A DNA stretch of 64,000 bases from Macrostomum lignano (Eukaryota). The DNA lies in the NCBI GenBank assembly GCA_002269645.1, contig NIVC01000980.1, forward strand, positions 248,001 to 312,000, in the 5' to 3' direction. The position numbers were made by a program, and so were the translations under genes. The notes below the pieces were generated by a model that searched no databases, was not told the DNA's origin, and saw nothing but the letters and a program-made list of their open reading frames with translations. The first letter of the stretch is position 1, and each line of letters opens with the position of its first letter. Below are positions 1 through 64,000 of the stretch, one piece after another.

Positions 1-660
1 ATCCACCTCCAATCCACCTCCAATCCACACTCCAATCCACCTCCAATCCACACTCCAATCCACACTCCAATCCACCTCCAATCCACCTCCAATCCACCTC
101 CAATTGACACTCCAATCCACGCTCCAATCCACCTCCGATTCACACTCCAATCCACCTCCAATTCACACCCAATCCACCTCCAATTCACACTCCAATCCAC
201 ACTCCATCCACACTAACCCATAAATAATTCTAGCCCATATTCCAACCCACACTCCAGCCGACATTCCGTCATACAGAATGAAACAGTAGTAAAAAAGGTC
301 AATCAAAAATTTCTCTCAATCAGCTTCCATCACGATCGACCGTAGCACATGTGCGTCCTGGCGCTGGGCTCGGGATTTAGGCCCCTGTACAGCATGCGGC
401 CTAAATTGGACGAACTCACTCCAATCCACCTCCAATCCACACCAATCCACACTCCAATCCACCCCCAATTCACACTCCAATCCACACTCTAATCCAAACT
501 CCAATCCACACTCCAATCCACACTCTAATCCAAACTCCAATCCACACTCCAATCCACCTCCAATCCACACTCCATCCACACTAACCCATAAATAATTCTA
601 GCCCATATTCCAACCCACACTCCAGCCGACATTCCGGCCCACACTCCAACCCACACTGCA
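1..660. repeat. Intronic minisatellite of 11-12 bp units (CCAATCCACCT / CCAATCCACACT), interrupted by an inverted exon fragment
   Basis: Units visible at 1-210 and 421-575. A unique ~65-bp block (ACTAACCCATAAATAATTCTAGCCCATATTCCAACCCACACTCCAGCCGACATTCCG) occurs twice, ending at 268 and near 636. The region runs to the acceptor CTGCAG ending at 661. Confidence 0.9.
268..400 (-). other. Inverted duplicate (133 bp) of the hexosaminidase CDS end and 3' UTR
   Basis: 268-400 is the reverse complement of 954-1086 with one mismatch seen (AATC vs AGTC). Confidence 0.95.
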
Positions 661-661
661 G

Positions 662-1024
662 GTGACCGCCCGCGGCTACCCCGCGCTGCTGTCCTCCTGC
701 TGGTACCTGGACTACATCAAGATGTCGGACTGGAAAGATTTTTACGCCTGCGACCCGTTGAGCTTCTCCGCATCGGCTGCTCAGAAATCCCGCGTCATTG
801 GCGGCGAAGCCTGCCTGTGGGGCGAGTTCGTCGACGCCAGCAACGCCGTCAGCCAGCTGTGGCCGCGCGCCTCCGCCGTGGCCGAACGGCTGTGGAGCAA
901 CCAGACCGACTGGCGGCCGGAAGTGGCCGAGCCGAGGTACGCCGGACAGCGCTGCCGCATGCTGTACAGGGGCCTAAATCCCGAGCCCAGCGCCAGGACG
1001 CACATGTGCTACGGTCGATCGTGA
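662..1024 (+). CDS. Beta-N-acetylhexosaminidase (GH20), terminal coding exon; upstream exons lie outside the window
   Basis: Acceptor CTGCAG ends at 661. Translation has GH20 C-terminal motifs LSSCWYLD, GGEACLWGEFVD and LWPRASAVAERLWS; stop TGA at 1022-1024. Confidence 0.95.
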   Translation: MTARGYPALLSSCWYLDYIKMSDWKDFYACDPLSFSASAAQKSRVIGGEACLWGEFVDASNAVSQLWPRASAVAERLWSNQTDWRPEVAEPRYAGQRCRMLYRGLNPEPSARTHMCYGRS

Positions 1025-1145
1025 TGGAAGCTGATTGAGAGAAATTTTTGACTGACCTTTTTTACTACTGTTTCATTCTGTATGACCGGTGCGTGTTCTA
1101 CATCGGTTCGTGCTGATGTTTTTACTAGCGGAGGGTAGAGATATG

Positions 1146-1440
1146 AGTGAGTGAATGAGTGAGTGAGTGAGTGAGTGAGTGAGTGAGTGAGTGAGTGAGT
1201 GAGTGAGTGAGTGAGTGGGTGAGTGAGTGATGAGTGAGTGAGTGAGTGAGTGAGTGGGTGAGTGAATGAGTGAGTGGGTGAGTGAGTGAGTGAGTGAGTG
1301 AGTGAGTGAGTGAATGAGTGAGTGAGTGAGTGAGTGAGTGAGTGAGTGAGTGAGTGAGTGAGTGAGTGGGTGAGTGAGTGATGAGTGAGTGAGTGAGTGA
1401 GTGGGTGAGTGAATGAGTGAGTGATCGAGTGAGTGGGTGA
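1146..1440. repeat. (GAGT)n microsatellite
   Basis: Near-pure GAGT tetramer run; explains the spurious ORF 1009-1473. Confidence 0.95.
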
Positions 1441-1908
1441 ATTAGGAGTGAATGATTTGTTAATTGTTCTCAAACTGTCAGTGATTATTCACTGGTAGGT
1501 ATCATTGTCAGCGCATTCTGCCTATTCCGATCACTTCACTAATTTAAAACTTTTCACTCTTCAAAAGCCAGTGTACCGTTTATTTTTCCTGCACACCTTG
1601 TCACATCGGAATTGATGCGCAAGGCCAAAAAAAACAACTTTATCAAGTAAAACAATTTTATAACTTTTGTACTATTGATTCAATATACTCGTACGTTTTC
1701 AATATTTTTTCATTCAGATTTATTATCTGCAAAATAAAAACTAACGAATAAATTAAAAGGAAAAGATTTTTTCGTTTTTTAGTTATATATTTTACTATTT
1801 AACGCTTTGTAAGTTAAATTTAATTAACTAATTAAATATATTTTTCTTTAACGTTTCAGCAGGTTGTTTGTGTGAAATTTGTTGGAAAATTGAATATTCG
1901 CAATAAAA

Positions 1909-2277
1909 ATGCCGGTCTATGTGGTTGGAGTGTCCGGGTGAGAGATCCAATTTTGCACTTAATTATTAAATTTAATTATTTTTATGCAGCGTTTGAGTTT
2001 TTTACCGGTTCAACCCATGGTCTGGCCGTTCACCTGTCCTTAAGGCCTGTCCTCACTTAGAGTTTTACGAGTACCTGGAATTTTCACCTGGGCCAGCTGC
2101 TACCCTCACCTGGATCTTCACCTGGGCTGGTCATTCACTAGTTATCGGATTTTTCACTTTTCTGAAAACGCAGGGCCACCTGTTCAGGCAAGACGCAGAT
2201 GTGTCGCAAACTGATGGCTTCTGGTAAATATCAGTGCAGACTGGTCAGCATGGATGATCACTACTGGGTGAGGCTGC

Positions 2278-2362
<85 letters not shown>

Positions 2363-3303
2363 GTCTGCCCATCTACAAACGTACACAGGTACACACCCCT
2401 CCCAATGCCTGCAGTTGTACAACAGCGACAAGCACATCCGCCTTCCAGAGTTTGATAACTACGCCAACTACGAGAGTAAGTCACTAAAATCATGGTAAAT
2501 AAGGGTAGAAACTAAACTAGACTGTCTACTCGCGAGTAGCGAGTCACGGATATAATCAGAACTTTATATTTATTTCCAAAATTTGTCAGGAATTTGTCAC
2601 TATTAACTGATCCGATGTCAGCAACTGAATCGAATTCAACTGAGAGCCTTCAAAAACAAACCCGCAGCCCTGGCCAGTGTGAACTGGGAGGCCTTCTGCA
2701 AGGCCGCTGAGCGGGCCAAGGCCGAGCTGGAGGCCTGCGGACCGCCCGACGAGGCCAAGCTGCTGCTGCTGGAAGGCATCCTGGTGCTCAACGAGGCCTC
2801 CGCTGACCGTCTGTGCCATGGGCGAGTCTTCATCCGGCTGGATGACAGGGACGAGTTTCTGAGGAGGAGACGGTGAGAGGCTGAGATTGAGGCTGGGATT
2901 GTGATTGAGACTGAGATTGAGTTGAGACTGAGACTGAGATTGAGACTGAGATTAAGACTGAGACTGAGTTTTGATTTATGATGTTCGTTTTAAAATTTGG
3001 ACTACTCATTTCGTAGCGCTACTTATAGTAGAAAACTAGAAAAGGTGCACATTATTATCAATGGCACGTATGCTCACCCATGGCTCATCCAATTTGCTGT
3101 CGCAATGCAGCGAGCGCGTGTACGAGGACGACCCGGTGCCCGACGGTTACGACACCGCAGTCACGTGGCCGATGTACGCTGAGCACTGCGCTGCTCTGGC
3201 GGGCCGGACTGACGTGACGTTTTTGAATGGCACCGAGTCACCTGAGACCCTCTATGCCCAGCTCTGCGGACTGCTGGACCGGCTGCTGGCTGCTGGGCGG
3301 TGA
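1909..3303 (+). CDS. NMRK: Nicotinamide riboside kinase; exons 1909-1937, 2174-2267, 2415-2475, 2668-2872, 3111-3303; 193 aa
   Basis: All introns GT-AG and phases consistent (582 nt). Spliced protein: [17 protein letters not shown] (Walker A), [39 protein letters not shown], matching the NRK1 layout (IIGISG..GKT, QDDFF, IIEGFLL, RRSTRVY, VWPMY, YLDGT). Confidence 0.92.
2277..2368. repeat. (TCTG)n microsatellite in NMRK intron 2
   Basis: Pure TCTG run between the donor at 2268 and the acceptor ending 2414. Confidence 0.95.
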
Positions 3304-3330
3304 CCCGCGCTGCCTGACCTCTGAGCCTCT

Positions 3331-3880
3331 GTGCCATTCTGTGCCAGTCTGTGCCATTCTGTGCCAGTCTGCGCCAGTATGTGCCAGTCTGTGCCAGTCT
3401 GTGCCTGTCTGTGCCAGTCTGTGCCAGTCTGTGCCAGTCTGCGCCAGTCTGTGCCAGTCTGCGCCAGTCTGTGCCTGTCTGTGCCTGTCTGTGCCTGTCT
3501 GTGCCTGTCTGTGCCAGTCTGTGCCTGTCTGTGCCTGTCTGCGCCAGTCTGTGCCAGTCTGTGCCAGTCTGTGCCTGTCTGTGCCAGTCTGTGCCTGTCT
3601 GTGCCAGTCTGTGCCATTCTGTGCCAGTCTGCGCCAGTATGTGCCAGTCTGTGCCAGTCTATGCCTGTCTGTGCCAGTCTGTGCCAGTCTGCGCCAGTCT
3701 GTGCCAGTCTGTGCCAGTCTATGCCTGTCTGTGCCAGTCTGTGCCAGTCTGTGCCAGTCTGCGCCAGTCTGTGCCAGTCTGTGCCAGTCTGCGCCAGTCT
3801 GTGCCTGTCTGTGCCTGTCTGTGCCTGTCTGTGCCTGTCTGTGCCAGTCTGTGCCTGTCTGTGCCTGTCTGTGCCTGTCC
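3331..3880. repeat. 10-bp minisatellite (TGTGCCAGTC / TGTGCCTGTC)
   Basis: Period-10 array just downstream of the NMRK stop; source of five spurious ORFs. Confidence 0.95.
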
Positions 3881-4409
3881 GATTCATTCCTACCCGTTCT
3901 GTTCATTCTCGTGTACTCCGCAGTGGTTTCAGTCTTGTCGCAGCCGAAGCTCTTTACTTATTGATCTGTTGACTGTTGCTGTTGCATGTCCAGATTTCTG
4001 CAGCAGGAATACGCTCGATTTTTTAAAAATAAAACTACAAGTGCAAATACATGTATAAATTCTTAAATAGGTTAATTTTTGTTTGTCCATGCTCGGACGT
4101 TTAAAAACCAGTGTTTTTGCTGTTTTGTGTATCAGACCTTTTTAGTTAGAGAACTAACTTTAGTATCAGTGTCACCACTGACTAATGAGCTCTGATTCAT
4201 ATGTTTTACTGACTCATAGTTGCGTGGCTGACTGGATCAGGACAAGCTTGGCAAAACTAATTCTTCACTAAGTTTAGCTGACATTAAGAATTCGGTATTG
4301 CTGACTCTGTCCATGCAGGGCTCTGTGCTGTGTGTTTCTGACTTGGAAAAACTACATTTGCATGTCTTATTTTGCTCCTGTTGTTTTGAGCTTGCGGCAG
4401 ACTGCAGAA

Positions 4410-4630
4410 GAGTGGAGGGAGAAAGATGAGAAAGAGGAGGAGAGTAGGGAGTTAAGAGAGTCGGAGGGGAGATTTTAGGAAAAAAAAGATAATAGTGACG
4501 GAAAAAGAGAGGAGAGGAGAGGAGAGGAGAAGAGAGTAGAGTAGAGTAGAGTAGAGTAGAAGAGAGGAGAGGAGAGGAGAGGAGAAGAAAGGAATAGAGA
4601 GGAGAGGAGAGGGTGGAGAAGAGAGGAGAG
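4410..4630. repeat. GA-rich low-complexity tract (GAGAG/GTAGA)
   Basis: Polypurine runs on +; on - it forms a pyrimidine tract leading to CTGCAG at 4407-4402. Confidence 0.8.
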
Positions 4631-5585
4631 TAATAATATTGTTATTACTAACGATACATTTCTTCTCCTCGATTCAACACGTATTTAGCGGAGGATTTCT
4701 GATCGAACAGTGCAAGTTCGAAGAAAATCGGTTGAGCCATTTTTTCTCTAATCGATCACATAGATACCTATACCTACCGACAAACCATTTTTAGTATTTT
4801 ACGAGTAGAAGCAGCTCCCGATTTTTTTCTTTCTCAAACCTAAAAATTTCTAGTTAGCCCTTTCTTACTGTTGACTAAAACAGTGAAGAACCAATTGCAG
4901 GGCAGCTGGCTGCTTCTTCATCAACTTTGGTTTCTAGTCAAGACTGGTGCGGGGCGCGACCAGACCGGGCCGCTTTTGTTGTTTTTGGCGCACGTGTTGA
5001 GCGTGCAGCATTCGTATGCTTTCCTGCTTATCCTACCCTGCTGCCCGTTCGTCAGCCATTTTCTTATTAAATCCACCTCCATAATGTGGACAAAAGCGAC
5101 GGAGTGAAGGGCTGTTGAGTGCTGTTGACTCCTCTCTGTCTCTCCGCTCTCAATTGACGCGGCCATGGATGTCTTAAGCTAAAAGTCTGGACTAGAAAAG
5201 TTAATTAAAGTTGTCTAAAAATGCTAAAAAAAGACTGTTATATTTCCTATGTTTTAGCTCAAGTCATAAACTCTGGGAGCGGAGCAGCTCAGCTGCAAAC
5301 GCGTCTACGACTCACGGGGTCACGCCCTCTTGGTGGTGGTCGCTGTACACCCTGCAGCTCTTCCAGACTCTCACTCTTATAGCACTCCCTGGCTTGTCTC
5401 AGGCAGGCAGACAGGCGGTCATATTCTGATGAGTCAGCAGCAATGAATGGAATTCATTATAATATAATAGCTCAAAGCAAGTTTTCAGTAGACTGCAGCA
5501 AGTCTACTGGGTCGCATGGTGGGGTTGGTGGGGGGGTGCCTGCCTGCGGCAACCCACCGCACAGAGGGCTCAGGCTGCTGCAGTC

Positions 5586-5593
5586 TATAAATA
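5586..5593 (+). promoter_or_regulatory. TATA box of the small secreted-peptide gene
   Basis: TATAAATA about 120 bp upstream of the ATG at 5711; AATAAA at 6065-6070 downstream of the stop. Confidence 0.55.
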
Positions 5594-5710
5594 AACGGCC
5601 CCTGTGGAGCGAAGCCGTAAGCCAATTCTTATAGACTCCCCAGGCGCATCGATTCGTCAGGAATTCGTGCAGCGGTGCTGATTCGTGAGCCGGAGATCTC
5701 TTGCTGCCAA

Positions 5711-5947
5711 ATGCGCTGCGTTTTGCTGTTGTCGCTGCTGCTGCTGCTGCTGACGACGGCACTGACTGCCAAGCCGGTGTCTCAGCCAGCTGATGCTGAC
5801 GACGGTCCGTTCGACGCCGCCGATGACGCCGACGAGCTGGCCGAGTTGAAACGGAAAGACATCCTGGAAGATTGCCTGCCCTTCCTAGCCAGCACTCTGA
5901 ACGCTCACGACAGCATCCCGGACAAGTGTCGCGGTCTGCTGACCTGA
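5711..5947 (+). CDS. Single-exon 78-aa secreted prepropeptide: signal peptide, acidic pro-region, KR site, two-Cys mature peptide
   Basis: MRCVLLLSLLLLLLTTALTA / KPVSQPADADDGPFDAADDADELAELKR / KDILEDCLPFLASTLNAHDSIPDKCRGLLT*. GC-rich codon usage like the other exons, with TATA and polyA signal. Confidence 0.85.
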   Translation: MRCVLLLSLLLLLLTTALTAKPVSQPADADDGPFDAADDADELAELKRKDILEDCLPFLASTLNAHDSIPDKCRGLLT

Positions 5948-6429
5948 TTGAATTCTGACAATAATGGAATTTTGAGATCATCTATCTATAGCACACCAGT
6001 ATCCAGCTGCTCCTGCTGAGTTGCATGTGCGCAATTCTCAAAGAGTTTGTATAAAAATGTGCTAAATAAAACTGAGCCACTAATTAAAATGAAAAATTTA
6101 TCCAATAATCGATCGGTCTTCGTTATGCTACTTACAGTTGCGTAGAAGTAGTATGCGTAACATTTTTGCTTTTTTGTTAAGGGCCGTAGTTGCATGACCT
6201 TCAGATGCACGCACCGCACAATATAAAAATTTTAATACTACTGTACATGTATCTCCTTCTTACTACTTACGAGTAGTAATGTATCGTGTATTATCGGCGA
6301 AATTGGTATGTGTGTACCATGAAAGGGAGATTTTGCTGTTGTTGTATCCGAAAGGAAAGCTCCGCAGAAAATCTACTATTTTTCATCATCTTGAAGGTTA
6401 TCCACTGAAAAGTAACGTAAAGTTAACGG

Positions 6430-7025
6430 AGAGGGAGAGGGAGAACAGAGAGGGAGAGGGAAAGAGAGGGGGAGAGGAGAGAGTGTGAGGGGAGATGAGA
6501 GTGTGAAGGGAGATGAGAGTGTGAGGGGAGAGGAGAGTGTGAGGGGAGATGAGAGTGTGAGGGGAGATGAGAGTGTGAGGGGAGATGAGAGTGTGAGGGG
6601 AGATGAGAGAGGGAGAGGGGAAGGGGAGAGGGAGAGTAAAGAGACAGGAGAGGGCAGAGGAGAGGAGATGAGTGAGGGGGAGAGGGAGAGTGAAGAGAAA
6701 GGAGAGATCAAGCAGAGGAGAGGAGATGAGAGAGGGAGAGTGAAGAGACAGGAGAGGGCAGAGGAGAGGAGATGAGAGAGGGAGAGTAAAGAGACAGGAG
6801 AGGGCAGAGGAGAGGAGATGAGAGAGGGAGAGTGAAGAGACAGGAGAGGGCAGAGGAGAGGAGATGAGTGAGGGGGAGAGGGAGAGTGAAGAGACAGGAG
6901 AGATCAAGCAGAGGAGAGGAGATGAGAGAGGGAGAGTGAAGAGACAGGAGAGGGGAATAGGAAAGGAGAGAGGGTGAGGGCAAAGAAGAGAGTGAGATGG
7001 TAAGAGTAGAGTGTGAGAGAGAAGA
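6430..7025. repeat. GA-rich compound minisatellite (18-bp GAGAGTGTGAGGGGAGAT units, then longer GAGAGGGAGAGTGAAGAGACAG units)
   Basis: Repeated purine units; spurious ORFs on both strands. Confidence 0.9.
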
Positions 7026-7849
7026 GGAGACACAAGTCCAAGCAGCATTCTTCGCTCTGTGAGTGGCCTTTTTGAAATCCTGTCGCTTGTCATCCCGCAC
7101 AAATTAAAAATTAATTCATACCGGTATTGAGAGGATTTTGTCGCAGAGCTCATGGGTCATACAAAACTATTGAAGGCTTTGCTGCGGCACAAATAACAGT
7201 TTGAACTTTGACAGTAGAGAGAGAGAGTGAGTGCAGGGTGCGGTGAGTTATCAGTGTTTTCCTACTTGTAATGTATGAGCTAAATTCCAAGTAGCCAAAC
7301 GATTTAAAAGCTTATAATTGATCAGTTTAGTGAGCACGTGATGCCATTGTCCCTAATCTTGAAAAGTGAAAATCGGCATTAAGAATGCAACACCATGCAT
7401 ATCGCCCTCTTCAATTATCTCTATCAAATCGATGAGTTATTACAGCACGAATAAACAACTTGTTGAGCAGCCATTGCTCAGCACAAATCCCTTTTGAGTC
7501 TGTGATGGAATTTGCCGCCGATTTAGGCTACCCGATAATTCCCCAATTGTTGAGACTCTGCTCCAGTGAGCAGTCCCAGAGAGATAAATGCTGGATGAGA
7601 TAAGCGATTTGCAGGTTGCCAACCTGGACTGAGCCATTGCGCAACTCCTTGACAGCCTATGGACTCGAGGGGTATCGAGATTTCCGATTTAGTTTAATAA
7701 TAATCGGATTCTATAACCATGTCCCCCAGGGCATGTTTGCCAGCTCTGATGAGGACCAATTAAACTGGCAGGCTTAATCACGGCTCGTTCAACCTTAATA
7801 GGCCACCCCCTCCCCTCGAACCGGGTTGAGATATTAGCTCCGGGGCTGC

Positions 7850-8280
7850 CTATAAGAGTGCCAAGATAATGGCGCCCTATAAGAGTGCCAAGATGATGGC
7901 GCCCTATAAGAGTGCCAAGATGATGGGGCCTATTAAAGTGCCAAGATGATGGCGCCCTTTAAGAGTGCCAAGATGATGGCGCCCTATAAGAGTGCCAAGA
8001 TGATGGCGCCCTATAAGAGTGCCAAGATGATGGCGCCCTATAAGAGTGCCAAGATGATGGCGCCCTATAAGAGTGCCAAGATGATGGCGCCCTATAAGAG
8101 TGCCAAGATGATGGCGCCCTATAAGAGTGCCAAGATGATGGCGCCCTATAAGAGTGCCAAGATGATGGCGCCCTATAAGAGTGCCAAGATGATGGCGCCC
8201 TATAAGAGTGCCAAGATGATGGGGCCTATTAAAGTGCCAAGATGATGGCGCCCTATAAGAGTGCCAAGATGATGGCGCTT
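7850..8280. repeat. 27-bp minisatellite (GATGATGGCGCCCTATAAGAGTGCCAA), about 16 copies, upstream of homeobrain
   Basis: Period 27 gives the (MMAPYKSAK)n ORF. Confidence 0.95.
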
Positions 8281-8587
8281 AGGCGCCAGATGCCAGAGTA
8301 GATAAATTAGAACACCAGGACGGAACCATCGTCAGGCGGGTGGGGTTGGCGTGGCCTGCGTCCCAATTTTGCTGAGCAACAATTAACTCAAAGACTCAAG
8401 CTATCGCCATGCAGCCAGTCGCCAGCCAATAGGAAGCGGCCTACCAGCGCAGCCACCCCACACCCTGTTTGATGCCTTCATTAGCTCCAGCACGACCCAT
8501 CTGCAACAGTAGACATCTGCGCTGTGCACTGGATTTCTTGCTAGTTTATTCAAGAACCAATCTAGTACCAGATATTCCGATTAAATC

Positions 8588-11500
8588 ATGACATCTGCAG
8601 TGAAATCCTTGACCAATTTCACAATCGAGGGCATTCTGAGCAGTGCCGCAGTTTTTGAGTCCAACGGTAGCGAGACAGACTCAAAACTGGACAACTCTGG
8701 CAAGGATTTTGGTAAGCCAGAATTTAATCTCTTTTCTTCTCATGACTTCCTCCTCTATGACCTATGCCCTATGCCTATGAACTATGTATATGACCTATGT
8801 CTATGCCCTATGTCTATGACCTATGTCTATGCCCTATGTCTATGAGCTATGTCTATGACCTATGTCTATGACCTATGTCTATGACCTATGTCTATGACCT
8901 ATGTCTATGACCTATGTCTATGACCTATTTCTGTGACCTATGCCTATTACCTATGACCCATGCCCTATGTCTATGACCTATTTCTGAGACCTATGCCTAT
9001 GACCTGTTTTCCGCCCCGCAGATGACTCCAGGCAGCAGCTTCGCGGCGCCTGCTGCCCCGACAACGAAGAAGTCGACGACGCTCGATCTTCGTCGGCGGC
9101 GGCAGCGCGGAAGATTCGCAGATCGCGGACCACCTTCACCACCTACCAGCTGCACCAGCTCGAGCAGGCGTTCGAGAAGACGCAATACCCGGACGTGTTC
9201 GCTAGGGAGGACCTGGCGCAGCGGCTGCAGCTCAGCGAGGCCAGAGTTCAGGTGAGAGAATTGGGGTCGCATCTGGGATGCTGGGGAGAAGTGTGGATAA
9301 CTAGGGAGTAAAATTTTGGTTGAAAGAGTTTGTTTGAGGACGTGTCGATTGGAGTAGGAAAGTAACAAGAAGGATATTAGAGAGTGGGAGGGAGACTAGA
9401 GAGAGAGAAGGAGAGAGGAGAGGGATATTAGAGAGAAGGGAGAAGGAGATTAGAGAGGGGAGAAGGAGACTGCATAGGAGGGGGGAGAGGGAGATTAGAG
9501 AGAGAGAGGAGAGGGAGACTAGAGAGGGTAAGGAGATTATAAAGAGGAGAAGGAGAATAGAGAGAAGAGAGTAGGAGACTAGAGAGAAGAGAGGAGAAGG
9601 AGACTAGAGAGAAGAGAGGAGAAGGAGACTAGAGAGATGGGAGGGAGAATAGAGAAGAGAGGGAGATTAGAGAAAGGAGGAGGCGACTATAGAGGAGATT
9701 ATAGAGGAGAGGGTGACTAGAGAGGGAGAGGGGAGGGAGACTAGAGAGAAGACTAGAGAGAGGAGAGTAAGATTAAAGAGGACAGAAAATGGAGGTTGAG
9801 ATGGAAGACGAGAGATGGGGCATGGAAGCTGCAAGAAGACAAGAAGAGACACCAAAAGCAATGAAGCGGGAGCCAGCGGTAGCTAAAGTGATTAGTATAT
9901 CATTGTGAAACTCATTCAACTGCACAATGGCACCATATTATGAGTATAGTTTTAATCTGGCCTGTGATCTATCAACCTGCATAAGTTCTCGTATAACTAT
10001 AGAAGCCTAATTAAAGGAGTTTAAGCTCTTCAGCTCAACAGCGAGCTCGAGCTTAATGACTTTGTTAAACAGCCAATTTCATTACGGTTCAAAAGCTTTC
10101 CGAGTAGCTCAATAGTTTAACCGATTATTAAACTGAAAATTGCTCAGGAATTGATACCCCCCCCTGCTCCCCATGAATAATGATTCCGGGCGAGTGACTT
10201 GAGCTCAGTCTGTTAGGAGTGACATTGCTGGTTCACTGGCTTGGCACAATTCTCACTGCAGTTCGTGACGCATGGGGGTGGGGCTGTATAGCTCGGCCAA
10301 AGCCATTCGAGCCAGTTCGAGCGTGTTCGCTAAATTGGTGAAAAATATCTAAAAGACAGAAATTAATTGGCAAAGATTCGCCTGCGCATGAAGGCTTCTC
10401 AGCGAAATGCCTGAAATTTGTTTATATTAGAAACAAAAGATTAGCGATTAGAAAGATTAGCTGCGCCCCCGTGAACCGATTGTCAGTGCCTGCAATCAGA
10501 GCTCAAGCCACTGGTAATTAGTGGATCACAATTCAAATTGCTCAATTCATGCTGAGCTGGGGATCAATTTTAAACAAATTTTTTTTACCCCCGAGAAAAT
10601 AAAAAAAGACAAACAAAAGGCCCCCCAATTAACGCTCATTCCTTTAATTTGAAACCTGACAAAACTGCGCGTCACACAGCACGTTTTAGCCTCACCAATT
10701 AATTAGGCTCGTAATGAGCCGACAGACATTCTAAATTGATTTGGTTTCGTTTTAAACCGAACTCCAATCTCATTAAATCTAGCTGTGGTTGAGACCATTT
10801 GACTCAACTTTTATAATTAAAATTCAAGCCTATTGTTGACTAATTAGTTTTTTATCTTCAACCGGACAAACTTTATGCCCACACATCAGACACTAGATGC
10901 CAGACCGCTAGATACCAGACAATAGATACCAGACACTGCTAGATACCAGACAATAGATACCAGACACTGCTAGATACCAGACAATAGATACCAGACACTG
11001 CTAGATACCAGACAATAGATACCAGACACTGCTAGATACCAGAAAATAGATACCAGACACTGCTAGATACCAGACAATAGATACCAGGCACTGCTAGATA
11101 CCAGTCACTAGATACCAGACACTGCTAGATACCAGACAATAGATACCAGACACTGCTAGATACCAGACAATAGATACCAGACACTGCTAGATACCAGACA
11201 ATAGATACCAGACACTGCTAGATACCAGACAATAGATACCAGACACTGCTAGATACCAGTCACTAGATACCAGACACTGCTAGATACCAGACAATAGATA
11301 CCAGACACTGCTAGATACCAGACAATAGATACCAGACACTGCTAGATACCAGACAATAGATACCAGACACTGCTAGATACCAGTCACTATGCCAGAAGTT
11401 AGCAATAACCAACAACCCCCCCCCTCACCCCAGGTGTGGTTTCAGAACAGGCGAGCGAAGTGGCGCAAGCGGGAGAAGCAGCAGCGCCACGAGCCCGGAG

Positions 11501-11721
11501 CTGACCGAGCCGCAGCGGCCTCCACCATGGCAGCAGCCGCCGCAGCCGCCGCCGCAGCCTCGGCGTGGCATCCGCAGCATCATCAGCTTCATCATCCTCA
11601 GCAGCATCAGCATCAGCAGCCTCTCATTCCGCCAGAGCTGCTGTGGGCGGCGCAGGCGCTCCACCCTCTGCTGCGGCCTCCGACAGTCACCAGCAGCTCC
11701 AACACAAACGCCTGGAGCTGA
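8588..11721 (+). CDS. hbn: Homeobrain, PRD-class Q50 homeobox; exons 8588-8711, 9022-9251, 11434-11721; 213 aa
   Basis: N-terminal eh1 motif FTIEGIL. Homeodomain [48 protein letters not shown]|[14 protein letters not shown] closely matches Drosophila Hbn as I recall it ([25 protein letters not shown]). Typical PRD-class intron between Q and VWFQ; phases consistent (642 nt). Confidence 0.88.
8755..9003. repeat. CTATGACCTATGT-type minisatellite in hbn intron 1
   Basis: Repeated CTATG/CCTATG units running nearly to the acceptor at 9021. Confidence 0.9.
9370..9790. repeat. GA-rich degenerate repeat in hbn intron 2
   Basis: GGAGACTAGAGAG / GGAGATTAGAG units. Confidence 0.8.
10895..11390. repeat. 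GCTAGATACCAGACAATAGATACCAGACACT minisatellite in hbn intron 2
   Basis: About 31-bp period made of two TAGATACCAG sub-repeats; ends about 40 bp before the acceptor at 11433. Confidence 0.92.
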
Positions 11722-12844
11722 GCTGCTCAGACACGGCACACAGCTTAGTAATCATTATTAAAAGACTTTGCTTAATCGCTTTATTTGCCATAAATGTTTG
11801 TCAATAATCAAATCTTGAACAATGTCCTTTACTATCCGTCACCTCGTAGTACACAATAAGCAGCCAACTTTCAACCTGTACATAATTCGCCTCACTCTGC
11901 TTCTAGAGGAGAAATGTTAATTTCAATGAAATAAACTATGAAACTGTACAAATGAAACCAATGAAACTAGGCATAACTGTGCTCATTTGCCATCAAAACG
12001 CTGTGTTGTGGCTCTGTTCTTTCTGTAGCCATTTTTTTTCTATCTCAATCAAGCGAAGACGGCCCTCCGACAGGGGCCGGAGCGGGGGAGGCTCTCGTTC
12101 GTGTTAAACAAATTAAATCTCAGTTGTCTATTTAATAGCGATGTCAGGAGGCCGAGACGAGAGAGAAGAGATTTGAGCCGCGGTAACATCTAGAAGAATA
12201 AAAGAAGCTCAGAAGCTCAGACACCGCGGTGCCATGATTTTGTGCTCAAAAATTCTGTGTGCCGAACTCTCCAGACCCACTTAAAGCAGTGCTCGCGGTC
12301 TCCCATTGTTACAGTTAATTGGCCCCCTCTTGTTGAGCTTGTTTAGTGACCTGTAATTAGCCTAACTCCTTCTTGGCGCTCCAGCGCATTTTGATAGATT
12401 TGCGATGCGTCACAGCAGTGCTCACAGATTCTGTCACAGAGCCCACAGCTGTCATTACAGAATAACACTGTAATGAGCCTTGGCTGTGCACTTGATTTAG
12501 CAGTTTAGTGTAATTGGCTCAAATATGCTGCTTTGCTTGCAGTATTCGAAAGCAATTATAAGGCGGCAGGCTAGAACATATTTCATTTTTCTGCTTGACA
12601 GAGAATTGCAGCCAACCAATGCTTGTGTGAGAAAACTACCTGAGTGAAACTATTATATGATTAAAAAAGTAGAGCCCTTTCATTAAAGAGAATTAGCTAG
12701 GACTGCGCAAGCTGAAGGTTGCAGAAGGCAGAACAATAAACACAGCTCACTGCTCTTCTCTGGTTGCTGAGGCCTCTTCAGATATTGTAATTTGGCTGGC
12801 AGCCGGCGCTTGAAGTGATCAGTTTGTGGAGCATTCTGCTTGTT

Positions 12845-13200
12845 GTACTACTCACTTAGGTATCTCAGCTAGTCTATGCTCTACTCACTCAGGTATCTCA
12901 GCTAGTCTATGCTCTACTTACTCAGGTATATCAGCTAGTCTATACTCTACTCACTCAGGTATCTCAGCTAGTCTATGCTCTACTCACTCAGGTATCTCAG
13001 CTAGTCTATGCTCTACTCACTTAGGTATCTCAGCTAGTCTATGCTCTACTCACTTAGGTATCTCAGCTAGTCTATACTCTACTCATTCAGGTATCTCAGC
13101 TAGTCTATACTCTACTCACTCAGGTATCTCAGCTAGTCTATACTCTACTCACTCAGGTATCTCAGCTAGTCTATACTCTACTCACCCAGGTATCTCAGCT
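12845..13200. repeat. 33-bp minisatellite (ATCTCAGCTAGTCTATRCTCTACTCACTCAGGT)
   Basis: Gives the 11-aa repeat ORF 12826-13245. Confidence 0.92.
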
Positions 13201-13789
13201 TCAGTCATATTTGAGGGCTTCGCCCAGGCGTCCGCCGCCATCTAGCTCTGGAAAAAAATGCCGCCCTAATTATTAATTAATGAGGGGTAAGCTGGGTAGA
13301 AATCATATTAAGCCACCTGCGGGCCCTTCTGTGTCAAGTTGATGGATTTGAAGCCGGGCCCACTTGTGCCAGCAAATTTGGTTGAATCGAAAGTGAATGT
13401 CAAAATTGAATTTTTGTTGGGTCAAATTTTTCTGCCAAGTAATTGAAGAATTGCCGCTTCTGCCTCGGCCCAGCTTCACTTGATGAAGCGCGGACGGGTC
13501 CTTCAGTTTGGTAGTTCTTCAAAAAAATTAATCAAGGTAGACTTAAGGAATGGAGCCTCTGTGCGGAGAAAAGTTTTCATAATTTTTATTTTCTTGAATC
13601 TTTGGAACAATGCCGCACTTCATTACGACGTGGCAATCTTTTCAATGCTATTTTTCTGATAAAAAGTTTGTGTTCATCACTAAACTACTCCTGGCTACAT
13701 AATACTAATATAATTATATTATATACGCTCGTAAAAACCTGATTGGTTATTTGTGTGCTTGTGAGATGGTAGCTGAAGCTGATTGAAGG

Positions 13790-14180
13790 ACCCTGAAGGA
13801 TCGAGGAGAGGGTAGCTGAAGCTCAATGAAGGATCCTGAAGGATTGGGGAGAGGGTAGCTGAAGCTCAATGAAGGATACTGAAGGATCAGGGAGAGGGTA
13901 GCTGAAGCTCAATGAAGGATACTGAAGGATCAGGGAGAGGGTAGCTGAAGCTCAATGAAGGATACTGAAGGATCAGGGAGAGGGTAGCTGAAGCTCAATG
14001 AAGGATACTGAAGGATTGGGGAGAGGGTAGCTGAAGCTCAATGAAGGATACTGAAGGATCAGGGAGAGGGTAGCTGAAGCTCAATGAAGGATACTGAAGG
14101 ATCAGGGAGAGGGTAGCTGAAGCTCAATGAAAGATCCTGAAGGATCAGAGAGAGGGTAGCTGAAGCTCGCTGAATGATCC
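13790..14180. repeat. 43-bp minisatellite (GAAGCTCAATGAAGGATACTGAAGGATCAGGGAGAGGGTAGCT)
   Basis: About 9 tandem copies visible. Confidence 0.92.
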
Positions 14181-14251
14181 TGAAGGGTTTGGGGGAGCTC
14201 AAACCAAAAAACTCAATGTTTATTTGCTGGTCATTGGAGATCAAATGAAGG

Positions 14252-15588
14252 TCAAGCGCTGGACTCGGCGCCCGCAGGCTGGCGCTGCTGCTGTTGAGAC
14301 TTCACGGCGTCCAGCTTGCGCTCCAGAAACTGGCGCCGACCGCCAGATGAGGCGGTCAGCCTCCTGTGCGGCTCGGCCGGAGCTGCCGACAGGTCGGCTG
14401 AGGCTGCAACTGATAGGTGAGCAAGCGTAAATGATAATTTGCTTCTAGTCACTCCTAATCGCTGCTTCTAGTCATCCCTAATTGCTGCTTCTAGTCACCC
14501 CAATGGCTGTTTCTAGTCATCCCTAATTGCTGCTTCTAGTCACCCCAATGGCTGTTTCTAGTCATCCCTAATTGCTGCTTCTAGTCACCCCAATGGCTGT
14601 TTCTAGTCATTCCCAATTGCTGCTTCTAGTCACCCCAATGGCTGTTTCTAGTCATTCCCAATTGCTGCTTCTAGTCACCCCAATGGCTGTTTCTAGTCAT
14701 CCCTAATTGCTGCTTCTAGTCACCCCAATGGCTGTTTCTAGTCATTCCCAATTGCTGCTTCTAGTCACCCCAATGGCTGTTTCTAGTCATCCCTAATTGC
14801 TGCTTCTAGTCACCCCAATGGCTGTTTCTAGTCATCCCTAATTGCTGCTTCTAGTCACCTCAATGGCTGTTTCTAGTCATTCCCAATTGCTGCTTCTAGT
14901 CACCCCAATGGCTGTTTCTAGTCATTCCCAATTGCTGCTTCTTGTCGTTCCTGTTGCTGCACCTGCTATATGAAGTGCAAATTCGGTTTCAAACAAAATC
15001 GAGCTCATCAGTACTAACTACTCTACTAACAGTAAGTAGCACAGCAAGCATTCTCAAAAGAGTGAGAATGAACTCACGCCTGGCTGGGCCGTTGGAATGG
15101 ATCCTGATTGGCAGGCAGACTCCGCCTGAGCCAACCCGGCCAAGCGAGATGAAGTAGGCCACGCTGACCAGGCTGCAGCCGCCGAGGTCGCTAGGTGCGA
15201 TCGGGGAGGGCACGCGGATGCTGGCGTTCTTCCAGATCACGTAGGAGCGGGCCTGAACCGTTCCCAGCTCTCGCTAGCACAGAGTCCGAGTCTCGGGGGG
15301 CGGCGAGCGGCCCTCGGGCAGGTGGTAGGAGATCAGCTGGAGTTGATGGATTGATTTATTGATTTATTGATTGCTTGATTGATTGCTTGATTGAATGATT
15401 GATTGATGGATTGACGGATAGATAAATGGATTGATGGATTGATGGATTGATGGATTGATGGATTGATTGCTTGATTGATGGATGGATGGATGGATGGATG
15501 GATGGATGGATGGATGGATTGATGGATGGATGGATTGATTGGTTGATTGATTAATTGATTGATTGATTGATTGATTGATTGATGAATG

Positions 15589-15620
<32 letters not shown>

Positions 15621-18600
15621 GATTGATTGATTGATTGATGAATGGATTGATTGATTGATTGATTGATTGATGAATGGATTGATTGATTGATTGATTGATT
15701 GATGAATGGATTGATTGATTCATTCATTCATTCATGAAATGGATTTGATGGGAATGAGGGAAGTAGAAACGTGATTAATAATGAAAATATTTCCGTTCTA
15801 TGGAAAATGCAAATAAAGTCCCTATCTCACTTAAAAATTAGCGACATACCAGTAGAACACCATAAATAATTAAGGACTTAATAAATAATTACGTGCTAAA
15901 TTAGAGCAAAATGATCATTCTGCCCATCTCTTCAATCTTCTACCTGCGTCAGCCGCAGGCTGATCGACTCGGACTCTGAGTCGGTGGGGTTCTCAGCTCC
16001 GATGTCCACCTGAACTGCCTCGCCAGCTGAGTAGCGCCGGCCGCCAGGCAGCCTCAGCAGGTGTTTGACCTTCATAGTGCTGCCCGACTGGTCGGCAGCG
16101 ACGCTGGAGACGCCTCCAGTGATGGCGACCAGAGGCTGATCCTGACCTCTGATGCTTCTCGGGAGAGGCTGCGTTTGGTATGAAGGATCAGAAAGATACA
16201 GTTGCGATATTTTAATCTCGTTCGAAGTTAGACTTGGTTTGTGGTTTGTGAATATTCTGGTTTGTGAATACCCTGGTTTGTGAATATTCTGGTTTGTGAA
16301 TATTCTGGTTTGTGAATATTCTGGTTTGTGAATACTCTGGGTTGTGAATACTCTGGTTTGTGAATACTCTGGTTTGTGGATATTCTGGTTTGTGAATATT
16401 CTGGTTTGTGAATATTCTGGTTTGTTACTATTCTGGTTTGTGAATATTCTGGTTTGTGAATATTCTGGTTTGTGAATACTCTGGTTTGTGAATACTCTGG
16501 TTTGTGAATACTCTGGTTTGTGGATATTCTGGTTTGTGAATATTCTGGTTTGTGGATACGGTATACTGGTTTGTGAATATTCCGGTTTGTGAATATTCTG
16601 GTTTGTGGATACGGTATACTGGTTTGTGAATATTCCGGTTTGTGAATACCCTGGTTTGTGAATATTCTGGTTTGTGAATATTCTGGTTTGTGAATATTCT
16701 GGTTTGTGAATATACTGGTTTGTGAATATTCTGGTTTGTGAATATTCTGGTTTGTGAATACCCTGGTTTGTGAATATTCTGGTTTGTGAACATTCTGGTT
16801 TGTGAATACTCTGGTTTGTGGATATTCTGGTTTGTGAATATTCTGGTTTGTGGATACGGTATACTGGTTTGTGAATATTCCGGTTTGTGAATACCCTGGT
16901 TTGTGAATATTCTGGTTTGTGAATATTCTGGTTTGTGGATACGGTATACTGGTTTGTGAATATTCCGGTTTGTGAATACCCTGGTTTGTGAATATTCTGG
17001 TTTGTGAATATTCTGGTTTGTGAATATTCTGGTTTGTGAATACTCTGGTTTGTGAATACTCTGGTTTGTGAATACTCTGGTTTGTGGATATTCTGGTTTG
17101 TGAATATTCTGGTTTGTGGATACGGTATACTGGTTTGTGAATATTCCGGTTTGTGAATACCCTGGTTTGTGAATATTCTGGTTTGTGAATATACTGGTTT
17201 GTGAATATTCTGGTTTGTGAATATTCTGGTTTGTGAATATTCTGGTTTGTGAATATTCTGGTTTGTGAATATTCTGGTTTGTGAATATTCTGGTTTGTGA
17301 ATATTCTGGTTTGCGAATATTCTGGTTTGTGAATATTCTGGTTTGTGAATACTCTGGTTTGTGAAGCGACAGCGCTAGCAGCCAGTCTCAGCTATGCCGA
17401 CCTTGACATCCGGGCCCCGCAGCTCCAGCCGGCGGCTGGTGTGGTAAACCGTTAGCGTCAGGCGCCGCCGCTGTCCGCTGTCTTCACCGTCGGCTTCGGC
17501 GACGGCCACAACGGCGTCCAGGCCGAAGGCGATCCGACAACGGCTGGCCAGCAGGCTGGGCGGGCAGTCGGGCGGCAGTCGCAACCGGAACGGGAACTGG
17601 TGCCGAGTGGCTTCCAGGGGCTCCCGGTGGTCTGGCTCATCTGCGGTGCGCATGTGCTGTGCTGTTGTCTCTCACGACTGCCGCTCACCCTCTAACTGCT
17701 TCCTACCTGCCGCTCACCCCTCTCTCTAACTGCTTCCTACCTGCCGCTCACCCCTCCCTCTAACTGCTTCCTACCTGCCGCTCACTCCTCCCTCTAACTG
17801 CTTTCTACCTGCCGCTCACCCCTCTCTCTAACTGCTTCCTATCTGCCGCTCACCCCTCCCTCTAACTGCTTCCTACCTGCCGCTCACTCCTCCCTCTAAC
17901 TGCTTTCTACCTGCCGCTCACCCCTCTCTCTAACTGCTTCCTATCTGCCGCTCACCCCTCTTCTTTAACTGCTTCCTACCTGCCGCTCACCCCTCCCTCT
18001 AACTGCTTCCTACCTGCCGCTCACTCCTCCCTCTAACTGCTTTCTACCTGCCGCTCACTCCTCCCTCTAACTGCTTTCTACCTGCCGCTCACCCCTCCCT
18101 CTAACTGCTTCCTACCTGCCGCTCACCCCTCTCTCTAACTGCTTCCTATCTGCCGCTCACCCCTCTTCTCTAACTGCTTTCTACCTGCCGCTCACCCCTC
18201 CCTCTAACTGCTTCCTACCTATCTCTCACCCCTCCCTCTGACTACTTCCTACCTGCCGCTCACCCCTCTCTCTAACTACTTGCTACCTGCCGCTCACCCC
18301 TCTCTCTAACTACTTGCTACCTGCCGCTCACCCCTCTCTCTAACTGCTTCCTACCTGCCGCTCACCCCTCCCTCTAACTGCTTCCTACCTGCCGCTAACC
18401 CCTCTCTCTAACTACTTCCTACCTGCCGCTCACCCCTCTCTCTAACTGCTTCCTACCTGCCGCTCACCCCTCTCTCTAACTACTTCCTACCTATCTCTCA
18501 CCCCTCTCTCTAACTGCTTCCTACCTATCTCTCACCCCTCTCTCTAACTGCTTTCTACCTGCCTCTCACCCTCCTCCCTCCAATCGCGACCTGCCTGCAC

Positions 18601-19989
18601 CTTCTCTCCCATGAATTTCCCTATTCTCCACATCCACCGTTTCCTTAGAAACAATACGAGCGTACATGTAGTTCGGGACAATTCTGATCGAAAAAAGCGG
18701 TTTGCAAGTCACGAGTCTCGGCATCAGGTTTCCCTAGCAACCCCTACACCAGGCAGGACTGTCCGAGCTCCGAGCTTGAACAGACCTCCAAAGCAGTACT
18801 CGTACAGCCCTGCCAATTAGCGCAGTCTTATTCGGGATGCTACTTTTGCCCGTCTCTCTGTCCTCCTCCTCCATAGTGATATTGCCAGCTGGCTCACCGG
18901 CGCCCCACAGACAGATCTCGTGATCAATGTAGGTCTCCTCGGCGTCCGTCCCGTCAGCTCCGGTCACCACGGCTGATCCGTACGCTCTCAGCCTGATGCC
19001 TGATAGTGGTGAATAAATAAGCAGTGAATGGTGAATGATCGGTGAATGACGAATGGTTATTAATCAGTGAATGGTTAATAATCAGTGAATGGGTAATTAA
19101 TCAGTGAATAGTTAATAATCAGTGAATGGTTATTAATCAGTGAATGGTTAATAATCAGTGAATGGGTAATTAATCAGTGAATAGTTAATTATCAGTGAAT
19201 GGTTAATAATCAGTGAATGGTTAATAATCAGTGAGTGGTTAATAATCCGTGAATGCTTAATAATCAGTAAATGGTTAATAATCAGTGAGTGGTTAATAAT
19301 CAGTGAATGGTTAATAATCAGTGAATGATTAATTAATCAGTGAATAGTGAATAATCGGTGAATGGTAAATAATCGGTGAATGGTAAATAATCGGTTAATT
19401 GTTAATAATCGGTGAATGGTTAATAATCGGTGAATGGTTAACAATCGGTGAATGGTTAATAATCGGTGAACGGTTAATTAATCAGTGAATAGTTAATAAT
19501 CGGTGAATGGTTAATTAATCAGTGAATAGTGAATAATCGGTGAATGGTAAATAATCGGTGAATGGTTAATAATCGGTGAATATTGAGAAATCGGTGAATG
19601 GTTAATAATCGGTGAATGGTAAATAATCGGTGAATTGTTAATTATCAGTGAATGGTTAATAATCGGTGAATGGTGAGAAATCGGTGAATGGTTAATAATC
19701 GGTGAATGGTGAGAAGTCGGTGAATGGTGAGAAATCGGTGAATGGTGAGAAATCGGTGAATGGTTAATAATTAGTGAATGGTTAGTAATCGGTGAATGGT
19801 TAATAATCAGTGAATGGTTAATAATCGGTGAATGGTTAATAATCAGTGAATGGTAAATAATCGGTGAATCTCACTCTGAATGTGAATCTCCTCTCGCAGG
19901 TTGGCAACCAGCCGGCCGCTGACGCAGCCTCCGCCATAGAACACGGTCTCCCCGTTGTCAAGCAGAATTTGAAACTCAACAAACGGCAT
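14252..19989 (-). CDS. Alpha-arrestin (ARRDC-like); exons 19989-19875, 18999-18898, 17640-17402, 16168-15944, 15336-15078, 14409-14252; 365 codons with an in-frame TAG at 15276-15274
   Basis: Arrestin-N motifs [36 protein letters not shown]. Arrestin-C motifs [50 protein letters not shown]. All junctions GT-AG with consistent phases (1098 nt); the donor at 17401 is weak. Confidence 0.82.
14440..14941. repeat. Minisatellite in arrestin intron 5 (alternating CTAGTCATCCCTAATTGCTGCTT / CTAGTCACCCCAATGGCTGTTT)
   Basis: Dimeric ~45-bp period. Confidence 0.92.
15345..15735. repeat. (GATT)n/(GATG)n microsatellite in arrestin intron 4
   Basis: Tetramer runs ending a few bases from the acceptor at 15337. 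Confidence 0.92.
16240..17365. repeat. 16-bp minisatellite (TTCTGGTTTGTGAATA) in arrestin intron 3
   Basis: About 1.1 kb of period-16 units with variant blocks (GGATACGGTATAC). Confidence 0.95.
17676..18570. repeat. 34-bp minisatellite (CTGCCGCTCACCCCTCTCTCTAACTGCTTCCTAC) in arrestin intron 2
   Basis: About 26 copies. Confidence 0.95.
19030..19870. repeat. 18-bp minisatellite (AATCRGTGAATGGTTAAT) in arrestin intron 1
   Basis: Array extends right up to the donor at 19874. Confidence 0.93.
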
Positions 19990-20459
19990 TGGCTTGCAGT
20001 TTTCAATCGGCATCTCGAATTTGAAGCAAAATTCGCTCACTACGACCTGGCCTTGAGGATAAAGAAAGGGATATTATCTACCCTCGTCCTCACCTAATCC
20101 TCTCTTCTAACCGAATCGTCTTGGTAATGATTGGAGGAGTTCTCGTCTCTCTATCTGCATCCCTGTGCCCGGGATGAGGTGGAAGTGGAACGAATGGGGA
20201 CGAAAGGTGTGCGGCGCCGATTTCTAATTCGAGTTCGAAACCCGGGATTTCTGTCCGAGTCGCATTCGCAGAGCCACGCCCAACTTGTTTACGGGGGGGG
20301 GGGTCGGGCGGCTGCGAGAGCCGCGCCGTCAGAGGGAAATGTGGCAGTTTATCTACTGAGCATTTATCCACTTCTAGTGAAGCTTTGCTAATGCTTTAAT
20401 CCAGCTCATTTCATGGAGCAGGGCCACCGGACAGTTGGAATTTCTCGGAACTCGAACTC

Positions 20460-21440
20460 GGACTGGGACCGAGATGAGGATCAGGGACTGGGACTAAAGA
20501 TGAGGTCAGGGACTGGGACTAAAGATGAGGATCAGGGACTGGGACTAACGACGAGGATCAGAGACTGGGATTATAGATGAGGATCAGATTGGGATTATAG
20601 ATGAGGATCAGGAACTGGGATCGGAGATGAGGATCAGGGACTGGGATTAGAGATGAGAATCAGGGACTGGGATTATACATGAGGATCAGGAACTGGGATT
20701 AGAGAAGAGGATGAGACTGGGATTATAGATGAGGATTAGAGATTGGGATTAGAGATGAGGATCAGACTGGCATTATAGATGAGGATCAGGGACTGGGCTT
20801 AGAGATGAGGATCAGGGACTGGAATCGGAGATGAGGATCAGGGGCTGGGATCGGAGATGAGGATCAGGGACTGGGCTTAGAGATGAGGATCAGGGACTGG
20901 GCTTAGAGATGAGGATCAGGGACTGGAATCGGAGATGAGGATCAGGGGTTGGGATCGGAGATGAGGATCAGGGACTGGGCTTAGAGATGAGGATCAGGGA
21001 CTGGGCTTAGAGATGAGGATCAGGGACTGGAATCGGAGATGAGGATCAGGGACTGGGCTTAGAGATGAGGATCAGGGGCTGGGATCGGAGATGAGGATCA
21101 GGGACTGGGCTTAGAGATGAGGATCAGGGGCTGGGATCGGAGATGAGGATCAGGGGCTGGGATCGGAGATGAGGATCAGGGACTGGGCTTTAGAGATGAG
21201 GATCAGGGACTGGGATCGGAGATGAGGATCAGGGACTGGGCTTTAGAGATGAGGATCAGGGACTGGGCTTTAGAGATGAGGATCAGGGACTGGGCTTAGA
21301 GATGAGGATCAGACTGGGCTTAGAGATGACTGGGATTAGAGTTGAGGATCAGGGACTGGGATCGGAGATGAGGATCAGGGACTGGGATCGGAGATGAGGA
21401 TCAGGGACTGGGCTTAGAGATGAGGATCAGGGACTGCGAT
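20460..21440. repeat. 26-27 bp minisatellite (GATGAGGATCAGGGACTGGGCTTAGA)
   Basis: About 1 kb array between the arrestin 5' end and the boule 3' end. Confidence 0.93.
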
Positions 21441-22543
21441 GGTCATTGGTACTGACCTCCCACAGGTCTAGCAACCTGTGAGGAGAATCGAGGACAATGA
21501 ACCTGACACAGAAACATAGGCCATAAGAGTATAGCTACAACAGCCTGCAGAATTGGATGCCGCACAGATGACAAGGCGATGAGGCAACTGCGCCAAGGAA
21601 AGTTTTGCCTGGTGTATTTTTCTAAACTATTTTTTAAAGCAGTTCATACTGATGAATGACAGAGATCTGCCGACACGCTACGATTAACAACAAATCGACG
21701 ATGCTGAACAGGTGACAATTTGATATAAATAAAGGCAGGCAAGTATATCATAAAATAGGTAATATTTGGCTGGGGGCGCGTATTTGTTAACAAATGTTTT
21801 AATAAAAAAGACAATTCAAGTACACGTGCAGGCGCACCATCCGTTTATAAGTAGATATTTATAGATATGTATGCGAATGTGTGAATGGCGATGAGACTGC
21901 TCAGATATAGGCTAAGGTAAATGGGCGTTTGCTCAACTACAAAAAAGTCTAACGACAAAGGAAAGAAGCCATCCATTCAGCGTCCGCTCTCGAGGCGATC
22001 ATTTCGGGAGGGAGGGGGGAATTTAAAAACGACGAAGAAAAAACAAATCCGACCAGCTGCGACAACAAATCATTGATTTTAATAGCAATATTTATAATAG
22101 AATAAGAGACTACTAACGCGCGCTGTTCTGGCTACTGCAAGTAGCAAAGTGAAACTATGCATATATAGAGACCGAAATCCGATGAAATGAATGAGCGAAT
22201 TAATTAATTAATTAGTTATGCACGATTACTGCGGCTGATAGTACATGCCAGATTATAAATCGATGCGAGCACCGCGAAACAGAGCAGCTTAGTACAGTAA
22301 AGCGGCTAACGAAATCGTGATTAAAATGGGACGCGCGGGACGGCTTTTAATATAGAAGCTCCGTGCTAAAAAAAGACATGTAGCACAGAAGGCAGGTGAG
22401 CGAGCAATATACCTTGTGGATGTGTATATATATAATATCAAGCAATATTTTGGCCGCACAAAGTCAAGCGCATTTCAAGCGGACAGATTATCAATTATTA
22501 GGGAGTCCAGGTATTAGTTAATCCACACCAACTTAAGTCTGCT

Positions 22544-25500
22544 TTAAGAGGACCGATTCGGATCGGCCATCGGCTGCAGCGGCATCTGCAGCAGCTGCGG
22601 CACGGCAGCGGGAGCTCCGCCTACAGCCTGGGAGACCTCGGAGTCGTCGGCAGAGTCCAGGCTGACAATGCGAGCCACCGGAGCTGGCGGGGGCGGCGTG
22701 GCCAGCTGAGGCTGGTGCTGGTTGAGCAACACGGGGAAGGCGCGGACAGGGCAGAGCACAGGCGGGCTGCCGTAGCAGTAACCTCCGGGCGCGGCGGGGG
22801 AATAGGCGGCTGCCAGCTGCTGCGGCTGCTGCTGGCTGTACAGCTGTCCGCAGTCGAACTCCACCGACTTAAGAGGGGGAAGGCGAGCATTTTTGCAGTT
22901 GGGCTAATTTTTAGCGCTAGCGAGACAGCCCTTGGGGAAATGAAGGGTGGAGATTTAGGTAGGGAGACACTGGGAATAGCGAGACCAGAATGAACGGGTG
23001 GAGTTGAAAGGTATTATTGAAGGGGCGGGAATGAAGGCGGGAATGAAGGCGGGAATGAAGGGACGGAAATGAAAGGAAGGGATTAGAGGGTGGGAATGAA
23101 TGCGATGGGAATGAAGGGACGGGACGGGATTCATGGAAATGAAAGATTAAGTGAAGAATTAAGGGATGCGGTTGGTAGAGAAGGCTAAAGAGTCGTGAAG
23201 GGAGGAATTGTGATGGGATGAGTGTTATGAACGTCAGGCTTACCTCGTTAGCGTAGGACTGGTCTGTACAGCTGGGGTCAGTGCCATAGTCGCTGGTGGC
23301 ACTCAGGAAAGGGCCCGGTCCTCCGCCGTCTGGGTAGCCTGCGGCGGGCGTCCTGTTGGCAGTGAGCGGGCTGCTGTAGTAAGGCAGGGCGGCGCCTCCA
23401 CCGCCAGCCATGGGGCCGAAAGCCGAAGTCGAATAATAGGCAGCGCTTGACGGTGTGTTGCTCTGCAAATGGAGGGAAAAATTAAAGCGCTACACAAAGA
23501 CTGGTACAGAGACAGGTGCTACACAAAGACTGGTACAGAGACAGGTGCTACACAAAGACTGGTACAGAGACAGGTGCTACACAAAGACTGGTACAGAGAC
23601 AGGTGCTACACAAAGACTGGTACAGAGACAGGCGCTACACAAAGACTGGTACAGAGACAGGTGCTACACAAAGACTGGTACAGAGACAGGTGCTACACAA
23701 AGACTGGTACAGAGACAGGTGCTACACAAAGACTGGTACAGAGACAGGCGCTACACAGAGACTGGTACAGAGACAGGTGCTACACAAAGACTGGTACAGA
23801 GACAGGTGCTACACAAAGACTGGTACAGAGACAGGTGCTACACAAAGACTGGTACAGAGACAGGTGCTACACAAAGACTGGTACAGAGACAGGTGCTACA
23901 CAAAGACTGGTACAGAGACAGGCGCTACACAAAGACTGGTACAGAGACAGGTGCTACACAAAGACTGGTACAGAGACAGGCGCTACAAAGACTGGTATAG
24001 AGACAGGCGCTAAAAAGACTGGAGAGACAGGCGCTATAAAGACTGGTATAGAGACAGGCGCTAAAAAGACTGGAGAGACAGGCGCTATAAAGGCTGGTAT
24101 AGAGACGCGCTATAAAGGCAATTGGCATAGGCACAATGACTGTACACAAATACTTGTAGATATACTACAAAGCAGTTTAATTAAAGAAATCAACTCACAA
24201 GGGCCGGACTTGGCGACTGTTGCTGATGATGATGATGACCGATTGAACTGGGCCACACTGCGGCAGCAAACTGAGCCGGCAGGCACATCAGCTGGGCCGC
24301 GGTGGCTGCCGACATACCGTGGTGATTTGGAGGGGCACCGTTGACGGCGGCTGCGGCGGCAGCTGCGGCAGCAGCGGCGGCGGTGGTCATAGTGTAGGGC
24401 TGCCCGTAGCCGGCTGGATAATGCAGATCACCGCCACCGCCACCCAGAGCCAGCTGGTGCTGCTGATGATGGTAGTGCTGGTAGAGGCTGCCGGGGATGT
24501 GGAACACGGCCATACCGTTCTGGTAGGTGTATGGCACCGAGCCGGCCGTGAAGAACACGCCATTGCTGTTGGAGTCGGGCCTGTGGTACAGGGGCTGCAC
24601 GCCAGGAGGCGGTCAGAGCAGGCAGGTCACTATTACTCTTGCCGTTTACTCAAGCTCAGAAAATTTTGAGACATTGAAAATTAACTAATTTACTCATGTA
24701 AAAGAGGCAGGAGGTGATTGATGTGTGCTTTGATGGAAGTTCTAGCAAAGGAAACTACTTTTTAAAAAAAAATTACATTTAAAGGGGTTGCAGTCTAGTG
24801 GTTAGAGCATCGGATTCACGATTTAAAGGTTGGGGGTTCGATTCCCGATCCCACTAGAACAATTTGTGTCCTTGAGCAAGACACTTAACTCTGCATTGCT
24901 GCAGTTCACCCAGCTGTAAGATGGGTGCCAGCATCAGCTGGGGTAATTGAGGGTGTGTGTGGCGGGCGACCCCCCAGTCCTTGGACTGAACAGCCGTATG
25001 CAGCCTTCAGATGCGCCGCGCAATAGCTGCGACTGAGCTGTCGGTTGCACACCTGCCCATTGGAGAAAGTGTGAGATCAATCATTACTAGTAACTAAATG
25101 TAAACAGCAAACTAACTTAGACTGAAATGTACTAACGAGATGCCGAGGCGCTTTACAAATTCAAGACAGCGATTGTTACTCTGGCCGTTTACTCAAGTTA
25201 AAACTGCCCAGATTTAAAAATTCATAATAAACACTTGTCCAAATATTCAAGCAGCGAGTAGCTTACACTCTTTTTGATAGCCGGGCCGATGTTAAGCCGC
25301 CTAGATCGGAATACCAGGCCGTCCCGGGACTCGCGGTCCCTCCGAATGATTGAGTCGGCCAGCTCAGCCGACTCGAACGTAACAAATCCGTAGCCCTTGG
25401 ACGTGCCGCTCTTGTCCGCTATGATTTTCACGTCGCGCACTTCGCCAAGAGCGGAGAAGAATTCCATTAGCTCGGCCTCGGTGGCGCTAGAAGGTATACC

Positions 25501-25710
25501 GCCGACGAACACTCGATTAGGGATTAGAGTGCCGCCGAGTTCAGTATTGGCTGCTGTCGATACGGGAGTCCCTGGCATGGCGACAATGGCCGTTGTTGAC
25601 GCCGTGGGAGCTGCTGACGCGGTGGTCGCAGCGTCCGACACAGACGGCGGTGAGACAGCTGGCGACTGCGGCGACGGCGCTTCGGTGGCGGTCAATTGAG
25701 TGCCGGACAT
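22544..25710 (-). CDS. boule: Boule (DAZ-family RRM protein); exons 25710-25267, 24594-24199, 23462-23244, 22867-22544; about 460 aa
   Basis: RRM with IPNRVFVGGI, SKGYGFVTF and RRLNIGPAIKK, followed by the Boule-type PYTYQNGMAVFH segment. All exons join in phase 0 at GT-AG; the 3' exon choices are less certain. Confidence 0.9.
23490..24110. repeat. 29-bp minisatellite (ACACAAAGACTGGTACAGAGACAGGTGCT) in boule intron 2
   Basis: Period 29; source of three spurious + strand ORFs. Confidence 0.95.
24784..25070 (+). mobile_element. tRNA-derived SINE with CORE-like central domain, copy 1 (boule intron 1, antisense to gene)
   Basis: A-box-like TCTAGTGGTTAGAG and B-box GGTTCGATTCC, then GTGTCCTTGAGCAAGACACTTAACT...CAGCTGTAAGATGGG. 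Highly similar to copies at 44511 and 55482. Confidence 0.85.
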
Positions 25711-28093
25711 TGCTATTTATTTGTGTACTTCGCGTGATTCGGTCTATAGAGGCAGCAACAGCAAACAGATGCAATTGTTAGCTAATTCTAATTTTGAAAT
25801 ACCGTAAAGCAGTTAAATTCAAGTTCCAAATACCCTATCCACGATAAATAGTAGAAATGTAACCACAAAACCTTACAATTTACGAAGTCCTTAGTTCTAT
25901 CTGTATATCATCCTGTCCGTGCATTTTTAAGTTTAACTCAAAAAGTCCATGATTTATATAATCCTAGCGGCCATAGATGCGCAACTGCTGGCCAATCTGG
26001 CCGATCCGGCCACCGTAAGTTGTGGTGGACCAGTGGTAAGTCGCAAAAATGCCAACCAAAGTACAAATGTAGTACTAATTAGATGCCTAGGCATTTAGCC
26101 TTAATAAGACCGTTAAGTTACTCCTGCCGTTTACCTTAGGACAAAGCTAATTTTTGCTGTAAGGGTTTCTTTCCCAAGTTGCATTTTTGGTCAAAAAGTA
26201 AGTCTCATGGCCAGTGTAAATCAAAGAAGGGGGTTGCGCATGTATGTCCTAGCTCTAGGCTCAGCATGACAATTTGAGAAAATTGAATCAATACATGTTG
26301 TAAATTTACTGAGAATATACTAAATACGACAAACTTACCAGCAAACGCCTGAAACAAAGATTCAAAGCGAGTTTATTTTATTTGTTGAATTCGAAATGCT
26401 ACGCGAGCTCCCGTGTAAGTCAATCGCATATACACAGATCAACGAGTTATCGTGATGCTGTTTTTTCCTAACTAATCGGCTTCACGGTTTGACTTGGCGG
26501 GACCCTTAAAACATAAACCCTCAAACGGTATATGGGCTCGGCTCAGCTCTGTGCTTGTCTGCCGCGGGTTGTAAGATAGATAGGCCTCGCTGTGTACGAG
26601 ACAGTTCACCCTGTTATAATTATCCATACCCAACCCAAGCCACCCACCCATCCCCCAACCCCCCGCTGGCCTTCAACCAATTACTCTGTGAGGCCATAAA
26701 CTGCCCACATCTAAAGGAGAGAAAGGGGCTGGCTGTACGAGCCAGGGGTAGAAGAGTGGAGTGGGCCAGTTGCCTCTCTCTCTATCAGCCAATCAGAATT
26801 TAGGTTAGTAAATCTCAAGGGTGCGTGCAAACCCTATTCGTTTGTATCATACCTAATTAATGACGCTGTGTAGGGCAGCGTTGGATTAGGTGATAAGCGA
26901 TTGTAGTAGCATAGCATAGGATAGCCATTATTAGACCTTGTGTTTTACATACGATAATAATACCCCTGTAAAGCCGTATTGCGTTATTTATTACAATTAC
27001 ACGTGCGATTCAAAATTAGTTTAGTGTAGAACGGTTAGAAGTGGAAAGTGTCTGGTTTTTCAATTCAATGCTTAGTTTTTGCAAATTTCAACTTGAGTTG
27101 ATTTTGTGTTTTATGGATGATAACCCATAACTCCAAAAAATAACAACAAGGATAACAGAATTTTCTCACAGCAAAACTTCATGTAACTTGATCGTTCAAT
27201 GTTCTCTTTAAATTTAATGAATTAATTATAATACATAATATGGCCTGTACTGTGCCGATATAGACTGAATATATAAAATTAATTAACTGTAAAGTTATTA
27301 CGTCAGTTCAGCTTTGGCCTTCTGTCCTTACCAGTTTGTGTAAAATTCAGGTTGATGGGGACGGGGTGGAGGGGTAGGGCAAGGGTTGACATTTTTCGGG
27401 TATTCGAGTGAGGAGAGTGTGCGTTCTGCCAAGAAAAAATCGATTATTTTCTAATTCGTTCACCCAAAGCGGCCCCTTCTCGGTCTCACAGTGTACACTG
27501 AAGATCGGCGGTCTGCACCAGCCTTGATGTACAGCGTAAGGGGTTTACGGCACGGGTCCCGTCAGTTGAATAGAAAGCCCCACATAAGGGTTATAATCAC
27601 ATTCTTGTTCTGTCTTGGCCATACCCTTCCCACTCGCAGAGTCGCAGTCCAGTATTCACATGTTTGTCCAGCCCTCCTGTTAATTCGTAATTCTTCTGCA
27701 TCTCGTAAGTTGTACATTAAAACTTCTAAGCCTTAAATCTCTTTCATTGACGCCACGCATTGATCGATATTTTTTAATTTGAATGCTGAAAGTTTAAATG
27801 TAAAGCCTTTAAGGCCTGCACAGCATTTTCGGTTGCCCGTTATGAAGTGAACTTTTGGATCAAATAAATAAATAGATTTTTGTAATATACGCTCGCAAAT
27901 ATCTAATCTAACGCAGCATGCCAAAGGGATCCCTTTGACACAGGGATGCCAAAATCCCAAATCTTTATAATCCTGGGACCCGAAATTCCGAAATCCCGAA
28001 AGTTTAGGGCACTCCAATCTTCAACTGTAGGGAATCTAACTAAACTTTAAGTATACGAGTGATTGAAATCAGGTAGAAGATAGTGCAAGAGGC

Positions 28094-31000
28094 CCTCTCC
28101 TTCAGTCTCCCTCTCCCTCAGTCTACTCCCTCCCCTCAGTCTCCCTCTCCCTCAGTCTACTCCCCAGTGTTGGGCACTTCCGTTACCGAGTAACTTGCAA
28201 ATGGTAACGCAAGTTACTTTTTCGTAAAGCGTACCTTACGCAAGTTACTTTCCTATTTTGGTAACGGAGTAACGGTAAGTTACTCAAATTTCAGAAGTCC
28301 GTTACAGTTACTTTGCAACAATCGCAATATTTAAATTTAAAACTGAAATGCTTAGCTATTACGCCGGTTGTCACATGTTTTTGCATTTTTCATTCCTAAA
28401 TTCAAAATTAAGTGAATAGTATCATATGGTATTGCGCTTAATTAATGAAGAAATACTTGAAACATGTTTTACTTTGTTAATTTCGGTAAAATATTGTCGC
28501 CTTTCATTTTCGTTACTAAAAATTTTCAAGTTTGATTCAAACAAACAACCAAAGAAAGAAATTCATCTGTAGCCTCCACAAGTCCCTCCACTGGCACTGC
28601 AGTACACTAAACCATTTTATACAGTTCTATTTATTTTACTCTATTGAATTATTGATATTCGTTTATTTATCATTTATAATTTTAATTATTGATTGCCATT
28701 GCCCATTGGTCCTTCTACTTGCCTCACATCGTGTCGCCAATTCCTGTCTCTGTCTGTTAATCGGTTAATCCCAATGCCCAATGGCAAATTTCGGTAACAA
28801 CAATGTGAAAAAATGTGCAATGTGAAAAAAAGCTGAAAATTTTTGTTAATAACATGGGTAACGGAAGTGAGTAACGGACAGTAACTTAAAAGTTACCAGA
28901 TTTTTGTCTAAAGTTACTAGGCTAACGTAAGTTACCTTTTAAAAATTGGTAACTTAAGTTACAGTAACGCAAGTTACTTTTTTTGAGTAACTTGCCCAAC
29001 ACTGCTACTCCCTCCCCTCAGTCTCCCTCTCCCTCAGTCTACTCCCTCCCCTCAGTCTCCCTCTCCCTCTCCCTCAGTCTTCTCCCTCAGTCTACTCCCT
29101 CTCCCTCAGTCTACCCCCTCTCCCTCAGTCTACCCCCTCTCCCTCAGTCTACTCCCTCTCCCTCAGTCTACTCCCTCCCCTCAGTCTCCCTCTCCCTCAG
29201 TCTACTCCCTCCCCTCAGTCTCCCTCTCCCTCAGTCTACTCCCTCCCCTCAGTCTCCCTCTCCCTCTCCCTCAGTCTTCTCCCTCAGTCTACTCCCTCTC
29301 CCTCAGTCTACCCCCTCTCCCTCAGTCTACCCCCTCTCCCTCAGTCTACCCTCTCTCCCTCAGTCTACTCCCTCCCCTCAGTCTCCCTCTCCCTCCCCTC
29401 AGTCTACTCCCTCTCCCTCAGTCTACTCCCTCCCCTCAGTCTACTCCCTCCCCCTCAGTCTACTCCCTCTCCTCAGTCTCCCTCTCCCTCAGTCTACTCC
29501 CTCCCCTCAGTCTCCCTCTCCCTCTCCCTCAGTCTACCCCCTCTCCCTCAGTCTACTCCCTCTCCCTCAGTCTACTCCCTCCCCTCAGTCTACTCCCTCT
29601 CCCTCAGTCTACTCCCTCCCCTCAGTCTCCCTCTCCCTCAGTCTACTCCCTCCCCTCAGTCTCCCTCTCCCTCTCCCTCAGTCTTCTCCCTCAGTCTACT
29701 CCCTCTCCCTCAGTCTACCCCCTCTCCCTCAGTCTACCCCCTCTCCCTCAGTCTACTCCCTCTCCCTCAGTCTACTCCCTCCCCTCAGTCTCCCTCTCCC
29801 TCAGTCTACTCCCTCCCCTCAGTCTCCCTCTCCCTCAGTCTACTCCCTCCCCTCAGTCTCCCTCTCCCTCTCCCTCAGTCTTCTCCCTCAGTCTACTCCC
29901 TCTCCCTCAGTCTACCCCCTCTCCCTCAGTCTACCCCCTCTCCCTCAGTCTACCCCCTCTCCCTCAGTCTACTCCCTCTCCCTCAGTCTACCCCCTCTCC
30001 CTCAGTCTACTCCCTCTCCCTCAGTCTACTCCCTCTCCCTCAGTCTACTCCCTCCCCTCAGTCTCCCTCTCCCTCTCCCTCAGTCTTCTCCCTCAGTCTA
30101 CTCCCTCTCCCTCAGTCTACCCCCTCTCCCTCAGTCTACTCCCTCCCCTCAGTCTCCCTCTCCCTCTCCCTCAGTCTTCTCCCTCAGTCTACTCCCTCTC
30201 CTTCAGTCTACCCCCTCTCCCTCAGTCTACCCCCTCTCCCTCAGTCTACTCCCTCCCCTCAGTCTCCCTCTCCCTCTCCCTCAGTCTTCTCCCTCAGTCT
30301 ACTCTCTCTCCCTCAGTCTACCCCCTCTCCCTCAGTCTACCCCCTCTCCCTCAGTCTACTCCCTCTCCCTCAGTCTACCCCCTCTCCCTCAGTCTACTCC
30401 CTCTCCCTCAGTCTACTCCCTCTCCCTCAGTCTACTCCCTCCCCTCAGTCTCCCTCTCCCTCTCCCTCAGTCTTCTCCCTCAGTCTACTCCCTCCCCTCA
30501 GTCTCCCTCTCCCTCAGTCTACTCCCTCCCCTCAGTCTCCCTCTCCCTCTCCCTCAGTCTTCTCCCTCAGTCTACTCCCTCTCCCTCAGTCTACCCCTCT
30601 CCCTCAGTCTACCCCCTCTCCCTCAGTCTACTCCCTCTCCCTCAGTCTACCCCTCTCCCTCAGTCTACTCCCTCTCCCTCAGTCTACCCCTCTCCCTCAG
30701 TCTACTCCCTCTCCCTCAGTCTACTCCCTCTCCCTCAGTCTACTCCCTCCCCTCAGTCTCCCTCTCCCTCTCCCTCAGTCTTCTCCCTCAGTCTACTCCC
30801 TCTCCCTCAGTCTACCCCCTCTCCCTCAGTCTACTCCCTCCCCTCAGTCTCCCTCTCCCTCTCCCTCAGTCTTCTCCCTCAGTCTACTCTCTCTCCCTCA
30901 GTCTACCCCCTCTCCCTCAGTCTACCCCCTCTCCCTCAGTCTACGCCCTCTCCCTCAGTCTACCCCTCTCCCTCAGTCTACTCCCTCTCCCTCAGTCTAC

Positions 31001-33095
31001 TCCCTCTCCCTCAGTCTACTCCCTCCCCTCAGTCTCCCTCTCCCTCTCCCTCAGTCTTCTCCCTCAGTCTACTCCCTCCCCTCAGTCTCCCTCTCCCTCA
31101 GTCTACTCCCTCCCCTCAGTCTCCCTCTCCCTCTCCCTCAGTCTTCTCCCTCAGTCTACTCCCTCTCCCTCAGTCTACCCCCTCTCCCTCAGTCTACCCC
31201 TCTCCCTCAGTCTACTCCCTCTCCCTCAGTCTACCCCCTCTCCCTCAGTCTACTCCCTCTCCCTCAGTCTACTCCCTCTCCCTCAGTCTACTCCCTCCCC
31301 TCAGTCTCCCTCTCCCTCTCCCTCAGTCTTCTCCCTCAGTCTACTCCCTCTCCCTCAGTCTACCCCCTCTCCCTCAGTCTACCCCCTCTCCCTCAGTCTA
31401 CCCCCTCTCCCTCAGTCTACCCCCTCTCCCTCAGTCTCCCTCTCCCTCCCCTCAGTCTACTCCCTCCCCCTCAGTCTACTCCCTCTCCTCAGTCTCCCTC
31501 TCCCTCAGTCTACTCCCTCCCCTCAGTCTCCCTCTCCCTCTCCCTCAGTCTACCCCCTCTCCCTCAGTCTACTCCCTCTCCCTCAGTCTACTCCCTCCCC
31601 TCAGTCTACTCCCTCTCCCTCAGTCTACTCCCTCCCCTCAGTCTCCCTCTCCCTCTCCCTCAGTCTTCTCCCTCAGTCTACTCCCTCTCCCTCAGTCTAC
31701 CCCCTCTCCCTCAGTCTACCCCCTCTCCCTCAGTCTACTCCCTCTCCCTCAGTCTACCCCCTCTCCCTCAGTCTACTCCCTCTCCCTCAGTCTACTCCCT
31801 CTCCCTCAGTCTACTCCCTCCCCTCAGTCTCCCTCTCCCTCTCCCTCAGTCTTCTCCCTCAGTCTACTCCCTCTCCCTCAGTCTACCCCTCTCCCTCAGT
31901 CTACTCCCTCCCTCAGTCTCCCTCTCCCTCTCCCTCAGTCTTCTCCCCCAGTCTACTCCCTCTCCCTCAGTCTACCCCCTCTCCCTCAGTCTACCCCCTC
32001 TCCCTCAGTCTACTCCCTCTCCCTCAGTCTACTCCCTCTCCCTCAGTCTACTCCCTCCCCTCAGTCTCCCTCTCCCTCTCCCTCAGTCTTCTCCCTCAGT
32101 CTACTCTCTCTCCCTCAGTCTACCCCCTCTCCCTCAGTCTACCCCCTCTCCCTCAGTCTACGCCCTCTCCCTCAGTCTACCCCCTCTCCCTCAGTCTACT
32201 CCCTCTCCCTCAGTCTACTCCCTCTCCCTCAGTCTACTCCCTCCCCTCAGTCTCCCTCTCCCTCCCCTCAGTCTACTCCCTCCCCCTCAGTCTACTCCCT
32301 CCCCTCAGTCTCCCTCTCCCTCAGTCTACTCCCTCCCCTCAGTCTCCCTCTCCCTCTCCCTCAGTCTTCTCCCTCAGTCTACTCCCTCTCCCTCAGTCTA
32401 CCCCCTCTCCCTCAGTCTACCCCCTCTCCCTCAGTCTACTCCCTCTCCCTCAGTCTACCCCCTCTCCCTCAGTCTACTCCCTCTCCCTCAGTCTACTCCC
32501 TCTCCCTCAGTCTACTCCCTCCCCTCAGTCTCCCTCTCCCTCTCCCTCAGTCTTCTCCCTCAGTCTACTCCCTCTCCCTCAGTCTACCCCCTCTCCCTCA
32601 GTCTACCCCCTCTTCCTCAGTCTACCCCCTCTCCCTCAGTCTACTCCCTCTCCTCAGTCTACCCCCTCTCCCTCAGTCTACTCCCTCTCCTCAGTCTACT
32701 CCCTCTCCCTCAGTCTACTCCCTCTCCTCAGTCTACTCCCTCTCCTCAGTCTACTCCCTCTCCTCAGTCTACTCCCTCCCCTCAGTCTCCCTCTCCCTCA
32801 GTCTACCCCCTCTCCCTCAGTCTACTCCCTCCCCTCAGTCTCCCTCTCCCTCTCCCTCAGTCTACCCCCTCTCCCTCAGTCTACCCCCTCTCCCTCAGTC
32901 TGCCCCCTCTCCCTCAGTCTACTCCCTCTCCTCAGTCTACTCCCTCTCCCTCAGTCTACTCCCTCTCCTCAGTCTACTCCCTCTCCTCAGTCTACTCCCT
33001 CTCCTCAGTCTACTCCCTCCCCTCAGTCTCCCTCTCCCTCAGTCTACCCCCTCTCCCTCAGTCTACTCCCTCTCCCTCAGTCTACTCCTTCTCCC
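28094..33095. repeat. About 4.1 kb pyrimidine-rich minisatellite (variants of CTCTCCCTCAGTCTACTCC), split near its left end by a hAT MITE
   Basis: Array at 28094-28164 and 29005-33095. One frame has no stop, producing the artefactual 1382-aa ORF. Confidence 0.95.
28165..29004. mobile_element. Non-autonomous hAT-type DNA transposon (840 bp)
   Basis: Perfect 12-bp TIR CAGTGTTGGGCA...TGCCCAACACTG and perfect 8-bp TSD CTACTCCC (28157-28164 and 29005-29012). Many GTAAC/GTTAC subterminal motifs at both ends; no transposase ORF. Confidence 0.93.
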
Positions 33096-33487
33096 TATCG
33101 AGCCAGTGTGAAATGCAGGAAAGAATTCTAGCTGCACCTTTTGAGTGTACAGTACATTACTGAAATCCAAAATGCTTTTTTTCCGGTGGGTCAGACTTAT
33201 TTTAATGTAAGTAATTTAAAGGCCAGTTACGTACTTGCATGCGATGAAGCGTTCTCTCCGAAAGAAGATAGACAATGGAGAGTAGAAACGACCAATAGGC
33301 ATGAGTAAGACTAGAAGTAGATATAGCGAAGAGCAAGCAGAGCACAGTGTGCCTGTGCAGGCTCTGTGAATGGATGGCTCGCTTACTCACTGTTTGCCTG
33401 GCCTTATTCATGGCCCAGAGCTAAGAGCCCAAGCAGAATCAGCGAAGGTTGAAAAAATTTAATAATTTAGGTATACTAAAAGCAGCA

Positions 33488-34885
33488 ATGCCACGATATC
33501 AAATCAGCACGCGACTTATCAGCCGCTGGCTATGGACTCTCCTTGTCTTGGCTTCCTGCACCACCTGTCTGTTGCTTCTAGTAGCGCACTCGAGCAGTAG
33601 CAGAGAGTCGAAAAAGCTGTTGCAAAACAAGCCACCAATATTTCTACTTTCTCCGCTAAGATCCCTACAGCAGCAGCATGATCAGAAGCTAAACGGCGAG
33701 CGGTTTCCTGACCAAGTGAGCCGAATTCCCTCCACCCAACCTGTTGCCAGCGGAGGTTTGAGTCTGGATTCGTCGGCTGGGAGCCATGTCCGCAGGCAAC
33801 AGCAACAGAATCACTGGGCACGCACAGAAGCGGTTAAAAAAGCACCGATGCTAGAGCCGACACGACAACCGACAGCAGAGGCAGAAGCACCAACGCCAGT
33901 AGCAAAGCTTCATCCTGCGGACAGTGACAATGCAAGGCCGACACGACAATCAAGGGCACCGTCTGGACAGCCAACGGCTGCAACGAGCTTCCGCGATCTC
34001 TGCTGGCAGCGCGGTTTTAGTCCGGCCTCTGGCAAGCCAATCAACCACACCCCGGGCGATTTCATCATTAGCGAGAGCCGCCTGTGCAGCGGTCGTCCTC
34101 TACTGCTGGCGCTTGTGCACAGCGAGTTCGGCTACCGAAAACGCCGCGACCTCATCCGCAGCACCTGGGCGTCGGTAAACAACATCAACGGGCACCGAAT
34201 CGTAGTAGCATTTGTTGTTGGCGCCACAAGGACAGCTGAGCAGCAGGCAAAGCTGCAGGACGAGAGCCAAGACGCGGCTGACCTTGTGCAGGTTCCGTGC
34301 AGTCCGGATGGCCAGCCCAGCGCGTCAACCTGCAAGGCGCTCTACGGACTCAGATGGGCAAGTCAGAACTGTGCAGGTGCCAGATTTTTGCTAAAGGTTG
34401 ATGACTACGCGTTTGTGAACGTGTTTCAGTTAGTCACCTTAGTAACTGAACGCCTTGCTGACGCAAATCAGACATTTTATTGTCGAACAGCACCTGACGA
34501 GAATCGAATCACGCAATCAGGCTACTATTGGTACGTGAGCGAGGAGGAATGGCCGGAGGATAAGTACCCGCTGCACTGCAAAGGCTTAGCCTATCTAATG
34601 TCGGGAGATCTGCCTTCGCAGTTGGTTCAGTGCGCCGCCTGGCGGAACCTCCTTCATCTAGAGGACATCTTCGTCACGGGCGTGCTGGGCAAAGCATTGC
34701 AGGCCAACTTTATGCACTGGCTCAGAGGCTGGGACTCCGACTGGCTGCATCCGAAACACGCCGGACCGGCTGTAGTCAGTGCACTGGTGCTGGCCACCCC
34801 AGAGGGTGCGCCGCTGCCCAATTTGCAACGGCGCGTCTGGAGAGCGGCTCTCCGTCACAGCGCAGGACTTGCCGGGCTTGACTGA
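33488..34885 (+). CDS. GT31-family beta-1,3-galactosyltransferase-like type II membrane protein, single exon, 465 aa
   Basis: N-terminal TM helix and Ser/Pro/Gln-rich stem, then RRDLIRSTW, VAFVVG, LLKVDDYAFVN, YPLHCKGLAYLMS and EDIFVTG. Confidence 0.88.
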   Translation: MPRYQISTRLISRWLWTLLVLASCTTCLLLLVAHSSSSRESKKLLQNKPPIFLLSPLRSLQQQHDQKLNGERFPDQVSRIPSTQPVASGGLSLDSSAGSHVRRQQQQNHWARTEAVKKAPMLEPTRQPTAEAEAPTPVAKLHPADSDNARPTRQSRAPSGQPTAATSFRDLCWQRGFSPASGKPINHTPGDFIISESRLCSGRPLLLALVHSEFGYRKRRDLIRSTWASVNNINGHRIVVAFVVGATRTAEQQAKLQDESQDAADLVQVPCSPDGQPSASTCKALYGLRWASQNCAGARFLLKVDDYAFVNVFQLVTLVTERLADANQTFYCRTAPDENRITQSGYYWYVSEEEWPEDKYPLHCKGLAYLMSGDLPSQLVQCAAWRNLLHLEDIFVTGVLGKALQANFMHWLRGWDSDWLHPKHAGPAVVSALVLATPEGAPLPNLQRRVWRAALRHSAGLAGLD

Positions 34886-35363
34886 ATCCAACGCCTTTGA
34901 TAACTACTTCGAGTACTAGCTAAGTTTGTAAATGTAGATACTAGTAAATGTCTGCTGTCCGTCGACGGTTGCCAAATGAATCATTTTAAAGCATTTTATG
35001 AGCCATCTTTTACCAGCAGATTGACTGTTGACGCACTCTGCCATTTTGACTGGTGACGCATTCCAGTTGAAAAATATATTGAAGTCCTTAAGCCAGATAA
35101 TTGTGAGTCCAAAGGTCCTGGCTCTGCTTGTACTTTTGACTTGACTTACTTGACTTAGCTGCAGGGGGCGTCCGGCGGATGCAGCGAGGAGGCGGAGGAG
35201 ACCGCCCATTCCGCTAGCCCCTGGCGACCAACGACTTCCGTTGAAGTGGTGTCGCTCAGGGGGACCCGTCGGTCTCGCCTGCAGCGCGGTCCTCCTCACC
35301 GACGGTGGGGAAGAAATCAGCTCGTCCGGTGTCCCTGAGGTACCGGGCGAGCAGCGGGATGCT

Positions 35364-38300
35364 CTAGGGCCTGCAAACGTCGGAGAGAACCGGGTTTGGC
35401 CCGAGGTGAGTAAGCCTGGCCCTGGTGAAAACCGGGCAGTGGCAGATAAAATGCTCGGCGTTTTCACTGCCTGAGCGGCAGAAGGGGCACCGCTCCTCGG
35501 GTACTTGGCCCTGAAGGAAGCGGTGGCGAGAGAAGCAGCCATGCCCGGAGAGGGCCATGCTAACTGCTCTGAGGTCTCTGCGGTTGAGCCTGAGGAGGGC
35601 TCTACGCAGGAGAGGGGAGGGGCAGGGGACGGCAGCACGGGATTGCCTACAATTCCGGGTGTCGTGCCACCTGCGGAGATGCTCGGAGTCAGCCCAGCGC
35701 TTAACGCGGGAATTGATCACCGAGGCGGGGATGGGGGCACCCGGGCCCGGCCCCAATAGCGCGCCGGCGGAGCCAGCCTTGGCCAGCAGGTCAGCGCGCT
35801 CGTTGCCGAGGAAGCCGGCGTGGCCCGGGATCCATCTGAGCTCCACCTGGTTGCCTAGCGCAAGCCCGTTGAGCTGGGTGTTGCAGTCCAGGACGGACCT
35901 GGAGCTGGCGGTGCTGCGGCAGAGGGCCCGAAGGGCTGCTTGGCTGTCAGAGTGAAAAATAAATTTCCGGCCGCTAAGCTGCCTTCGGCGCAGCTCTGCC
36001 GCGCAGGAGCTGATGGCAAGCACCTCGCTCTGAAAAACACTGGAGTTGAGCCCAGTGTGCTGGGAGTAGCTCCACACCACTTCTCCCTTGAAGAAGACGC
36101 AAGCTCCGAAGCCTGAAAGACCATGCCTCATAGAGCCGTCAGTGTAACAGTGGACTTCAGAGTCGCTCCAGCTGTCACTCGCCTCGTGTCGAGTCTGAAT
36201 GGTGACCTTATACCTTTGGCTCAGGAGAAGGGTGGCTGGGATCGAGTCCGTGAGGATGTTGAGCCCGCCACACTCCTCGAGAGCCTTGAGGCAGAGGTCA
36301 GAGTGCGGGATAAGCGACCGCTTCTTAAAGGCCCGCACTTTCTTGAAGGCCACCCCAGCATCCAGAAGACGCCGGGTGCTCTTCGCCGCCTCTCCTTTGA
36401 TATAAATATCCAAAGGAGGGGCACAGAGGAAGGCATTCATGCCTTCAAAAGGAGTAGAGGGTGGAGCGCCCATAGTCATGCGGCAGGCTCTGCCCTGGAT
36501 TTTGTAGAGAGCGTCGAGGTTGCTCTTGACGCTCAGGCCGCTAGCCCACACGAGGCTGGCGTAACTGATCGAGGGGCGGATGATGGCAGTGTAAATCCAC
36601 CACAGCTTCCTGGGGGTAAGCCCCCAGGTGGTGCCCACGGCGCGCCTGATCTGAGCCAGTACAGCCAGGGCTTTTTTGGCTTTAGTTTGAATGTGCGGAG
36701 TCCAGTTAAGCCTGTGGTCCAGAGTGAGGCCCAGGCAGCGGACCTGCTTCTCCATGGAAATATTCTTTCCATAGAGGGTGAGGGGCTTAATGGTCCAGAG
36801 CAGTTTGTTGGTAAACATGACTGCTGTGGTTTTCGACTCTGAGAGTCTAAGGCCACATTGGTCTGCCCAACGCTCCGCTCGTCCCAGAAAGCCCTGCAGA
36901 AGGTCTCTGATGGTATCAACCGAGGGGCCCGCGCATATCGCGGTCACATCATCGGCATAGCCCACCTTGAGAATGGGGTCGTGGAGATCACTGCAAAGCA
37001 ACTCATCCATGACCATGTTCCAGAGAACGGGGGTGAGAACGCCGCCCTGGGGGCCCCCTTTCAGGACAGGCACCGAAAGAGAGCTGCCGCTCAGGTGGGC
37101 CACAACAGTGCGGTTTCGGATCATGAACATGATCCACCGGACAAGGTGAGGGTGCGTGGCCCTGGATTCCAGGGCTCTGCAAAAGGCCTCGAAGATGACG
37201 TTGTCGAAGGCCCCCTCAATGTCCAGGAAAAGCGAGAGGGCAAAGCCGCTGCCAAGAACGGCCCTCTCCAGGAAGTCAACAATGACATGGAGAGCACTCT
37301 CGGTTGACCTGCCCGCGCGGAAGGCGTGCTGGTTCTGCGAGAGTGGGAAGCGCTTCAGCTCGACCGAAAGTAGGCGCCAAAGCACCAGTCTCTCGAGGAG
37401 CTTGAGGCAGAAAGAAGTGAGGCTGATAGGCCTGAAGGCCTTCACCGATTGGTAGTCGCTCTTTCCAGGCTTGGGGATAAAGACCACCCGGGCCTCTCTC
37501 CATGTAACTGGTACATAGCCCAGCTCCACACAAGCTCGAAGGAGACGACAGAGCAGGTCCAGGAAGCGGTGGTTTTTCACCGCCTCGTGCAAGAACGCTG
37601 GGTAGATGCCGTCGGGCCCAGGCGCCTTGAACGGGTTAAAGGACCTTGCCGCTCTAAAAATGCGGTCTTTGGTGATCATAGACTTTGCTAGGCCTTGCCC
37701 TCCCACTGTGTGGTCGGGCGGGCCCTGCTGAGTCGGAGATTTAGGGAAAAAACTGCTGAGCATGAGCTCTAGAGTCTCTTCCGAACTCTCTGTGACCGAG
37801 CCGTCAGGTCTCTTCACAACAGAGAGTTTAGAAAAACGGTCATTAGTGAGTGCCTTAACCACGCGGGCTACGGGGCGAGAGCCCTCAAGCCCTTCGCAAT
37901 ATTGGCGCCACTTGGCCGTCTTGGCCCTTCTGACTTGGCCCTTAAACTCGTGGATCGCACGGGTATAGGCCTCTCTGTCAGATGGGTCTTTGGTTTTGAG
38001 CGCTCGCCTTTGGAGGGTCCTGGCTCGGCGTCGAAGGGCCCCGAGCTCTGGGTTCCACCAGGGAGCAGATTTCTTGCCTTTATAGGCCTTTAGGGGGCAG
38101 GCTGCTTCAAAGGCAGTGGTGATCGCCCCGCCCAGGGAGGAGGCGAGATCGTCCACCACCTGGCAGTCAGAGAGGTCACTGGGGGGTCAAGATCCCGAAG
38201 GCCGCGGCTCAGCTTCGAGCCAAAGGCGGCCCAATCGGTGTTCCTGACGTTCCGACTCCAAGTGACCTTAGGCTTTTGCTTGGTCGGCCCAATGCAAAAG

Positions 38301-38959
38301 CGGATAAAGCGGTGGTCCGAGAGCGAGTCCTCGTCCCACACTCGCCAGCCCGTAACTGCGGAAAGCAGTCCGGGTGAGGCGATGGTGGTGTCGATGACTT
38401 CGGCCCACCGCCCATTATTGAACGTTGGTGCATTGCCCACGTTACAGAAGTTGAGGTTAGTGCTGCTGACATAGGCCAGCAGCTCCTCGCCTCTGCTATT
38501 GATGTTCTTGCTGCCCCAATGCAGGTGGTGTGCGTTCACATCCCCTGCAATGAGCAGCTCGAACCGATGGGACGCAGCATAGTCAGTAAGGTTGACTAAC
38601 GCGTCGCAGACAACTGGGGCATCGCTCGGGAAATAGGCAGAAGCTACCAGCACAGGTTTATTGGGAATGAGGTTATTGATTTGAACAACACAGATGTCCC
38701 CAGTCGAGAGATCAGGTCTCATCCATGCCTCAAAAGCTTTTGCAGCAAAGACCAGAGATCTTGGGCGAGGCTGAGAGCCCGCCATGCAAAAACAGTGGTA
38801 GCCAGATGGCACATTATTTGGCTTACCTTTAGTCATCCAGGGCTCCTGTACGAAGACCAGGCCCGGAAGCTGTTGCTCTGCCGTGCGCATCAGGTTGACC
38901 GACGCCGCCACGCAGTGCTGGGTGTTGATCTGCAGACACCAGGTAGTCGCTGGCATCAT
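35364..38959 (-). CDS. LINE ORF2: endonuclease, reverse transcriptase, RNase H and C-terminal CCHC; one frameshift near 38181-38186
   Basis: APE: LQINTQH, VQEPW, AGDVNAH, SDHR. RT: KAPGPDG, FLDIEGAFD, QGGVLTP, YADD. RNase H: YTDGS, QSEVLAI, SDSQ, GNERAD. CPFC..ENAEHFICHC. Adding one C to the C6 run joins the two ORFs as DPPSDLSDCQVVDDLA. Confidence 0.92.
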
Positions 38960-40336
38960 TGCAGATCGGATGTTGCAGCCGCCAGGAGTTCCTCCTCCTC
39001 CTCGGTGCTCACCGGCTTCGGGTCGGGGTCGCCGGTGTCCATGGGCTCTTCTTCAGCAAAAGGCCCCCGATTGGCCGGAAGGCAGTAGGCAGCGTTCGCC
39101 GCCCTTTGCCCACCATCCATGGGGTCCTCCGCCTCAGATTGGCCCAATGCCCTGGAGCAGCCAGCCGCCTGGGCAGGCGGGTCCGTCTCCAGTCGGCCCT
39201 GCCCCGAGGGGTTGGGCCCAGCTGGGACGTCCCCACCCTCCCTGGACGAACTGGTGCGCCTAGGCGTCCCGGCGACCTCTCGCCTCAGCTGGGAGATTTT
39301 GGCGGTGCGGACCGCCTCAGCTGCGCGCTGGTACAGGCCGCGCCGCTTGGTGCTGCGCGCCGGGCGTCGGTCGCCTCCGCCCTCAGCAGCGCGCTCAGCT
39401 TTGCCCGCGCGGCCGTGCTGCCGGGCAGGGCGGTTTGCTTTGGCAGTCTGAGCAGAGGCTTGCGCCTCGGCCCCGGCCGCCTCCGCATCCCGCCCGCCCT
39501 GCTCACTGCCACGGGGAGGGTCGGCCTCGTAGGAGCGGATGCGCAGCTTACAAAGGCCGACGTTGATGAAGCTGCCATGTGGATAACGCCTCATCCAGGC
39601 GTCCGACAGCCCCAGGATGGCTGTGAAGCCAGTGCCGTCGGTGCGCTTAAGGGTGTCATGCACCACTAGGCCCGCGGCGGGAAGCTCCCGGTTGACTGCT
39701 AGCAGTCCTTTCCGGAGCTCGTCAGCAGAGGTAACAACGCTCCTGGCCGGGACCCAGATTCGATGCCTCTTGGTCCGGGGGCGCTCGTCCTCTCTGCAGA
39801 AGGCTAGGTTGAGGTCCCAGCTCTGCTCGGGCAGCAGCTCAAGGAGCCGCCGACCCGAGTCAGCATCACTGGGCCAAATGAGAAGGCACGAGTCCCTCGT
39901 CGCATTCGAATGAATGTTCAGAGGCGTGCCCTTCAGAGTTTGCTTCCACAGGAGGCCATCAACGGCACTTCTCACCTGCTTCAGCTGATCGGGAGACAGG
40001 CGCGCGTCCTTTCCCAGGATGACAACCGCCGGTTGCCTCTTTGCCGCATCAGCGTAGGAGGCCCGGGGGTCAGTGGAGCTTTCTTCAGGTGGGCTGTCCA
40101 CCCTCCCGGCTGCATCGGCCTCCCTATCCTGGGCAGGGGCTTCCGTGGGCTCGAGGCCCTCTTCCGCCACCGCCCCAGACTGGGAAGCTTCCGCTGCCGC
40201 GGGCCGTTGGCCCCTGGCACCGGTTTGGCTTCCGCCCTCCTTGGCCCGCCTCGCCTTGCTACCATCGGGGACGCCTCGGCGAGACCCGTGGAGCCAACTC
40301 TGAGCGGTGCCTCCGAGAAGACACCTGCTACTCCAG
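38956..40336 (-). CDS. LINE ORF1, open to the element's 5' junction with no ATG in that stretch
   Basis: I read the frame of ORF 38956-40170 upstream to 40336 and found no stop and no ATG. The central domain resembles the DUF4780-type ORF1 of LOA elements (recalled, not searched); no zinc knuckle seen. Confidence 0.7.
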
Positions 40337-40704
40337 CTGCTTGTACTTTTATAATTAGGTACAAATTTTGTTGCTGCTTTGTGACCAAATCTAATCTGGG
40401 AGAGATAATATGTTATTATGAGTGATATAAAAAGGTAACGCTACCACATTGAGCGTCAATTGAGAGTGATCAGCACTCCTTTTATTATCTTCCGAAATGT
40501 GACCTTAAGGAATATTCAGAAGGCAAGTGTGTTCTGTCAGCCTAGAAGTGTTGGCTGACAGCAATTGCTATTCCAATTGTCTACAGTCATTGAAAAGTGT
40601 TCTGCGGCCCTGCAACCAACAAGTGCTTCTCAATTAAGTAACTGATGTAGCTTCTAAACCTTTAACAGGATTAAAGTTACTGAAGTCCCTAAGTTTTGTG
40701 TACG

Positions 40705-40994
40705 TATAGGTTTTTGCAGTCAGTTTGAACTTCAAGGAGCAGTTGACTTAATCCAACAGTAGGCGCTTAGGTTTCAAGGTGTACTGTTTTTTCTCCTATG
40801 AGTCCTATGCTCCATCTTATTCTTCCATTTGCATTCGTTTTACTGCATTGCTTTACGATAATTAAGAATGAAATTAAGATCAAAAAGGAGGAAGATAAGT
40901 GTCAGCGGCAGTTATCTTGAGTGTTAGCGTCCTGCCACTGGATTAAGTCAACTGCTCCTAAGCAGTTCTGTAAAACTGACTGCAAAAAGCTATA
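40705..40994. mobile_element. MITE-like element with ~65-bp imperfect inverted arms
   Basis: TATAGGTTTTTGCAGTCAGTTT...GGAGCAGTTGACTTAATCCA pairs with TGGATTAAGTCAACTGCTCC...AAACTGACTGCAAAAAGCTATA; TSD unclear. Confidence 0.55.
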
Positions 40995-42719
40995 GTATGT
41001 ACCTTAGTAATAGTTAGTACAGCAGCCCTCTATTCAGGCACAGAAAAGCTTGTCAAGTTGATGGCTTTTCCACCCACTTTGAGCCCTACGCGTTAAGCGT
41101 TTGGTTTAAAAATTCAAAAAAAGATCGAATTGCGTTTTTAACAAGCGTAAAGAAACTTATTTTCCTTACGGAAAATTGAACTGAAAACAGAAGTGGCAAC
41201 AAAATAACGGTGTATTTTTTAAGTTAGCATTTAATTGGGCTACCCTATAGTGCATAACAGCTATTGACCTGTTCAAAACTAATAACAGGTATTACGAGAT
41301 GTGAACACGTTGGCGGAATTATAGGGGTCAAGAACAACTTACCGCCAGACAATTCAATTGACGCCGAAACTAATACTACGAGTACTCTAACGCTAGCTTA
41401 AACCAAACTTAAACCCCATCCTAAACCCTAATTTCTAAACGTAAACCCAAATTTCTCGTAAACCCTAACCAAAACCACAAATCTAAAAATCTTCGGCAGT
41501 CAATTGTCATGCTCATAATTTTAGATGGTTCAATATAACAGTATTTACTACTCGTAGTAGAAGTTTTAATTTCCTAAGAAACTACAAAATGCAGCAGCTG
41601 ACCGCATGAGCTAGACACAGGGTAGATGCGCTTTAATTTGCAGGCCCACCAAACAGAGAGAGATTCGACGATTATGCAACTCGCTTATTAATTTAAATTA
41701 ATTATTAATAGATAGGCTGCTGATATTAAGCTGTCATTACTCACAAGATATCTTGCAAGTAAATCTGACTAAAACGCGTCACAGAGAGGCTGTATATTAA
41801 TAAAATAAAGAATTGTTTTAGCAATAAAAATGCGAATAAAAAACGTGCTGAACATGTTATAGAGGAGTTCGAACTTCAAGCTTTGAGTCCAATGCTCACG
41901 GTTTGTCAAAGCAGATGCTGTTGCACTTGAAACTAACAACAGACACGACCCAAACGAATGCATAAAAAAGTTGGGCAACCTTAAAAATACTTTTTATTAA
42001 AGCCGTTTTCAGTCAAACAAAATAAATATTCACTATGTTAAATAAAAAGTACTATTAGATGTCTGGGTTGCAGACGTTTAAATTGCATTCGGTGAATTTT
42101 TTTTCAATTTTTTTTTGTGTTTTTTTTTGTGTTCGAAAAACACAAAAATGATTTGGGGCGATTCCTAATCGATAGGTGGCCACTGTTTCATAAGCGCCTA
42201 ACAAATTGTTATTAATGTGCTAAAAATGAAAAGCATAACAAGAAATAACCATAATAAGCACCAATAACGGTACATGTACTATAGTTTTACTGCTTACACC
42301 AGGGAGCTGGAGCATCAGCAATGGTCCAACGTATCGGAAAGGACAAAAAACACAAAAATGCGCGAACGTGTTAAGAAAATGTTTGAATATTTGTGCGGTA
42401 AAATAAGTTGATCACTAATATTACAACGTCCAGTTTTTAAGCATTCAATTATTACTTTTTTACTATAATGTGACGTTAAGCGGATGCCCATCGACAGAAA
42501 TTTTGGTGTTTGCCTCCACAGTCCACAGAATGTAGGGAGTGTGTTTATCAGTCCACAAAATGTAATGAAAGGATGTTTATCAGGCCTCAGAATGTAGGGA
42601 GAGGGTGTTTATCAGTCATTAATCCTCAGTGCAGAAGTTCAAATAAAAGTAAGTATTCAGCCAGAAGAATTGCATGGCAGGAAGGTAAAACTTTGAAATC
42701 TCACTGAAGAGATTTACTT

Positions 42720-45220
42720 CTACTGATTGTCGACGTCGCCTTCGCCGCCGACAATGGCCGACGTCGATGACGGTCCGTCTAAGGCTTTGACCCGATCGAC
42801 AAGCTGCACTTGTTCCGTATCGATGGATCGCTGCTCTGACAGCAGCCGCATTCGGTGCCGCTTCTGCAGGCCGCCGCTGACGGCCAGCACGAGGCCGGTG
42901 AAGACAGGACTGGGCCGCATCGGCCTGCTCAGGTACTCCGGGTGGAATTGAACCCCGACAAAGTAAGGATGCTCGGCTAGCTCCAGGATTTCCATGCGCT
43001 CGCCGTCCCGGCCGGTGAAGCGCAGGCCCTGCTGTTCCAATTCGTCAACCATCTTAGGATTCACTTCGAAGCGATGCCGGTGCCGCTCCTCGACGTAGGG
43101 CGCGTTCTTGTACAGCCGGCGGACCGTGCTGACGCTCTGGTCCACCACGAATGTTGTCCTGCGCTTGCCGAGTCGCATTGTGCCGCCCATATCGCCCGGA
43201 TTAAATTCGGGCATGTCGATAACAACTGGGTGCTGGGTGTCCTTGGAGAATTCCGTGCTGTTGGCGTCTCGCCAGCCGAGCACGTTGCGGGCGAACTCGA
43301 TCACGGCGCACTGCATGCCCAGGCAGATGCCTGCGGCACAGCGGTGGGGAGGAGTTGGAATACTGGAGGGCGTGACCCCATCATTGACCTGGCTTGGGGG
43401 AGGGCGTGACCCCATCATTGACCTGGCTTGGGGGAGGGCGTGACCCCATCATTGACCTGGCTTGGGGAGAGCGTGACCCCATCATTGACCTGGCTTGGGG
43501 AGAGCGTGACCCCATCATTGACCTGGCTTGGGGAGGGCGTGACCCCATCATTGATCTGGCTTGGGGAGGGCGTGACCCCATCATTGACCTGGCTTGGGGA
43601 GGGCGTGACCCCATCATTGACTTGGCTTGGGGAGAGCGTGACCCCATCATTGACCTGGCTTGGGGAGGGCGTGACCCCATCATTGACCTGGCTTGGGGAG
43701 GGCGTGACCCCATCATTGATCTGGCTTGGGGAGGGCGTGACCCCATCATTGACCTGGCTTGGAGAGGGCGTGACCCCATCATTGATCTGGCTTGGAGAGG
43801 GCGTGACCCTATCAATGACTTGGCTTGGAGAGGGCGTGACCCTATCAATGACCTGGCTTGGGGAGGGCGTGACCCCGATATTGGCTTCGATTGGGGGAGG
43901 TCATCGTTACTCCTGACCGATCTGGGGTCAGGTTGGGGAGGTCATCACTCCATGAGAAATCTGGGTTGGCAACTGGACTGGAAGATAACTATGCATCTAG
44001 TCAGCTACCGATATGTAGCGTAGTTAATTAAAAAGAGCTACAGCACAGAGAACTAAAAAAGCCTCACCCAAGAACGGGCGGTGCATTTTGCGGCACCAAT
44101 CAATAGCGTTGATTTTGCCTTCAACTCCGCGATCGCCGAATCCGCCAGGCACAATAATGCCCTGAGCGGAGCACAGCCGCTGCCAGGCGTTGTGATAAGC
44201 CACCCGGCGCTCGCCGCCGACTCCCTGCTCAAGGTCCTCAGAGTTGATGTACTCAATGCGCAGGGTGAGGTTAGCGTCTAGGCAGGCGTGCTCCAGCGCT
44301 TTGGTAATGCTGGTGTAGGCGTCTGGGAATTTCACGTACTTGCCGACTATGCCGATGTGCACTTCGTCGAGGGCTTGGGCGTCGCTGCGAATGGATTGGT
44401 TAGGAAATCCTGGCATATTTGTAGGCAAGACTACTATTCATTAGTAGCATTATAGGGGTAAGGGAAACTTCTAATATTCTAGGGTAGGCTAGTAGGTTGT
44501 AGCCTAGTAGGGGGTTGTAGCCTAGTGGTTAGAGCGTCGGACTCACGACTTGAAGGTCGAGGGTTCGATTCCCGATTCCACTGGAACAATTTGTCCTTGA
44601 GCAAGACACTCAACTCTGCATTGGATCAGTTCACCCAGCTGTAAAATGGGTGCCAGCATTAGCTGGGGTAATTGAGGGTGTGTGGCTGGCGATCCCCCAG
44701 TCCTTGGACTGAACAGCCGTACGCAGCCTTCAGATGCGCCGGGCAATAGCTGCGGCTGAGCTGTCGGTTGCACATCTGCTCATTAGAGCAGAATGGTCCG
44801 AACTGGGGATATCAAATGATAAGAAATGATTTAAATGCAGCGCCTACCGCTTGGCCAGCTCATGCCAGTCGTCTAGAGACACGTGAGTCGGGGGGCCGCC
44901 GCAGTCCAACTGGAAGTGGCGCAGCAGGAAATGATGCACGCCCTGATCTTTCAGCATGATTGGCACCTTATATAGACTGTTGGCGTCCGGCACGTTGATG
45001 ACCTGGACAGGTGATGGCGGTATGGACAGCCATTGGCTATTATTTTGCTGACAATCATTGCACTGATGCATCTGGGAGTCCCTAATAACAGATATTCTCA
45101 ACTGATCAACTTATGACCCTTTATATGTATAAATCTATCTATCTAGCCATCTATCTATCTATCTATCTATCTATCTGTCTGTCTATCGATTACCTATCTA
45201 TCTGTCTGTCTATCGATTAC

Positions 45221-45314
<94 letters not shown>

Positions 45315-45343
45315 GTCTGTCTGTCTGTCTGTCTATCGATTAC

Positions 45344-45404
<61 letters not shown>

Positions 45405-45433
45405 ACCTATCTATCTATCTATCCATCTATCAC

Positions 45434-45470
<37 letters not shown>

Positions 45471-45499
45471 ACCTATATCTATCACCTATCTATCTATCC

Positions 45500-45534
<35 letters not shown>

Positions 45535-45563
45535 ACCTATATCTATCACCTATCTATCTATCC

Positions 45564-45605
<42 letters not shown>

Positions 45606-47135
45606 ATATCCCTACACCAACCTGCGCAGGCGCCACGTGACAGAACATGGCCAGCTTGTCGGCAGCCGACTGGTTGAGCGGAGTGGCGCAGCGACAGGCC
45701 AGCAGGTGCGGGCTGAGGCCAAGGGCGCGCAGCTCTCTAACGGACATCTGAGTGGGCTTGGTCTTCTGCTCGCCAGTGGTCCTGGGCTCGGGCACCAGCG
45801 ACACGTGGATGCAGGCAAACCGATTGACTCCGACGTTAAATTGAAATTGGCGAAAAGCTTCAACGAATGGCATCGACTCGATGTCGCCAATGACTCCGCC
45901 TAGTTCCACTATGCAGATCTGCGGTATCTGGTCGGAGCTGTCAACTGGCACGCGGGCGACTCGTTGCACCCACTCCTGAACAGCGTCTGTGATGTGCGGC
46001 ACCACCTGGTTGAAAGTTATATAGAAACAAATTTTAGATGATGGCTAGATTTGAAGTCATATTGCATTTGTAACTCTAGCTATATAGCTCTATAGCTATC
46101 ATCTCAATATGGTACAATTATATGCGAATGAAACAAGCATGTATTTTGTCCGACGTGCTCTCAAAAGTTTCATAAAACTCATACATGCGCAACACCCGGC
46201 CAAGCCGACAGAACCGGCCAGCTGGCGAGCTAATTTTTTAGAAAAAAAGATCATATTACCTGAACAGTCTTTCCAAGAAAATCGCCCCGCCGCTCCTTAT
46301 TGATAACTTGCTGATAGATCTTGCCAGTAGTGATATTGTTATCCCTGTGCAGGGTGACGTCTAAATATCGTTCGTAGTTGCCCAAATCCAGGTCCACCTC
46401 GGCGCCGTCGTCCAGTACGTATACCTCGCCTGCGAGGCGAATTATAAAATAAATTGAAAACTACATTCCAAATGTCTACTGTGAGTAAGCATATGAAGTT
46501 TTTTCTATTATTTATTTATTCATTGTCATTTGTCGGTCTGTTATTGAAATCCTTAGCTGGGTAGGTCAGCGCATTCACAGCCAGCGCTGCAAGTTAAGCG
46601 GCGTTGGCCGTGGTTAGTACGCAACTGAATAGTCTGCTTGCGTCACCATTGAATCAGAGAGTGGTGAATAAAGCTTGATTTATGGGTGTAAGATAAGTGT
46701 ACATGCCTGACGATTAGAAAGTCAGCGCCGCTGTGCACCCTGTGTGAGTGCGGGCCTGCGTAAAGGATTCACGCGCTCGTATGTGCTCAGGAGTCAGAGG
46801 AATGAGCAGAATCGCCTCAGCGCTGGTACGCTGTGAGACAATGTCGCCGAAGGCGTTGAGCCAGCATTCCCAACTTCCCACAGCCTTCCTGCTAATATTA
46901 ATGTTTGATATAATTACTTAGTAATAAATCCATACTAACCATGCTCATAGGGCGAAAATGTGCCAGCATCGATGTTGATATAAGGATCAATTTTAATTGA
47001 TGTCACTCGATAGCCGCAAGCTTTCAGTAGAGTGCCTAACGAAGATGAAATAATGCCTTTGCCAATGCCACTGATGACGCCTCCAGTCACCAGTATGTAC
47101 TTGATGTTGTCGCCCTGATCTACAGACGATGCCAT
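42720..47135 (-). CDS. CTPS: CTP synthase; exons 47135-46940, 46429-46260, 46005-45622, 45002-44848, 44384-44068, 43330-42720; 610 aa
   Basis: [55 protein letters not shown], glutaminase GICLGMQ and QFHPE. All junctions GT-AG and in phase (1833 nt). Confidence 0.97.
43360..43880. repeat. 34-bp minisatellite (GGAGGGCGTGACCCCATCATTGACCTGGCTTGGG) in CTPS intron 5
   Basis: About 15 copies starting roughly 30 bp from the acceptor at 43331. Confidence 0.95.
44511..44790 (+). mobile_element. tRNA-derived CORE-like SINE, copy 2 (CTPS intron 4, antisense to gene)
   Basis: GGGGTTGTAGCCTAGTGGTTAGAGCG...GGTTCGATTCC...TCCTTGAGCAAGACACT...CAGCTGTAAAATGGG; colinear with copy 1. Confidence 0.87.
45133..45605. 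repeat. (ATCT)n/(GTCT)n microsatellite in CTPS intron 3
   Basis: Tetramer runs; spurious ORF 45113-45640. Confidence 0.95.
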
Positions 47136-47435
47136 GCTTTTATTATGCCGAATGATACTTGCAAATATCTGAATAGCAGGCTTCAATTGTGTAAGGCCTA
47201 ATACACGCAGCAAATGACAAATTCAATGTATCATTATAGTTTTAGATAAAGGGCCTCGGTAGGTAAGGCATTTATGACATTTGTTTTCATACTTCATAAC
47301 TTGTAGGCCTAGCTAAGCATAGTGGTAATAAACAGATAGACTTATTTTAAGCCATATTTAAATTTATGCAGAGGAAACTTCTTACGTAACTTTTTTAAAG
47401 CCTTTGAAAACTTTTTAAGTCATTTAATTTGATTG

Positions 47436-48490
47436 TAGGAGGGTTCGGAAAGTCCGCGATCAAACGTGTCTAACAGATTAACGGATTGAACAAATGTAAC
47501 GCTACTCTTCCTGCTTCTCAACGTAGGCACTCTTGAGACTTATGCACTTGTGCCACCTCTCAGGCAACTTTTCGATTCCGGCGGCATAGAAATCGGCAGG
47601 TGACCCCCTGACCCACTGGCTGATGGCCGATGCCAGGGTCTGTAGAGAGCTGTACTGGCGACCTCGGATGTGTTTTTTCATCTCCCCGAACAGCCAGAAG
47701 TCACTGGGTGCGAGGTCCGGCGAGTAGGGTGGGTGTGGCAGCACCTCGAAGCACAGGTCCGAAATGGCAGCCATTGTTGCCTGGCTGGTGTGCGGCCTGG
47801 CATTGTCGTGCTGAAGCAGGATGCCGTAGCTCAGCTTGCCACGCCGCTGGGCCTTGATAGCTTCACGCAACTTCTGCAGGACTTGGATACAGTACTCACT
47901 GTTGATTGCGGCACCACGGGAAAGCCAAGGAGGGCAAGAGCAGAATGCCCTCCTTGTCCCAGAAGATGGTGGCCATTTGCTTGCCAGCTGAAGGTGCAGT
48001 CAGAGCCTTGATAGGTGTGGGCTCATGGCTGGCCTTCCACACACTGCTCTGCATCTTGGACTCTGGCTCGCTATAATCGAACCAGGATTCATCCCAGTCA
48101 CAATCTGGTCCAAAAAGTTGGGATCTCTGCGATATGACTGGAGCTGCTGACACACCTGGACCCGCTCTCGCTGCTGCTAGTCAGTCAGAAGTTTCGGGAC
48201 CCAATGAGCAACAACGCGCGACATACCGAGCTCAACCGTCAGGATTGAGTGAATGGCTGTTGATGAGATGCCAGTAACGGTTGACAACTCTCACACTGTG
48301 GCTCGGCAGTCAACATCGAGAGCACTACGCACAAACTTGATATTTGACCTGTTGACCCTGGTGGCAGGCCGGCCGCTCTGTGGAAAGTCATCAACCGTCT
48401 CCCAGCTGTCTTCAAAGCAATGGACCCACTTGTTAACTATGGTTTTTGATGGTGCAAATTTACCATATGTTGCTTGCACCTCACAAAGAA
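47436..48490 (-). mobile_element. Decayed mariner (DD34D) transposon, frameshifted and missing one end
   Basis: Fragments in three ORFs: HTH (KWVHCF..DDFPQSGRP), first catalytic D (DWDESW) and HDNARPH...HPPYSPDLAPSDFWLF. Eroded TIR TAGGAGGGTTCGGAAAGT at 47436; no partner TIR found. Confidence 0.88.
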
Positions 48491-50749
48491 AGAAAGGTAT
48501 AAAGTTTAAGACAAAGTAATGACTCAGAAAAAGATATGCATGTTTTATTGCAGAGTATATCTACCAATTTGTATGTTTTTTAATTTATCCCAGTTTATCT
48601 ACCAATATTAAATACTTATATAGCAGCATCAAATGTTTCTATTCTACCATTTAATACCCATTTACCTACCTAGTTGCCTATTTGTCTACTAGACTATCAG
48701 GTCAATCTTCACTTCAAAAATTTCTAGCCTTTAAAAATATAAAAGTTTAGAAAAGTCTAGCCTTTTACACTGCAAATTCTTATCATAATTATTATTCAAA
48801 CCTATGATAGTCAACCATGAAAACAAACAAAAAATATGCTTTGTGCTTTATAAATTTCAACTTGGCAGTTAAACAGCTGTTGCTACAACTAGGCTAAAAG
48901 GTATTACTATATACAGGTTATAAATGAGACAATTCCTTAGCAATTTTTATAATTTGCAATTTTTTTCTTTTTTTTCATTTTTATCCTTAATTATAATCTT
49001 TAAATTATATAATTTGAACAAAAAATGTTCTTAATCAAAAACAAGTTAAAAAGAGATTATATGATTTTTGTACAAAGAATCAAGATAGCCAATATTATAG
49101 ATCTGGCTTTTAACTTTTTGCAACTTGGCTTGACTAAAGTCTGACAGGCTATTGTTGTAACTAGGAATGTTTTCTATTAAATAAATAATAATATTTTATA
49201 CATAAACTATACATAAACTATAAAAATAATAAGAATTGAAAAATATAAAAACTTTCAACATCACTAGATATGTCTAGATTTGAAATTGAATCATTTAAAT
49301 TAGGGAATATAGTCATATATAGGGCATATTTTGTATAGCTTTACTTTTACTTTTAACTGCTTTTATTCATTTAGTATAGGTATAACTATCAATGAGAATA
49401 TTAATATAATGCCTAGCAATATATAATAAATATTATTAGGTTCATTGATTTATAGCCTAGTATTGGTTTACAAATTTTATTAACAAATTAAGGTTTAATA
49501 ATTATTTCCAGAAAGAGAATACCTAAAGTATTAAAGGCAATATCCATTGTTCCTTACTAGAATTGCTATTGTGGTAGGTGAGGCTACCATGGTGTTTTTT
49601 TGTTTGTCCCCGGGTTTGGTCCCTTCTGTCCACCATGAGGTGACAATTCATTTTTAGTATATAGGATGATGTAGTTCCAGCCATCTCCTGTTCCCGGGTT
49701 TGCCCCTTTGGCTGGTCCCTCTGTTGCGCCCTCTTGTGGCCTGCCCCTTTCCCGTTGGTGGTCCCTTTGTTGCCCCAGCCCCGTGCTCTAACTTACTTTT
49801 GCTTATTTTTTTGTTAATTATCTTTGTTATGCCAATCAATGTACCACTGTTGGATTCCAGAATTGGTCCCAGTGTTGGCCTTGCTCATCCCAACTAATGT
49901 CCCAATTTCTTTGGTGTAATATTTAATTGATGTGAAATTGAAGCGTTTACTCTTTCCTTCGTCCTTTATCTTCTTTTTTCTTCCTCCTGTTTTCCTTGAT
50001 TATTTTAACTTTTCTTTATTAGTTTGTTTTATTAATTAAGTTTGCAATCCTATAGTTAAATTTAGCACCCTAGCACGTTGGAACCTTGATATTGTCAGTA
50101 CATCGCTTTCTGTCGCATAAATAATTAATAGTTACCATCTCTTGTCAACTAATAAAATTACCCTGCCATTAAACTCTAATAAACAATATTAAATTTGCTG
50201 CTTACCTTCCTTATCAATTAACTGAAGCCTTTGCTAGTCTATATTAAGTCATTTGCCCGTGGGGCATAAAATAACCAAGTTCTTGACTCAAAGAAAGTCT
50301 AAGACTTCAACGTTCTGTAATACATAAATTATGGTGGTGGCAGCTCTACCCTACTGAAAGTAAGCAGTTCAGCAATTGTCAAAAGCTCTGGTGTCTACCA
50401 TCTAAATGACTGTGCCACTCTAATGACCACTCTACTACGATCACAACTACCCTCCCCCCGGACTTGAGGAACCTGGCAGTCGGAGTAACAAAGGAGAAAA
50501 GTGTCCGATTGATTCTGTGAAATTTTCTGGCTTTACGAGTGCCAAGATCATGAAGGTGACAGTTTAAAGGTTAAGAAAACCAACCCACCCAAACCAAGAA
50601 ATATTTAATTTTTTTTAATTTTTTCTTTTCTTTCTCTGGTCCACCTCACTATACTAAGGTTATAAATACTAAGCTTTTGATTTATAGACAAATAATATTT
50701 ATTTAATATTTTATATATGAGGACAAAAATAAACACACAAAATTTTTAG

Positions 50750-51752
50750 TAGGGGTTCCAGTGAGGTTTTGAAACATTTTTTATTCTTGGATATTTTTGG
50801 GCAGCTAAGTAGATCTCTGCAACCAAAATCCAAAATGGCCTCACTTGTTAATTTCTGTCAAGGAATAAAAAAGTTATAGCATTTTTAGTTGTAGAAAATT
50901 TGTAATTCCTTATGGCATTTTTGCATTACGGCCTGTGACCTTTTTTGCGCAAAAAGTACAATTTTTCATATACTTTTATTTATAACTTTTTTGTCCCTTA
51001 TCTAATTTTAATATGTTTGGTGTCATTTTTTGCATTTTTTATATTTTTTGTGGCCCTATTAGAGTCTTTTTAAAGACTAGAGGGCCTTGGCTAGTAGGCT
51101 TAGTTGGAGTCGGCTAGATATGCTGAAAATCATATGTGCAAATGTGTATTACATGTATATATGTGCATTTTTACAATACATAGGTATTGTTCTTTTGAAT
51201 ATATATTTTTTTAGGTATTTAGCATTTTTACCAAGATGTACAGAGCAAATTCTGATCATATTTAACTGAATTTTCTTACTTTTTAGGCCTAGGCCAAGGC
51301 TAGGGACAGTCATTAGTTAGTATATTTCAGTCCATCTTGCTCACATGTATTGACATTATAACTGCAGTCATATTGCTCATATACCAATTTTAGCAATGAG
51401 CAGTGCCAGTGATGAAAACAGGCCTCCAGATGCCCCAGGGCCAGATCCAGTGCTGACAGTGACAGTTGGGAAGGCATTGCAGTTAACCCAAAACTGCAAG
51501 GCCCCAGAGGCGATGCAGCACCTCATGCAGCATGTGGGTCTGCCTGCGAGTCATGTTGGCAGTTTGGCAACAAAGAATATCATGAAGAGGATAGCCAGGC
51601 TTTGCCAGCAGGCACGTGAGCTGCAACGCAGCCACTGCAGAGACCTGGCTGCAGGAAAGCAGTCAGAGTACCAGCAGTTGCTTGCTGGTAAGTTTCAGGT
51701 GACTCTGACTGCATCCACTTCAGCGCCACATAAAATTAAAATTCTTGAAGAT

Positions 51753-51787
<35 letters not shown>

Positions 51788-52625
51788 AAGAGAGAGAGAG
51801 CTGCATGCAGACTAGCACTGCCAATGCGGACCTGAAGAGGCATAAAAACGAAAAAAATCTGCAAATTTACCATTTATCTACTACAAGTAGATGCACATTT
51901 TTTGGCAGGTTAACTTAAATATTAACCTTGCGGCAAACTTTCATGCAATGGGACTTATACCATGTCATTCAGCATGGAAATCTGCATATTAAACATGTTT
52001 AATTTCCTCGTCTCTACATCTATGAAGACAGACATCAACTTTATTGTCTTCTTAATGGCAGTTTACATGTATAAAGGAACAGAGGCTCAGCTGCCTTGCG
52101 GCAAGTCATTCGAGATGCCTCTTTTTGGCAAAATGGAACAAAGGTTACCCACATATCAAATTGAATTGTTTAAAATGTAGCCTTTCATGACGACACAAAG
52201 AAAAACGTGTTGAAAATTTTCAACTAACAGTAGAAGGGCCTTAGAAATTTTTTTTCTTCATTTTTTTATTGCAAAATTTGTGCTTTACTATATCCTTTAT
52301 TCATTCCTTTCATTTAATTTGTTATTCCTAGCACGCTTTAAGGTGATATTTCAATTGGCTGTATGAACCCTCATTTTTACGATTGGCTTCATTTCGTATT
52401 TGTGATGCTTTCTGTGGTAACTTTCGACACGTATAACTTTTTTCTTGTGTCATACTATAAGAAGGTTCAACACATTTTGGAAAGTATAATTGTCTAGTTT
52501 CTGTTGTATATTTCAGTTTGTCTTTATTTTGTAATTTAGTATCTTTTTTCTTCATTCTACGTAGGACACATTTTCACATTTTTTGTGTTTTAGGATATAT
52601 TTCACAAACCTTATCGGAACCCCTA
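50750..52625. mobile_element. Candidate non-autonomous hAT-like element containing a 139-aa ORF
   Basis: Imperfect inverted ends TAGGGGTTCCAGTGAGGTTTTGAAA and TAGGGGTTCCGATAAGGTTTGTGAAA; flanks ATTTTTAG / TTTTTAAG match 6 of 8. ORF 51396-51815 lies inside. Confidence 0.4.
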
Positions 52626-55013
52626 TTTTTAAGGATCAACAATTTTTAAGATTTAATAATAGCAAAATTGGCTATTATTAACACATAGAACATAATTTGC
52701 CATTTTCAAATGTATGCCTTTTGGAAAATCCAGTCCTTTGTACACTTAATATTAATTTGATGCATAACATAAAGCAATAAAAACATATTGGTTAGTTTAG
52801 TTGGGGATTAGGGTTCCTAATAATAATAATATTGATAATATGGTCCTATCCTACTGACCTACTATTTCTTTTTAAGTCTAGGCATTTGTCATTGCTATGA
52901 CCAAATCAGCTTAGAGCTGGCTAGAGATGAAACATCTATGGCCAAAATGGTTTAGGGGTGAAATCACCAGCTAGGGGGGCCTATAACAAGTTGAAACAAC
53001 ATTTCTAATACCTCACAGTAAAAATACAAAAAAAAATTACTATGATCTGATAGGATTAAATTGTATTTTAAAATAATTTCATTAGGCCTATTGGCTAGGC
53101 ATATAGTCTCATTCCCCAATCCCTCTCAATGACTCAATATATAAGATTTCCATTTGTTTCGAATTGCAAATTGATACACCTTGAAACTTGAAAAAAGTTG
53201 GAAACTTCTAAATGCCTATGCTAGGTCTATGCAAATGGGCAATGGCAATACACAGTTGAATTATTTAATCACGTAATATTAGATTATCTAATACTAATCG
53301 TTAATAGGCCTACCTATTAATAATATATCAGTTCGGGACAGAACAGTTCGGCCTAGCGCCGACTGACTTAATAATGGTAATTAAAATATCGATAAAAACG
53401 TAATTAATAAGGCATCTACGGTACACAAGGGCAAGGTGTCCCCCAAGTCAAGTCACTTCAATTTAATGCGCGCATGAGCGTCACGAGTTACGCGCGCGCG
53501 CGATTAAAAAATGTATTAAAAATTTAAATTTTCTGCCCAGTAAAACAAATACATGAACTTGTAGTAGTAGTAGTAGTAGTAGTAAATTTAGCTCAGGCTT
53601 AAGGAGCCTGTTTTGCCAGTATGATCCGATGTATTTAGTATTTGTTCAAAAGGTTAAATTTTTACACGAGTTACGATGCGAGTTACGATATTTGTAAAAG
53701 TAAGGTATTTGAAAGAGCGTCTAGAGTTTTTTGAAACGGTTTTCCAGCCGATTAGCGACTAACGCCATAATAACAAGATTCTAAGCAGGGAAAAATAAAA
53801 AATCAATGTCGTACATGTATATATATGACCTTAAAGCAAAACGATTCTTCTAGAATTCGATTCAAAAAAGGTAGTTAGATATTAACAAATATAACAAATA
53901 TCGAGTATAATTAAGGATAGCTCTACAATAATAGGCGATTTTTGTAAAAAGATGTAGATTTTTGAAAGCGCGTGATATTTCAAAGCGTGAAAAACGAACA
54001 TAAACATACTTCGCACGAACTTAACGTACTAACGAGTAACGACGATTTAAATAGGAAATTAAAAAAGTCAGTAAATGAATAAATAACTGAAAAGCGGATT
54101 TGTTAAACTGCTAATGTATCTGATTCAGTTTGTTTAACTGTTTTAGCTATTCATGACTTTATATATTTTAGCTACACCAGTGAGTTCTTTTCTGAGTTCT
54201 TTTTTCTTTTCTTTTCTCTTTTTTTTCTTGTGGTTGCATATTTCGTAAATGTGAAGCCGTTACATGAAAAAAGGCAATAGAAAAAAACAAAATATTCCAT
54301 TCTAAATGTTCTGTTGTTGAATTAACGAACGCAGAAACAAGATAGATAATTATCCGGGCGCTCAGTGGCACCAAAAGAGGGGCTTGGCCAATAGGAGGGC
54401 GGCTCGTATATTTATGCACGCGGGGAAGGAAAGTTCTAGAAAGACCGGGAAAGGAAACTTCTGTAACTATGCGTAAAAAGTCCGCGGTGGAAGTTTCTAG
54501 AAACGCTGTCCCCGAACTATCCCTACGCATTGCATGCCTTTGCAATACACAACACTAAAATTCTATCTATTCTAAGTAACTTATATTAGTTTATATAATT
54601 ATTTATTAAACGCAAAGATGTTACAACAATCACATCACAGTTACATTGGTGCTAATTTAATGACTTATGTAGGTAATTAGTTGTCTTCGTGCTAAAACCA
54701 TACAGACCACTTAAACTGGGAATTAGCTATATGTAACTATAATTCCGCGAGGTCCACAGACACACACAGGACAACTCAAGTATGACGGAAAACTACTACG
54801 CTTCGTGGAAAAAATAAATTACAGAGATTGGAGGTTTTCATTTTTCAACACAAAATTTGTCATTGGTTTTGATAGAATTAAGGCCCAATGTTCATCCTTA
54901 GATGTCTTGCTATTCTTATAGCTCTATAGCCCTGTTGATATATATAGGCTTTTCGTTCAGAAAATTCGAATTCTATGATGTTAAGTTTTATATCCTACGT
55001 GCAATCGTGCATG

Positions 55014-55100
<87 letters not shown>
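55014..55100. repeat. Compound (CTA)n(TAA)n microsatellite
   Basis: Pure triplet runs near the 3' end of SINE copy 3. Confidence 0.95.
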
Positions 55101-55101
<1 letters not shown>

Positions 55102-55160
55102 TAACTTGATAAAAACAATAATAACAGTAATGGTAATAATAATGATAAATTCATTACACC

Positions 55161-55482
55161 TGCTCTAGATGAAATGGGCAGATGAGCAACCGACAGCTTA
55201 GCCGCAGCTGCTAATTGCGCGGCACATCTGAAGGCTGCCAACGGCTGCTCAGTCCAAGGACTGGGGTCACCACACACACCCTTAATTACCCCAGGTAATG
55301 CGCGCTGGTACCCATTTTACAGCTGGGTGAACTTACTGAAGCAATTATGCAGCTCCGTACATCTACTCAAGTAAGTGTCTTGCCCCAAGCTTGAACACAA
55401 ATTGTTCCGAGGGCGAACTCCCGACCTTCAATAGATGTCTGACGCTCAAACCATACATGATGTACTACTAGGTTACAACCCC
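55161..55482 (-). mobile_element. tRNA-derived CORE-like SINE, copy 3 (more diverged)
   Basis: Reverse complement reads GGGGTTGTAACCTAGT...GAGTTCGCCC...GGGGCAAGACACTT...CCCAGCTGTAAAATGGGTACC...CAGTCCTTGGACTGAGCAGCCG...GCTGTCGGTTGC. Confidence 0.8.
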
Positions 55483-57045
55483 AAGCGTGCCTAAAATTAT
55501 AAAAATGGCACAGCTCGGCTCATTGGTTTTATGAATCTATTTTGTCAATTTTTGCTTAATGACTGTGTAACAACATATGTAAGAGAATGATTAAATATTG
55601 ATTCATAAAACTAACGAGTCGAGTTGATGCCAATTTATATTATATTTTTAGAATAATGATATAAAATTAACATAGAATCAGTTTTCTAAACAAAAAGCTT
55701 TATGAATATAAATAGAGCTATCAAAAGGCAAGACATTTATCAAAAGATGTACACTAGCCTGGTCTCAACGTTCCATTCTCTGCTAAGAAAATGAGAACCT
55801 CCTATCTCTGTAATGTATTTTTTCGGTAAAACTACTAAATTTTTCCAAGAACGTCTTTCTACCCATAGTTAGTCATTATAGACACTCAAATCAAGCAATA
55901 GAAATTCCTTTAAATTTAGGAGCATCTGTTCTGTGTTTTGTCGTCTGCGCTCTGTCGGTATTTCGTTCAATTTAATAGATTAGAAAAGAAACTAGTCAAA
56001 ATAATTAAAGCCGCATCGAATTGAAGGGAATGAAGGTTGTGTCTATTTTATTTCTTGTGTTCAACCAAAGAACGAATCACACCAATTAGCCAACAAAAAC
56101 CTTTTTAGCATACAAAGTGTGATGCTTTTGCGGTAAGCAGACGAAACATCACGCATCCGTGCATTAGCAGACCTTGGTTATAATAAGCATTTTTATATCT
56201 TCCAAAATTATCCCACCGACCTTTACGCTGCCTAAAAAGTGCTTTTTCAAGCATATAGTTTTCTTCGAACAAAGAGATGGGGGTGAAACATTGCAAGGAC
56301 AATAGCGGAGGCCGGCACTGCATCCGAGGTTTCGGCGGCTGACAATGGAGCAGACCCAGGAAAACCGGGAGCAGAGGGTGGGGCAACATGCTTTGCGCGA
56401 GCTGCAGACACGAAAAACGCATTCGACTTCGCCTGTAAGATTGCTGTGAGTATCTATTCGTGCAGTTGGATGCGCTGCAACCTAAAATAGGATTTTTCTA
56501 AACGGTAAGGTCAATAAATTTGCACGGATTTTAGCTATCAAGAGAGGCGTCGAATCCAGTGCGGACAAAAGGAATAATAAATGGTCTGCAAAAACAAAAA
56601 TTTCAGATTGCTGAATATTGAAAAATAGGAGTTCGGTTAGTGCGCGCGGATATCGCCGGTTCGTTTCCAAGGCAAAAATTTGTGAAACTCGACCGGGGAA
56701 CAGGAAACAAAGGTGAGAAGCAATCAACAATGGTACGGCACTCTGTCGCTTAGCTCTGTCGATTTGTATTGTACTCTCCACCTCCGCCTCTGACTAACAC
56801 GTATTCGATCTATTCATATATGTAGCTTCATAGGAAAGCCATCAAAATGTGCGACACAAGCGACAGAGGCGCAACTGTTGAGCATAGGATATTTTTCTCG
56901 TTGCTATGGATTTTTGATGAAGAACAAAAGAAGATGCCGATGATGAATGATAATGAAAAGAGAACAGATTTTTAGTTCCTGCGATTAACTCGGTCTCAGT
57001 TTACTGCAATTTTTCGCACGCTAGATTTGATTCAGCCAGTCGGGC

Positions 57046-58461
57046 TTATTCACTCGATGAGTCGGAATTTTTCTGGCTCAGCAAGTAGTCGAATTCGCCG
57101 CGAATAGCAGCCAGCGCCGTCGGGGCTTCCGGGTCCCACGGTTTAATCCCCTGCGACAGAAGCTCACCAACCTCCTCCTTGCTGAATCCCCACGTGTTGC
57201 CGCTGCTCGTGTCAGGCGATGCAGGCAGGGCCTCCACATCGCCGCTCGCCGGGTCCGGCTTCTTGTCAGCCGAGGCCATTGCCACCAGCGTGCTTGTCGT
57301 TGTCTCCGAAGTCGCACTGTCGGTCGCGCGATCGGCAGTAGCGTCCGCAGCAGTCGGAGCCGAAGTCGCCTCCGTCTTAGATGCGGCAGCGGCCGCAGCA
57401 GCAGCGGCAGCAGCTGCCGCTGCTCGATCTTGCGAGTTGCCGACAAACCGACGGCGAGGTCCTCCGCCACCGCGGCCACCCATCGTCGACCTACTCATAG
57501 AGCGGCCATGTTGGTAGCGTTGCATTCCGCCGCCACCGCCACCGCCACCGCCACCGCCACCGCCACCAACGCCGCCGCCGACGCCGCTAGCGTTGCCGCC
57601 TCCGCTGCCGGCCGGCAGGATGCCCTGCGGCATGCCCAGCCCATTGAGCATGTAGTTCAGCAGCATGCACATGTTGAGCGCGTTTGTGGCCGTTTCAATC
57701 TCCTCCTCAACGGCCGGCGGGGCGATATTCTCGCGCAGGCTGTCCCGGACTTGGTTTGGCGGGAAGAGGCCCAGGTCGTAAGCGGCCATGGAGCCAGCGA
57801 CTTCGTCTAGCCACTCGTTGTGCATCTTGCGCTCGAATCGAGTCGATTTTATGGCCTTGCCGATAGCCTTGTCGGTGCAGTGCTGGAAAAGAGACCAGGG
57901 CTTCTCAAACACGAGGTTGCACACCTTGCACGAGTACAGCGATCCAAATTCCATCGAGGCGCGAACGCGCACGTTTTTAATATGCTCGGCGTCCTTTTCA
58001 AAGAAGCACTCCAGATAGTGGTCGCGCAGCAGATTGTAATAGCTCTCGTTGTCCTGCCTGTGCAGCATTTTGCGGCACGTGGTACAGTAGATGACGCCGT
58101 TATCAACCAGTTCGGTCTCGGGCGCTTCGAACTGCTGGGCAGTTTGGAACATGCTGTTGTTGTTAGTCCCCGATTGATAGCCCTCGCCAGAAGCTCCGGT
58201 GCTAGCAGCCTTAATGTCCTCGCTGGGAAGCTCCTCAGACTCGGGGGCGCCGTTCTCTACGGACTTCAGCGGCAGGCGATCGTGGGAAAAATGGCACGCA
58301 TCGCCGAACCGGCAGCCAGAAGCAGAGAAGAAAAACTTGCACGGCGGCTTTTGGTTTGGGATGTGCAGAAACTTGCACTGCTGTCCGTACCAGCACCCGC
58401 CGAGGGTGTTAAAGTACCTGCAGATTTTGCCTTCGGGGTCCGCCATTGCCAATTCTTGCAT
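57046..58461 (-). CDS. Intronless tandem CCCH zinc-finger protein with additional CxxC/C2H2-like fingers, Gly/RGG and Ala tracts, and a compact C-terminal motif
   Basis: Two C-x8-C-x5-C-x3-H fingers at the N-terminus, CTTC-x18-H-x3-C, YSCKVC-x3-F-x5-L-x2-H. Alternative start ATGs at 58461 and 58446. Confidence 0.85.
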   Translation of the reverse strand: MQELAMADPEGKICRYFNTLGGCWYGQQCKFLHIPNQKPPCKFFFSASGCRFGDACHFSHDRLPLKSVENGAPESEELPSEDIKAASTGASGEGYQSGTNNNSMFQTAQQFEAPETELVDNGVIYCTTCRKMLHRQDNESYYNLLRDHYLECFFEKDAEHIKNVRVRASMEFGSLYSCKVCNLVFEKPWSLFQHCTDKAIGKAIKSTRFERKMHNEWLDEVAGSMAAYDLGLFPPNQVRDSLRENIAPPAVEEEIETATNALNMCMLLNYMLNGLGMPQGILPAGSGGGNASGVGGGVGGGGGGGGGGGGGGMQRYQHGRSMSRSTMGGRGGGGPRRRFVGNSQDRAAAAAAAAAAAAAASKTEATSAPTAADATADRATDSATSETTTSTLVAMASADKKPDPASGDVEALPASPDTSSGNTWGFSKEEVGELLSQGIKPWDPEAPTALAAIRGEFDYLLSQKNSDSSSE

Positions 58462-59537
58462 TTGTGAACTTGTACGCTTTTCAGGCTTTCGTGAATATCT
58501 GGGCTCTCTTGGATTGACGGTCGAAAAATCATGCGAGCCTTTTGCCTAGAACTTGCTAATAGGGAATCCAAGGGCGCTGGCAATAGTGACAAAGCAAAGG
58601 GCTCTTTTCTGACTGTACTCTGAAATGTCTATGGCCCGATGTTGCCTTCCCCACGAGTCGCGGCAGGAGTCGGGAGTCGCTGCAGACCCTCTCGTGTGAA
58701 GTCAGCTATATCTATGGCCGATGCACTCTGATAGACTTGATAATATGCTGACTGATAGGTGCATTTGCTAATATAGCGTATTTCAAGCATGAACTGCATT
58801 GTAGCTACGATATACTCGTACATACGAACTGTGACTAGCAACTAGCTCAATTTTCCAATGAACTTTTATCCTTATCTGACTTAGAATAGCAATTTGTCTC
58901 GGGATTAAGCCGGGAAAGCTCTATTGCAGCAGACAATTTCTACTGCAAACAGAGAAGCATGTTAATGACAATTGCTAAATTTGAGTTGTGCAATGTGCCC
59001 CTCTGATACTTAAACATTGACCAAAACATTGCTGAGATGGTTGGTATAAAACTACTACTGCTATTGGACGAGAAACGATTCAGACAGAAAATCAATAACT
59101 ACACAGTACTCATACTTGCACTAAACATTGAGAAGTAACGAAGATGTGGCGAAGAAGCTCTCGATTGTTCATCATCAAGAAATTGACTAAGCAACTCAAT
59201 ATGTTTTTTAAGCTTTAAGAAAGCTTTTTTGAGGCTTTTTTTTCACTGTGGGGCCATGGCAGCCGCTGGAACACTATGGGGAATGCGGGAAGAAAGAGAA
59301 GGGGAGAAGGGAGAAACCGCACCCCCCCCCTCGCATACAAAGGCGAGCGGGTTGCTCATTGTCGCAAAATTTGAGAGGAACTACCGGGCGCAGTTCAAAG
59401 CCCCTCCCCCAACCCCAGCTGAGAGACAATGCCCTACCTGGCTGCAACAGCGCAGTTGGAAAGTTTCGGCACCAACATGGCAGCATGAGAGAAGGTAGAG
59501 AAACACACCGTCTTCCTTAAATGAATGTCTCAAAGGT

Positions 59538-59589
<52 letters not shown>

Positions 59590-60046
59590 AGAATCTGGTC
59601 ACGCAAACTGCCGGATGAAGCAACCATTTGATGAAGAGCAAGCGGATGGGAAGCTGGACAAGAGCAGACTGACCGGCACCTTTGATGACGGCCTTTGAGA
59701 AGTTGAGACTCTGGAGTGTGTACTTAATTGATGACAGGTGAATTGCTTGTTTTTTGTTTGTCCTGCTGCTAAGCTTGAGCTGGGATGATCGACTCACATC
59801 GCCAGCTTTGGCTAAAGCTTGGTTAAACTCTTTGTTCATAGTTATTTACAATCTTATGCTATCTTAGCAATTAGAATGCACTTTTAGACGATGTTAGAGC
59901 CATAGAAAATAATAATAGACAGTTATTCCTTAGTGATTAAGTTGTCCTTGTACCGAGCATATGTTGGAATGCTAATTTCGCAACAGCAATTGTAGCCAAA
60001 ATACTTTTAACCATAGACAGTACAGACCGTAGAAACTTAAAATGGT

Positions 60047-60237
60047 CAAGGAGTTCCATAATTAGCAACCTGGAGTGGAAACGAGTTTTTCAGTTTTACC
60101 TCATGAGGCCAGACTAGCATAGACAGAGTCAGACAGTGCCATAGACATTCAGTGCTGGCTCCTAATCTTTACAATTGGCGTGGCCTCATGATGTAAAACT
60201 CGTTTCCGCTCCAGATTGCTAATTATAGAACTCCTTG
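60047..60237. mobile_element. 191-bp MITE with long TIRs and 8-bp TSD, possibly P superfamily
   Basis: Arms CAAGGAGTTCCATAATTAGCAACCTGGAGTGGAAACGAGTTTT...CATGAGGCCA and its near-perfect reverse complement; perfect TSD AAAATGGT at 60039-60046 and 60238-60245. Confidence 0.85.
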
Positions 60238-61030
60238 AAAATGGTGCATAAGCATAAGTTAAAGATATTGTACTAACGAACGGTCGCGGTCGGCAAAGAG
60301 GAGAGAAGAGAAGAAAGGGTCAGAGAAAATAGAGAAGAGAGAAGAGAGATAGGAGAAAGGAGATACTAGGGAAGATATGAGATAGGAGAGCAGCGATGAG
60401 AGGAGAGAAGGAAGAGAGCTGAGAAGAGAGACAAACCTTGAGCGATTGCTATTGTGAAGTTTCAAAGGACCCGAGGTCCGGATAGAGAGGCTTCGCGGGC
60501 CGGAGTTTTGGCTTCAGCGTCAGCTGCAAAATTTGCATTCCAACTCATGCTTGGTATTCTTCGCAGTTGATATTGATAGAATAAACAGAAAAAAGCATTT
60601 TAGGCATTAGGCATTTCAACATTAAGTATGGACTAGCAACCAAATATTGTTGAGAGCGGGAAAAATTTGAAAATGTTATTCGTTTATACGTATGTACTAA
60701 ATTGCGTAAAAGTATATTGCACACATTAAAATATTTTAATACCGACTTGCTGATTGCGAGAGACTGAAAGAGTTTGGAATTGCAGCTGCAAGGCGCCCGC
60801 TTCCCACCGCTCATGGAACTGGCAGGCAAATTACATTAAAATAGCGTGCATTATAAAAGTACTTTTTGCACTCCAGACTGTGAACTACTGCTGTAAGCAC
60901 GCTGTGTCTGGCGTTCTTAACTGCATGACTGCATGACTGCATGATTCAAAGTCTCACACACTCATTTAAAATCTTATTCTCCTTGATTTAAAACTATACA
61001 AATAGTCAATCAAAATTGCAAACTCATTTA

Positions 61031-61195
61031 TTCAATACCTCACACCTGGTCATTCAAGTTCCCTCACACACAGGGATTCAATACCTCACACCTGGTCATT
61101 CAAGTTCCCTCACACACAGGGATTCAAAACCTCACACCTGGTCATTCAAGTTCCCTCACACACAGGGATTCAATACCTCACACCTGGTCATTCAC
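61031..61195. repeat. 46-bp tandem repeat, about 3.5 copies
   Basis: TTCAATACCTCACACCTGGTCATTCAAGTTCCCTCACACACAGGGA. Confidence 0.85.
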
Positions 61196-61384
61196 AAGTC
61201 TCACACAGCTCAGCCAGTGAGCAGAGACAGGGACTGATCAACATGATCATGATCAACAGGATGCTCAACTTGCAAATCATCCGCGTTCCCAACAGAACTC
61301 TCTCTAGCGGCTTTCGCAGCGAGTTGGTCCAGCTTTTCAATTTAGTTGACTATATATGAGCTACTATATGTACACCAGCTCAGA

Positions 61385-62840
61385 TCAAGTGTACAGCACC
61401 GAGGCAGCGGCGGTAGCGGCGGCAGCGGCGGCAGCGGCGGCAGCGGCAGCGACACCAACGGCGGCCAATCCAGCGGCGCCTTTCGCTGCGCCACGCCTCC
61501 CCTCCGCGGCCCCGTCAGAGTCGGTCAGCCGCAGGCCTGGCCGCGGCCACGGCCCCGGCAGGTAGCAGAGCCTGTCGCCAAGGCCCGCGGCCGGCGGCAG
61601 CTGGCAGTGCAGCTGCCAATCGCCCAAGTCGTTGCCGCCGGCGCAGACGTATCGACCTGGCGCCAGCGAGCGACACCCCGTCACCAAGTCGACATACGGC
61701 CGGTCCTGAAGGTGCTCGGCGAACTGCGGGCCGGTGCAGCCGGCAGCAGGCGGCGCCCAAAAGTGCAGCCGCTCCAGGCGTGGCTGGCCCCAGAATCTGC
61801 AGGTCAGATTCTCAACCGGCAGGCTGACGTCAGCGTCGCTCGATCGACGGAGCGACCGGCCGTCGGCCAGTAGGAGGGCTCGAACTCGAGACTGCACGCC
61901 AACGTATTTGACAACGTCTACGTAGCGGCGAGTGGCGTTGTCGCCGTCATCGACCAATTGCACGCGGAGCTTGTAGAGGCCCTGGGAGGGGGATCGGGCA
62001 GGTAAAGCACCTGTTGCACACTTGAAGTTCTTAATCCTTTGCCTTGAGCTATAATAAACTCTATTGCGTACTCCCTCATTTCCTGTCTACTCCCTCAATT
62101 CCTGTCTACTCCCTCACTTCGTGTCTACTCCTTCACTTCCTGTCTACTCCCTCACTTCCTGTCTACTCCCTCACTTCCTGTCTACTCCCTCACTTCCTGT
62201 CTACTCCCTCACTTCCTGTCTACTCCCTCAGTCTCCATCTCCCTCAGTCTCCATCTCCCTCAGTCTCCATCTCCCTCAGTCTCCATCTCCCTCAGTCTCC
62301 ATCTCCCTCAGTCTCCATCTCCCTCAGTCTCCATCTCCCTCAGTCTCCATCTCCCTCAGTCTCCATCTCCCTCAGTCTCCATCTCCCTCAGTCTCCATCT
62401 CCCTCAGTCTCCATCTCCCTCAGTCTCCATCTCCCTCAGTCTCCATCTCCCTCAGTCTCCATCTCCCTCAGTCTCCATCTCCCTCAGTCTCCATCTCCCT
62501 CAGTCTCCATCTCCCTCAGTCTCCATCTCCCTGCGCCAGCCACACGCACCTGAAAATAGTCTGAGCTCGCACTGGCCTGGTACCTCGGGCCGACCTTCAG
62601 CAGCCGGAAGCCGGTCCTGGGCAGCAGTTTGTACCAGCGAAACCGCTGATCTGGCAGCCAGAGGTCGCCAACATAGTGAGGCTGATGCGCAAGGAAGCGC
62701 ACCGTGTCGTTGGCTCTGGGACTGCGGGGCACCCAGCTGAAGTCGAAGTCGAACAGGTTCAGGCCTGTAGAGGAGGCCGCTGCCACGGTCAGAGGTGCCC
62801 CAACCAGACAGCCCAGAGCTGCCAGCACCGCTGCAGTCAT
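61385..62840 (-). CDS. Secreted or GPI-anchored two-Ig-domain protein; exons 62840-62550 and 61981-61385; 295 aa
   Basis: Signal peptide MTAAVLAALGCLVGAPLTVAAA. Domain 1 has FRWYK...GLYKLRV; domain 2 has LTCRFWGQP...GRYVCAGGNDLG. Hydrophobic Ala-rich C-terminus. Phase-0 junction CAG|GTGCGT to CTCCCAG|GGC. Confidence 0.72.
62070..62530. repeat. Two adjacent minisatellites in the Ig-gene intron: 19-bp GTCTACTCCCTCACTTCCT and 16-bp CTCCATCTCCCTCAGT
   Basis: Periods read directly; the switch between units is near 62225. Confidence 0.93.
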
Positions 62841-63357
62841 AACTGAAGAGAGCCAAAAGTTGTCTTTCTAAATTTGTCTAACAAATCATTCATTGGACTT
62901 CCTATTTTATTCCCTCATCGTCAGTGGAGGCTGGGAAGACCGCCTCAGCGCCATTGGCTCTCGGCTGACGGTGAGGCTAAGAGAGTGGAAGAGAGAGATG
63001 AAGCGACTCAACCAAGGAGACTTTGAGCAGGAGTCTGGAAAGAATCAGCAGGTAGTGGGGGGCGTTTCGCAGCCTTCGCATCATCCAAAATTCTTCCTAG
63101 TCAATCTCTCGAGGAAGTTTTTCCATTGATTAGCACTAAATTCCCAGCATCTCACCTCCTGGACTTACGAATTACAATCAGAGCAAAGTGTGTTGCTTTT
63201 CCGAGGTTTGACTCGCACATTTCTAGACAGAAAATAGAACCAGGTTACAGTTAATCCCATGGAAGAAGTCGATGAGTTTTTAAGTCTCTGCGCTGTGTGT
63301 CTTGAAAATTGATGATTTGGGAAGGAAGGAAAGGCAGGCCAGGTGACCAGACTTATA

Positions 63358-63550
63358 GGGCCGTATGCAGAAAGCTCTGTCTAGGGTAGTTCGGTCTTGA
63401 AAAGCTAGTCTGGACTTGGATTTGGTATGCAGAAACACAAAGTTAGACCAGTCTACTATAGCAGAACTAGGGTAGCTGGACCATAGACTATAGACTGAAC
63501 TACCCAAGTCCGGACTAGCTAGTCTGGACTAAGCTTTCTGCATACGGCCC
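63358..63550. mobile_element. Tourist/Harbinger-like MITE candidate (193 bp)
   Basis: Perfect 19-bp TIR GGGCCGTATGCAGAAAGCT; no matching TSD visible. Confidence 0.55.
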
Positions 63551-64000
63551 TCTGTTTTAGGCCTCCTTGACTCAAGCCATGCAGCTCACTTTAGAACGCT
63601 ATAGCCTTGAAGTTGGGATAAAAAAGCCAGGGAGCTGTTTCTCCATCCAGCTTCCCATCGGATATTTTAAAGCTTGCTTCCTTCACTGGGATTTACTGGG
63701 CTGACAGCGCAAAGCTCTCTAATTGATTATACAAGCAGCGGATCCGGCCGACTCGAGAGCTGTGGGAGAATTTGAACCGAATCCTGTTCGATTGTCTTCA
63801 AAAGTTATTCTCGAGGCGAAGGAATCAGAGGGAAAAAACTGAAAAATGTTGCATTCGTGAAGCTGCTGGATGGATTGATGATGGATTTATCTTCAGTCTC
63901 AAATTACTCGAGTACGCTCCATGAGAGCTGAGCAGCTGAAGGTGTTTGCCAAGTAGAGTTCTCTCGCGCACTGCCACTTGATTGATTGATCCGGCAGCTC

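Follow-up and report, generated by a model that had tools for sequence, protein, structure and literature searches.

The window, a 64-kb stretch of contig NIVC01000980.1 of the flatworm Macrostomum lignano, carries a small transcription unit on its forward strand (Table 1). A TATA box lies 125 nt 5' of an ATG at position 5711, and octamers of this type are found only five times on the forward strand of the whole window. The ATG (context CAAATGC) is the first after the TATA box, and the presumed leader has no upstream ATG. Judged from the position of the TATA box, transcription would start near position 5616, which would give a leader of 95 nt. From the ATG, an uninterrupted open reading frame runs for 78 codons to a TGA at 5945-5947, and its translated product is MRCVLLLSLLLLLLTTALTAKPVSQPADADDGPFDAADDADELAELKRKDILEDCLPFLASTLNAHDSIPDKCRGLLT. 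The frame is a single coding exon: it is contiguous in the genome and it equals the annotated coding sequence on a duplicate contig. Downstream, an AATAAA poly(A) signal lies in a 3' UTR with a GC content of 0.35. The TATA box, the 95-nt leader, the 237-nt ORF, and the 3' UTR with its AATAAA form a compact unit that encodes a protein of 78 residues. A compact, TATA-driven single-exon gene is what an earlier note on this DNA had described, and all of the elements of that description are present at exact coordinates.

Table 1. Features of the small gene, numbered by position in the window, and the three genomic copies of the locus.
Feature	Position or contig	Strand	Basis or remark
TATA box TATAAATA	5586..5593	+	sequence; intact in 3/3 genomic copies
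Coding sequence, 78 codons + TGA	5711..5947	+	same as annotated 78-aa CDS, NIVC01002238.1; best coding score
Predicted signal peptide, residues 1-20, MRCVLLLSLLLLLLTTALTA	5711..5770	+	hydropathy scan; alternative end 5761 (after residue 17)
(CTG)6 microsatellite, encoding Leu9-Leu14	5735..5752	+	sequence; (CTG)7 in copy L003
Acidic spacer, residues 21-46, KPVSQPADADDGPFDAADDADELAEL	5771..5848	+	net charge -8; low-complexity GAC/GCC/GCT codons
Tribasic Lys47-Arg48-Lys49, candidate convertase site (cut between KR and K, or between KRK and D)	5849..5857	+	sequence
C-terminal 30-mer KDILEDCLPFLASTLNAHDSIPDKCRGLLT (29-mer if cut after K49)	5855..5944	+	100% identical in 3/3 copies
Cys55 codon	5873..5875	+	
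Cys73 codon	5927..5929	+	
3' UTR with AATAAA at 6065..6070	5948..6090, end approximate	+	sequence, GC drop
Copy L002	NIVC01000980.1 (window's own contig)		78-aa ORF present, 100% identical, unannotated
Copy L004	NIVC01002238.1		annotated; one G-run indel relative to the window in 1,550 bp (4881-6430)
Copy L003	NIVC01001265.1		ORF intact, unannotated; 14 substitutions relative to the window over the same 1,550 bp (4881-6430)

We scored coding potential by codon-usage log-odds trained on four genes of the window (a homeobox gene, a galactosyltransferase, a CCCH zinc finger, and an exon of CTP synthase). The sense frame of the ORF scored +36.9 bits as compared to -10.4 and +2.3 bits in the other two sense frames, and it was the best of the six frames at the locus. 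GC at the three codon positions is 0.67, 0.42, and 0.75, and the third-position value is near that of the neighboring genes (0.59 to 0.76). A few simple-sequence ORFs elsewhere in the window score as high. The codon score is therefore not very discriminating, since simple-sequence ORFs in this repeat-rich DNA reach similar values; for picking one of the six frames here, though, it is decisive. We also considered a gene on the opposite strand (5472-5981, 169 aa), and it was ruled out by a score of -4.5 bits together with the lack of a Pfam family match. A Pfam search with a 63-aa ORF upstream returned no match above noise.

The surrounding region is highly rich in tandem repeats. A mobile-element origin of the gene was ruled out, as the gene is not flanked by convincing terminal repeats.

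The identical 78-aa protein is annotated as a hypothetical protein on NIVC01002238.1, a contig of the M. lignano Mlig_3_7 assembly (GCA_002269645.1). NIVC00000000 is the Mlig_3_7 assembly of this free-living flatworm (PMC5730564), and the lophotrochozoan source that had been guessed from the letters of the DNA is thereby borne out. The GenBank annotation of Mlig_3_7 derives from a genome-guided assembly of RNA-seq transcripts; reads of trans-splicing and poly(A) sites set the gene boundaries, and the models were filtered for coding transcripts without repeat overlap (PMC5730564). With RNA-seq transcripts as the source of the annotation, the gene model is indirect evidence that a transcript exists.

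Copies of the locus were retrieved with the neighboring homeobox gene (exons at 8588-8711, 9022-9251, and 11434-11721) as an anchor; three contigs encode its 213-aa protein without a difference. The ORF, the TATA box, and the AATAAA are intact in all three copies, and the Cys pair and the basic site are kept in each. Searches for other paralogues by tblastn and blastn of the window and the fetched loci returned only these three allelic or duplicate copies. The "peptide family" of the earlier note was thus an overstatement: the gene is a singleton with three near-identical duplicate copies. A practical by-product of the comparison is that only one of the three duplicated loci has the gene annotated; the window's own contig is among those that lack the annotation.

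Within its coding sequence, L003 differs from the window by an in-frame CTG insertion, which adds a seventh Leu, and by one synonymous change (GCC>GCA at 5821), and by nothing else. The flanks of the same copy carry 13 substitutions in 1.3 kb (7 in 830 bp upstream and 6 in 483 bp downstream), and small changes are found at 6075-6080, just 3' of the intact poly(A) signal. At a divergence of about 1%, we estimate that approximately 1.8 non-synonymous changes would be expected in the coding sequence, compared to none observed. This comparison fits constraint on the protein, although with a single substitution in the coding sequence it is far too shallow to prove purifying selection.

The precursor reads, in order, MRCVLLLSLLLLLLTTALTA, KPVSQPADADDGPFDAADDADELAEL, KRK, and DILEDCLPFLASTLNAHDSIPDKCRGLLT. 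Its N-terminus carries the features of a predicted cleavable signal peptide, with an n-region containing Arg2 followed by a Leu-rich hydrophobic core of 12 to 17 residues. In a heuristic hydropathy scan, a signal-like N-terminus of this kind was seen in only three of the window's 102 ATG-initiated ORFs of 60 aa or more. Two cleavage sites obey the -3/-1 rule, one after residue 17 (between TTA and LT) and the other after residue 20 (between LTA and KP), and the first fits the rule at least as well as the second. Of the 20-aa signal proposed earlier, the signal-like character therefore stands while the exact cut after residue 20 is not certain, residue 17 fitting equally well or better.

The remainder of the protein is strongly acidic. 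Asp and Glu make up 9 of the 26 residues of the spacer, and the predicted secreted part as a whole has a net charge of -8 and a pI of 4.2. The 30-mer has a net charge of -2 and a pI of 4.75, and its amphipathicity is low (maximum hydrophobic moment about 0.47 over 11 residues). The secreted part contains two Cys, Cys55 and Cys73, with 17 residues between them; a third, C3, lies inside the signal peptide. The C-terminus ends in GLLT before the stop codon and lacks the Gly-basic signal for amidation. An Asp/Glu-rich spacer, a KR(K) site, and a 30-aa product with a C-x17-C spacing and no amidation signal had all been read from this DNA before, and each of them is present in the sequence.

The KRK at residues 47 to 49 is the only cluster of basic residues in the protein, and it marks precisely the passage from the low-complexity acidic stretch to the Cys-containing segment. 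The candidate product is bounded N-terminally by this one site and C-terminally by the stop codon. When the secreted part was shuffled, a run of at least three basic residues appeared in 3.4% of the shuffles and a plain dibasic pair in 43%. A dibasic pair alone is therefore unremarkable. The site has no Arg at P4 and is thus not of the furin type. Without a P4 Arg, only an enzyme of the PC1/3 or PC2 type, as found in regulated secretory cells, is expected to cut.

AlphaFold models built from the single sequence were of low confidence (pLDDT 67 for residues 21-78 and 60 for the full length). In these low-confidence models, the signal forms a helix (residues 2-19), a second helix spans residues 36-65, and a loop leads to a short helix at residues 71-74. 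The helix runs continuously through the KRK, and so the site is not placed in a loop. The predicted helix-loop-short helix would suit a disulfide-stapled hairpin.

Two thirds of the protein comes from simple sequence, namely the (CTG)6 tract, the GAC/GCC repeats, and a 17-nt repeat that is used in two frames. The last of these is a stretch at 5789-5805 that repeats 5743-5759 and is read in another frame (ADADDG as compared to LLLTT). The C-terminal 30 residues are not of low complexity.

Homologues were sought widely. A word-indexed search of 5.8 billion clustered proteins returned only the query itself, as did a full phmmer search with residues 21-78 against 1.84 billion representatives. Pfam searches with the precursor and with the 30-mer returned nothing above noise at E values up to 10. 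The DUF4576 family (PF15144) was considered and rejected, as it scored 12.2 bits (E = 0.18), below its gathering cut-off of 27 bits; its alignment spans the signal peptide and the acidic run and reads as a probable effect of composition. By sequence, the PDB yielded nothing beyond chance matches to light-harvesting proteins (E of 0.23 or higher), and a Foldseek search against the PDB gave no match at E <= 0.001. Nothing was found in a scan of JGI metagenomes, and the peptide string had no match in the full-text literature. The Pfam, PDB, clustered-protein, phmmer, Foldseek, and JGI searches all agree with the earlier note, which did not recognize the peptide as a member of any known family.

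Two control searches bear on how these results should be read. The CTP-synthase exon from the window had no match above 67% identity, with even the M. lignano protein itself being missed, and the protein of the homeobox neighbor had no Macrostomum-like matches from read-assembly sources. Because the controls gave no Macrostomum-like sequences, the databases evidently do not include transcriptomes of Macrostomum congeners. The gene is accordingly an apparent orphan in the sense of being absent from annotated flatworm and other genomes, in databases without Macrostomum congeners. No homologue was detectable outside the lineage in the databases searched, which is how a taxonomically restricted (orphan) gene is defined, and as far as these databases show the gene seems to be restricted to Macrostomum.

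Taken as a whole, the data make it probable that this is a genuine gene and that its product is a small secreted polypeptide. Our preferred account of that polypeptide, which we put forward tentatively for the full chain of events including processing at KR and signaling, is that it is a lineage-restricted, prohormone-like precursor. The signal peptide would be cut off after residue 17 or 20 to leave a very acidic pro-form of 58 to 61 residues (pI about 4.2). In the ER, Cys55 and Cys73 would join in one intramolecular disulfide and staple the C-terminal helix-loop-short helix. In a regulated secretory cell equipped with a PC2-type convertase and carboxypeptidase E, the pro-form would then be cut at Lys47-Arg48(-Lys49). 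The products would be a non-amidated, anionic, disulfide-looped peptide of 29 to 30 residues (approximately 3.2 to 3.3 kDa) and an acidic N-terminal peptide. Calculated average masses of the reduced sequences are about 3299.8 Da for the 30-mer and 3171.6 Da for the 29-mer, each 2 Da less with the disulfide closed, and the uncut form of 58 to 61 residues comes to about 6.2 to 6.5 kDa. The C-terminal peptide would act as an extracellular signal to a receptor, either as a neuro/endocrine factor or after delivery in a gland secretion, and its action would be neither membrane lysis nor block of ion channels.

Two marks of a prohormone can be read from the sequence, a signal peptide predicted by a heuristic and a basic convertase-type site, of which there is only one. 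The prohormone signature is minimal because there is a single candidate site, no amidation signal, and no repeated copies of a peptide. Cleavage at KR and bioactivity are steps that we infer from the layout only.

One possible alternative, which we consider somewhat unlikely, is that the protein is never processed. It would be a small acidic gland protein of 58 to 61 residues that is exported whole, with the KRK lying in a helix and not serving for cleavage. Its source would be exocrine (prostate or seminal fluid, pharyngeal, cement, adhesive, or rhabdite), and it might have, for example, a role in seminal fluid or in matrix or ion binding. The low-confidence AlphaFold helix that passes through the KRK is in keeping with this, as is the frequency with which a dibasic pair arises by chance (43% of shuffles). 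On the other hand, the three basic residues mark the very point where the spacer meets the Cys domain (p ~0.03 by shuffling). The biology of the animal agrees with a gland product: M. lignano makes many short, secreted, prostate-limited proteins without homologues, signal peptides are overrepresented among the genes of its tail region, and rapid evolution of its reproduction-related genes has been reported. The complete lack of homologues found here fits a fast-evolving reproductive or gland protein. The sequence is not in the text supplements of the seminal-fluid screen (three files, 26,899 characters), which is a weak point against a seminal role.

Another possibility is that the ORF is young or spurious, being either untranslated or translated without a selected function, as in a proto-gene or de novo gene. 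A short transcript, or simple sequence that is transcribed, would then by chance contain an ORF in which a CTG microsatellite looks like a signal peptide and a GAC/GCC low-complexity run looks like a spacer. We regard this possibility as unlikely. Although the (CTG)6 tract and the 17-nt repeat read in two frames are the kind of sequence that can arise without selection, the last 30 residues are not of low complexity. Copies differ in the length of the repeat; however, the extra CTG of L003 keeps the frame, and the sole substitution in its coding sequence is synonymous. Only one of the three copies is annotated, yet a transcript-based pipeline retained that gene as coding. Similarly, other simple-sequence ORFs of the window have similar codon scores, but of the six frames here the sense frame stands out clearly, and the TATA box, the use of the first ATG, and the poly(A) signal fit a gene. 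The absence of homologues in the databases searched and a setting very rich in tandem repeats remain on the side of a young ORF.

A toxin or antimicrobial precursor, in which a peptide that attacks membranes or blocks channels would be kept masked by the acidic propiece until freed at KR, was among the readings of the earlier note and shares with frog-skin peptide precursors and cone-snail toxin precursors the order of signal, acidic propiece, KR, and C-terminal peptide, but it is very improbable: with the 30-mer at net -2 and the secreted part at net -8 there is no cationic peptide for the propiece to neutralize, amphipathicity is low, one disulfide is the most that can form, no frog-skin-peptide, conotoxin, or other toxin family was found in Pfam at E values up to 10, and there was no structural match in the PDB.

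Returning to the prohormone-like precursor, it could be speculated that the gene is the founder of a new family of flatworm peptide signals. Its member would be a PC2-released, non-amidated, anionic C-x17-C helix-loop-helix of 29 to 30 residues that serves this hermaphrodite either as a hormone of the neuro/endocrine kind or as an allohormone passed on in a secretion; CTG and GAC/GCC simple repeats would perhaps be the recent source of its signal peptide and spacer. We consider this extended version improbable as it is worded.

Should the peptide prove real and processed, a flatworm model already open to transgenesis and RNAi would gain a lineage-specific signaling or secretion peptide, and the promoter, cell type, and function of this peptide would be directly testable in M. 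lignano. If the gene is real, it would also be a tidy case of a secreted peptide whose signal and spacer are made of microsatellite-like DNA. For the present it is one among many uncharacterized, restricted genes for small secreted proteins in this genome, and it opens no long-standing question.

Several known systems can be set beside the gene. Plant nsLTPs have an eight-Cys motif and a four-helix fold in approximately 70 to 90 residues. This family was rejected, as there are two Cys in the 30-residue segment and no Pfam match with either the 30-mer or the whole protein; the likeness of CLPFL and SIPDKC to nsLTP helices, which had been taken to be probably coincidence, is indeed best seen as such, given two Cys in place of the eight-Cys motif and the lack of a Pfam match. 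The disulfide-rich animal toxins (conotoxin-like peptides and CS-alpha/alpha hairpins) were rejected as well, since they require at least two disulfides compared to the two Cys present here, and there was no Pfam or PDB match.

The frog-skin precursors of the preprodermaseptin type (PF03032) consist of a signal of about 20 to 22 aa, an acidic spacer, Lys-Arg, and a C-terminal mature peptide. Unlike these, the flatworm precursor has no match to the signal/propiece profile, its candidate mature peptide is anionic instead of cationic and amphipathic, and it comes from an unrelated phylum. Membership in PF03032 was rejected on the lack of a Pfam match at E values up to 10 and on the net charge of -2 of the mature peptide.

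Precursors of the allatostatin-C/somatostatin type, elevenin, and CCAP have a signal, a spacer, a dibasic site, and one C-terminal Cys-looped peptide, and the present precursor resembles them in layout by placing its Cys-pair peptide at the extreme C-terminus. The loops of those peptides are roughly 5 to 12 residues long. In contrast, the spacing here is C-x17-C, there is no common motif, and phmmer and Pfam were negative.

Within M. lignano, a screen has defined the prostate-limited putative seminal fluid proteins Mlig-pro1-76, with a signal peptide in 38 of the 65 candidates that were translated and several candidates without BLAST matches or domains (PMC5977470). Membership in that set rests on prostate-limited expression, and the present sequence is absent from the text supplements of the screen (PMC5977470). 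What the gene shares with the set is the species, a small size, predicted secretion, and the lack of homologues or domains that is frequent there.

In the planarian Schmidtea mediterranea, 19 "secreted peptide prohormone" genes, spp-1 to spp-19, have no assigned similarity (PMC2953531); orphan prohormones are common in flatworms. The planarian genes are backed by peptidomics and by pc2 RNAi (PMC2953531). Our gene has no sequence similarity to them, and it differs by having one candidate site and a long, non-amidated, Cys-looped product of 30 aa. It is like them, however, in being a short precursor from the Platyhelminthes with a predicted signal peptide, a basic site, and no similarity outside its lineage.

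We compared two segments of the window, 4881-6430 around the peptide gene and 33488-34885 containing the galactosyltransferase gene, with the duplicate copies L003 (on NIVC01001265.1) and L004 (on NIVC01002238.1) and with proteins P0002-P0004. Across the 1,550 bp surrounding the peptide gene there were no substitutions between the window and L004, and L003 showed 14 differences from the window. A different pattern was obtained for the galactosyltransferase gene, 28 kb from the peptide gene: the window protein differed from each of the other copies at 9-12 residues, and the two non-window copies differed from one another at 3 (0.6-2.6% residue divergence among the three). Relatedness among the copies is mosaic, its pattern changing between the two genes. 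Such a mosaic suggests either recombination or gene conversion between the duplicates, or a chimeric assembly.

The copies also differ in annotation. Among the three duplicated contigs, NIVC01002238.1 alone carries a gene call for the peptide gene; neither the identical copy L002, which lies on the same contig as the window, nor the (CTG)7 variant on NIVC01001265.1 has one. The coding sequence of this gene contains a 17-nt direct repeat whose two units are translated in different reading frames: one encodes LLLTT of the signal peptide, the other ADADDG of the spacer. This repeat may have arisen by chance in low-complexity DNA, or it may be a vestige of the assembly of the ORF from simple sequence. 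Many distinct tandem arrays, with periods of 4 to 104 nt, occur within the window's first 14 kb.

Features of the window and of the peptide gene copies
Feature	Position	Strand	Details
Peptide gene copies, 78/79 aa	window 5711-5947; L002 7124-7360; L003 7151-7390	+ (window)	
17-nt direct repeat inside peptide-gene CDS	window 5743-5759 and 5789-5805		GCTGCTGCTGACGACGG / GCTGATGCTGACGACGG
Paired-class (Q50) homeobox gene, three exons	window 8588-11721	+	BOX15_Mlig028926
CT-rich satellite	window 28983-33131	+	GC skew down to -0.82
Type-II membrane galactosyltransferase, single exon	window 33488-34885	+	Pfam Galactosyl_T, 1.5e-33; BOX15_Mlig024910 family
Non-LTR retrotransposon, apparently intact	window 35364-40170	-	
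CTP-synthase glutamine-amidotransferase exon	window 42720-43418	-	Pfam GATase, 4.4e-23
tRNA match	window 44511-44580	+	Rfam, 32.4 bits, slightly over gathering score 29
Tandem CCCH zinc-finger protein, 471 aa, single ORF	window 57046-58461	-	
118-aa ORF, signal-peptide-like N-terminus	window 62484-62840	-	MTAAVLAALGCLVGAPLTVAAA...

Elsewhere in the window, the protein database search returned no M. lignano protein matching the CTP-synthase exon, and this gene may therefore be unannotated or a fragment. The exact sequence of the CCCH zinc-finger protein, which contains long runs of Gly and of Ala, was absent from the protein collection when tried from either candidate ATG. The 118-aa ORF, whose coding score was moderate at 0.26 bit per codon, had no match in Pfam; it could represent exon 1 of a further gene for a secreted protein. 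ARAGORN made no tRNA call at the Rfam match, which may represent either a repeat of tRNA origin or a degenerate tRNA.

The retrotransposon encodes an ORF1 of 404 aa without a Pfam match, an endonuclease (Exo_endo_phos_2) and a 931-aa ORF with reverse transcriptase and RNase H. The CT-rich satellite translates as a Ser/Pro/Leu pseudo-ORF of 1,382 aa, and we take it to be simple sequence, not a gene. Positions 48000-56000 form an AT-rich block (GC 0.33-0.37, versus 0.55-0.62 at 30-40 kb).

The 213-aa homeobox protein showed no differences among the three contigs. It carries an eh1/octapeptide-like motif, FTIEGIL, and its top matches are Rx/Arx-type proteins.
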